Shown: positions 1 through 45,183 of the stretch, piece by piece
Layout: each line of letters begins with the position of its first letter
How positions within the stretch are numbered: position 1 is the stretch's first letter
The notes under the pieces: model-generated
The model's database searches: none
What the model saw: the letters and a program-made list of their open reading frames with translations, nothing else
Told to the model about the DNA's origin: nothing
NCBI GenBank assembly: GCA_016200645.1
Contig: JACQEJ010000051.1
Coordinates: forward strand, 1-45,183
Reading direction: 5' to 3'
DNA: 45,183 bases
Origin: Deltaproteobacteria bacterium
Lineage (GTDB): Bacteria; Desulfobacterota; GWC2-55-46; UBA9637
Made by a program: the position numbers and the translations under genes

Positions 1-659
1 ACCTCGCTGTAAATTCTTTTAACCTCTCCCATCATCCTTGCCCTTTTGTTTCTCTCTGCCACGATAATTGATTTAAGCCTTTCAAACGCATTTTCCAGCT
101 TATCATTGATAATAACATACTCATACCATACCAGCTCTTTGATCTCATTTCGTGCATTTTCCAATCTGCTCACAATTGTTTCATAGCTGTCCTTGCCTCT
201 GTTTCTAATCCTTTCTTCACAGGCTTCCAATGATGGCGGGAGGATAAAGATGAAAACTGCTGACTGTTCACTGTTCACTGATAACTGTTTCTTGACCTGC
301 CGCGCGCCCTGGACATCAATATCAAGGATTATATCCAATCCGTTCGCAAGGAGGGATTGAATGTCTTCATACGATGTCCCGTATCTATTTCCGTGAACCT
401 CTGCCCATTCCAGAAACTTCCCTCGTTCTATCATCTGCTGAAAGGTTGCTTTACTGATGAAGTGATAATCAACTCCATCCGTTTCACCATTTCTAGGGAG
501 TCTTGTTGTGTATGATATAGAATGCCTCAAATCATGGAAATATTCAACCGCCTTCCTGCAAAGCGTTGTCTTGCCTGCGCCCGAAGGGGCGGAGACGATG
601 AAAAGGATGCCGCTCTGAACGATTTTGGATTGCGGATTGCGGATTGCGGATTTATTCAA
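1..659 (-). CDS. gmk: guanylate kinase (3' end runs off the window edge)
   Basis: My own translation of the minus strand gives ...GILFIVSAPSGAGKTTL (P-loop)...YTTRLPRNGETDGVDYHFIS...EWAEVHGNRYGTS...DIDVQGARQV...FILPPS. There is no stop before position 1, so the ORF track misses it. Likely TTG start at 659-657 overlaps the yicC stop (ATTGAATAA), with AGGTG 7 nt upstream. Confidence 0.85.
   Translation of the reverse strand, partial: MNKSAIRNPQSKIVQSGILFIVSAPSGAGKTTLCRKAVEYFHDLRHSISYTTRLPRNGETDGVDYHFISKATFQQMIERGKFLEWAEVHGNRYGTSYEDIQSLLANGLDIILDIDVQGARQVKKQLSVNSEQSAVFIFILPPSLEACEERIRNRGKDSYETIVSRLENARNEIKELVWYEYVIINDKLENAFERLKSIIVAERNKRARMMGEVKRIYSE
257..291. repeat. 7-nt periodic tandem array (ctgctga ctgttca ctgttca ctgataa ctgtttc) inside gmk
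   Basis: Read directly. It encodes the extra segment LSVNSEQS between the conserved QVKK and AVFIFILPPS blocks of guanylate kinase, and the frame is preserved. Confidence 0.8.
627..652. repeat. (GGATTGC)x3 plus a partial heptamer array at the yicC stop / gmk start junction
   Basis: Three perfect units at 627-647 followed by ggatt. On the minus strand it encodes residues 4-11 of the predicted Gmk N-terminus. Confidence 0.9.
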
Positions 660-1524
660 TGTTTTGCACCTGTTCCCGTATCTTCTCCAGCTCCGCCTTT
701 GCCGAAACAACAAGACTGGCCAACTCAAAATCATTGGCCTTTGAACCGATGGTGTTTAATTCCCTTAAAATCTCCTGGCAGAGAAAATCCATTTTTCTGC
801 CAACAGGCTCATTTAATTGGAGCAGATCATTAAACTGCGCTATATGGCTTCTTAATCTTACCAACTCTTCTACAACACTGCTCCTCTCTGCAAAAATTGC
901 GGCTTCCGTTAATAGCCGCGCCTCATCTACATTCGCATCACCCAATAGAGCAGTCATCCTCTGTTTCAGTTTCTCTCCGTATGTCTCCGCCACAACAGGC
1001 GCCCGTGCTTCCATTTTTGCGGCAATATCTTCCATGCAAGCAAGCCTTGAGGCCATATCCCTTGCAAGGGCAGCCCCTTCCTCTTCCCTCATTTTTATCA
1101 GGGAGTTTATTGCAATCTCCAGACCGACTTTCAGCCCCTTCCAATCCCTTTCCATATCATGTTCCGTTTCCCTTGAAGCAAATATATCCTTGAATTTCAA
1201 AAGCAGCGCCATATCGATTTCCTGCTTAAGTCCAAGCTCTTGCCGGAGTTCCTGAAGCGCGCCAAGATAATGCCTGGCCAAAGAAATATTAGGCTTCAAT
1301 ATTCCTGCTGTTTCTCCGGAAGATATGATTGATATATAAAAACAACCTCTGGCGCAGGACTGTTTTACTGCCTCTCTTATCCTGTTTTCTAACAAGAAAA
1401 ATCTGTCAGGGGCCTTGATATTTATCTCTATAAAGCGGTGGTTCACGCTTTTTATCTCAAGGGAAAACTTATCTTCTCCGATTGAAAACTCAGATACGCC
1501 GCAGCCTGTCATACTTTTAAGCAT
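652..1524 (-). CDS. yicC: YicC/YloC family stress-induced protein (putative endoribonuclease)
   Basis: 290 aa. N-terminal MTGCG, and a C-terminal DFLCQEILRELNTIGSKA...EKIREQVQNIE block typical of the YicC N- and C-terminal domains. Confidence 0.85.
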   Translation of the reverse strand: MLKSMTGCGVSEFSIGEDKFSLEIKSVNHRFIEINIKAPDRFFLLENRIREAVKQSCARGCFYISIISSGETAGILKPNISLARHYLGALQELRQELGLKQEIDMALLLKFKDIFASRETEHDMERDWKGLKVGLEIAINSLIKMREEEGAALARDMASRLACMEDIAAKMEARAPVVAETYGEKLKQRMTALLGDANVDEARLLTEAAIFAERSSVVEELVRLRSHIAQFNDLLQLNEPVGRKMDFLCQEILRELNTIGSKANDFELASLVVSAKAELEKIREQVQNIE

Positions 1525-2062
1525 TTATATATGCTTCCTTTTGCAGCTGATGTACATACCGCTCTCTAATCCCCTTCAGCAACCTTCTCATGCTGTTTTC
1601 AGCATAGTCCGGAAATGTCCACTCCAGCGGTTGAAAGTTGTCAGCCCTGTAAATGAGCGTCAAGTCCGCATAGACGCCTTTTTGCAAATATATCCTATGA
1701 GAGAAATTTTTGCAGCTTGCAAGAACCGTCTTTTCCATAGCAATATATCCTGGATCTATGTTTATCATCCTCTTTCTGTTTTCTTTCAAGCATTCATCTT
1801 CCAGCGAATTAGTAAAAAGCTTTATGTCGGGCAAGGAATCGGGTTTTATAAGATTTTCAAAAGAGGCAAGCTTCCTGAATAAACCATCGCCCATTTCATC
1901 TTTATAATAATCGGTATGATTAAAATAGAGCCTCGCGCTTAAAATATCTATGCCGCCGAATTTATCTTCCAGTTCTTTTAAAACGGCTTTGAGAATTCCT
2001 TTATCGCCTGTTATAAGGCTGATTATCAATTTGACCGAATTCGGTTCTTTGGGCATGCTCAT
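1517..2062 (-). CDS. DUF4416 family protein
   Basis: 181 aa. NIDPGYI...KTVLASCKNFSHRIYL...WTFPDY resembles the DUF4416 signature as I recall it. Translationally coupled to its neighbours (8-nt and 4-nt overlaps). Confidence 0.55.
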   Translation of the reverse strand: MSMPKEPNSVKLIISLITGDKGILKAVLKELEDKFGGIDILSARLYFNHTDYYKDEMGDGLFRKLASFENLIKPDSLPDIKLFTNSLEDECLKENRKRMINIDPGYIAMEKTVLASCKNFSHRIYLQKGVYADLTLIYRADNFQPLEWTFPDYAENSMRRLLKGIRERYVHQLQKEAYINA

Positions 2063-3114
2063 CTTTCACTTTTGGACCGAGGCGACCGTGTCGCCGTTTT
2101 CGCCGTTTTGACGCCAACACGGTTGGCTTGCTCCATAGCCCTCTTCAACTCTTCAGGTGTGACCGTGGCTGTCCCAACCTTGCCGACCACGATGCCTGCC
2201 GCAAAGTTAGAGACTACCGCAGCCTCTTTGAAGCTCGCGCCGGATGCTATAGCAAGGGCTACGGCGCCGATAACCGTGTCTCCTGCGCCGCTTACATCAT
2301 AGACCTCTTTTGCAACAGTGGGGATATGAGTTATCTCGCCGCTGTTTTCAAAAAGGCTCATGCCGTGTTCGCCCCTTGTTATGAGAACCGCATCGCCTCC
2401 CAGTTTATTGAGAAGCACCTCGCCCGCCCTCATAAGACTTGCATCATTTTCAATATCAACGCCTGAGGCCTGGGATGCCTCATCATTATTTGGGGTTACA
2501 ATTGTTGCATCTTTGTAGAAATCAAAATGATTGACCTTGGGATCCACGGCAACCGGTTTTCCCTCCTTCCTGGCAAGGCTTATTATCTCTTCTGCCAGCT
2601 CCTGCGATATTACCCCTTTTGCATAATCCGACAGGATAATTATATCAACGGAGCTTATCTTCCTCTTTGCATAATCCAGTATGGTCTTCATGGTATCCAG
2701 ATGTATCTTATCCTTTTTCTCCCGGTCAAACCTTACCACTTGCTGGCTGTGGGCTATAACCCTTGTCTTTACCGAGGTTGGCCTGCTCTCCTCAATAATA
2801 ACCCCGTCCGAAGGTATTCCTTTCAAGCTCATCTCACGCACAAGGTTTTTGCCCGTATCATCCCTTCCCACAACGCCGCATACAAGAACCTTGCCGCCGA
2901 GGCTGCGGATATTATTCACCACATTTGCAGCGCCGCCCAGCATAAGGCTTTCTGAATTAACCTCCACAACAGGCACGGGCGCCTCAGGAGAAATGCGCCT
3001 TACCTTTCCCCAGATGAAATGGTCCATCACAAGGTCGCCTATAACAAGGACAGACGCCCTTTTAAAATTATGAAGGATTTCAATCCCTCGTTTCATTTTT
3101 AAAATGGACTTCAT
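2059..3114 (-). CDS. hldA: D-glycero-beta-D-manno-heptose-7-phosphate kinase (RfaE domain I, PfkB family)
   Basis: 351 aa. VLVIGDLVMDHFIWGKVRRISPEAPVPVV at the N-terminus and DVSGAGDTV near the C-terminus match the PfkB/RfaE kinase pattern. No adenylyltransferase domain is fused. Confidence 0.85.
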   Translation of the reverse strand: MKSILKMKRGIEILHNFKRASVLVIGDLVMDHFIWGKVRRISPEAPVPVVEVNSESLMLGGAANVVNNIRSLGGKVLVCGVVGRDDTGKNLVREMSLKGIPSDGVIIEESRPTSVKTRVIAHSQQVVRFDREKKDKIHLDTMKTILDYAKRKISSVDIIILSDYAKGVISQELAEEIISLARKEGKPVAVDPKVNHFDFYKDATIVTPNNDEASQASGVDIENDASLMRAGEVLLNKLGGDAVLITRGEHGMSLFENSGEITHIPTVAKEVYDVSGAGDTVIGAVALAIASGASFKEAAVVSNFAAGIVVGKVGTATVTPEELKRAMEQANRVGVKTAKTATRSPRSKSER

Positions 3115-3128
3115 TATTCTCCTTTTCC

Positions 3129-3180
3129 GTAGTCACCGACCTTTAGGTCGGTGATGGCGGGTCTAAAGACCCGCCACTAC
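3129..3180. repeat. GTAG-headed REP-like element: outer stem GTAGT/ACTAC enclosing two 8-bp hairpins
   Basis: CACCGACC-TTTA-GGTCGGTG (3134-3153) and GGCGGGTC-TAAA-GACCCGCC (3157-3175) are bracketed by GTAGT (3129-3133) and ACTAC (3176-3180). Intergenic between the GT4 gene and hldA. Confidence 0.65.
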
Positions 3181-3198
3181 GAGGGACTGGGGGGATTT

Positions 3199-3942
3199 TC
3201 ATGTCCCTTGGTGAACCGAAGACTCACGGAAGCTGCACTTCATTCCCTCAATAAGCCTTAACAATTTCTCCACATTTTTCTCTATGGTATAGTTTTCTAC
3301 TGTTGTTCTCGCCCGTTTGCCTGCAGCCAGCCTTATCTCTTCATTCAGCAAGGGCTTAATCCTTTCAGCAAGCTCCACAGGATTTGCAGGGTCATTTACA
3401 ATCATGCCGTCTTTTCCGTCCGTGAGGATTTCGGAGACCCCGTTTATTCTTGATGTTATCACCGGCAGCTCGGCTGCCATAGCCTCAAGACAGGCATTGC
3501 TGAAAGGCTCGTAGATGGATGGCAAAACGAATATATCCGCAGCAACGTAGTAGCCTTTGACATCTTTTGCAGGGCCGATAAATTGCACATCACCTGCCAC
3601 GCCGCATCTGTCGGCAACGTTTTGATACTTTTTTATGTCTCCTTTTCCTACAACAACCAATTTGTAGGAAGGGCTTTGCCCGCCATTTTGCCTTTCTTTC
3701 TTTAAAATTCCCAGCGCCTCGATCAAAAACCGCAAGCCTTTTCTCTCAAAACCAGAGCCGACGAACAGAAGGACAATTTCATCCTGCATCTGAAGTTTTG
3801 CTCTATAGGCGATTCTCAGATTGTCCCTCTCATGAAGATTAAACGCCCTGAGATCAATTCCGTTATATATAACACAAATCTTTTCCTCAGGCAAACCGTA
3901 ATGCCTTATTATCTCCTCCTTGCCGCGCACGGAATTTGCCAC
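3199..3942 (-). CDS. GT4 glycosyltransferase, C-terminal fragment of a gene split by a frameshift
   Basis: Contains the GT-B C-terminal domain (FVLPSIYEPFSNACLEAMAAELPVITSRINGVSEIL, an EX7E-like region). The frame stays open upstream to about 4072 (…TSLNPLHLTILYLEKRLFQSKRLKFVV) with no start codon other than GTG at 3942. Confidence 0.8.
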   Translation of the reverse strand: MANSVRGKEEIIRHYGLPEEKICVIYNGIDLRAFNLHERDNLRIAYRAKLQMQDEIVLLFVGSGFERKGLRFLIEALGILKKERQNGGQSPSYKLVVVGKGDIKKYQNVADRCGVAGDVQFIGPAKDVKGYYVAADIFVLPSIYEPFSNACLEAMAAELPVITSRINGVSEILTDGKDGMIVNDPANPVELAERIKPLLNEEIRLAAGKRARTTVENYTIEKNVEKLLRLIEGMKCSFRESSVHQGT

Positions 3943-4009
3943 GACAAATTTTAATCTCTTGCTCTGAAAAAGCCTTTTTTCAAGATAAAGGATGGTTAAA
4001 TGTAACGGG

Positions 4010-4522
4010 TTAAGCGAGGTTATAATTTTTCTTATTGTTCTTTTGGCTTTTGACTTTTGACTTTTCTCTTTGTATCAGCCATTCTCTATGGCAGCCGTCG
4101 CCTGCCCGATAAATGTCCTGATACAATGTCCTTTCAAAACTTATCACCACATCAAGGTTTGCCTTTCTGACAGCAAAATAAGCATTTATGGCAAAAGATA
4201 ATATCCGTAAGAATGAGGGACCGAATGTTTTAATATTGTGAAATATAAGTTTTGACCCCTGCTTACTGCTTGCAGGGGCATGGTTTTGCCCCGAAAATAC
4301 CCCATCCCCACCCCAACCCTCCCCTTGAAGGGGAGGGAGTAAAATAGTCTCCTCTCCCTCAGGGAGAGGATTAAGGTGAGGGTGGGGTAAATTTTCTTCC
4401 CACTCCCTTGCAAATATATGGCATGTATGCCCCTTTGTAAGAAGCGCATCAATAAATCGGGAAAGAAAAACCTCCGCTCCGCCGTATGGCGTATACCGCA
4501 TCCTGACAAGGCCGATGTTCAA
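4010..4522 (-). CDS. GT4 glycosyltransferase, N-terminal fragment (same gene as 3199..3942)
   Basis: The N-terminus MNIGLVRMRYTPYGGAEVF and ...YRAGDGCHREWL are typical of WaaG-like GT4 enzymes. The fragment terminates just after a heptamer tract and carries a palindromic in-frame insert. Confidence 0.75.
   Translation of the reverse strand: MNIGLVRMRYTPYGGAEVFLSRFIDALLTKGHTCHIFAREWEENLPHPHLNPLPEGEETILLPPLQGEGWGGDGVFSGQNHAPASSKQGSKLIFHNIKTFGPSFLRILSFAINAYFAVRKANLDVVISFERTLYQDIYRAGDGCHREWLIQREKSKVKSQKNNKKNYNLA
4041..4068. repeat. Heptamer tract ttttggc ttttgac ttttgac ttttctc (4 units, 28 nt) at the GT4 frameshift point
   Basis: Read directly. On the minus strand it is GAGAAAA GTCAAAA GTCAAAA GCCAAAA. 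Deleting one 7-nt unit fuses the two GT4 fragments in frame (worked out by hand). Confidence 0.85.
4306..4387. repeat. Nested palindrome (outer stem plus two inner hairpins) inserted in frame in the GT4 N-terminal domain
   Basis: Outer stem CCCCACCC (4306-4313) / GGGTGGGG (4380-4387). Inner hairpins are CCCTCCCC-ttgaa-GGGGAGGG (4317-4337) and TCCTCTCCC-tca-GGGAGAGGA (4350-4370). It encodes ...HLNPLPEGEETILLPPLQGEGWGGDG..., which is absent from typical WaaG-like proteins. Confidence 0.7.
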
Positions 4523-5580
4523 GATATATTATTACCTCGCTTGCCTATCTCTGCCAATGTATTAACTGCATCTGCCACATCATCAACCGATATATTCTCC
4601 ACGTTATCTCCTGATGTAAGCGCTATATTCTGCGTTTTCCATGGATACCAGGACTGCGCCTTTCCCCTGGTCATCAGCGCAACGGTCGGCTTCTTTAAAG
4701 CGGCTGCTATATGCAGGGAGCCTGTATCCAGGGTAATTACCATATCTGATAATGAAATAGCGGCAACCAATGCCCCCAGGGTAGATGTCGGATAACCTCT
4801 TACCTTCTCAGCAAACCGGCGAAGAATAATATCAGCCGCCTCATCATCTCCCGGGAAAGTTGGACTATTCATAGAACCGGGAGACCATAATAAGAGCACA
4901 TGAACAGTATTCTGGGCCAGCAACTTTTCAATAAGGGTTATAAATTTTGCGATAGGCCATTTATTTTTCTTTATTCTAGCGCTTATCGCTACTGCCGCAA
5001 GCGGCCTGCCTGTATTTGCATAACTGGCAGTTTTAAAATCTTTGAATTTGCTTTGTTCCGAAGAACTTGGCGATAAAATCAATCCGCCGGGTTCAACCTC
5101 TATTCCCAACGGTTTTATAAGGGCAAATGTTTTTACCACCTCATGCATCTCCTCTGACGGAGAAATAATTCCTTTGTTATAGAAAGAAAACTTCCGTTTT
5201 GCCTTTAAATATCCTATCCGCACTTTTGCACCTGTCAGGAAGGTATACCTTTCAAGCCTCGGAGAATGCGAGCCGCAGCCAACTGCCACATCATACCTCT
5301 CTTTTCGTATCTTGAAAAGAAGTTTCAGATTTTTTAACCAAACTGACAGCCTATTTCTGTTTTTAAAATGTTTTTCTTTTTCATAAATATAGACCTCATC
5401 AACATCCGGATTATTTGCCAGCGCACCGGCATTATAGCTGTTTACCAGAATGCCTATTTTTGCTGAAGGAAATTTCTCACGCAGCGCATGAATAGCCGGG
5501 GTCGTACAAATCAAGTCGCCAATGTTGTCTCTGCGGATTAAAAGAATTTTTTTAATTGCCTTTGCATCTATTTTGTTCAT
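4519..5580 (-). CDS. GT9 family glycosyltransferase (LPS heptosyltransferase-like)
   Basis: 353 aa. KKILLIRRDNIGDLICTTPAIHALREKFPSAKIGILV and DTGSLHIAAAL are GT9 hallmarks. Confidence 0.85.
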   Translation of the reverse strand: MNKIDAKAIKKILLIRRDNIGDLICTTPAIHALREKFPSAKIGILVNSYNAGALANNPDVDEVYIYEKEKHFKNRNRLSVWLKNLKLLFKIRKERYDVAVGCGSHSPRLERYTFLTGAKVRIGYLKAKRKFSFYNKGIISPSEEMHEVVKTFALIKPLGIEVEPGGLILSPSSSEQSKFKDFKTASYANTGRPLAAVAISARIKKNKWPIAKFITLIEKLLAQNTVHVLLLWSPGSMNSPTFPGDDEAADIILRRFAEKVRGYPTSTLGALVAAISLSDMVITLDTGSLHIAAALKKPTVALMTRGKAQSWYPWKTQNIALTSGDNVENISVDDVADAVNTLAEIGKRGNNIS

Positions 5581-6850
5581 AGATAACCATTGTAATTGCA
5601 GCCAGCGTAAAGGTAAGAGGTCCGTAGGTTTCTTCCCAGAGCCCGTTTGCAGTATTTATTATGGCGTAAGCCACGAGAACAGCCACTACCCCGTATTTTA
5701 CAAAACAATTCAATTCATCATCTGACCCCTGCCTTATTATCCTTACAACCTTTATGAAAACGGCAAGCCAGAACAAGACAAATGCTGCCAACCCCAAGGC
5801 CCCCGCTTCAAAAAGTATCTGCAGCACAAGATTGTGCGGATTTGCGCTGCCATAATCAGTTTTCTTAAAATAGTCATATGTCCCAGGCCATTTCTCTCTC
5901 CATCTTTCCAGATAACCGTCCTCTCTGACTACCGTCGCAATCTTTTTCCATCCATAACCGTAACCGATAATTGGGCTATCTTTGATTATGTCAATAGCCC
6001 CTCTCCATATATCGCCCCTGCCGCTCAACCCTTCATTTGTTATATATGTTTTAGGAGAAAACAGTGTTTTATACCTGTCAAGCAATTCAGGTTTTTTGAA
6101 ATAACTTATGCCCCCAAGTCCAAGAAAAATAACAATTACAACAGCAAGCATCTTATATCTTTTTGATATTAAGATTATAACAATGATGGAAACTAAAATG
6201 GCCGCTAGTGTTGTCCTTGAACTGTAATAGAGCCACACCAGCGTAAATTCTGCCGATAGCATAACCCAGAAAAACCCTTTCCTATACAGCCTGTCTTTTA
6301 CGCTCAAGAGATAACCGAAGGTAAACGGTATATAAAAAGCCGCATTGAGGGCATACCCCCCTAAAAAGGTCTCTTTGTTTGCCTTTGCTTCAAGGATATT
6401 GAAAAGGGCGGCAGGCGGATTTTTAATAAAAATGATAAGCGTTACGGTGATAAAACTTAAGATGACTGCATACAATAACGATTGAAGTTTCTCAAGGCTT
6501 CTGAATTCAGCCAGTATTACAAAGAATACAACAAGCTGGCAGAGAAAATTTTTTCTGAATGCATTAAGGCTGTCAATTTTATAATCGCTGAAAACAATAC
6601 TGATGAGAATAGCGCCCAGCAATATGCACAAGGCTATGATTGTGCTGTCCTTCCAGTTAATCCCCTGAAATACAAACCTGCCGCCTTTTCTTGCGACCTT
6701 AATCATAAAGAAAAGCAGCATACTGTAAAAAGCAGTATTTCTTATGCCCGCAAAATGATTAAAGGGCTGGAAAAAGATATATATCAAAAGGAGGGGCGGG
6801 ATGAGGGCATAGAGCCTTTCCTCTGTTTTAATCCAAAAGTTTTGAGACAC
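5552..6850 (-). CDS. O-antigen ligase / polymerase family membrane protein (Wzy_C domain)
   Basis: Polytopic membrane protein with SSRTTLAAILV and NPHNLVLQILFEAGALGLAAF motifs. The track ORF reaches 7030 but overlaps the upstream gene by about 200 nt. GTG at 6850 is preceded by GGAGGAGG at 9-nt spacing. ATG at 6901 or 6913 are alternatives. Confidence 0.7.
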   Translation of the reverse strand: MSQNFWIKTEERLYALIPPLLLIYIFFQPFNHFAGIRNTAFYSMLLFFMIKVARKGGRFVFQGINWKDSTIIALCILLGAILISIVFSDYKIDSLNAFRKNFLCQLVVFFVILAEFRSLEKLQSLLYAVILSFITVTLIIFIKNPPAALFNILEAKANKETFLGGYALNAAFYIPFTFGYLLSVKDRLYRKGFFWVMLSAEFTLVWLYYSSRTTLAAILVSIIVIILISKRYKMLAVVIVIFLGLGGISYFKKPELLDRYKTLFSPKTYITNEGLSGRGDIWRGAIDIIKDSPIIGYGYGWKKIATVVREDGYLERWREKWPGTYDYFKKTDYGSANPHNLVLQILFEAGALGLAAFVLFWLAVFIKVVRIIRQGSDDELNCFVKYGVVAVLVAYAIINTANGLWEETYGPLTFTLAAITMVIYEQNRCKGN

Positions 6851-7949
6851 CTTGAAAAACCTCCTCCACCGTAATGTCGGTGACGCACTCTCTGTTCCCA
6901 TAACTGCACGCATAGGGAGCTTTAAATGTATGAGAACAGGGAACACAGGGAAGATTCTTTTGAATGATGACAACCTTGCCGCCGGTTGGCCTCTGATCTG
7001 CCATATCAGAAGGACCTGCGATGTCAACAACAGGTATATTCAACGCGTCTGCCATGTAAATGACGCCGGTGTCAACGCCGATGAAAAGCAACAATCTCTG
7101 CATAAGCGCAGGGAGTTCGGCAAGCGTGAATTTGCCCGCCGCATCAATGACCGCATCTCTGCGCCGCATGATTTTCAGTATTTTATCAGAAACATCCCTG
7201 TCTTTTTCAGAGCCGATAAGCATTACGACTGCGCTGCGCTCCGCTATCAATCTATCCGCAAGGGCTGCCATATTCTCTGCGCCCCATTCCTTGAGCCTGT
7301 TGCCGCTGGTAACGGCAAGGCCCACCGTGGGGCTTGAGGCTTGGGGCTTGGGGCTTGGGGCTAATAATCTCTCAGTTTTTTCATTGGCGTCTGGTGATTG
7401 GAAAACCTCTTTTGAAATATCGTCGTCATCGATGCCGATGGCCTTGAGCATCGCCATATAGGTCTCTGCGACAAGCCTGCCCCGCCTATGCCTTTCAAGA
7501 TATGTAGAAAATATGGATGCCGTCATGTAGGTGATTCCCGCAAAATCAGGCATCACGGAAATTCTTACAGGAATAAGCCCCCAGAACATGGCAATAGTAA
7601 ATGGGACATTTGGGTTGAGCGATATTCCGATATCATATCTACCACTGTAAATAAGCCTCGCCAATTTCACCTTGCCGGCAAATCCTTTATAGAAGTTGCT
7701 TTCAAGAGGTATAATCTCATCCACATATGGATTATGCTCAAGGAGCTCTTTGGTAAGAGGACTTGCCATTACCGACAGACGGGCGTCAGGATATTTTTCC
7801 TTAACCGCCCTGAAACCATGGGTGGAGCAGATAAGATCGCCGATCTTGGCAGTCTGGATTATCAAAACTCGCCGCATCTCTCTTTTCCTGAAAAACAGAA
7901 AAAAGTAGAGGATCGGCGAAGCCAGATAGGTGAGCAACACATAGAACAC
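6828..7949 (-). CDS. GT9 family glycosyltransferase (heptosyltransferase-like)
   Basis: 373 aa. RRVLIIQTAKIGDLICSTHGFRAVKEKYPDARLSVM and a C-terminal Cys cluster CVPCSH...CSYGNRECV. GTG start at 7949; an alternative ATG at 7877 would remove a hydrophobic N-terminal extension. Confidence 0.8.
   Translation of the reverse strand: MFYVLLTYLASPILYFFLFFRKREMRRVLIIQTAKIGDLICSTHGFRAVKEKYPDARLSVMASPLTKELLEHNPYVDEIIPLESNFYKGFAGKVKLARLIYSGRYDIGISLNPNVPFTIAMFWGLIPVRISVMPDFAGITYMTASIFSTYLERHRRGRLVAETYMAMLKAIGIDDDDISKEVFQSPDANEKTERLLAPSPKPQASSPTVGLAVTSGNRLKEWGAENMAALADRLIAERSAVVMLIGSEKDRDVSDKILKIMRRRDAVIDAAGKFTLAELPALMQRLLLFIGVDTGVIYMADALNIPVVDIAGPSDMADQRPTGGKVVIIQKNLPCVPCSHTFKAPYACSYGNRECVTDITVEEVFQGVSKLLD
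7331..7362. repeat. Heptamer array ggcttga (ggcttgg)x3 ggct.. inside the GT9 gene
   Basis: Read directly. It encodes SPKPQASSP and the frame is preserved. Confidence 0.85.
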
Positions 7950-9167
7950 CTAACTTAACACCTCTTCAAAGACCTTGCTGACTCCGCTTATATACGCATC
8001 CATGGAAAATTTTTCCCGCGCCCGCGCTCTCCCTTTTTCACCCATCACATTCCTCAATTCGCTTGAGGCGATCAGTTTTAACAGGGCTTCAGTCAATGCC
8101 TGAGGATTTTTTGCCGGAACCAAAAAGCCGGTTTCGCCGTCAACAACAAGCTCTGACGGGCCGGTTACATCGCATGCAATAACAGGCTTTGCCATAAGCA
8201 TTGCCTCAAGTATAACCCTCGGCAAACCTTCCTGTTCGGAAGATAAAACAAATATGTCCATCGCATTGATATACGAAATCGCATCCGTCTGAAAACCGGT
8301 AAATATCACTTTATCCTGCAATCCCTTTTTCAAAACATCTTCCTGTAAACTTTTTCTTTCAGGCCCGTCGCCGACCACAATAATTTTGAATTTTGAATTT
8401 TGAATTTTGAATTTATTATTCAATTCTCCCACTGCCTCAAGCAAATCATTTATCCGTTTTCTTTTTATCAAGGAACCGACCGTGCCGATTACCATTTCAC
8501 CGTCTCCTATCCCCCATTGCTTTCTTATCTCTGAAACTGCCGTCACCGGGTTGACATTCGGATCAATGCCGTTGTAAACAACAGCGCATTTCCCCGCGTC
8601 AACCCCTTGTTTTACGAACATCTCCTGAACGCCTTGAGAAACACATATCATTTTGGTGAGCCAGTTATTTACCGCATCCACCTCAACCCTATTCAACTCC
8701 GCGCCAATGCGGCTGTGCTGGATGCAGGGGATATTTGCAATCCTTGCGGCCATGATGCCTTCAAGGTTTGACGAGGGTTGATTATTCATATACAGGAGTC
8801 CTATCTTTCGTTCTCTTGAAATTTCTGCTATCCGCGCTGCATTCGGTTTAATCCTGAAATGACAGTCAATCAAAAACACAAAATATTTCTTCAGTTTTTT
8901 ACCGGGGGAAAATATTATCCTTACCGACTCTTTTAATATTTTAGATACAACAGGCTGTTTTTTTTGTTCCAACAGCAGAAAATCTATTCCGAGTTTTTCA
9001 ATCTCCGTCTTTATGTCAGACTCATTACCCTTTTTATAATTATGATAAAACAGGGCAGTGAACTGATATTTGCTCCTATCAATTCTCTTCAACAACTCAA
9101 GGAGGCTGTTTGTCCCGCCGCCCCATTCCTTGCCAGTATCAAGAATAAGAATTCTCTTCGATGCCAT
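7950..9167 (-). CDS. GT4 family glycosyltransferase
   Basis: 405 aa. GGGTNSLLELL at the N-terminus and SEQEGLPRVILEAMLMAKPVIACDVTGPSELVVDGETGFLV form the GT-B EX7E region. Confidence 0.85.
   Translation of the reverse strand: MASKRILILDTGKEWGGGTNSLLELLKRIDRSKYQFTALFYHNYKKGNESDIKTEIEKLGIDFLLLEQKKQPVVSKILKESVRIIFSPGKKLKKYFVFLIDCHFRIKPNAARIAEISRERKIGLLYMNNQPSSNLEGIMAARIANIPCIQHSRIGAELNRVEVDAVNNWLTKMICVSQGVQEMFVKQGVDAGKCAVVYNGIDPNVNPVTAVSEIRKQWGIGDGEMVIGTVGSLIKRKRINDLLEAVGELNNKFKIQNSKFKIIVVGDGPERKSLQEDVLKKGLQDKVIFTGFQTDAISYINAMDIFVLSSEQEGLPRVILEAMLMAKPVIACDVTGPSELVVDGETGFLVPAKNPQALTEALLKLIASSELRNVMGEKGRARAREKFSMDAYISGVSKVFEEVLS
8382..8416. repeat. (AATTTTG)x4 plus a degenerate unit inside the GT4 gene
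   Basis: Perfect units at 8382-8409, then aatttat. It encodes NNKFKIQNSKFKII and the frame is preserved. Confidence 0.9.
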
Positions 9168-10276
9168 TATATTTGAACAACCTGTTTAGTTGTATCAAGA
9201 ACATACTCAGCAAGTTTCTCATTGCTCAAAGATTTTTTTGCAAGATTATATCCCCTTTCAGCAATACCTGCGCTTAAGATTGGATTATCCAGATAATATC
9301 TTGCCTGCCTTTCAAAATTCATTAAATTATTTTCTATAAACACGCAGTTTTCGCTGTCTATTAAATCAAAAGGGAGCTCTATATTTGGACGGGAAATAAA
9401 TAATAATGCGCCGCAGAGCAGAAGTTCATAATGTTTGGGACAATCCCACCTTCTACCAGCAAGACTTATGCTTATCTTAGACCTCTTTGATATTTCATAA
9501 AATTCATTTTTGCTAACCTTGCCGTCCTTTGTAGTTATTACTTTATATTTTGTTTTGAGATTATCCAGCATCGGCAAAATCTTTATGCGGTTATAATTCA
9601 TATGTATATTGCAGAGATAAGAAATATCTATATTCCTTTCATCATACGGTTTAATTTTATCTATGTCTGTAAAATGGGCAAACGAGTCTTTGTCATAGGA
9701 AATCCAATAAGGTCTTAATTTCTCCGCCAGTTTAATCTTCTGCTGTTTGTTAAGACGAGACTCAAACAATCTGAAGCAGAAAAATCTGTCAAACGGCAAT
9801 TCATTTTTAAAATATACAATGCAATTCAAAAGAAGGTCTAAATCAACCGGCCAGATAAATCGGTCATCAGTGTCATCAAAAACTATGAAAGGCGGAAGTT
9901 CAATGCCTTTATTCAACCAGTCGGCAACCAATGTGCCGCCCATCTTATATTTATTTGATTCAAGCGAATATTTAACCTTCCTTGACAGCCGTGATAAAAA
10001 CCCGTGTTTGCCTGCCTTGTAATCCACGCGGCATACTGTTGTTATAATTAAATCATAATATCCCTTTTTAAGGTTTTCAATAATAGCAGGATATTCTGGG
10101 TATGAAATATTGGCATTATCAAATTTTAACTGATATGTGCCAATAACATTATAACTCTGTGTAATAATATTTGGATAATGGTCAAAATCCACGCCAAGTT
10201 TACTCAAACCCAGAACAAGATTATCAAATCCGATCAGAGAATCCCTCTTGGGAACCCCTATCACAAGAATCTTCAT
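9167..10276 (-). CDS. Glycosyltransferase-like protein (CgeB / Glyco_trans_1_2-type C-terminal domain), AT-rich
   Basis: 369 aa. The C-terminal HYELLLCGALLFISRP...FIEN...ARYYLDNP...AERGYNLA resembles the Glyco_trans_1_2 domain. Its stop overlaps the next ATG (TAATG). Visibly more AT-rich than its neighbours. Confidence 0.5.
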   Translation of the reverse strand: MKILVIGVPKRDSLIGFDNLVLGLSKLGVDFDHYPNIITQSYNVIGTYQLKFDNANISYPEYPAIIENLKKGYYDLIITTVCRVDYKAGKHGFLSRLSRKVKYSLESNKYKMGGTLVADWLNKGIELPPFIVFDDTDDRFIWPVDLDLLLNCIVYFKNELPFDRFFCFRLFESRLNKQQKIKLAEKLRPYWISYDKDSFAHFTDIDKIKPYDERNIDISYLCNIHMNYNRIKILPMLDNLKTKYKVITTKDGKVSKNEFYEISKRSKISISLAGRRWDCPKHYELLLCGALLFISRPNIELPFDLIDSENCVFIENNLMNFERQARYYLDNPILSAGIAERGYNLAKKSLSNEKLAEYVLDTTKQVVQI

Positions 10277-10450
10277 GCTAGTTTTATTGCAACTCCTTCA
10301 AAATAGATTGGTATTTGGTATAAAGTTAGCTATGCATCTGCCACTGTTCTTTCAAAAATAACTTCTACTTATTCTATACTCAATCTGGTTTAGAACCTTC
10401 AACGTTGACGGCGGTATTATGATACAAGACCGCATGTATAAACCATCCCT

Positions 10451-11623
10451 TCACCTATAACCCAAAACCTTCTTATACACCTCATATATCTTCACTGCAT
10501 TTTTACTTGCGTCAAAATGCCCTTCAACGCGTCTCCTCCCCTTTTGCCCCAACTCGTTTGCAAGGCTGCGATTATCCATAAGCAGGGCGAGCTTTTCCGC
10601 AAATCCGAAAAAATCCCCTGGCACAAAGGTAATGCCTGCATCTCCCACGATCTCAGGGATTGAGCCTGAGGCCGAAGCCACCACTGGTTTGGCGCAGGCC
10701 ATAGCCTCCACCAACACCATGCCGAACTGCTCTTGCCAGGTCATGGCCGGATAGCTTGGACAGACAAACACATCCGCCAGATTATACAGCCTTCTCATGT
10801 CTTGATACGGCGTAAAACCCGCAAAACGGAAATGCCTTTCCACGCCCGCCTCGGCGATGATCTTTTTCAGATTTTCCAATTGCGCGCCTCTGCCCGCGAC
10901 AACAAACCGGAAATTTTTACGGCCGTTTGCCATTAATATTTTTGCGGCATAGGGGAGCATATGCACCCCCTTCCACGAAACAAGTTTGCCAACATAGAGG
11001 ATGATAAAATCTCCCTCATCTATGCTATATTCTTTCAGAAGCCCGGAATACTTGGGTTCCGGTTTGAAAAGGTTCAGGTCTAAGCCGGTATATATCGTAG
11101 TAATCTTCTCTTCCGGCACGTCCTCCAGCAGCATGGTTTTTTTAATGGTATCACACCACGGAATAAAATGGTCTATCATTTCATACGAGCTGTGTTTTAT
11201 ATAGTTAGTTTTGTCGTCAAATATTTGGCGATACGGTATATTCTCGGCATAGCTCACCACGAGTTTGAATCCCGCGCCTCGTCGTTTCAGTTCCGCAAGG
11301 GTGTAAAGAGAGCGGCTTGAATCATGGCATTCCACCAGATCATAATTTTGCAGATATTTACTCAGAGAGTTGAAATAAAAATCCATTTTTTTATACGGAG
11401 CCTTGATAATCCTTGTCAGAGAGCCGGGCAATGCGGACAATCCAAGCAATATCTCCTCTTTGTGGCTCAGTCTCTGCTTTTGCAGTTTCACCTCTTGGAC
11501 ATCAAACTTATTATTTTCCCCGACAAACACCGTCACATCGGTTTCCGGAATATCCACAAGCGGCTCGAACATCTGAGACATCCACTTGGAAACTCCGTTT
11601 TCCCATACAATGCCTATTTTCAC
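10451..11623 (-). CDS. GT4 family glycosyltransferase
   Basis: 390 aa. EQFGMVLVEAMACAKPVVASASGSIPEIVGDAGITFVPGD. Confidence 0.85.
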   Translation of the reverse strand: MKIGIVWENGVSKWMSQMFEPLVDIPETDVTVFVGENNKFDVQEVKLQKQRLSHKEEILLGLSALPGSLTRIIKAPYKKMDFYFNSLSKYLQNYDLVECHDSSRSLYTLAELKRRGAGFKLVVSYAENIPYRQIFDDKTNYIKHSSYEMIDHFIPWCDTIKKTMLLEDVPEEKITTIYTGLDLNLFKPEPKYSGLLKEYSIDEGDFIILYVGKLVSWKGVHMLPYAAKILMANGRKNFRFVVAGRGAQLENLKKIIAEAGVERHFRFAGFTPYQDMRRLYNLADVFVCPSYPAMTWQEQFGMVLVEAMACAKPVVASASGSIPEIVGDAGITFVPGDFFGFAEKLALLMDNRSLANELGQKGRRRVEGHFDASKNAVKIYEVYKKVLGYR

Positions 11624-12749
11624 AATTTTACCCCGACCCCGATGACATCTGTAACTGCGTCAAACACCTCATCCACGCTGATATTTTCCATGCACTTCTG
11701 ATATTCACACTTTTTGCTCACGCACGGATCGCAGGTCTTCCACTTCTGAATAACTCTGTGCTTCTCCTGGTCGTAGTATGGCCCTGTTATTCTATAGTCC
11801 GCAACCGCATACAGCGCCACAACAGATATGCCGACCGCAATGGCAATGTGCATGATTCCTGTGTCGCCTGTAATCAAAACCTTGAATCGTTTCACCAGCG
11901 CCGGCATCTGCTTGAGAGGAATTTTTCCTGCAGAGACAATTATCTCATCTCCAATTTCTTTACCAAGCCTTTCGCAATAATCTCCCTCTGCAGGAGAGCC
12001 TGTAATGACAATCTTCGTCATCGGATACGCTGCAATAAGCCTTTTACCCAGTTCTATAAACCTATCGGCAAACCATATCCTGCTTATTGTTGACGCGCCA
12101 ACCTGAAACCCCACCAGCGCATCAGCGTCCTTTACCCCTTGCTCATTCAGAAACTTGGACACCGCTTCTTCATCTTCAGCTTCTACCGGCAAAACCATTC
12201 TCTTATCTTTGCTGCTGCAGCCAACGATGGCTGCCACCTTTAGCCTCTGCTCTATGCCATGCACAAACTCGGAGGTGGGAGGTGGGGGGCGGGGGGTGGT
12301 ATTGGATAGTAGAAAGCTGTATTCACTCGTATTCGGCAATTTTACAATGAAATGCGCGCCAGCCAGATATGCCATTGGTGTTGCCTGTGGTTCATTTCCA
12401 TGAAATATCAACACAAGGTCAAATTTGTGCTTGCGTAATTCCCGGACTGTTTTGAAAAACTTTTTGTAACCGCCATAGTAGGGGATGATGCCATCTATGT
12501 GCGGATTGTTTTCAAACATCTCCATGTTCGCATTGTTGAAATGGGCGATTATCTTTGCATCAGGATAGCGCTCTCTGACAGCCTTTATTGCAGGCGTTGA
12601 AAGGAGCGTATCGCCGATTGCAGTTGATGATACCACAAGAATATTTCTGACCTTATCCGGATCAAAACATTTTAAACTTGTCTTGCGCCTGTCAAACGCC
12701 TTGAGCAATCTCATAGAAAGGTAAAGAATGCCGTCAACAGGGTGCAGTC

Positions 12750-12753
<4 letters not shown>
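11620..12753 (-). CDS. GT9 family glycosyltransferase (heptosyltransferase-like)
   Basis: 377 aa. NILVVSSTAIGDTLLSTPAIKAVRERYPDAKIIAHF, DTGIMHIAIAVG and a C-terminal CDPCVSKKCEYQKC cluster. Confidence 0.85.
12271..12298. repeat. G-rich 7-nt periodic tract (ggaggtg ggaggtg gggggcg gggggtg) inside the GT9 gene
   Basis: Read directly. It encodes TPRPPPPTS on the minus strand. Confidence 0.75.
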
Positions 12754-13555
<802 letters not shown>

Positions 13556-13559
<4 letters not shown>

Positions 13560-14653
13560 CTTTTCCTCTTCCCAATAAGGGACTCATAAAAATTATACAT
13601 TCTTTCAACCATTGCATCAACGCTGTATTTTTCTTCAACAATCTTTCTTCCCGCATCTCCCATTTTCTTCATTCTTTCTTTATCTTTCAAGAGGCCTATG
13701 ATTGCTTCTGCAAGGGCATGCGGGTTTTCAGGCTCTACAAGGATACCGGAAGTACCATCCTCAACAACCTCTGGAACGCCTCCGACCTTTGTCCCTATCA
13801 CAGGCTTTCCCATTGCCATTGCCTGCAGCACCGATTGAGGCAAAGATTCTTGAAGCGTGGGGAGCGCGAAAATATCCAGCGACTTTAGTATATCAGGAAT
13901 ATCTTGTCTTAAACCGAGCAGAAAGACCTTATCGGTTAAGTTCAGTTCTTTTATCTTATTTTTAATATTCCCTTCCTGCGGACCGTCGCCTGCAAATACA
14001 AAAACCGTTTTCGGGAATACCTTGAGAACTTCAGGAACAGCCTCGATAAGGATATGATGCCCTTTTTTAAATCGTAATATTGCCACCGTGCCTATGACAT
14101 TTGTGTCGTCATCTATATTCAGTTCTTTCTTAAGGACATCCTTTGCAGCGTCAATATTAAATATGCGCATATCAACACCGGTAGGCGCTGCAATAATTTT
14201 TTCCGGTGGTATACGGAGAGAAATCAAATACTGTCTAACATATTCGCTGGTGGTCACAACCTTATGAGGCAGCAAGCTATAGGTAAGCCTTGAGGTTATA
14301 GGCAGCGCCAGATGCCGCATCCTGACTATAACAGGTTTTCTGCCTGAGAGCCTGCCGGCTATGCCTGCAAGAAGGCTGTCTCTCCCGCTGTGGGTGCTGA
14401 TTATGTCTATCTTTTCAGCTTTGAGGAGTTTCAAAATATTTCTTACGGCAAATGCATCATAACTCTTTTCCATCCTGCATATTCTTATTTCAATTCCATT
14501 CTCCGATGCCTTCCGGGCAATGATACTGTCAGGCTGACACAGAATGATTACCCTTGCCCCCCTGTTTTTTAACCCGATGGATTCCAGAAATATCCTGTTC
14601 TCCTGGCCTCCCCATCCTTTTGATGATTCTGTATGCAAGATTGTAAAAGCCAT
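13556..14653 (-). CDS. GT4 family glycosyltransferase
   Basis: 365 aa. ESSKGWGGQENRI at the N-terminus and LQESLPQSVLQAMAMGKPVIGTKVGGVPEVVEDGTSGILV. Confidence 0.85.
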
Positions 14654-14654
14654 T

Positions 14655-15890
14655 TTACCTTTTTAAATGCCTTTCTATTATTTCCATTACTTCATCAACC
14701 GTAATATCTTCCAGACATTTGCTTATCTTGCTTCCGTCGCAGCCGTCTTTGCCGCACGGGATGCACTCCCAATCCCGCTGAATAACCGTGTGCTTCCCAA
14801 ACGTCTGGATTCCATTTCTTTGTGCATATGGAGATTCTAACTTTGAACTTTGAACTTTGAACTTTGAACTGTAGTTATCCCACGGCCCCCAGTGAAATGC
14901 GCCTGACGGGCCGAAAAGCGCCACTACAGGGGTGTCAACAGCAGCAGCGATATGCATAGGCGCTGAATCCACTCCAAAAAAAAGCCTTGCCCTTTTTGAA
15001 ATTGCGCCGAGTTTTTTTAGGTCTATATTCTCGATAAAGGAAATGGGTTTATTTTTGGCAAGTTCAATAATCCTGTTTGCCTTATCCATCTCTCTTTTGT
15101 CAGGACTGCAAGTTATAATGACTTTTGCACGGCACTGTTCTTGAATACGGTCAATGACATCAGCCATGGCCTCATCTTTCCAGCATTTAAAAAGCCAGCG
15201 GGAGGTTGGATGGATATGGACGATAATATCACCCTCTTTGACGCCCTTTTCCTTCAAGGCAGCGCTCAGCCATTTCTCGTCGTCCTTTGAGATATAAAAG
15301 TCAATAGCTGCAGGCTGAAGGCTGAAGGCTGGTCGTAAGACCTCTTTATCAGGTCTTATGCCGGCATTGCTTAAAAGTTCAAGATTTTGAAGAACAGTAT
15401 GGCTGTCCCTATCAATCGAGAATCTATGGGTATATAAAAATTTCTTGCCGGCAAAACCTCCGGCTTGCTCACAACCTATACGATACCTTGCCCCGCTCAA
15501 AAATGAATACAATGCCGGCCTGTCACCGCCTGTTAAATCAATTGCCATATCAAAATGTCTCTCCCTTATTTTCTTTACGAAAGAAAGCTCATACATGATT
15601 CTATTTAAAAAAAATCGCTTGGAGTATAAATTTTTCTGACCCCTGACCCCTGACCCCTGACCCCGGTAGTTAAGCATAGACCTGTCCAGCGACATAATCT
15701 CATCAACACACGGATTGCCAAGAAGCGCATCCTCTGTTCCTGAATTTGCAAGCGCTGTTATGCAGGCAAAGGGGAAGGCATCTTTTAATATCCTTATGGC
15801 AGGGGTTGTAAGCAGCACATCGCCGATGTGGCGGAGTTTAATGACAAGGATTTTTCTTATATCTTTAAACTCACTTCTCACTTCTCGCAT
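14655..15890 (-). CDS. GT9 family glycosyltransferase (heptosyltransferase-like) carrying three heptamer arrays
   Basis: KILVIKLRHIGDVLLTTPAIRILKDAFP, VDSAPMHIAAAV and a C-terminal CIPCGKDGCDGSKISKC cluster. ATG at 15890 (MREVRSEF...) is preferred over the track start 16031, which lies deep inside the upstream GT2 gene. Confidence 0.8.
   Translation of the reverse strand: MREVRSEFKDIRKILVIKLRHIGDVLLTTPAIRILKDAFPFACITALANSGTEDALLGNPCVDEIMSLDRSMLNYRGQGSGVRGQKNLYSKRFFLNRIMYELSFVKKIRERHFDMAIDLTGGDRPALYSFLSGARYRIGCEQAGGFAGKKFLYTHRFSIDRDSHTVLQNLELLSNAGIRPDKEVLRPAFSLQPAAIDFYISKDDEKWLSAALKEKGVKEGDIIVHIHPTSRWLFKCWKDEAMADVIDRIQEQCRAKVIITCSPDKREMDKANRIIELAKNKPISFIENIDLKKLGAISKRARLFFGVDSAPMHIAAAVDTPVVALFGPSGAFHWGPWDNYSSKFKVQSSKLESPYAQRNGIQTFGKHTVIQRDWECIPCGKDGCDGSKISKCLEDITVDEVMEIIERHLKR
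14839..14873. repeat. (AACTTTG)x4 plus a degenerate unit inside the GT9 gene
   Basis: Perfect units at 14839-14866. It encodes SSKFKVQSSKLES. Confidence 0.9.
15313..15333. repeat. (GGCTGAA)x2 plus ggctggt inside the GT9 gene
   Basis: Read directly. It encodes part of AFSLQPAA. Confidence 0.7.
15637..15664. repeat. (TGACCCC)x4 inside the GT9 gene
   Basis: Four perfect units. It encodes RGQGSGVRGQ. The reverse complement GGGGTCA matches the motif that flanks the RAYT gene. Confidence 0.9.
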
Positions 15891-16639
15891 CTCACATCTT
15901 TTTTTGACATCTCCCGGAGTTTGGCATATTTTGAGAAAGTATATGCCGAATAGAGGCCTGACAGGATAACGCCCATATAACCTTCCAAAAAGCCCTTCTG
16001 CAAAAAAAACATCTTTAAAAAAGTAAAGCACGGTCTAAAAATTAAATCTAACAACCCTGTATTCTTCCCATTTTTAAACATCTCCTCGGCCGCAAGCGTT
16101 GAATATCTGTCCATCCTCTTTAGATAATCGCTTACATCCCTATATGTATAATGCTCTAACGGAGTCTTAAGATAGCCAGCCTTTCCTTGAATCTGAACAG
16201 CCTCATGTACATCGCGCTCATTAAATTGCCCTTTGTCCTTTTTATAGAGCCTTAGATTATAATCAGGATACCAGCCGCAATATCGTATCCACCTGCCGCC
16301 AAAGAAATTTTTACGCGGGATATTGTAGCCATCGCAGCCGCCATTGTTCAAAACCGATTCTATCTCTTTCCTCAGTTCAGGCGTAACCCTCTCGTCCGCA
16401 TCAATATTTAAGAGCCAGTTATTTTTAGCCCTGCCTGCAACTAAATTCTTCTGTTTGCCAAAACCATGCCATTCGTCAACAAAAACCTTTGCGCCGTATT
16501 CCTTGCAAACATAGACGGTTTTGTCGCTGCTTCCCGAATCAGAGACAAGTATTTCGTCAGCCCATTTTACGCTTTCAAGACAGGCACGGATGTTTTCTTC
16601 TTCGTTGAGGGTTATTATAGTGACGGAAATCTTTTGCAT
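15878..16639 (-). CDS. GT2 family glycosyltransferase (LPS core, WaaE/KdtX-like)
   Basis: 253 aa. ISVTIITLNEEENIRACLESV...ILVSDSGSSDKT and NIDADERV (DXD-like). First gene of the minus-strand operon. Confidence 0.85.
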   Translation of the reverse strand: MQKISVTIITLNEEENIRACLESVKWADEILVSDSGSSDKTVYVCKEYGAKVFVDEWHGFGKQKNLVAGRAKNNWLLNIDADERVTPELRKEIESVLNNGGCDGYNIPRKNFFGGRWIRYCGWYPDYNLRLYKKDKGQFNERDVHEAVQIQGKAGYLKTPLEHYTYRDVSDYLKRMDRYSTLAAEEMFKNGKNTGLLDLIFRPCFTFLKMFFLQKGFLEGYMGVILSGLYSAYTFSKYAKLREMSKKDVRCEK

Positions 16640-16747
16640 AATATATAAGGCTCATACTGTAAGAGTGTGGGTAAAAAAGAGCCGTAAAGCAATCATAACA
16701 TAGCATAGAATAAGAGAAAAAAGAAGTTTTAAATGAGTTATTTTTGC

Positions 16748-16776
16748 TTGACCTGACTCATAACTTTCCCTATAAT
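16748..16776 (+). promoter_or_regulatory. Sigma70-like promoter: TTGACC, 17 nt, TATAAT
   Basis: -35 at 16748-16753 and -10 at 16771-16776. An AAGGAAGGG RBS precedes the ATG at 16815. Confidence 0.45.
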
Positions 16777-16814
16777 TTGCACAAATACAAGCATGCGACA
16801 TAAGGAAGGGAAAA

Positions 16815-17507
16815 ATGAAATATGGGACAAAAATAATCATTACCGTAATTATAATCATGTTATCAGGTGGTGCTTTATACGCCACTTGGACGAAGGAAAT
16901 AAATATGCTCAAATTGAACGCTCAATCCATTCTTGCTGTTCTCGGAATTTTAGTGGTTCTATTTTCAGTAATGAAAGTAGTTTCTCCTGGAATTAAAATA
17001 AAAATAGTCTCGAATTATTATACGCTTGATAAAGATAAACGAGGATTATTCATACTGAAATTACAAACCATTTCCAATGTTGATCTCGTATTGGAGGATG
17101 TTAAGATTAATGTCATATTGAAGGATGGTAGGCCTCTTAAAATGATCCCTTTTTCGGTTAGGTGGAAAGGGGTTGTTTTTAAAATGTTAGATATAAAGAA
17201 CCAAGAGCGCGATTACAAATTACTGAAACCTTTGGAGCCAGATTTAAGAACTTTTGGTATTAAACAGGGCAGTAATGAATGTTATATTTCTATGAGGTCA
17301 GAAGAAATTTTCGAAGATAAACCCATTACATTATGGTCATTTGAGTTGAAATATCGGCAGCATCTCCTTCCTATGCCGAATCTGCCCTGGTTTAATAGAA
17401 AAACAATTACTGTAGTTCAACCAGAAGGAAAGGATCTTTATTTTGATGATTCTCTGTTTCAAAAAATATCTCCTGAAGAAAGGCAGAAGCTAATTGATGA
17501 GCTTTAG
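16815..17507 (+). CDS. Hypothetical membrane-anchored protein (two N-terminal TM helices), AT-rich
   Basis: 230-aa ORF with good promoter and RBS context. I recognise no family. Confidence 0.55.
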   Translation: MKYGTKIIITVIIIMLSGGALYATWTKEINMLKLNAQSILAVLGILVVLFSVMKVVSPGIKIKIVSNYYTLDKDKRGLFILKLQTISNVDLVLEDVKINVILKDGRPLKMIPFSVRWKGVVFKMLDIKNQERDYKLLKPLEPDLRTFGIKQGSNECYISMRSEEIFEDKPITLWSFELKYRQHLLPMPNLPWFNRKTITVVQPEGKDLYFDDSLFQKISPEERQKLIDEL

Positions 17508-17511
17508 CCGT

Positions 17512-17542
17512 GTAGGTTGGGTTGAGCTTTGCGAAACCCAAC
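17512..17542. repeat. GTAG-headed REP-like hairpin
   Basis: GTAG (17512-17515), then GTTGGGTT (17516-17523), an 11-nt loop, then AACCCAAC (17535-17542). Confidence 0.6.
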
Positions 17543-17579
17543 AAACCATTGCAACGCACTTGCCCCCCCATTCCCCCTA

Positions 17580-17621
17580 AAATGGGAACAAATGGGGTCA
17601 AATGGAACGTCTGGGGTCAAA
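17580..17621. repeat. Three AAATGGnnnn units and two GGGGTCAAA motifs downstream of the RAYT gene
   Basis: GGGGTCAAA at 17594-17602 and 17613-17621. The AAATGG units have a 10-nt period across 17580-17609. Confidence 0.7.
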
Positions 17622-17627
17622 CCCTCA

Positions 17628-18590
17628 TTATTCATTTATCAATATCCCCTTCAAATGCTCTGCTTCCCTTTTAAGGTTCTGGTCTTGTTTCAGCCTTTCC
17701 TCCATAGCCTTTATAATCCCGCTTATCGCAGGGCCTTTAATGCCAAAGCAGTTGCCAATCGCTATATTCCTCTCGCCACTAAGCGCCTTAGATAGGTATA
17801 TCGCTATCTGTCTCTCTTTTTTACCTTTCTTCCTTTTTTTAAGCAGTTCCTCTCTATCTATGACATAGTGTTTGCAACAGACTTCTATTACTCTGTCTAT
17901 AGGTATTTTCTCCCTCAACCTCTTTATCTGCGGAAGCTCAGCATCGTCTTTTATTTTATCCAGAAGCTTCAATATCTTTGCCTTGAATCTCTTCCCCCCA
18001 AGCATTATCCCTGCTTCAACTTCGTTAAATGGGCTTTCTTTTTCTCCAATACCTGCTTCAATAAATCCTCTGTAAGCATTTTCAGCCTTCCTTTTTTTCT
18101 CCGAGAAATATGAAAGGGTGTCGGTTGTGCCAACTAAGGCATTTGCCCTCTTGCCTGTGAAAGCCCCGCAACTCGTCCATTTGTAATCCTCTGGCCTCTC
18201 AACTATCTTTGCCCTTACAGGGTTTAGGTGAATATAGCGGCTCAGGGCGAGGAGGTATTCGTCCTTGTCCACTATGATTGCCTTAAATCTTCCTTGAAAT
18301 AGATGTCCACTCCGATGGTATCTCCTGTTTATGTAAACCGTGTAGCTCGTGTTTATGTTTTGCATTATCCGGGATATATTTGCCTTCGGTGTTTCTATCA
18401 AGAGATGATAATGGTTGTCCATCAATGTATATGCATGGAGGAGATAGCCGTATCTTTCTTTTGTCCTTTCCAATATCTCTAAAAACCTCTCTTTGTCTTT
18501 ATGTTCAAAAAACACCTTCTCCCTCATGTTTCCCCGTGAGGTTATATGATAAAATGCCCCTTCAAATTCTATTCTTAACTGCCTTGCCAT
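17628..18590 (-). CDS. REP-associated tyrosine transposase (IS200/IS605 Y1 transposase-like) with a C-terminal DnaA_C-like HTH
   Basis: 320 aa. HUH motif in DNHYHLLIE, catalytic Tyr region SRYIHLNPVRA, and a C-terminal RQIAIYLSKALSGERNIAIGNCFGIKGPAISGIIK resembling DnaA domain IV. Confidence 0.8.
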   Translation of the reverse strand: MARQLRIEFEGAFYHITSRGNMREKVFFEHKDKERFLEILERTKERYGYLLHAYTLMDNHYHLLIETPKANISRIMQNINTSYTVYINRRYHRSGHLFQGRFKAIIVDKDEYLLALSRYIHLNPVRAKIVERPEDYKWTSCGAFTGKRANALVGTTDTLSYFSEKKRKAENAYRGFIEAGIGEKESPFNEVEAGIMLGGKRFKAKILKLLDKIKDDAELPQIKRLREKIPIDRVIEVCCKHYVIDREELLKKRKKGKKERQIAIYLSKALSGERNIAIGNCFGIKGPAISGIIKAMEERLKQDQNLKREAEHLKGILINE

Positions 18591-18646
18591 TTGTTATCAT
18601 TCTATACACTATATCTAATGACTCTGTCAAATGAAGTTTGAAGGTT

Positions 18647-18682
18647 TGACCCTTTGACCCACTCTGACCCTTTGACCCACTC
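18647..18682. repeat. Perfect 18-nt direct repeat x2 (TGACCCTTTGACCCACTC)
   Basis: Copies at 18647-18664 and 18665-18682, located upstream of the RAYT start. Confidence 0.9.
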
Positions 18683-18700
18683 GGTGAAGTGTCCCTGTGC

Positions 18701-18729
18701 TTGACAAAACAAAATAAGGATGTTATAAA
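18701..18729 (+). promoter_or_regulatory. Sigma70-like promoter: TTGACA, 17 nt, TATAAA
   Basis: -35 at 18701-18706 and -10 at 18724-18729, placed just upstream of the riboswitch. Confidence 0.5.
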
Positions 18730-18744
18730 CGGAAACACAATAAC

Positions 18745-18835
18745 TTTCCGGCGATGGAGTCCGCCGTGAACCATTTGCTTTGGCAAACTGATGACCCATG
18801 CAAAAAAGATAAGCAGGGGTCTTTGTTATTTCGGG
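18745..18835 (+). promoter_or_regulatory. Fluoride riboswitch (crcB RNA motif) with a terminator-like expression platform
   Basis: GGCGATGGAGTCCGCC...AACC...CTGATGACCC matches my memory of the crcB motif (GGCGAUGGnGUUCGCC...CUGAUGA). Then GACCC...GGGGTC followed by TTTGTTATTT. crcB and DUF190 lie immediately downstream. Confidence 0.7.
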
Positions 18836-18844
18836 GATAGTCTT

Positions 18845-19219
18845 ATGCAATTTTTTTATATAGCCTTATTAGGCGCTTTCGGATGCTTGGCGCGTTACTT
18901 CCTTTCAGGATGGTTTTATAATTTGTTAGGCAAAAATTTCCCTTACGGCACCTTCGCTGTAAATATAATAGGCGCTTACTTAATAGGGTTTATTATGGAG
19001 TTCAGTACGCAAAGCGAGCTTATATCTCCGAACTTACGTATAGGCCTTACGATCGGCTTTTTAGGCGGCCTTACAACTTTTTCTACATTCAGCTATGAAA
19101 CTTTACGGTTGCTCGAAGATAGCGAATTGCTGATCGCTTCAATAAATATATTTTCAAGCGTGCTGACATGCCTCTTTTTTACATGGGCCGGAATAGAAAC
19201 CACAAGATATCTATTATGA
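18845..19219 (+). CDS. crcB: Fluoride ion channel CrcB/FluC
   Basis: FGCLARYFLSGW...FPYGTFAVNIIGAYLIGF...GFLGGLTTFSTFSYE. The ATG at 18845 gives the usual length of about 124 aa. The track start 18791 lies inside the riboswitch. Confidence 0.9.
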   Translation: MQFFYIALLGAFGCLARYFLSGWFYNLLGKNFPYGTFAVNIIGAYLIGFIMEFSTQSELISPNLRIGLTIGFLGGLTTFSTFSYETLRLLEDSELLIASINIFSSVLTCLFFTWAGIETTRYLL

Positions 19220-19229
19220 GGAGGTCCCA

Positions 19230-19592
19230 ATGACAAAGTTCGTAGGAGAAAAAGTCTCAATGCGCATTTTTTTGGGCGAAAGCGATAAATACGGCCACAA
19301 ACCTGTGTATGAGGCCTTGGTAGAGCTCTTCAGAAAGGAAGGTTTTTCCGGAGCGACTGTCATACGCGGGATCGCCGGGTTCGGCGCCCACAGCGTTTAT
19401 CATACACATAAGATTTTACGGCTTTCAACTGACCTGCCGATTATCGTTGAGGCGGTAGACGCAAAGGAAAAATTTGATGCGATTATGCCCAAAATAGACG
19501 ACCTTATGAACGGGCACGGCGGAATGATAACCCTTGAGAGCGCAACCGTCATAAGATACACCCACAAAAACGAGAAAATTAAAGGAGCGTAG
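19230..19592 (+). CDS. DUF190 domain protein (commonly co-occurs with crcB)
   Basis: 120 aa. MRIFLGESDKYGHKPVYEALVELFRKEGFSGATVIRGIAGFG. Confidence 0.8.
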   Translation: MTKFVGEKVSMRIFLGESDKYGHKPVYEALVELFRKEGFSGATVIRGIAGFGAHSVYHTHKILRLSTDLPIIVEAVDAKEKFDAIMPKIDDLMNGHGGMITLESATVIRYTHKNEKIKGA

Positions 19593-19605
19593 CCTGATAC
19601 GCCGA

Positions 19606-20790
19606 ATGGAGAACAGAAAATTTTTCGGTTTCGGACGGAATGTGTTTGTGGCTGGACTTGTGAGCTTTTTTATGGACATAAGTTCAGAGATGATATACCC
19701 GCTGGTGCCCCTCTTCCTTGCGAACATCCTCGGAGTGAATAAATCGGTAATCGGCCTTATAGAAGGCATTGCTGAATCAACGGCAAGCATTCTAAAAGTT
19801 TTTTCTGGCTATTTTTCTGACAGATTGGGAAATCGCAAGTGGCTTACGGCCGCCGGCTACGGGCTGTCTACTTTTAGCAGGCCCATAGTCGCGCTTGCCT
19901 TCAGCTGGCATCAGGTGCTGGTTTTCCGTTTTGTAGACAGGTTCGGGAAAGGCGTCCGCACCGCGCCGCGCGATGCTATCATTGCGGAGTCGAGCGAAAA
20001 GGCATATCTTGGAAGGGCCTTCAGCTTCCACCGTTCAATGGACACAATGGGCGCGGCAGCAGGTCCTGCCCTTGCCTTTTTCTTTCTCGGTATATTCCCG
20101 AACGATTACCGGAAGGTCTTCTGGCTTTCCATCATACCCGGGATAATCGCTGTCCTTTTGATCGTATTTTTTATAACAGAAAAAAAAGCCAACCATAGAA
20201 TCGACCAGGATAGGCCAAAACTTACTTTCAGGCATTTTGACTGGAGGTTCAAGGCCTTTGTTTTGATAGCCGCGGTCTTCGCGTTCGGCAATTCAAGCGA
20301 TGTATTCCTTATACTCAGGGCGGAGCAGGTTGGAATTTCGGCTTCCGTGATCCCTCTGGTTTACCTGTTGTTTAATCTCATATATTCATTATCATCCATA
20401 CCCGCAGGCATGGCCGCTGACAGGTTCGGGAAAAAGAGGATTATACTGGCGGGCTTTATTCTATTCGCATTCCTGTATTACGGGTTTGCGGTTGCTGTAA
20501 GCGCAAAGGCGATATGGGTTCTCTTCTCTCTCTACGGGGTTTTTATGGGGCTTACGGAAGGAATTCAGAAGGCGTTTCTCGCCGCGATAATACCGGCCGA
20601 ATTTAAAGCGACCGCATTTGGCGTCTATAATACCGCCGTAGGGCTGGCGATGTTTCCGGCCAGCCTCATAGGAGGTTGGCTATGGGATAATATCTCTCCG
20701 GCCTCCACCTTTTATTTCGGCGCAATTACGGCCTCCGTATCGGCTGTGTTTTTTGCCGTATTTATAGCGGCCGTAAGGATAAAATCTTAG
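19606..20790 (+). CDS. MFS transporter
   Basis: 394 aa and roughly 12 predicted TM helices. SDRLGNRKW and ADRFGKKR loop motifs (MFS signature-like). Confidence 0.8.
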   Translation: MENRKFFGFGRNVFVAGLVSFFMDISSEMIYPLVPLFLANILGVNKSVIGLIEGIAESTASILKVFSGYFSDRLGNRKWLTAAGYGLSTFSRPIVALAFSWHQVLVFRFVDRFGKGVRTAPRDAIIAESSEKAYLGRAFSFHRSMDTMGAAAGPALAFFFLGIFPNDYRKVFWLSIIPGIIAVLLIVFFITEKKANHRIDQDRPKLTFRHFDWRFKAFVLIAAVFAFGNSSDVFLILRAEQVGISASVIPLVYLLFNLIYSLSSIPAGMAADRFGKKRIILAGFILFAFLYYGFAVAVSAKAIWVLFSLYGVFMGLTEGIQKAFLAAIIPAEFKATAFGVYNTAVGLAMFPASLIGGWLWDNISPASTFYFGAITASVSAVFFAVFIAAVRIKS

Positions 20791-20927
20791 TTTCCCAAGT
20801 GTTGCGCTTCCTTATTGAACTCTGGGTTATTAAAAAAGGAATTATGTGTTATAATAAAAACCAAAGCGGCGGTTTAAGCTATAAGGAGATAGGCATTCTC
20901 TTCACTCATCAGCCTTAACCCATCTAT

Positions 20928-21968
20928 ATGCCATTGAGCGACACTCTGGGCCACGATAGGGAAATAGGGATTCTCAGGAAGGCTATTTCCAATAAGAGGA
21001 TAGCCCATTCATTCTTATTTGTTGGACCACATGGCATCGGCAAGCGGTTTACTGCGGTTTCGCTTGCAAAGGCGCTCAACTGTTCTGCCCTGAGCGATGA
21101 TTTTTGCGGGGAATGTCAAAATTGCAGGGATATAGATAATTCCTCCTATGGCGATGTTTTTATTATTGAGCCGAGAGAGCCTGAATCAAAAGGCGGGGAA
21201 GTAGACCATGAAACCGGCATAATAAAAATAGATGCTGTAAGAGATGTGCAGCAAAGGCTGTCTTACAGGGCTGTCAGGGGCGGCAAGAAGATATGCATAG
21301 TGGATGGCGCGGAAAAGATGAACAAGGAGGCTCAGAACGCCTTTCTCAAGACGCTTGAAGAACCGCCGCCCGATTCCGTTATAATATTGATCGTCAGTGA
21401 CGGGACTGTCCTTTTGCCAACCATAATCTCCCGGTGCCAAAGGATAAATTTCAGGCCGCTGCCGCGAAATATTATGGTCGGAATAGTCAGAAAAAAGATT
21501 GAGCTTACGCATAAAGAACGATTGGCTGTAAATGATGAGACTGCCGCGCTTCTGTCTTCTTTAAGCGGAGGGAGCGTTGGAAAGGCGCTGGGCTGGGATA
21601 TAGAATCAATGCTTGAACAAAGGAAAAAGATTGTAGAAATGCTGCCGCGGCTTTCTTTGACGGACATGGAAGGGCTTTTTAAGGCGGCGGAAGAGATATC
21701 TAAAGGCGATAGGCCTGTGGAATCTCTGGAGTTTTTAAAGATGTGGTATAGAGATATGGCGGTAGTAAAACAAGGCGGGGAGGATATGATTATAAACTCC
21801 GATATTCTGCCGGTTTTAAAGCAGCATGCCGGAGGTAAAACATTTGACCGGCTTGCGAACGGTTTCAAGCTCATCCATCAGGCCCAGATGGATATTATGC
21901 CGCCGCAATATGCAAATAAACAGTTGACTGTTGAAAATTTGTTGATGCAGTTAGCTTATAACAGGTAG
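20928..21968 (+). CDS. holB: DNA polymerase III delta-prime subunit
   Basis: 346 aa. RIAHSFLFVGPHGIGKRFTAVSLAKALNC, a Cys-rich zinc module, and NAFLKTLEEPP. Confidence 0.85.
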   Translation: MPLSDTLGHDREIGILRKAISNKRIAHSFLFVGPHGIGKRFTAVSLAKALNCSALSDDFCGECQNCRDIDNSSYGDVFIIEPREPESKGGEVDHETGIIKIDAVRDVQQRLSYRAVRGGKKICIVDGAEKMNKEAQNAFLKTLEEPPPDSVIILIVSDGTVLLPTIISRCQRINFRPLPRNIMVGIVRKKIELTHKERLAVNDETAALLSSLSGGSVGKALGWDIESMLEQRKKIVEMLPRLSLTDMEGLFKAAEEISKGDRPVESLEFLKMWYRDMAVVKQGGEDMIINSDILPVLKQHAGGKTFDRLANGFKLIHQAQMDIMPPQYANKQLTVENLLMQLAYNR

Positions 21969-22039
21969 CTGATAGCTCATGGCTCAGAGTTCATAGCTGA
22001 TAGTAAATACTATGAGCCATGAGCTATCAGCTATGAACT
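21967..22039. repeat. Palindromic array of AGCTSAT heptamers with two mutually exclusive perfect stems
   Basis: Stem A is 21967-21986 with 22013-22032 (20 bp perfect). Stem B is 21988-22003 with 22024-22039 (16 bp perfect). The element starts at the holB stop codon. Confidence 0.85.
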
Positions 22040-22067
22040 ATGAGCTAAACAACGGAGGTTTTACCCA

Positions 22068-22739
22068 ATGCCGGCAGTAGTAGGCGTGAGATTTAAAAAG
22101 ACGTGCAAGATATATGACTTTGATACCAATAATCTGGAACTTAAGCCGGGCGACCATGTGATTGTTGAGACAGAAAAGGGCATGGGTATGGGGCGGGTTG
22201 CGCGCGGTCCGGTTGAAAAGGATGAGGCCGGTCTTGTTCAGCCATTAAAAAAGGTAATCCGGAAGGCTGCCGAGAGCGATATGGAAAGGCTTGAATTCAA
22301 CAGAGAAAGGGAAGCTGAGGCGGCTGCTATCTGTAAGCGGGAGATAGCCAAATACGGCCTTTCCATGAAGCTTATCAATGTAGAATATCTTTTTGACTCC
22401 AGCAAGGTGATATTCTCGTTTATTTCCGAAGATAGAGTTGATTTTAGAGATCTGGTCAAAGACCTGGCCAATGAACTCCATACCCGCATAGAGATGCGTC
22501 AGATAGGCGTAAGGGACGAGGCAAAGATGTTGGGAGGGATAGGCCCGTGCGGCAGGATGCTCTGCTGTTCAACGCATCTTGTGGACTTTGAGCCGGTGAG
22601 CGTTAAGATGGCAAAGGAGCAAAATATCTCTCTGAATCCCGCAAAACTCTCCGGTGTATGCGGCAGGCTTATGTGCTGTCTTTCCTACGAGGCTGCGCAG
22701 GGCGGCGCGGCGCCCGATTGCTGCATAAGTCCTATATGA
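22068..22739 (+). CDS. ricT: PSP1 domain protein / RicT (YaaT)-like
   Basis: 223 aa. VGVRFKKTCKIYDFD...GDHVIVETEKGMGMGRV and a Cys-rich C-terminus. The holB-yaaT gene order is conserved. Confidence 0.8.
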   Translation: MPAVVGVRFKKTCKIYDFDTNNLELKPGDHVIVETEKGMGMGRVARGPVEKDEAGLVQPLKKVIRKAAESDMERLEFNREREAEAAAICKREIAKYGLSMKLINVEYLFDSSKVIFSFISEDRVDFRDLVKDLANELHTRIEMRQIGVRDEAKMLGGIGPCGRMLCCSTHLVDFEPVSVKMAKEQNISLNPAKLSGVCGRLMCCLSYEAAQGGAAPDCCISPI

Positions 22740-22757
22740 CTTATAAGACCTATTCCC

Positions 22758-24314
22758 ATGTCGCAAAATAAAAAGACATTTTACATAACAACGCCCATCT
22801 ATTATGTCAATGATGTCCCGCACATAGGCCATGCCTATACCACTATCGCTGCGGACTGTTTTGCGAGGTATAAGAGGCTAAAGGGATACGATGTGTTGTT
22901 TTTGACCGGCACGGACGAGCATGGTCAGAAGGTGGAAAAGGCTGCAAGGGAAGCGAAGGCAAGGCCTATAGAACTCGCAGACAGGGTTGTGAAGAGATTT
23001 AAAGACCTATGGGAAAGACTCAATATATCAAATAACGATTTTATCCGCACAACTGAAGACAGGCATAAAAGGGCTGCTGCCCATCTGTGGCAGAAGGTGA
23101 AAGCAAACGGCGATATCTACCTCGGGGAATACGAAGACTGGTACTGCACGCCGTGCGAGACATTCTGGACAGAAACAAACCTTGTGGACGGCAAATGTCC
23201 TGACTGCAAAAGGCCTGTTGAAAAACTGAAAGAGCCGAGCTATTTTTTCAGAATGGGAAAATATCAGGATGCGCTTATACAACATATTGAGGCGAACCCT
23301 GATTTTATACAGCCTGAGAGTAAAAAGAATGAGATTTTAAGTTTTTTAAAGAAAGAAAAACTGCGCGATTTAAGTATCAGCAGGACATCCTTCTCATGGG
23401 GCATACCTGTCCCTGATGACCCCAGACATGTTATCTATGTCTGGTTTGACGCTCTGACCAACTATCTGACAGCCTCTGGCTTTCCTGAAGGTTCTGAAAC
23501 ATTCAATAGATACTGGAACAATCAGGATGGAGAGGTGCTTCATATTGTTGGCAAGGACATCCTGAGATTTCATACAATCTACTGGCCTGCATTTTTGATG
23601 TCAGCAGGGATAAAACTGCCGACGCGGGTATTTGCCCACGGCTGGTGGACTGTAGAAGGGCAAAAGATGAGCAAGTCCATTGGCAATGTGGTTGACCCGA
23701 ATGAGGTGATAGAAAAATACGGCGTTGACCAGCTCAGGTATTTTCTCTTGCGGGAGGCGCCGTTCGGCAATGACGGAGATTTTTCCGTAGGCGCGCTCAA
23801 GGGGCGGATAAACGGGGATTTGGCGAATGATCTGGGGAATCTGTTAAGCCGGACGCTGACCATGATTGAGAAATATTGCGAAGGTAAAATTCCTTCTTTT
23901 AGCAATAATACCAGCGTAGATATGCAGAGCGAAATGAATATCAAGAACCGTTTCCCTATTGATGTAGACCGTCACATGAACAACCTGCAGTTCCATTTGG
24001 TTTTGTTTGACATATGGTCTGTTATAGGCAGCATGAACAGATATATTGAAGAGGCAGCGCCATGGAAGGTTTACAAAGAAGGAAATAAAACAAAGCTCAA
24101 CAACATACTTTACACCCTATGCGAAGGTTTAAAAATAATTGCAATTTACCTCTACCCCTTCATGCCGACAACCGCCGAAAAAATATGGCGGCAGCTTGGA
24201 TTGAAAAATAATTTTGATGGTATGATTTTGGAGAATGAGGTAAAATGGGGCAAGGATATAAGCGGGACAAAGGTTTGCAAAGGAGAGGTGTTGTTTCCAA
24301 AAATAGAGACTTAA
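22758..24314 (+). CDS. metG: Methionine--tRNA ligase
   Basis: 518 aa. HIGH motif (PHIGHAYT), KMSKS motif and a CxxC...CPDC zinc knuckle. Confidence 0.95.
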   Translation: MSQNKKTFYITTPIYYVNDVPHIGHAYTTIAADCFARYKRLKGYDVLFLTGTDEHGQKVEKAAREAKARPIELADRVVKRFKDLWERLNISNNDFIRTTEDRHKRAAAHLWQKVKANGDIYLGEYEDWYCTPCETFWTETNLVDGKCPDCKRPVEKLKEPSYFFRMGKYQDALIQHIEANPDFIQPESKKNEILSFLKKEKLRDLSISRTSFSWGIPVPDDPRHVIYVWFDALTNYLTASGFPEGSETFNRYWNNQDGEVLHIVGKDILRFHTIYWPAFLMSAGIKLPTRVFAHGWWTVEGQKMSKSIGNVVDPNEVIEKYGVDQLRYFLLREAPFGNDGDFSVGALKGRINGDLANDLGNLLSRTLTMIEKYCEGKIPSFSNNTSVDMQSEMNIKNRFPIDVDRHMNNLQFHLVLFDIWSVIGSMNRYIEEAAPWKVYKEGNKTKLNNILYTLCEGLKIIAIYLYPFMPTTAEKIWRQLGLKNNFDGMILENEVKWGKDISGTKVCKGEVLFPKIET

Positions 24315-24318
24315 AGAC

Positions 24319-24366
24319 CTCAAACCTAAAGGTTTGAGTTACAGTAACTCAAGGCTTTAGCCTTGA
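24319..24366. repeat. Twin hairpins with TAAA and TTTA loops joined by a GAGTTAC-A-GTAACTC palindrome
   Basis: CTCAAACC-TAAA-GGTTTGAG (24319-24338) and TCAAGGC-TTTA-GCCTTGA (24349-24366). Same loop style as the element at 3129-3180. Confidence 0.75.
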
Positions 24367-24382
24367 TAGCACAGGAGATGCC

Positions 24383-24838
24383 ATGAAAAACTTACTGACT
24401 TTATTCATAATGCTTGCCTTTATTTCCGGCTGTTCAAATGGAAATGATAAAATAACGGCAAAGCCTGCTCAGGATAAATCTGTCCGTATCGTGAAACTGA
24501 ATGTGGATAGGGAAGAGGAGGAGAGGCTCCAGAAGGCCGCTGATAAGGGGTATCAGCCGTGGAGAAACAATCCGGTGGATGTTGCCCATGCAGCCCTTGT
24601 CAATGGAGGCGCGAACGTGGCTGTCAAAGACTGCAATCTTCTGTCGGAAAATGGAGACGAGGCGGTGGTTGCTGCCAAGGATAAAAAAGGAGATTATAAG
24701 GTCATTTGCAAAAGGGTTGTAAAAACAGGCGGCATATGGACGGCAACAGAGGTGGAGGTTGCCGAAAGCGAAAACAGCGGCGCCAACGAAATGACGCCTG
24801 AACATATGGACCATGAGCATATGGGGCATGAACATTAA
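24383..24838 (+). CDS. Putative lipoprotein with a His-rich C-terminal tail
   Basis: Lipobox LAFISGC. The C-terminus is MTPEHMDHEHMGHEH. No family recognised. Confidence 0.6.
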   Translation: MKNLLTLFIMLAFISGCSNGNDKITAKPAQDKSVRIVKLNVDREEEERLQKAADKGYQPWRNNPVDVAHAALVNGGANVAVKDCNLLSENGDEAVVAAKDKKGDYKVICKRVVKTGGIWTATEVEVAESENSGANEMTPEHMDHEHMGHEH

Positions 24839-24842
24839 AAGC

Positions 24843-24915
24843 AGGCAAGGGGTAATAGGCGATAGGCAATGGGTAAGAACCTATAGCCATAGCCTCTTGC
24901 CTATAGCCTATTTTT
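24843..24915 (+). terminator. Imperfect long hairpin built from AGGCNAT heptamers and their complement, followed by T5
   Basis: aggcaag (24843-24849) pairs with cttgcct (24896-24902). Internal ataggc/gcctat units pair as well. TTTTT at 24911-24915, directly after the lipoprotein stop. Confidence 0.45.
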
Positions 24916-24938
24916 ATAAGCGTCTGACAACAAATGAC

Positions 24939-24988
24939 TTGTAAAATGACAAGGTTTTTACTATATTATTACTAACAGTATTATTACT
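24939..24988 (+). promoter_or_regulatory. Candidate promoter (TTGTAA, 17 nt, TATATT) overlapped by a direct repeat TATTATTACT x2
   Basis: -35 at 24939-24944 and -10 at 24962-24967. Repeat copies at 24964-24973 and 24979-24988 (15-nt period), upstream of the TonB receptor gene. Confidence 0.35.
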
Positions 24989-25047
24989 GCCGGTTTTTTT
25001 ACAAGCTCAGCGAATGGACTCCCGATTAAAACCTTCGGGGACAAGTT

Positions 25048-27135
25048 ATGAAGAATAAATTCTTTACCCTAAAATACCTTTCTGTCATCCCCGAGCGCTT
25101 CCCAACAATAATCTTCATGGCTGCATCCCTCCTCTTTTTCCCTTTCACATGGGTTGCCAATGCTGAGCCTCAAAAGGATATAGAAAAAAGCGAGCTCCTC
25201 CTCTTTTTTGAGGAAAAGGACCTCATGGTAAAAGGCGCATCCCACATAGAGGAGCCCCTTACAGAGGCCCCTGCAGTGGTCAATATCATCACCCAGGAGG
25301 ATATAAAAATCCTTGGGGCAAGAAATCTCCTTGATGTGCTTTATACCATTCCAGGTTTTTTTGATATACAGGATATAAATGAGCATGTGGCGGCAGGCCG
25401 TGGCGTCTATGCCACATCTACCCATAAGTTTCTCCTCTTAAGAGATGGGCATAGATTAAATGACCCGCTTTTTGAAGATATCATGCCGGAAAATTCTATA
25501 AGCCTTGCAAGCATAAAAAGGATAGAGGTTATGCGGGGCCCAGGGGCAAGCCTCTACGGCAATGCAGCCCTCCTGGGCGTTATCAATATTGTTACCGTAG
25601 ATGAAAAGGAGCCATCAAGGGTATCTGTGGGCGCAGGAAATTTTGGTCAGGAAACCGTTGACCTGATATACAACACCCCCCTTTCTGGAAACAGGCAATT
25701 TCTCTTTTTCTCATCCTTTTATAATTCTGAAGGCGAGAGGATAACACTTGACAGCAGCAGGGATTTTTCAAAAAATGCAGTGTCAGGTGAGCAGGATATT
25801 GATAGAAGGCCGCTAAACTATGACATCGGCATAAAATACAAAGGTGAAGAAACCCTTCTTTCACTTTCAACAAGGCGGGCATCTTATGATACGCCCAGAG
25901 GAAATCTGGGTCAGATACTAACACAAAATGATACCCTTGTAGACCCACAGCAGGATCTTTACAACACACACCTTGATTTTCAGTATATGCCCAAGTGGAA
26001 TGACATAAAATTCAACCTCCGGCACTATCTTGATTACTCCAAGGTTATTACACCGCAGTATAGCGAGGTGTCCAGGAACGCCCTTCCCAATGGCAAGGCG
26101 TTTAACCTGGAACTGGAGGATATGAGGGGAGGCATAGAATACAGCGGCGCCATTGAGCATAGGAACGGAACCGCAATTGTCGGCCTTCAGGCAGAGGCAT
26201 TCAGGCTTCTGGATAGTAAAATAGAGACATCCTTTGATGACCAAACAACCCTGAGAACAAAACAGGGACTGCCTGAAGAGACCGAATGGCTCGGCGCCAT
26301 CTACATACAGGAAAAATATAATCTCATTCAGAATCTCATTTTAAATGGAGGCATAAGGTGGGATTACTATGAGGCCTTCGGCAACTCTATAAATCCGAGG
26401 ATTGCTATAGTCTATAATCCTGCCGGAAGGTTTTATGCAAAGGCTATCTATGCAAAGGCATTTCAGGCGCCCAGCTATTTTTACAGAAAAGAGAATCAAG
26501 GGCTTGGTTATGGGGCGACAACAAAACTTGAACCGGAAAAGATGGATACATACCAGCTGAGTCTTGAAAACTGGTTCAATGATAAGGGCTGGTTCAGGAT
26601 GACTTTTTTTTATAATGAACTCAAAGACCTTATAAGCAGGCCTGCCGGCGCATCTACCTATCAGAACTTTGGAAAGATGACAACAGAGGGGATTGAGACT
26701 GAGGCAAGGGTTGAAGTAAGTTCAGTAACCCTATTTGCAAACCACTCGTATATAAGACCGGTAAAGAGCGATACTGATGCCTCGCTCATCAGGGATGATG
26801 AGCTGATAAATTATCCGTCAAATATTATCAACGGAGGGATAGTGTGGAAATACAATGTCTATCTCTCAGGGAGTTTCTACGCAAGCTGGCATGACGACAT
26901 AAAATCGCCCATCGGGACATCGTCTACAGCATATAGATATGAGCCTGATAATGAAATCCATGAAGCAGCAATCTTTAACCTCGCCATAAATGCCCAGAAT
27001 TTTTATAAAGGTCTTGAGGCAAGCCTCAAGGTGCACAACCTCTTTGATGAAAGAGACTTAAGGGGCGGGACAGTGCTCATCCCATATCCTCAGGAGGGGA
27101 GAAATATCTTTTTTAATATCGGGTATAGGTTTTAA
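25048..27135 (+). CDS. TonB-dependent outer-membrane receptor
   Basis: 695 aa with a signal peptide. Plug-domain motifs (APAVVNIITQEDIKILGARNLLDVLYTIPG; IEVMRGPGASLYG) and a terminal aromatic residue (GYRF). Confidence 0.85.
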   Translation: MKNKFFTLKYLSVIPERFPTIIFMAASLLFFPFTWVANAEPQKDIEKSELLLFFEEKDLMVKGASHIEEPLTEAPAVVNIITQEDIKILGARNLLDVLYTIPGFFDIQDINEHVAAGRGVYATSTHKFLLLRDGHRLNDPLFEDIMPENSISLASIKRIEVMRGPGASLYGNAALLGVINIVTVDEKEPSRVSVGAGNFGQETVDLIYNTPLSGNRQFLFFSSFYNSEGERITLDSSRDFSKNAVSGEQDIDRRPLNYDIGIKYKGEETLLSLSTRRASYDTPRGNLGQILTQNDTLVDPQQDLYNTHLDFQYMPKWNDIKFNLRHYLDYSKVITPQYSEVSRNALPNGKAFNLELEDMRGGIEYSGAIEHRNGTAIVGLQAEAFRLLDSKIETSFDDQTTLRTKQGLPEETEWLGAIYIQEKYNLIQNLILNGGIRWDYYEAFGNSINPRIAIVYNPAGRFYAKAIYAKAFQAPSYFYRKENQGLGYGATTKLEPEKMDTYQLSLENWFNDKGWFRMTFFYNELKDLISRPAGASTYQNFGKMTTEGIETEARVEVSSVTLFANHSYIRPVKSDTDASLIRDDELINYPSNIINGGIVWKYNVYLSGSFYASWHDDIKSPIGTSSTAYRYEPDNEIHEAAIFNLAINAQNFYKGLEASLKVHNLFDERDLRGGTVLIPYPQEGRNIFFNIGYRF

Positions 27136-27141
27136 TGACCA

Positions 27142-28050
27142 ATGACTAGAACTTTTATCCCCATAACCATCGTCTTATTCTTCATCCCTTTTCCATCCTT
27201 TGCCGCTGATGTCGCAGCGATCAAGAGCATGGATATTATCCCATACGGTGAGGCGGTAAAGGGGTTTAAATCCGCTGTCAAGGCAGAGGTTAGCGAATAT
27301 ACGCTTGACGCGGAAGGTGACAGCGGGATAATTATAAAGATAAAAAATAAGAAGACAGAACTTGTATTCACCTTAGGCACAAGCGCATTGAATCTGGTAA
27401 AGGACGAACCCAAGGATACCCCGGTTATCTTTACCTTTGTTTTAAACCCGGATGCGGTAATTGGCAGGGGGAGAGGCAGAACCAATATCACAGGGATTGA
27501 CATGCATATCCCTCCGGAGGAGCAGTTCCGTATTTTTTTACATGTCATGCCAAAGGCAAAACGGGTCGGTGTTGTTTATGACCCTGCAAAGAATCAGGGC
27601 ACAATTGATGCGGCAAAAAATGCCGCTCAAAATCTCGGGATAACCCTGATAGCAAAGGCGGTAACATCCGGAAAAGAGGCAATAAATGCCATCTCTGATA
27701 TGGAGGGAAAGATTGATGTCCTGTGGATGGTTCCTGATACAACAGTAATCACAAAGGAATCTATAGAATATATGCTGCTCTTCTCCTTCAGAAACAGGAT
27801 CCCGCTCATCGGAATTTCCGATAAATATGTTAAAAGCGGCGCCCTTTTTGCCGTCTCCTTTGACAATGAGGATATGGGCAGACAGGCCGGCGAGATTGCC
27901 ATGAGGGTGCTGGAGGGAGAGGATATCAAATCCATGTCCATGCTTAAACCGCGAAGATTAAGATTATCCATCAATCTCAACACCGCGGAAAAAATCGGTT
28001 TGAATATCCCGGAGGATATAATCAGGAGAGCGGATTATGTCTATAAATAG
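27142..28050 (+). CDS. Periplasmic substrate-binding protein, ABC_sub_bind (PF04392)-like, without cognate permease or ATPase
   Basis: 302 aa with a signal peptide. KRVGVVYDPAKNQ...DVLWMVPDTTV...IPLIGISDKYVKSGALFAV...INLNTAEKIGLNIP matches my recollection of PF04392. Confidence 0.7.
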   Translation: MTRTFIPITIVLFFIPFPSFAADVAAIKSMDIIPYGEAVKGFKSAVKAEVSEYTLDAEGDSGIIIKIKNKKTELVFTLGTSALNLVKDEPKDTPVIFTFVLNPDAVIGRGRGRTNITGIDMHIPPEEQFRIFLHVMPKAKRVGVVYDPAKNQGTIDAAKNAAQNLGITLIAKAVTSGKEAINAISDMEGKIDVLWMVPDTTVITKESIEYMLLFSFRNRIPLIGISDKYVKSGALFAVSFDNEDMGRQAGEIAMRVLEGEDIKSMSMLKPRRLRLSINLNTAEKIGLNIPEDIIRRADYVYK

Positions 28051-28054
28051 ACAA

Positions 28055-28159
28055 GTAAACCCCCACACCTTGACCGCAGGGCATTATACCCTGCGGCAAG
28101 AAAAGAAGCAGCCCTGCGCCAAGAGCGCAGGGCATTCCCAACAAGGTGTGGGGGTAAAC
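28055..28159. mobile_element. MITE-like nested palindrome flanked by a GTAAAC direct repeat
   Basis: A 13-bp perfect outer stem, 28060-28072 with 28142-28154. Inner hairpins are CCGCAGGG-7 nt-CCCTGCGG (28074-28096) and GCCCTGCGC-5 nt-GCGCAGGGC (28111-28133). GTAAAC occurs at 28055-28060 and 28154-28159. Confidence 0.55.
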
Positions 28160-28180
28160 CGTGGAGAGGTTGGGGGCTTA

Positions 28181-28204
28181 CCCCCCCCCCCCCCCCCCCC
28201 CCCC
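28181..28204. repeat. Homopolymeric C24 tract
   Basis: Counted directly: 24 consecutive C residues lying between a GTG at 28161 and the histidine kinase frame. Confidence 0.95.
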
Positions 28205-28248
28205 ACAAAGGTTTCAGGGCAAGGGTTTTCTGGCTGGTTACCATCTTA

Positions 28249-30216
28249 GTGCTGGCAATGGCAATCCTTTTTACAGCGGTTGTCATATACCAGCAGGGCA
28301 GCCTTTTAAAGAAAGACCTTACGGACAAAGGGCTCTCTATTGCAAAAAATCTTGCGCATAACAGCGAGCTCGGGGTATTTACAGAAAACGCTAAATTTAT
28401 TGAGCCCATTGTAGAGTATTTTAATATCAAGGCAGAAGAGGATGTTGTCTATGCCGCTATTTACAACATAAAGGGAAAGATAATCTATGAGTATGTAAAA
28501 GGGGACAGGGGCAGACCTCGCAGCATGGATGAGATAAAAGAAAGGATTGATGCGGAAAATGGAACATTCTGGGAGAAGATAATCTTCAATAATAACACCA
28601 TCTATGAATTCTGGGCGCCTGTCATTGTGTCTGCTGCACTTAAGGGGGAGGAGATGGTTGTGGAGGGGAATAAAGGGGGAGGGGGCAGGCCCGTAGGTGT
28701 TGTTCAGTTAGGACTCTCGTTAAAGGGTATTGATGCCAGTTTGAGGGATATCATCTGGACAAGCATATCCATAACCCTCATCTTCCTTCCCGTTGGATTT
28801 ATACTTACCTATATTACGGCAAGAAGGATAGTGGAGCCAATCTCAAGGCTCAAAAAGGGCGTGGAGGCGATTGAACAGGGGGGAAAATACGAGCCGATAG
28901 AAATTAAATCTGAAGATGAGATAAGGCATCTGGCATTATCGTTTAACAGGATGGTGGATGCCCTCCAGAAAAAGGATACGGAGATTATGCAGCATATAAG
29001 AGAGCTTTCAGCCATAAACTCAGTTGCCTTTGCTGTGAACCAGTCCCTTGACTTAGGCATTACCATTCATCACGCCTTAAGAGTGGTAATAAAGCTGACA
29101 GGCATGGAGGCAGGCTGGGTCTATCTCTTATCAGAAGATGGGGGCCTGCTTAGGATTACAGAATATGAAGGGGTTGCTCAAGGGTTTATTAAAAAGATTG
29201 ATCTCCTGAAACACGGGGAAGGCATAGCAGGCATGGCGGTGATTTCAGGAGAGCCTATTGTTGAAGAAGACATCACAAATGATCCCAGAATCACAAGGGG
29301 CGCTATATGGGAAGCTGGGTTCAAGGCATTTGCCAGCATTCCATTGTGGTCAAAAGAAAAGACGCTGGGCGTATTGAATATAACATCCCATGCTGTCCAC
29401 CCTTTTAGTCAGGATGAAAGAGAGATGCTCTCATCCATCGGCAGCCAGATAGGAACAGCAATAGAAAACTCCATGCTCTATGAAAAGATTAAGAGCCAGA
29501 TTGAAGAGATAGAGAGGACTCAGGACAGACTCATCCACGCTGCCCGTTTGGCATCCCTCGGCGAACTTTCAGCAAATGTCGCGCATGAGGTGAATAACCC
29601 TTTGACAGGCATACTCACCCATACATCAATGCTCATGGACGATACACCTGACACAGACCCGAATAAGAAGAGATTGAAGATCATATACGATGAGACCATT
29701 CGCATAAAACACATCGTAAGAAACCTCCTTGATTTTGCAAAATACTCGGAGCCAAAAAAGGAAAATATATGTATACAGGATGTTATCAAGGAGACATTGG
29801 GTCTCATAGCGCATCTTGCAAAGGTCTCAAATGTGGAGATAGTGGAAAATTACCATGAGGATGGGCCGACAATGGTTTCCATTGATGTTGCGCAGATAAA
29901 ACAGGTCCTGCTGAACCTCTTTAATAACGCATTATACGCTATGCCAAACGGAGGGTTATTAAAGATAACGGTATTGAAGACCACAGATTGGGTGGAGAGC
30001 TGCATTGAGGATACCGGCTTAGGCATACCGCAGGAGATTATCCATAAGGTCTTTGACCCGTTTTTCACCACCAAGCCTTCAACAAAGGGGACCGGCCTCG
30101 GGTTATCAATAAGCCACGGAATAATAGAAAGGCATGACGGGAAAATAGAGGTAAAAAGTGAAATCGGAAAAGGGAGCATCTTCACGATAAGGCTGCCGCG
30201 GGCAAAAGATTCATAG
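28249..30216 (+). CDS. Sensor histidine kinase (TM, periplasmic domain, TM, HAMP, GAF, HisKA, HATPase_c)
   Basis: H-box LGELSANVAHEVNNPLT; N, G1 and G2 boxes (LFNNALYAM, DTGLGI, GTGLGLS). The frame is open upstream to 28051 and encodes KGFRARVFWLVTILV, the missing half of TM1. The start is therefore probably upstream via the C tract (see findings). Confidence 0.85.
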   Translation: MLAMAILFTAVVIYQQGSLLKKDLTDKGLSIAKNLAHNSELGVFTENAKFIEPIVEYFNIKAEEDVVYAAIYNIKGKIIYEYVKGDRGRPRSMDEIKERIDAENGTFWEKIIFNNNTIYEFWAPVIVSAALKGEEMVVEGNKGGGGRPVGVVQLGLSLKGIDASLRDIIWTSISITLIFLPVGFILTYITARRIVEPISRLKKGVEAIEQGGKYEPIEIKSEDEIRHLALSFNRMVDALQKKDTEIMQHIRELSAINSVAFAVNQSLDLGITIHHALRVVIKLTGMEAGWVYLLSEDGGLLRITEYEGVAQGFIKKIDLLKHGEGIAGMAVISGEPIVEEDITNDPRITRGAIWEAGFKAFASIPLWSKEKTLGVLNITSHAVHPFSQDEREMLSSIGSQIGTAIENSMLYEKIKSQIEEIERTQDRLIHAARLASLGELSANVAHEVNNPLTGILTHTSMLMDDTPDTDPNKKRLKIIYDETIRIKHIVRNLLDFAKYSEPKKENICIQDVIKETLGLIAHLAKVSNVEIVENYHEDGPTMVSIDVAQIKQVLLNLFNNALYAMPNGGLLKITVLKTTDWVESCIEDTGLGIPQEIIHKVFDPFFTTKPSTKGTGLGLSISHGIIERHDGKIEVKSEIGKGSIFTIRLPRAKDS

Positions 30217-30232
30217 AGATATCTAAACAATA

Positions 30233-30343
30233 AATTATAAAGTTATCAAGTTATCAAGTAGAAAGTTATAAAGTAGAACAGTTATAAAGTAGAACAGTTA
30301 GAAAGTTATCAAGTTATAAAGTAGAAAGTTACGACTTACGACT
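30233..30343. repeat. 8-nt periodic tandem array (about 12 AGTTATNA/AGTAGAAN units) followed by (TTACGAC)x2
   Basis: It includes a perfect 16-mer repeat agttataaagtagaac x2 (30264-30295) and fills the kinase-to-regulator intergenic gap up to 4 nt before the ATG. Confidence 0.85.
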
Positions 30344-30347
30344 CAAT

Positions 30348-31802
30348 ATGCCAAGAGAAAACATACTGATTGTAGATGACGAGCCTGTAATCCTCAATGT
30401 GGCCTCTGAGATACTACAAAAGGCTGATTACAGGATAACGACCGCAGGCGATGGATTGGAGGGGTATCATAAGGTCAAGGAGGGGTTATTTGACCTTATT
30501 ATTACTGATATAAAGATGCCGAAGATGAACGGCATGGACCTCATCCAGAAGATAAGGCAGGAGATCTCCACAGATATGCCGATCATTATCATGACAGGAC
30601 ACGGGACAATAGACATTGCCATTGAGTCCCTTAAGCACGGGACTCACGACTTTATTATGAAGCCGTTCACTTCCCATGATCTCAGGGAATCTGTAGAGGA
30701 TGCTATTAGAAAAAGCAATCTCATAAAGGAAAATATAAAACTCAAGGCGCTGCTCCCTATCTTTGAGGTAAACAAAAGACTTTTAAGCGAATTAAACATA
30801 GAAAGGCTTATGCAAAGCATTGCTGCAGAGGCAGCAAGGTATACCGGGGCGGAAAGGGTATCTCTTATGCTGATGGATAGACAAGATGGATGCCTTACCC
30901 TGAAGGCGTCGAGAGGTATGGAGATATATCCCGATAAACCCATAAAGATAAAACCCGGCGAAGGCATATCCGGTTGGGTTGCGGAAAAAATGGAGCCCCT
31001 TCTTCTCAATGAAAGCATAAAAGGCCCTTTAAAGGATATGATGATAAAAAACGAGATAAAGTCCGCCTTGTGCATGCCGATTATAGTAAAGGGGGAGATG
31101 CTCGGCGTGCTTAACCTCTCAAATGTGAACAATGCCAGAATATTTACACACTCGGACATGGAGACGATCTCTGTCCTGTGCGGACAGGCAGGCATTGCCA
31201 TAGAAAACGCCAGACTCTATGAGAAGATTGAAAACTCTTATATAGGGATAATAGAGACGCTTGCCAATGCCATAGAGGCAAGGGACCCGCGCATTGCCGG
31301 ACATGCGATGCGCATGGCGGACTACTCATGCTCCATTGCCGCAGAGATGGGCATATCGGAGGGCGAGATTGAGCTAATCAACAAGGCCGCGCTCCTCCAT
31401 GATATAGGAAAGATCGGCATACCCGACCGTATATTATTAAAACCTGAGAGTTTAACAGATGAGGAAGATGTGATTATGAAGAGGCATCCTGAAATCGGCG
31501 TGAAGATATTGGACCGGATAGATGGCTTCAAAGAGATAAAAAGGCTCATAATACACCATCATGAATTTTACAACGGCGAGGGATACCCGTCAGGCTTGAA
31601 GGGTGAAGAGATACCGGTCGGCTCAAGGATTATTGCAGTAGCCGATGCCTTTGAGGCAATGACCGCCACCACAAGGCCATATCGTGAATCGGTGAAGCCG
31701 ATAGACGCCGTGAATGAGATCAAAAGGATGAGCGGCATACAGTTTGATCCTCAGGTGATGGATGCCCTTGTAAAGGTACTGCGAGCCAAGGGGGCGATAT
31801 AA
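30348..31802 (+). CDS. Response regulator with REC, GAF and HD-GYP domains (putative c-di-GMP phosphodiesterase)
   Basis: 484 aa. The REC domain has DLIITDIKMP. The HD-GYP domain has LLHDIGKIGIPD and HHHEFYNGEGYPSG. Confidence 0.85.
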   Translation: MPRENILIVDDEPVILNVASEILQKADYRITTAGDGLEGYHKVKEGLFDLIITDIKMPKMNGMDLIQKIRQEISTDMPIIIMTGHGTIDIAIESLKHGTHDFIMKPFTSHDLRESVEDAIRKSNLIKENIKLKALLPIFEVNKRLLSELNIERLMQSIAAEAARYTGAERVSLMLMDRQDGCLTLKASRGMEIYPDKPIKIKPGEGISGWVAEKMEPLLLNESIKGPLKDMMIKNEIKSALCMPIIVKGEMLGVLNLSNVNNARIFTHSDMETISVLCGQAGIAIENARLYEKIENSYIGIIETLANAIEARDPRIAGHAMRMADYSCSIAAEMGISEGEIELINKAALLHDIGKIGIPDRILLKPESLTDEEDVIMKRHPEIGVKILDRIDGFKEIKRLIIHHHEFYNGEGYPSGLKGEEIPVGSRIIAVADAFEAMTATTRPYRESVKPIDAVNEIKRMSGIQFDPQVMDALVKVLRAKGAI

Positions 31803-31804
31803 CA

Positions 31805-33229
31805 TTGCCAAACCAAGCCAGACTCATAGACACCCATGCCCATCTTGATGACCCTAAATTCAAAGACGACATAGATGATGTAATAAAAAGGGCGCAGGAT
31901 GCGGGCATTGAAAATATCATAACCGTAGGCGCATGGCAGAAGGAAAAGGGGCTTCGCCATATTGTTGAGCTTGCGGATAGGTATGACTTTGTCTATGCCG
32001 CCATCGGCGTTCATCCGCATGATGTCAAAGATGCAGGAGAAGACGCCTTCAACGAAATCAAGGGATTTTCATCCCATGAAAAGGTTATTGCCATCGGCGA
32101 AACCGGCCTTGATTATCACTACGAATATTCTCCAAAAGATATTCAAAAGAAAGTATTTATAAAACACATCCGGCTTGCAAGGGAATTGAATCTTCCGCTT
32201 ACAATTCACAGCAGAGACGCGGAGGGCGATACTCTGGAGATACTTGTCGCTGAGGGCGTGCAAGATATTGGCGGCGTTCTGCATTGTTTTTCCGGCAGCT
32301 ATGACATGGCAAAAAGATGCCTTGATATGGGTTTGTATTTATCTTTTACCGGCGTTGTCACATTCCCCAAGGCGGCAAATGTGCATGAGGTTGTAAAAAG
32401 GATTCCCATTGAAAGGATGCTCATTGAGACAGACTGCCCCTATCTTGCGCCCGAGCCGCACAGGGGAAAGAGGAATGAGCCTGCCTTTGTTGTTGAGACA
32501 GCAAAGCGAATCGCGGAGATTAAAGGGCTTTCCTTTGATGATGCGGCAAGGATTACAACTTTAAATGCAAAAGAATTGTTTGCTATCGGAGAAAAAACAG
32601 AGGCGGCAAAAATAGCTTATCAAATCAGAAATTCCCTTTATCTCAATATCACCAACCGCTGCACAAACTACTGCACATTCTGCGCAAAGCATGTCCCCGC
32701 AGGCTTTAAGCGGGGATTCAAATCCTACACAGTCAAAGGTCACTACTTGCGGTTGAAAGAGGAGCCGGCCTTTCAGGATGTAATAAGGGCTGCGGGCGAC
32801 AGACCTGCTGAAAAATATAATGAGATTGTGTTCTGCGGATTTGGCGAACCGCTCATCCGGCTTGACCTTGTGAAAGAGGCCGGGCTTTTTCTCAAAAAAC
32901 AGGGATGCAAAATCAGGATAGACACGGACGGTCTTGCCAATCTTGTTCATGGAAGAAATATTTTGCCTGAACTGAAATTTGTTGATACTATATCCGTGAG
33001 CCTCAATGCCCCTGATTCAGAAACTTATCAAAGGCTTGTAAAGACGCCGTATGGCGATAAGGCATTTCCTGCGATAGTCTGGTTTTTGAAAGAGGCAAAG
33101 AAGTATATCCCGAAGGTCGTTGCCACCGTAGTCGCTGTGCCGGGGCTGGATATTGAGACATGCAGAAAACTGGCAGAGGATGAAATCGGCGTGGCATTCA
33201 GGGTGAGGGAGTATAATGAGGTTGGTTGA
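31805..33229 (+). CDS. TatD-family hydrolase fused to a TatD-associated radical SAM domain
   Basis: 474 aa with a TTG start. The N-terminal half has IDTHAHLDD...GETGLDYHY...HSRDA...HCFSG...ETDCPYLAP. The C-terminal half has NITNRCTNYCTFCAK (CX3CX2C). Confidence 0.8.
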   Translation: MPNQARLIDTHAHLDDPKFKDDIDDVIKRAQDAGIENIITVGAWQKEKGLRHIVELADRYDFVYAAIGVHPHDVKDAGEDAFNEIKGFSSHEKVIAIGETGLDYHYEYSPKDIQKKVFIKHIRLARELNLPLTIHSRDAEGDTLEILVAEGVQDIGGVLHCFSGSYDMAKRCLDMGLYLSFTGVVTFPKAANVHEVVKRIPIERMLIETDCPYLAPEPHRGKRNEPAFVVETAKRIAEIKGLSFDDAARITTLNAKELFAIGEKTEAAKIAYQIRNSLYLNITNRCTNYCTFCAKHVPAGFKRGFKSYTVKGHYLRLKEEPAFQDVIRAAGDRPAEKYNEIVFCGFGEPLIRLDLVKEAGLFLKKQGCKIRIDTDGLANLVHGRNILPELKFVDTISVSLNAPDSETYQRLVKTPYGDKAFPAIVWFLKEAKKYIPKVVATVVAVPGLDIETCRKLAEDEIGVAFRVREYNEVG

Positions 33230-33271
33230 TTATTTGAGTAGTTGATTGCCATCGGGGAGGAGATAAACACC

Positions 33272-33574
33272 ATGAACTATTTTGTTAATGCCCATCATTA
33301 TGCCGCCACAGCGCTCTTCCTGTCTCTTATCCTTGCCGGTAACATTCCTGTCGGTTTTCACAGGAAAAGGTTCGCCAGATTTTCAAGGCCGTGGGCGAGG
33401 TGCATATACATCCCGATACTGGCGAATATAGTCTTGAGGAGATTTTTAGGCCTCGGCTACAGCATTATCCCCTTTACTATTATGGTTGTCCTTGCCGGAC
33501 AGCTCATAGGCGCAAGGATTAGGAAGGGAGATACAAATAATCAATATGGCGAAAGAGGTTCTATCTCCGGCTGA
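33272..33574 (+). CDS. Hypothetical small membrane protein
   Basis: ATG at 33272 preceded by GGAGGAG at 9-nt spacing, with three hydrophobic segments. The track start 33242 (TTG) is less likely. Confidence 0.4.
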   Translation: MNYFVNAHHYAATALFLSLILAGNIPVGFHRKRFARFSRPWARCIYIPILANIVLRRFLGLGYSIIPFTIMVVLAGQLIGARIRKGDTNNQYGERGSISG

Positions 33575-33633
33575 AGAGATAATTGTATTTCTGATAGCGG
33601 CTTGATGATTATCCGCCCGCTTTTGGGGCGGGC

Positions 33634-34116
33634 ATGAAAATGGAATATAAATTTATCGCCGATGATATGCTGGGAAAGCTGGCCAAATGGATGAGGGTCA
33701 TGGGGTGCGATGTGGAGTATTTTCCGAATATATCGGACAGAGAGCTTGCAGAAAGGGCATACACAAACGGACGCATCATCCTTACAAGAGACACCCTTCT
33801 CATCAGGCGAAAGAAGGTCAGAAACAATCATTTCTTCATCCGAAGCGATGACTATAATGAGCAGCTTCAAGAAGTGATAAAAAGATTTTCCCTTAATCCC
33901 TTTGCAGGGTTTTTAACCAGATGCCTCCTGTGCAATGAGCCTTTGCAGAATATTGAAAAAGAGCAGGCTGCCGCCCATGTGCCTCCGTATGTTTACGAAA
34001 CCAGGCATTCGTTCAAAACCTGTCCGTCATGCAAGAGGATATACTGGGAGGCAACGCATAAAGACCGGATGCAAGAGCATCTTGAAGCTATTTTGACGGA
34101 TAAGAATTATCTATGA
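33634..34116 (+). CDS. Mut7-C RNase domain (DUF82) protein
   Basis: 160 aa. FIADDMLGKLAKWMRVMGCDV...ILTRD and a C-terminal zinc ribbon CLLCN...CPSCKRIYW. Confidence 0.7.
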   Translation: MKMEYKFIADDMLGKLAKWMRVMGCDVEYFPNISDRELAERAYTNGRIILTRDTLLIRRKKVRNNHFFIRSDDYNEQLQEVIKRFSLNPFAGFLTRCLLCNEPLQNIEKEQAAAHVPPYVYETRHSFKTCPSCKRIYWEATHKDRMQEHLEAILTDKNYL

Positions 34117-34334
34117 ATGAATTTTCAGGACTGGCAAAATTTTTGATAATCATCGGTCTGTTTTTGTTTGCGCTCGGCCTGTTTTTAAGCCTGGGAGGAA
34201 GCGTAAAATGGCTGGGACGGCTTCCGGGAGACATCTATATCAAAAAGGATAACTTTACATTTTACTTTCCGCTGACCACCTCTATCATCATAAGCATCGT
34301 CGTAAGCCTCATATTTTACCTTCTCAGGAGATAA
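34113..34334 (+). CDS. DUF2905 family small membrane protein
   Basis: 73 aa. LGRLPGDIYIKKDNFTFYFPLTTSIIISI. Confidence 0.65.
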   Translation: MNEFSGLAKFLIIIGLFLFALGLFLSLGGSVKWLGRLPGDIYIKKDNFTFYFPLTTSIIISIVVSLIFYLLRR

Positions 34335-34417
34335 ATGGTTTCTGACTCATTACCTTCTCATCTCCCTATAAACTGTTGGTCTTGTAACAGACCTCTGTTT
34401 TTGCTATCTTTAGATGC

Positions 34418-34804
34418 ATGTTGCTGCCGATAAGAATTTACTATGAAGACACTGATTGCGGCAATGTGGTCTACTACGCCAATTACCTCAGATATTTTGA
34501 TCGGGGAAGAACGGAATTTTTCAGGGGAAAAGGAATTTCCCTTCCCGATCTCCACGACAGAGGCATTCTCTTTGTTGTTGCTAAGGTTGAGGTGGAGTAT
34601 CTTGCCCCATGCAGATATAACGACCTTCTCCTTTTGGATACGCAATTAATTGATGTGTCAAGGGTAACTATGACCTTCAGGCACAGCATAAGGAGAGAAG
34701 GCTCGGACAAAGAATTGGTCAGAGGCACGGTGGTGCTTGCTTCTGTCGGCAGGGACGGGAGGCCGATCAGGATGCCGGAGGAGATGAAGAGGGTGGTTGG
34801 CTGA
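34418..34804 (+). CDS. Acyl-CoA thioesterase, YbgC/4HBT hotdog family
   Basis: 128 aa. IRIYYEDTDCGNVVYYANYLRYFDRGRTEFFR. Confidence 0.8.
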   Translation: MLLPIRIYYEDTDCGNVVYYANYLRYFDRGRTEFFRGKGISLPDLHDRGILFVVAKVEVEYLAPCRYNDLLLLDTQLIDVSRVTMTFRHSIRREGSDKELVRGTVVLASVGRDGRPIRMPEEMKRVVG

Positions 34805-34858
34805 TTCAGGAAATAATATTTTGCGAGAATATGGGAAGCGTCTCTCAGCGGCTAAGTT

Positions 34859-35044
34859 CTATCCAAGATATTCCTTTGCTAACTTCCGGGCAAAATATAC
34901 GCCCGCAGCGGTCCCGATGACGCTCAGGATAAAGGCCGTCATAAAGCCTACCTTCCCGCCAATCCACCAGCCTATCCATCCGCCGATGGTGGCGCCGATA
35001 ATTGCGATGAGTTTATTCATGTCATGCCCGGCAAACACCTGCAC
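34859..35044 (-). CDS. Hypothetical small Gly-rich membrane protein
   Basis: The glycine-zipper-like IIGATIGGWIGWWIGGKVGFMTAFILSVIGTAAG is more protein-like than the overlapping plus-strand ORF. The start may be ATG at 35020. Confidence 0.35.
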   Translation of the reverse strand: MQVFAGHDMNKLIAIIGATIGGWIGWWIGGKVGFMTAFILSVIGTAAGVYFARKLAKEYLG

Positions 35045-35141
35045 TTTATAATGGAGCGCTGTTGAATGTCAAGGGATCCGTGGCATCTCCTTAAAATCAC
35101 ATGCCCAAAAATAGACTTTGATTTTTGGGGAAACCTGCAAG

Positions 35142-35242
35142 TTGCCTGCCAGACGAGGCAGCGGACAATTTTTACGACGAGCCGTATGTTAACCGATACG
35201 GTGAGGAGTAAAAATTGTCCAATAACGAAGTATGGCAGGCAA
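35142..35242. other. About 100-nt long imperfect hairpin in a 600-bp non-coding region (candidate structured RNA or inverted repeat)
   Basis: TTGCCTGCCA (35142-35151) pairs with TGGCAGGCAA (35233-35242). GGACAATTTTTAC (35163-35175) pairs with GTAAAAATTGTCC (35208-35220). The apical stem is CCGTAT/ATACGG. Confidence 0.5.
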
Positions 35243-43869: not shown

Positions 43870-44457
43870 TTGATAAAAGTTACGCTGCCGGAGGTAAAAA
43901 TATGGCTGGATACCGGCTGTGGCAGGGGGCAGCTTGTAAACAAGGCTGCCGGGCAATTTCCCGACACCCGGTTTCTGCTTGCTGATCCGTCAAGCGAGAT
44001 GCTTTCTCTAACTAAAAAACGGCTTTGTGGATTTCCGCCTGACCGTGTCCGGTTTATCGGGGCTTTTGGTTCGGCAAATTTGTCGGGAAAAGTTTTGGAC
44101 AAACCGCAGGTAATTACCGCCATACAGTGCCATCATTATATGGACGCGGAGCAAAGAAAAAAGGCTACCGTCGCATGTTTTGAAATTTTGGAGCAAGGCG
44201 GCATGTATATCACTTTTGAAAACGTCCGTCCCGTTACAAGGGACGGCAGAGAAATCGGACTGGACAGATGGGGCAGCTTCCAGCTTTCACAAGGACTGAA
44301 TAAGGAAGTTTGTCGCAGGCGCCGTAAAAGGTTTGACAAAGCATATTTTCCGATTACCGTAACGGAGCATCTTTATCTGCTGGCTGATTGCGGATTCAGA
44401 AGCGCGGAACTGTTCTGGCTTTCGCACATGCAGGCGGGTTTTTATGCAATCAAGTGA
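43870..44457 (+). CDS. Class I SAM-dependent methyltransferase, 5' end disrupted at an A8 tract
   Basis: Motif I is WLDTGCGRGQL. The frame is open upstream to 43761 (RKKKSDNATPFAADDYDVNVRKTIPYYDLFHDETIG) with no start codon. The ATG at 43758 is out of frame because of one extra A in the A8 run at 43765-43772. Confidence 0.75.
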   Translation: MIKVTLPEVKIWLDTGCGRGQLVNKAAGQFPDTRFLLADPSSEMLSLTKKRLCGFPPDRVRFIGAFGSANLSGKVLDKPQVITAIQCHHYMDAEQRKKATVACFEILEQGGMYITFENVRPVTRDGREIGLDRWGSFQLSQGLNKEVCRRRRKRFDKAYFPITVTEHLYLLADCGFRSAELFWLSHMQAGFYAIK

Positions 44458-44513
44458 GCGGGTGGGTTGTTTGCCTGCAGCAAAAAATTTATAAGACTCA
44501 GGAGGAAACCTTT

Positions 44514-44722
44514 ATGGAAACGGTAAAACAGGAAGTAAGCAACCTTCTCGCCAGATTGCCCGACAATTGCTCATTGGAAGATGTTCAGTATCATATCTGT
44601 ATGTTCTTCAGAAGATTGAACGGGGGTTGAAGGATGTTGCGGAAGGAAAAGTTTACACGCAGGAAGAGGTTGAGAAGAGGATGGCGAAATGGTCGCAGAA
44701 ATATTATGGAGGTGTGATGTGA
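44514..44722 (+). pseudogene. Small antitoxin-like gene with an apparent frameshift
   Basis: AGGAGGAAA RBS and ATG at 44514 (METVKQEVSNLLARLPDNCSLEDVQYHI). The sensible continuation LYVLQKIERGLKDVAEGKVYTQEEVEKRMAKWSQKYYGGVM* lies in another frame from about 44597. Its stop overlaps the MNT start (GTGA). Confidence 0.45.
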
Positions 44723-45045
44723 AAAGAAATTTATCCGGCCTTATAGCAAAGCTGGTCGAGAGGCTCAAGGATCGCTATCAACCGGAAAAGATTATTCTTT
44801 ACGGCTCATACGCTTACGGCACGCCTGATGAAGCAAGCGATATCGACCTCTTGATTATCAAAGATACAGCGGATAGGCCCATTGACAGGCGGATAACCGT
44901 GCGGCGATTGGTGTCGGATATAAGAAAGAAGATACCGTTTTCATCATTAGTGCTTACACCAAAGGAATTGTCCGGTCGTTTGGAAATAGGAGATGATTTT
45001 TTCATAGAGATTACGAAAAAAGGAAAAGTTATCTATGAAAGATAG
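44719..45045 (+). CDS. Nucleotidyltransferase (MNT/MntA-like) domain protein
   Basis: ILYGSYAYGTPDEASDIDLLII (GSx10DxD motif). GTG at 44719 with GGAGG 6 nt upstream is preferred over the track ATG at 44689. Confidence 0.8.
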   Translation: MKRNLSGLIAKLVERLKDRYQPEKIILYGSYAYGTPDEASDIDLLIIKDTADRPIDRRITVRRLVSDIRKKIPFSSLVLTPKELSGRLEIGDDFFIEITKKGKVIYER

Positions 45046-45183
45046 AGAATCCCTTTTGCCGAAGGATTGGTTTCATAAAGGCGATATTGATATAAGACGG
45101 GCGGAGATATTGCTTGAAAACGATGATGCGGGAGGAGCCGCATTCCATCTCCAGCAGGCAATTGAAAAATATCTCAAAGGGTA
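45035..45183 (+). CDS. HEPN domain protein (partial, continues past the window end)
   Basis: MKDRESLLPKDWFHKGDIDIRRAEILLENDDAGGAAFHLQQAIEKYLKG is typical of a HEPN (PF05168-like) N-terminus. It overlaps MNT by 11 nt. Confidence 0.7.
   Translation, partial: MKDRESLLPKDWFHKGDIDIRRAEILLENDDAGGAAFHLQQAIEKYLKG

Follow-up and report, generated by a model that had tools for sequence, protein, structure and literature searches.

Slipped-strand phase variation of LOS and LPS glycosyltransferases is established in Neisseria, Haemophilus, Campylobacter and Helicobacter. The over-representation of heptamers in bacterial genomes is also known; it is poorly explained, and most of the described cases come from intergenic DNA. 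One of the closest described systems is neuO, the O-acetyltransferase gene of the CUS-3 prophage of E. coli K1, in which a 7-nt unit is repeated within the open reading frame for a surface-polysaccharide enzyme; a complete protein is made only if the number of units is divisible by three, and in-frame tracts are read as 7-residue peptide repeats (PMC13001214). The perfect neuO tract sits at the 5' end of the gene and is usually long, 20 units being the commonest count in a range of 3-53; switching has been demonstrated by measurement, and the gene is OFF in 66% of genomes (PMC13001214). The hmw heptanucleotide tracts of H. influenzae hold 13-38 units, and in Neisseria lgtA/C/G, Haemophilus lic2A/lgtC and loci of Campylobacter and Helicobacter an LPS or LOS glycosyltransferase is truncated by a frameshift in an intragenic simple sequence repeat (SSR) (PMC2651432). 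These loci of host-adapted pathogens have long mono- or tetranucleotide tracts whose length varies between near-identical strains. Indel variability of SSRs increases sharply as tracts get longer (PMC3315296). Heptameric SSRs and STRR-type repeats, as in Nostoc/Calothrix and Xanthomonas, combine period-7 enrichment and inverted pairs of arrays with occupation of the same loci in relatives and extensive variation in length and sequence (PMC4692102).

The window analysed here, a stretch of 45,183 nucleotides, belongs to a clade of uncultured groundwater 'Deltaproteobacteria' of about 42-44% G+C, and holds a glycosyltransferase gene that is broken at a heptamer tract. Compared with neuO, and by sequence only, the tract is mid-gene and has two perfect units, and about 16 orthologues are ON with the window alone OFF. 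Whereas the pathogen loci use long tracts, the heptamer tract of this uncultured groundwater bacterium is short and imperfect, and over 5-11% divergence in a related subclade tract length does not change. The described STRR-type cases are mainly intergenic, with one or few unit sequences; in contrast, the tracts of the window's clade are mostly intragenic and in frame, with many different units.

A split gene in an LPS-core cluster

ORF reading and homologues place the whole disrupted gene at 3199..4522 on the minus strand. The N-terminal ORF (4522..4010, minus, 170 aa) starts with TTG, and its last 14 codons before the TAA stop are out of frame (VKSQKNNKKNYNLA); the C-terminal ORF (3942..3199, minus, 247 aa) starts with GTG. 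The reading frame of the C-terminal piece is open from 4074 (3199..4074, minus), GTG 3942 being the first start codon in it. Since the nearest upstream stop in this frame is TGA at 4077..4075, the true overlap of the two frames is 4010-4074, wider than the 4021-4072 of the preliminary description. The same description assigned the ORFs to the N-terminal and C-terminal domains of a GT4 enzyme, and Pfam corrects this as well. The N-terminal ORF matches positions 1-38 of the Glyco_transf_4 profile, while the C-terminal frame matches positions 116-168 of that profile (PF13439) and Glycos_transf_1 (PF00534, E=2e-36), so that it contains the remainder of the N-domain and the entire C-domain. With one profile divided over both ORFs, the break must lie inside the N-terminal Rossmann domain, away from the domain boundary.

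That the ORFs are halves of one WaaG-like GT4 gene, as first proposed, is confirmed by more than 100 homologues that are single polypeptides. Large protein searches found none split at the tract site, and natural encoding as two proteins is ruled out by the lack of any split homologue and by the position of the break inside a domain. Besides the window's own fragment, two large protein searches returned no GT4 protein more than about 75% identical. The N-terminal ORF is 76% and the C-terminal frame 77% identical to the L004 orthologue, values that fall in the 57-85% range of the neighbouring genes, and comparison of both halves with L004 revealed no second stop or frameshift. The gene is thus disrupted relative to intact orthologues, as a recent pseudogene would be, with neither extra lesions nor raised divergence; if it is a pseudogene, its sequence indicates a young one.

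Sequence and modelled structure together predict a WaaG-like GT4 glycosyltransferase of an LPS-core cluster. The N-terminal Glyco_transf_4 and C-terminal Glycos_transf_1 domains are those of the GT4 family and the GT-B fold. The best match by sequence among solved structures is E. coli WaaG 2iv7 (phmmer, E=2e-24). The AF2 model of an intact orthologue, P0010 (pLDDT 90.8), has a GT-B fold, and its top Foldseek match is again 2iv7 (E=5e-27, TM 0.79/0.85; WaaG matches TM 0.79-0.87). The WaaG of E. coli and P. aeruginosa, a UDP-glucose:(heptosyl)LPS alpha-1,3-glucosyltransferase that adds glucose to heptose II of the inner core, is thus the closest characterised relative by both sequence and structure, and the likeness extends to gene context, which is that of a heptose-containing LPS core: the cluster encodes an HldE kinase domain (TIGR02198, score 408, cut-off 345) and a heptosyltransferase III (TIGR02201, score 205, cut-off 170), and further contains three other GT9 genes and a gene that resembles the O-antigen ligase RfaL. 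The differences are that identity to WaaG is only about 20%, that no curated NCBIfam equivalog model reached its cut-off (the best, TIGR03088, gave 108 bits where 409 are required) and that the window gene carries lineage-specific in-frame inserts.

One of these, a strongly structured REP/MITE-like insert, lies in frame at 4253..4396 (minus) and encodes ENLPHPHLNPLPEGEE...GQNHAPASSKQGS. It is missing from most homologues and present in P0001, P0004 and P0005. As single-stranded DNA it has a predicted fold of -40.8 kcal/mol (z=-6.2), and a repeat search of the window found no second copy. The insert at this site in P0010 is a different element, a heptamer-tract peptide modelled as a disordered loop (pLDDT <50).

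The heptamer tract at the break

Inside the frame overlap lies the four-unit tract noticed earlier (4041..4068, minus), whose sequence is borne out: GAGAAAA (4068-4062), GTCAAAA (4061-4055), GTCAAAA (4054-4048) and GCCAAAA (4047-4041). The frameshift falls in or beside it. The two middle units alone match each other exactly, the outer two being degenerate, and perfect repetition extends over 19 nt; TRF scores the array at 45, with 3.7 copies of period 7. The site aligns to about residues 103-125 of WaaG, the membrane-interacting region MIR-WaaG (PMC7558818). When one unit is deleted in silico, a continuous ORF of 438 aa results, with the junction ...HREWLIQREKSKAKRTIRKIITSLNPLH... just as the preliminary description had it, and insertion of two units gives an ORF of 445 aa. 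Insertion of one unit or deletion of two leaves the gene broken, as in the existing sequence. Three or six units are therefore in frame and four are out of frame. As in phase-variable genes, an SSR with a unit length not divisible by three lies inside the ORF, and its unit number toggles full-length translation; with two perfect and two degenerate units, however, the tract is not long and perfect enough for hypermutability.

It is very improbable that the gene still functions as it stands, by +1 ribosomal frameshifting in the overlap or with its pieces acting as a split enzyme. The C-terminal frame is indeed +1 relative to the N-terminal frame, and an A-AAA-A run in the overlap permits perfect re-pairing, for example with Lys-tRNA slipping on AAG-AAA-AAU at 4031-4023. 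However, known stimulators of a +1 shift are absent: the shift site holds neither a stop nor a rare codon, and no Shine-Dalgarno sequence precedes it. The arrangement is not conserved either, every relative having one frame. Programmed +1 frameshifting and transcriptional slippage were rejected, the only candidate site being this unconserved A5 run, which has no known stimulator. A split enzyme would be divided within the N-terminal Rossmann domain, a start at GTG 3942, before which no ribosome-binding site is visible, would leave out the conserved NPLHLTILYLEKRLF helices, and no homologue is naturally split.

A comparison of related genomes had been proposed as a check on the tract. All 12 related loci have a heptamer tract at this codon position, in frame in each case, and four further homologous protein fragments spanning the site (4/4) are likewise in frame. 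A metagenome scan with a degenerate left flank yielded seven contigs, from other lineages only, all seven in frame. The out-of-frame allele is found in the window only; ON and OFF alleles are not both common among relatives. The spacing from GDGCH to NPLH is 117 nt in nine of the 12 relatives and 108, 114 and 129 nt in the other three, against 103 nt in the window; where homologues lack the tract, it is 90 nt. In most relatives the site comprises six unit slots (27 nt above the tract-free length) and in the window four; since the tract flanks, GAAAAG... and CA[GA]AAGAACAATAA..., are common to the window, L009 and L002, the window is short of exactly two slots. Unit sequences change with lineage (CAAAAGT, CAAGGGT, CATGGGG, CAGAAGT, CAGGAGT, GCAAAGG) and yet are homogeneous within each tract, which points to repeated contraction and expansion, that is, to slippage over evolutionary time. 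Unit number is identical in four lineages of a related subclade whose DNA is 89-95% identical (5-11% apart).

We put at roughly 60% the probability that this WaaG-like gene was inactivated by a slipped-strand length change in the intragenic heptanucleotide microsatellite, which would make it a recent null allele, reversible in principle. The in-frame ancestor would have had six unit slots, and the most parsimonious event would be the loss of two units (14 nt), from six to four. The earlier equation of four units with OFF and three with ON therefore stands as far as three units are in frame, but the likely ancestral ON state had six slots. A ribosome would be out of frame past Lys-156, would read 14 wrong codons and stop, and the product would be a 170-aa fragment without part of the N-domain and without the whole catalytic C-domain; a truncated LPS core is the phenotype to be expected. 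Reversion would take the loss of one unit or the gain of two. The absence of any other lesion suggests that the allele is recent, and because only two units are perfect a low slippage rate is expected, which favours a strain-level loss-of-function allele over a dedicated high-frequency switch. We read it as a strain-level allele: a pseudogene in the making, or else a standing polymorphism of the LPS core. The L009 orthologue is broken independently, by a deletion of ~130 nt and a frameshift, and this independent loss indicates that the gene is dispensable in nature.

We consider it quite unlikely that the break is an assembly or consensus artefact, in which a true in-frame tract (of six units, for example) was collapsed or a minority variant taken. 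The window is probably a metagenome-derived contig of an uncultured organism, de Bruijn graphs can collapse tandem repeats, and the relatives are all in frame. Yet the remaining perfect repeat of 19 nt is below the usual assembly k, and a collapsed cycle should, we infer, keep at least k bases; indels of 7 or 14 nt are atypical read errors, and all 13 remaining tracts of the window are in frame. The window's strain is also contained in the runs SRR12113409, SRR12113410 and SRR12113411, from which Logan contigs (matched via DUF4416 and GT4_c) are 99.9-100% identical to parts of the window. The independent assemblies of the three runs match it in gap-free alignments of 2.9 kb and 1.6 kb, with the tract at 627-652 included. 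These same-strain contigs stop short of the GT4 tract and end inside heptamer tracts, breaks that would fit an artefact and could also come from tract lengths that differ within the population. For both GT4 pieces, PfkB, GT9_a and GT4_b, look-ups of the exact product gave no match, nor did a literature search on the SRA run numbers.

Period-7 tracts and the question of switching

Period-7 arrays with 3.5 or more copies number 14 in the window, against 0.0 expected from 20 composition-preserving first-order Markov shuffles, and 0-1 arrays of each other period from 5 to 12. Arrays form inverted pairs at 21951-22048 and 41085-41150, as STRR-type repeats do. Among 61 tracts examined in the window and its relatives, 48 lie inside coding sequence, and the tract at 4041-4068 is the only one that breaks its gene. 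Two other candidates were rejected, L003 9724-9760 being a YicC/gmk gene junction and the window overlap 15878-16031 a GT2/GT9 gene junction. The clade's period-7 tracts are mostly in frame in protein surface loops, at positions conserved between relatives.

The LPS cluster, at 14.6 kb, makes up 32% of the window and contains nine of its 12 intragenic tracts, a density ~6x that of the rest. The earlier statement that other genes of the operon carry similar tracts is borne out, and all of those tracts are in frame and on the minus strand. They are AGCCCCA x5 (7328..7362) in the GT9 heptosyltransferase gene 6828..7949, CAAAATT x4.7 (8382..8414) in the GT4 gene 7950..9167, a tract at 12269..12299 in the GT9 gene 11620..12753, and CAGGAGT x4.4 (13219..13251) in the polysaccharide deacetylase gene 12750..13559. 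Four more lie at 14839-14872, 15307-15335, 15636-15666 and 15870-15899, three of them in the heptosyltransferase-III-like gene 14655..16031 and the fourth at its junction with a GT2 gene; the encoded peptides include FKVQSSK, PAFSLQP and GQGSGVRGQ. The tracts at 7328, 8382, 13219, 14839 and 15636 are perfect repeats. The Logan contig L022 terminates within the tract at 13219..13251.

A true phase-variable contingency locus would switch by slipped-strand mispairing at a useful frequency, ON at three or six units and OFF at four or five, and, acting with the other LPS genes that bear tracts, would make the LPS core vary combinatorially, for instance as protection from phages. The frame logic of the in-silico edits, a unit length that is not a multiple of three, a gene class that is classically phase variable, the turnover of tracts between lineages and the neuO precedent of a coding heptanucleotide switch that is ON at counts divisible by three (PMC13001214) all fit such a locus. 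The density of tracts in the LPS cluster would look alike in a contingency system, and an otherwise intact gene is what a reversible OFF state would leave; these two points, with the homogenisation of units and the contig ends in tracts, could count against the null-allele reading. However, known heptanucleotide switches are usually far longer than two perfect units (PMC2651432, PMC13001214), the related loci and protein fragments are in frame without exception, the unit count is constant across the related subclade, and no other tract among the 61 is OFF. Tracts of equal size occur in carA and, twice, in gmk, genes in which frameshifting at high frequency would carry a cost; along the proteins, tracts lie at about 18-82% of the length, without N-terminal bias. 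A contingency locus is therefore unlikely. The combinatorial ON/OFF switch of the preliminary description keeps its frame toggling and its tract-bearing LPS neighbours, but the two perfect units, the in-frame relatives and the stable count tell against it.

It is similarly doubtful that the many intragenic heptamer tracts are low-copy contingency loci concentrated in the LPS-core operon, with the window gene OFF and glycoforms mixed. A related version is a lineage-specific, heptamer-biased slippage, which might seed and homogenise in-frame 7-residue loop inserts at conserved positions proteome-wide, essential genes included.

Meaning for the lineage

If the allele is only a slippage knockout, as we favour, it would mean that strains of an uncultured groundwater lineage differ in the composition of their LPS core, and it would advise caution in annotation, since genes in these MAGs can be split by 7-nt tracts. 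The wider pattern is one of dense period-7 microsatellites, mostly intragenic and in frame, at conserved positions and with units re-homogenised in each lineage. Were reads to show heterogeneity of tract length, contingency-locus biology would extend to free-living subsurface bacteria. Under the contingency reading, SSR phase variation with an unusual unit length would operate in a free-living, non-pathogenic, uncultured lineage, and the population would be a combinatorial mix of LPS-core glycoforms that may serve, for instance, in phage defence.

A WaaG-like glycosyltransferase gene in two pieces

Two minus-strand ORFs, 4522..4010 (170 aa) and 3942..3199 (247 aa, its frame open back to 4074), are parts of a single glycosyltransferase gene, as the preliminary description had proposed and as Pfam matches and single-chain homologues bear out. 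The first piece matches positions 1-38 of the Glyco_transf_4 profile, and the second matches positions 116-168 of the same profile together with Glycos_transf_1 (E=2e-36). Since the Glyco_transf_4 profile is shared out between both pieces, the break lies within the N-terminal Rossmann domain and not between domains, and the original division into an N-domain and a C-domain has to be abandoned.

The repaired protein has thousands of homologues at E≤1e-10. The best 120, which come chiefly from MAGs labelled 'Deltaproteobacteria bacterium' or Thermodesulfobacteriota, show 67-77% identity for the closest and 360-450 aa for full-length members; all are single chains save the window's own fragment, and none is naturally split. 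It is thus unlikely that the two pieces act as a split enzyme, the more so because the break is intradomain and the second piece, from its first start codon, lacks conserved helices. Among solved structures, E. coli WaaG (2iv7) is the best sequence match (E=2e-24) and also the top fold match (TM 0.79-0.87) of the AlphaFold model of P0010, an intact orthologue (pLDDT 90.8). No NCBIfam equivalog attains its cut-off for this protein; the name 'WaaG-like GT4' is justified, 'WaaG' itself is not proven. The neighbouring genes fit heptose-containing LPS-core synthesis. They include an HldE kinase domain scoring above cut-off and four heptosyltransferase-like genes of family GT9, one of which passes the threshold for heptosyltransferase III, together with a polysaccharide deacetylase, a gene resembling O-antigen ligase and additional GT4 and GT2 genes.

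The two reading frames overlap at 4010-4074, and the tract GAGAAAA GTCAAAA GTCAAAA GCCAAAA (4068..4041, minus strand), in which only the middle two units are identical, lies within this overlap, confirming that the gene breaks at a heptamer tract. In sequence editing, deletion of one unit produced a 438-aa ORF, the repair originally predicted, and insertion of two units a 445-aa ORF, while addition of one or removal of two left the gene truncated. Comparison of both pieces with the related locus L004 (76-77% identity for the halves, 57-85% for neighbouring genes) revealed no second lesion. Slippage of the ribosome by +1 at A-AAA-A (4031-4023) could in principle join the frames and is chemically possible, but it is without a known stimulator and its site is not conserved.

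The gene carries other variable segments. A strongly structured REP/MITE-like element (4253-4396, minus strand), with two hairpins within an outer stem (z=-6.2), is an in-frame insert in the N-domain that translates as PHPHLNPLPEGEE...GEGWGGDG...GQNHAPASSKQGS; it is common to the orthologues P0001, P0004 and P0005, is absent from most others and has no second copy within the window. A third variable insert site follows LKKE (columns 315-345 of the orthologue alignment, window ~3660-3690), reading (SRVGxAHQEIHGQN)GGQSP(PY) in several orthologues and RQNGGQSPSY in the window. The similarity of this peptide to GQNHAPASS, the end of the N-terminal insert, suggests, at the level of sequence, another recurrent inserted element.

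Null allele or switch

Comparison with relatives gives a divided answer to the earlier proposal. A heptamer tract occupies exactly the GT4 site, in the GDGCH-to-NPLH stretch, in 12 related loci, but it is in frame in all 12, as it is in four more homologous protein fragments, and the OFF state is found only in the window. The stretch measures 103 nt in the window, 90 nt in tract-free homologues and 117 nt in nine of the 12 loci; the other three have 108, 114 and 129 nt. The window's flanks (GAGAAAAG... / CA[GA]AAGAACAATAA[GA]AAAAA) are common to L009 and L002, which have six unit slots against the window's four, so that the window falls two units (14 nt) short of the in-frame state seen most often. 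Units are uniform inside any one tract and vary by lineage: CAAAAGT in the window, CAAGGGT in L004, CATGGGG in L009, CAGAAGT in L002, CAGGAGT in L015-L020 and GCAAAGG in L001. Units that are lineage-specific yet uniform carry the signature of tracts that have contracted and expanded repeatedly in the course of evolution.

The site aligns (to 2iv7) with WaaG residues ~103-125, the basic amphipathic membrane-interacting region MIR-WaaG (PMC7558818), where additional K/R/S/Q-rich residues would plausibly do no harm. The corresponding peptide of the P0010 model (residues ~121-140, pLDDT ~71) lies between two helices; the N-terminal tract peptide (residues 46-57) has pLDDT <50.

The best reading of the break is a recent null allele made by slippage, reversible in principle but not a tuned switch. 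The proposed ON/OFF switch is only partly supported: the frame arithmetic works, phase variation is classical for this class of gene, heptamer tracts are concentrated in the LPS operon and the gene is otherwise undamaged. However, the tract has only two perfect units, whereas heptanucleotide switches on record usually have far more, with 13-38 units in the H. influenzae hmw tracts (PMC2651432) and 3-53 in neuO (mode 20, 66% of genomes OFF; PMC13001214), and SSR indel variability climbs steeply with tract length (PMC3315296). Six slots are kept by four lineages, L014, L015, L016/17 and L018/20 (89-95% DNA identity), among which the N-terminal tract is also constant in length. The GT4 tract is the only one of 61 examined that breaks a gene, tract positions show no N-terminal bias, and housekeeping genes hold tracts of equal size. 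Irreversible loss of the gene also occurs, since the L009 orthologue (6720-6745 of JACRNI010000048.1, MAG NC_groundwater_1931) has been destroyed by an internal ~130-nt deletion and frameshift. This loss, in an orthologue whose heptamer tract keeps the frame, is independent of that in the window.

Assembly collapse of the tract is unlikely. The leftover perfect repeat, 19 nt, should be below the usual k, the other 13 window tracts are in frame, and independent Logan assemblies of the same strain (SRR12113409-11) match the window at 99.9-100%, gap-free, over 2.9 kb and 1.3-1.6 kb, outside the GT4 tract. These contigs (L021-L024) span 277-3152 and 13224-14864 and end within heptamer tracts (277, 13224 and, twice, 14864) or a REP-like hairpin (3152), which may stem from 31-mers common to same-unit tracts or from tract-length heterogeneity.

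Heptamer tracts across the window and the lineage

Arrays of period 7 with 3.5 or more copies occur 14 times in the window, where shuffled sequence gives 0.0 and each other period from 5 to 12 gives 0-1. Twelve are in coding sequence, nine of these in the 14.6-kb LPS cluster, which upholds the claim of similar tracts in other genes of the operon; eight of the nine keep the frame or fall at a gene junction, and the other is the GT4 tract. The housekeeping tracts, all in frame and of 3.7-4.6 units, lie in guanylate kinase (gmk; 256-287 and 627-652) and in the inter-domain linker of the carbamoyl-phosphate synthase small subunit (carA; 41733-41764). The gmk N-terminal tract recurs with another unit at the same position in L003 and L004. 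The YicC/gmk junction tract likewise has lineage-specific units (GCAATCC in the window, GAAATCC in L003, AAGAAGC in L004). Tract density per 10 kb is 0.7-13 in close relatives (L001-L004, L009, L014-L020), most of them having 2-6; the distant homologous loci L005-L008 (~48% protein identity) have none.

Many coding-strand units in the window and L001-L020 share a GTCA core (GTCAAAA, GTCAGGA, GTCAGAA, GTCAAGG, GGGTCAG), which may be a sequence preference of the tract-generating process. Intergenic inverted array pairs, TAGCTCA-type facing TGAGCTA-type, lie downstream of holB and upstream of carA (21951-22048 and 41085-41150); they share sequence and form 22-40-nt hairpin arms.

Other elements are scattered through the window. 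Within the 200-nt gap that precedes a HAMP-GAF histidine kinase gene (28249..30216), a nested REP-like palindrome cluster with two inner hairpins (28060-28155; CCCCCACACCTTG...CAAGGTGTGGGGG) is followed by a 24-C run (28181-28204). The run could be a genuine homopolymer switch, a UTR element or an artefact of sequencing or assembly. Between the kinase gene and a response-regulator-GAF-HD gene (30348..31802), an A+T-rich 100-nt array (30230-30331) with nested 8-, 16- and 31-nt periodicity (TTATAAAGTAGAAAG...) may be a set of regulator binding sites. The product of the minus-strand gene 17628-18590 is a REP-associated tyrosine transposase (NCBIfam NF047646, 85.5 bits, cut-off 80) fused to a DnaA_C-type HTH; the gene is flanked by short direct repeats (TGACCCTTTGACCCACTC, twice, at 18647-18682; AAATGGGAAC-type at 17580-17621).

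Frameshifts at SSRs are known from LPS glycosyltransferase genes; this one has a heptamer unit and occurs in an environmental lineage. The more interesting lead is that heptamer tracts lie inside genes across the lineage, in frame and at conserved positions, with their unit sequences homogenised.

Follow-up and report, generated by a model that had tools for sequence, protein, structure and literature searches.

At the 5′ end of a sensor histidine kinase gene lies a run of exactly 24 cytosines (28181–28204, bounded by A28180 and A28205), so that no start codon is in frame with the kinase body, as a preliminary description of this DNA had proposed. The locus may be a genuine mutational switch that turns the kinase on and off, or the assembly may have miscounted the run by one base; the exact length of the run decides whether the kinase can be made. 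We give roughly even odds (probability about 0.5) to the reading that the C24 tract, located in the MITE-bearing tail codons of the kinase of a conserved gene cluster, is a slippage-prone frame switch. The 45,183-nt stretch of DNA analysed here (the window) and related loci establish the anatomy, the frames, the conserved N-terminus and the MITE family, whereas length heterogeneity in vivo, the use of either start codon and any adaptive value are inferred.

A kinase out of frame as assembled, in a conserved cluster

The kinase is the third of four genes, whose order (TonB receptor, ABC_sub_bind protein, kinase, REC-GAF-HD-GYP regulator) is conserved in orthologous loci:

25048–27135, + strand: TonB-dependent receptor gene, first of the conserved four-gene cluster (Pfam Plug and TonB_dep_Rec_b-barrel; order as in orthologous locus L042)
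27142–28050, + strand: periplasmic ABC_sub_bind protein gene (Pfam PF04392, E 6.7e-38)
28204–30216, + strand: sensor histidine kinase body (HKGFRARVFW, TM1, sCache_4-like periplasmic domain, HAMP, GAF, HisKA, HATPase_c; Pfam)
30348–31802, + strand: cognate response regulator, REC-GAF-HD_5 (Pfam; kept downstream of the kinase in L039–L043)

From its domains, the regulator is likely to be of the HD-GYP type with a c-di-GMP phosphodiesterase output. The kinase body (~670 codons) is intact, without internal stops or frameshifts, and this, with the intact regulator downstream, implies that the event at the tract is recent or that the gene is still in use. The preliminary description had the tract toggling the whole TonB-receptor/c-di-GMP pathway; this applies to the kinase, but the coding sequences of the TonB receptor and the ABC_sub_bind protein upstream are untouched.

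The kinase frame is open from 28051, reading ...PPPPPPPHKGFRARVFWLVTILVLAMAILF, and contains no ATG, GTG or TTG before GTG 28249, in agreement with the preliminary description. It is closed upstream by TAG 28048–28050, which is the native stop of the ABC_sub_bind gene, whose C-terminus (...RADYVYK, then stop) aligns with that of an ortholog (...RADKKYR, then stop). At C24 the ABC_sub_bind and kinase genes share one frame; an ABC_sub_bind-kinase fusion made by read-through of TAG 28048 was considered and rejected, since its topology would be wrong (a periplasmic binding protein followed by a cytoplasm-out TM1) and the TAG is native in orthologs.

A run of 24 nt had been called extreme for this DNA, and the counts bear this out: the window contains 15 overlapping C10 matches, all within the C24 tract, against 0.11 expected from shuffles. 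The tract is the only run in the 45-kb window to reach the lengths taken as long (8 nt or more for G/C, 11 nt or more for A/T), and over the 274 kb of related loci that were fetched the longest other run measures 11. The tract thus lies within a coding region, among the N-terminal tail codons as previously placed, and is far longer than chance would give, as in homopolymeric contingency loci. It forms the 3′ end of a lineage-specific, G-rich insertion of ~44 nt, and ends one codon short of the conserved KGFRARVFW, which runs into TM1. None of the kinase orthologs compared has such a tract. The features around it are:

28024–28028, + strand: Shine-Dalgarno sequence AGGAG, with an 8-nt spacer to ATG 28037, read off the sequence
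28037–28059, + strand: probable native kinase start (ATG 28037) with its first codons (MSINRQV-N), sharing 14 nt with the ABC_sub_bind gene up to its stop
28056–28059, no strand: TAAA target-site duplication, left copy, flanking the MITE
28060–28154, no strand: palindromic MITE, 95 nt, with 13–14-bp perfect terminal inverted repeats CCCCCACACCTTG / CAAGGTGTGGGGG
28155–28158, no strand: TAAA target-site duplication, right copy, flanking the MITE
28159–28180, + strand: G-rich segment CCGTGGAGAGGTTGGGGGCTTA, which holds GTG 28161 and from about 28163 is without ortholog counterpart
28181–28204, + strand: C24 homopolymer, Pro7–8 in every frame, whose length modulo 3 picks the in-frame upstream start, if any
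28247–28251, + strand: TAGTG, in which the stop of a 70-codon ORF overlaps GTG 28249

Tract lengths from C20 to C28 were simulated. ATG 28037, a start overlooked in the preliminary description, joins the kinase at C22, C25 and C28, giving 725–727 aa. GTG 28161, whose ORF reads VERLGAYPPPPPPPP (the MERLGAY-(Pro)n correctly described before) in the frame adjacent to that of the kinase, joins HKGFRARVFW at C20, C23 and C26, giving 683–685 aa; the earlier hand translation at C23 and C26 is confirmed and C20 is added. Those two lengths, proposed as the ON states, hold for GTG 28161, whereas with ATG 28037 the ON states are C22 and C25. At C21, C24 and C27 neither start joins it. Of the three length classes (modulo 3), two give a full-length kinase ORF, and in silico a change of length over C20–C28 toggles the ORF in and out of frame, as in a contingency locus.

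As assembled, at C24, there is no full-length kinase ORF, and ATG 28037 opens a 70-codon ORF with its stop at TAG 28247–28249. At C24 the TAGTG overlap might allow termination-reinitiation, and with it a kinase shortened at its N-terminus, a putative function.

Kinase start and the inserted MITE

The preliminary description took GTG 28161 as the probable start. The native start is probably ATG 28037 instead, as judged from the sequence, because of the AGGAG with its 8-nt spacer and the ortholog-like position beside the ABC_sub_bind stop. Orthologous kinases start 4–18 nt after that stop, reading M(L)AKVRQNRIFKGFRARVFW or MLKKIFHGFRARVFW, and MSINRQVNR of this kinase parallels MAKVRQNRIF-KGF in an ortholog. 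About 30 full-length orthologs (41–60% identity) were found, all of which contain [HK]GFRARVFW with 6–18 residues before it; those ~60% identical all begin M-x(6-18)-[HK]GFRARVFW. The gap from RQNR to KGF is only about two codons (I-F) in orthologs, and here ATG 28037 and KGFRARVFW are separated by two lineage-specific insertions, the MITE and the ~44-nt G-rich/C24 segment.

The same comparison upholds the view that KGFRARVFWLV is really coding. A start at GTG 28249 or ATG 28258 would cut the charged tail and half of TM1, lowering the best 19-residue Kyte-Doolittle window from 2.81 to 1.71, so that the truncation of TM1 foreseen for GTG 28249 is borne out; orthologs starting at the position equivalent to 28249, which the preliminary description had named as evidence against itself, were looked for and not found. 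The current gene call is wrong: the annotated 652-aa product begins inside TM1. The G-rich, Shine-Dalgarno-like stretch noted before GTG 28161 turns out to be the right terminal inverted repeat of the MITE, which by prediction is sequestered in a stem of 14 bp. A promoter scan for sigma-70-like sequences between 28050 and 28250 on the + strand returned none.

The MITE, a mobile palindrome that had also been overlooked along with the ownership of the 28048–28050 stop, contains two internal hairpins (28074–28096 and 28111–28133), which are terminator-like on the − strand only, and has a fold z-score of −6. Searches of the structured region against Rfam and for tRNA/tmRNA gave nothing meaningful. 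Members of the family occur at 10 GTDB MAG loci and 26 metagenome loci; about 25 other non-redundant copies lie at unrelated sites in GTDB MAGs and groundwater metagenomes, and the 45-kb window has one copy. Length variants run from 35 to 165 nt, and near-identical ends are present in MAGs of Parcubacteria, Saccharibacteria, Taylorbacteria, Nitrospinota and ‘Deltaproteobacteria’. Most copies are flanked by TAAA on both sides, or by TTTA/TTTA when the asymmetric interior is reversed; in those copies the flanks are thus direct repeats outside the inverted repeat, and the duplication is independent of the orientation of the element. Exceptions are L007 (GCAA/TAAA), L018 (TTTA/TTAA) and L032 (flanks inverted, not direct). 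The element is non-coding and shorter than ~300 bp, with terminal inverted repeats, a target duplication and multiple dispersed copies, as is characteristic of MITEs. No autonomous IS with matching ends was seen in the fetched loci, of which L010 has a solo left end only; neither the MITE end nor the left flank of the tract was found in IMG/VR viral contigs, and a literature search with the termini gave only chance human matches.

With its target duplication the MITE adds 99 nt, keeps the frame and is open in the frame of ATG 28037. In L006, 48 nt of the MITE family lie inside a HATPase_c domain, where a single Pfam stretch runs through the insert over profile positions 1–110, and the copies in L019 and L018 are also in frame. 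As in Rickettsia palindromic elements (RPEs), these are in-frame ORF insertions with intact host domains. Toleration of the family in an intact HATPase_c and in other ORFs makes read-through from ATG 28037 credible.

The left junction of the MITE was assembled independently in two SRA runs (Logan), whose ids were in no paper found; Logan contigs L001 and L002 encode an ABC_sub_bind protein identical to that of the window. In these assemblies, which are of the same organism, the contigs end 100 nt upstream of the tract, inside the multi-copy MITE. A possible origin of the G-rich/C24 segment as a second, degenerate MITE end was also tried, as TTA-C5-ACA is similar by eye, but gained no support, an ungapped PWM scan with both ends having missed it.

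Frame switch, miscount or relic

We propose that the MITE entered a TAAA site within the codons of the short cytoplasmic N-terminal tail, adding its 99 nt in frame, and that a second insertion, the ~44-nt G-rich segment ending in uninterrupted C24, came into the same codons. With polyproline encoded in all three frames, tract length modulo 3 would set the frame relation. At 3n+1 (C22, C25) a 725–726-aa kinase with a 48-residue tail insertion would be made from the native ATG; at 3n+2 (C23, C26) a 684–685-aa kinase would be made only if GTG 28161 is usable as a start; and at 3n (C24, as assembled) there would be no full-length product, only a peptide of 70 aa and, at most, a kinase with a truncated TM1. 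Replication slippage should be very frequent on a perfect 24-nt homopolymer, so if the tract is real the population would have to be a mixture of cells ON and OFF for the kinase, in effect a phase switch. The absence of the tract from orthologs, and of poly-C beside other MITE copies in the fetched loci, suggests a recent accident, not a selected device. It was also weighed against a switch that the C24 tract is the sole long homopolymer in 45 kb, and that the host is an uncultured groundwater bacterium.

The window has another gene split at a repeat. A GT4 glycosyltransferase gene, which lies in an LPS cluster, is interrupted exactly at a heptamer array (26 nt, 4040–4065), and removal of one 7-nt unit restores a 440-codon open frame. 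Repeat-associated frameshifts thus recur in the window; a search for other assemblies in which to compare heptamer copy number returned no records. It is doubtful, in our judgement, that the kinase and GT4 are among several repeat contingency loci, the kinase being a three-state translational switch with a long-tailed form at 3n+1 (ATG 28037), a short-tailed form at 3n+2 (GTG 28161, with a MITE-donated Shine-Dalgarno sequence) and an OFF state at 3n. If so, contingency-locus biology would reach well outside host-associated pathogens.

The assembled length may instead be off by one, the true tract being C25 (or C22, C23 or C26) and the kinase intact and constitutively made from ATG 28037 or GTG 28161; we regard this as possible, though not as the likelier account. 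Homopolymers of 24 nt are the commonest miscount sites in short-read assemblies, and above about 15 nt both Illumina reads and library PCR get homopolymer lengths wrong. One added C brings back a 726-aa protein whose start has a canonical Shine-Dalgarno sequence, two of three length classes are full-length, and the 2-kb ORF downstream has no lesion and scores strongly for its domains. Even with an in-frame modal length, however, a tract this long would throw out-of-frame variants at a high rate, so that this alternative changes the assembled state and leaves the mechanism in place; and the GT4 frameshift, lying at a heptamer array of 26 nt, is probably no assembly error, which argues that real frameshifted genes occur here. 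Among the collections searched there were no other assemblies of the kinase 5′ region and no alternative alleles: the right flank of the tract had 0 matches in JGI metagenomes, look-ups by exact product found neither the kinase (at 655 or 652 aa) nor the regulator nor the 70-aa ORF, and the window's own protein was the only one at ≥90% identity. A frame switch that mutates at a high rate, of a kind already known (as in bvgS, below), is plausible but unproven, and the assembled sequence does not tell it apart from an off-by-one length; the site calls for a read-level check before any biological claim.

Recent pseudogenisation, in which MITE and C-tract are accidents that inactivated the kinase, the tract is functionless and further lesions have yet to accrue, seems unlikely to us. 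Both insertions are lineage-specific, a full-length ORF is missing as assembled, and the other repeat insertions and split glycosyltransferase in the window suggest tolerance of repeat-driven damage. Yet neither stops nor frameshifts are present in the 670-codon body, its cognate regulator is likewise intact, and the MITE, open in the native frame, belongs to a family translated in frame in other genes; moreover, an old neutral tract should have decayed by point mutation, and this one is uninterrupted.

Less probable still is recoding in place of DNA switching, whereby RNA-polymerase slippage, or ribosomal +1/−1 slippage of tRNA-Pro on CCC-C at a polyproline stall, would give some full-length kinase from C24. 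The tract is all C in every frame, so any realignment still pairs, and the ORFs from ATG 28037 (which needs −1) and GTG 28161 (which needs +1) both run into it. Slippage on homopolymers, and frameshifted genes rescued in this way, have been described (PMC1088944, PMC5009743), but in bacteria transcriptional slippage is documented mainly on A/T runs (PMC1088944), and no stimulatory element was identified at the tract. Such slippage, transcriptional or ribosomal, could also blur the ON/OFF distinction of a frame switch (PMC1088944, PMC5009743).

That the tract is wholly an artefact, for example of dark-cycle poly-G reads bridging two contig ends, is very improbable: poly-G/C is typical of two-colour chemistry and the same-organism Logan assemblies break 100 nt upstream, but those breaks fall within the multi-copy MITE and not at the tract, gene order and frame across the tract match orthologs (native N-terminus to the left, KGFRARVFW one codon to the right), and 18 nt of extra non-homopolymer sequence precede the tract, with adapter sequence absent.

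Comparison with known switches and palindromic elements

Homopolymers in 5′-coding positions form the contingency loci of Campylobacter, Neisseria, Haemophilus and Helicobacter (C. jejuni flgS/flgR among them); in these host-adapted pathogens the tracts are typically 8–17 nt, many per genome and mostly in surface-structure genes. Like them, the present locus carries its G/C tract close to the start of the ORF, which is ON or OFF by length modulo 3; in contrast, it is a single, longer tract in a signalling gene of an environmental bacterium. To our knowledge contingency loci are hardly documented in uncultured subsurface bacteria. Should the tract prove real and variable, a TonB-receptor-linked sensor, and through it an HD-GYP regulator, would be under stochastic ON/OFF control in such an organism. 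Homopolymeric contingency loci have been reviewed (e.g. PMC8355987, PMC3930126).

A close parallel is bvgS of Bordetella pertussis, where poly-C frameshift phase variation (C6/C7) turns off a whole regulon (PMC1891110). In both loci a two-component sensor kinase gene has a cytosine homopolymer among its codons, in which one C shifts the frame. In bvgS, however, the tract is 6–7 nt and gene-internal, and switching was shown by experiment; here it is 24 nt and lies in N-terminal tail codons beside a MITE, with two possible starts upstream.

Genes rescued by slippage (IS elements, endosymbiont poly-A; PMC1088944, PMC5009743) similarly have a long homopolymer at a frame junction, from which a full-length product is possible without a change in DNA, but their runs are A/T and about 9–12 nt, as opposed to C24. 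The 95-nt element resembles the RPEs (PMC10969869) in being small, palindromic, ORF-less, multi-copy and in frame in genes with intact domains, and differs from them in its sequence, its TAAA duplication, its 35–165-nt variants and its occurrence in very different phyla. The start of this kinase gene has been reshaped by two kinds of selfish or repetitive DNA, a cross-phylum MITE translated in frame, if ATG 28037 is the native start, and a runaway homopolymer.

Reading frame and start codon of the kinase

The sensor kinase belongs to a four-gene group whose order is identical in the orthologous loci L039-L043. By its carA relatives, the organism falls among the groundwater MAGs labelled 'Deltaproteobacteria bacterium' (e.g. 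GWC2_42_11, RIFCSPLOWO2_12).

Genes of the kinase locus (Pfam)
25048-27135, TonB-dependent receptor
27142-28050, ABC_sub_bind periplasmic protein
to 30216, sensor kinase (sCache_4-like, HAMP, GAF, HisKA, HATPase_c)
30348-31802, REC-GAF-HD_5 (HD-GYP-type) regulator

The kinase-to-regulator spacer measures 131 nt, versus 12-95 nt in L039-L043, and includes a 102-nt AT-rich degenerate tandem repeat (30230-30331; periods 8/16/31, unit ~TTATAAAGTAGAAAG). At 31805-33229, one ORF of 474 codons that starts with TTG encodes TatD_DNase (residues 8-259) and Radical_SAM (280-458) domains; either this is an uncommon fusion or the ORF list has joined two genes.

Direct reading of the window confirmed the reported run of exactly 24 consecutive cytosines at 28181-28204 (C24 tract); a C10 probe gave 15 overlapping matches, all within it, against 0.11 expected from shuffles. 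Confined to this lineage, the tract has no counterpart elsewhere in the window, where all remaining G/C runs are shorter than 8 nt and all A/T runs shorter than 11 nt; across the 274 kb of related loci that were fetched, other homopolymers reach 11 nt at most. In agreement with the preliminary description, three-frame translation shows the kinase frame to be open from 28051, reading ...TPPPPPPPHKGFRARVFWLVTILVLAMAILF, with GTG 28249 as its first canonical start, while GTG 28161 reads through the tract in the adjacent frame (VERLGAYP8). The kinase is otherwise intact downstream of the tract.

The database gene call (P0001, 652 aa) starts at ATG 28258, inside TM1; with 28249 as the start, the basic tail is lost and the highest-scoring 19-residue hydropathy window drops from 2.81 to 1.71. 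Because ~30 full-length orthologs (41-60% identity) begin M-x(6-18)-[HKS]GF[RFLM]A[RQ]VFW followed by TM1, KGFRARVFWLV is, by sequence comparison, conserved coding sequence, bearing out the earlier view that this segment belongs to the complete sensor. In the orthologous loci the kinase starts 4-18 nt past the ABC_sub_bind stop, with a Shine-Dalgarno sequence upstream. On alignment, the equivalent window codon is ATG 28037, which has AGGAG 8 nt 5′ of it (28024-28028) and overlaps the ABC_sub_bind stop (TAG 28048-50), itself aligned with the orthologous stop (...RADYVYK* in the window versus ...RADKKYR*). ATG 28037 reads MSINRQVN-R, paralleled by MAKVRQNRIF-KGF in the orthologous kinase P0002 and locus L039, with AGA-CAA (R-Q) common to both at the nucleotide level.

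GTG 28161, favoured previously, is the weaker start candidate, since the 'G-rich SD-like stretch' before it is the right inverted repeat of a palindromic element (MITE), paired in its 14-bp terminal stem in the minimum-free-energy fold. The earlier interpretation thus stands in its frame logic and conserved N-terminus; it chose the wrong start and overlooked the MITE.

A palindromic element between start codon and kinase

The MITE (28060-28154, 95 nt) lies between ATG 28037 and KGFRARVFW. It has perfect terminal inverted repeats of 13-14 bp (CCCCCACACCTTG / CAAGGTGTGGGGG), two internal hairpins, both built on the motif CGCAGGGC, and TAAA on either side; element and duplication together add 99 nt, open in the ATG 28037 frame. 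Its fold z-score is ~-6 on both strands, and Rfam and tRNA searches of the region found no family or tRNA. Arm mutations in copies L008 and L032 are uncompensated, which speaks for a DNA-level element and against a conserved RNA.

Two independent k=31 Logan assemblies hold the gene-MITE junction, and both stop at window position 28082, in the first hairpin, as would be expected if the multi-copy repeat branches the assembly graph there.

Logan contigs holding the junction
25474-28082, L001 (SRR12113410), 5 SNPs in 2.6 kb
26769-28082, L002 (SRR12113411), identical to the window

Given the 5 SNPs of L001, the MITE is present at the kinase site in two strains or more.

A 20-mer of the MITE left end occurs at 10 loci in GTDB MAGs and in 26 metagenome contigs, with no match among IMG/VR contigs.

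GTDB MAGs with the left-end 20-mer
Parcubacteria Greene0416_79, 4 contigs
Nitrospinota NC_groundwater_1031, 2 contigs
Deltaproteobacteria GWF2_42_12
Taylorbacteria (two), Saccharibacteria (one)

About 25 non-redundant copies (35-165 nt) have common ends, their length variants arising from internal deletions between repeated GCAGGGCATT and from nested insertions; the closest to the window MITE, L034, lies on a contig from Hainich groundwater and is nearly identical to it. Most copies are flanked by TAAA/TAAA, or by TTTA/TTTA where the asymmetric interior is inverted, with a few exceptions (L007, L018, L032); TAAA is therefore a target-site duplication and not part of the inverted repeat. The 48-nt copy in L006 lies in frame within HATPase_c, the Pfam match remaining one stretch across the insert, and copies in L018 and L019 are likewise in frame within ORFs, resembling the in-frame intragenic insertion of Rickettsia palindromic elements (PMC10969869). 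No partner transposase was found in the fetched loci, and no literature match for the MITE ends.

Near-identical ends recur in groundwater and sediment MAGs of very different phyla (Parcubacteria, Taylorbacteria, Saccharibacteria, Nitrospinota, 'Deltaproteobacteria'), and a cross-phylum MITE beside the C24 tract is of some interest on its own account. The Parcubacteria copy L005 has a second small palindrome, TCCCCACACTAAACATTCGTTTGGTGTGGGGA, nested inside it, also present in L003, with arms resembling the MITE ends. L029 (JDSH01000009.1) matches the 20-mer, lacks the right MITE end and is probably a chance or partial match; within 7.5 kb it has 13 runs of G or C that are exactly 8 long, suggestive of a platform artefact or of a GC-rich genome.

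Directly after the window MITE, 28159-28206 reads CCGTGGAGAGGTTGGGGGCTTA-C24-AC. Orthologs have only ~2 codons between the CGT-equivalent (Arg, matching RQNR) and KGF, so ~44 nt are extra in the window. Comparison with the MITE ends gave no support for a MITE origin of this segment, and no homopolymer adjoins the other copies examined.

Heptanucleotide arrays in the window

The window, many of whose genes are LPS or glycosyltransferase genes, is rich in short heptanucleotide arrays, both intergenic and intragenic. At least 12 are present, each built on a unit of its own that is repeated 3.6-6 times; roughly half match perfectly (100%), the others at 74-94%. Those within long ORFs lie in GT9, GT4 and GT2 glycosyltransferases, a polysaccharide deacetylase and carA.

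Heptanucleotide arrays and the split GT4 gene
627-652, 4040-4065, 7328-7362, 8382-8414, 13221-13251, 14839-14870, arrays
15307-15331, 15636-15664, 21966-22047, 24880-24911, 37248-37291, 41733-41764, arrays
3199-4522, - strand, split GT4 glycosyltransferase in an LPS-type cluster
4010-4522, - strand, GT4 N-terminal ORF (Glyco_transf_4)
3199-3942, - strand, GT4 C-terminal ORF (Glycos_transf_1)

The GT4 split falls exactly at array 4040-4065, so repeat-associated frameshifts are not unique to the kinase; deletion of one 7-nt unit yields a 440-codon open frame, making this gene a candidate for a second repeat-mediated OFF gene, or a pseudogene. The carA array encodes 10 residues in a linker and is common to relatives at 75-90% identity; the majority of these arrays are accordingly stable insertions that are translated. 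Heptanucleotide repeats of a similar kind within genes are reported in Geobacter metallireducens (PMC2700814).

Tract length and a candidate phase switch

Tract length modulo 3 sets the in-frame start. In an in-silico length series (C20-C28), C22/25/28 (3n+1) place the probable native ATG 28037 in frame with the kinase (725-727 aa), and C20/23/26 (3n+2) fuse the MITE-adjacent GTG 28161 to it (683-685 aa), as described previously for C23 and C26. At 3n lengths alone, among them the assembled C24, no upstream start is in frame with the kinase. With C24, the ORF from ATG 28037 comprises 70 codons and stops at TAG 28247-49, overlapping GTG 28249 (TAGTG), where termination-reinitiation could yield a truncated kinase.

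An uninterrupted homopolymer of 24 nt is expected to change length at high frequency by slipped-strand mispairing. From this general knowledge we infer such variation for the C24 tract, which would give a population mixed ON/OFF, with the kinase in frame with an upstream start or not. Equally, the assembled tract length may be off by one; metagenome contigs, protein look-ups and related proteins yielded no alternative tract alleles. RNA-polymerase or ribosome slippage on the C run may also leak full-length kinase at any length (PMC1088944, PMC5009743). The phase switch is a candidate reading of the tract, as yet unproven.

Frameshift switching of a sensor kinase by a homopolymer is of a known kind, and the setting is new. 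The mechanism proposed here would work like the bvgS C6/C7 switch (PMC1891110), although the window tract is far longer and is sited in the kinase N-terminal tail.
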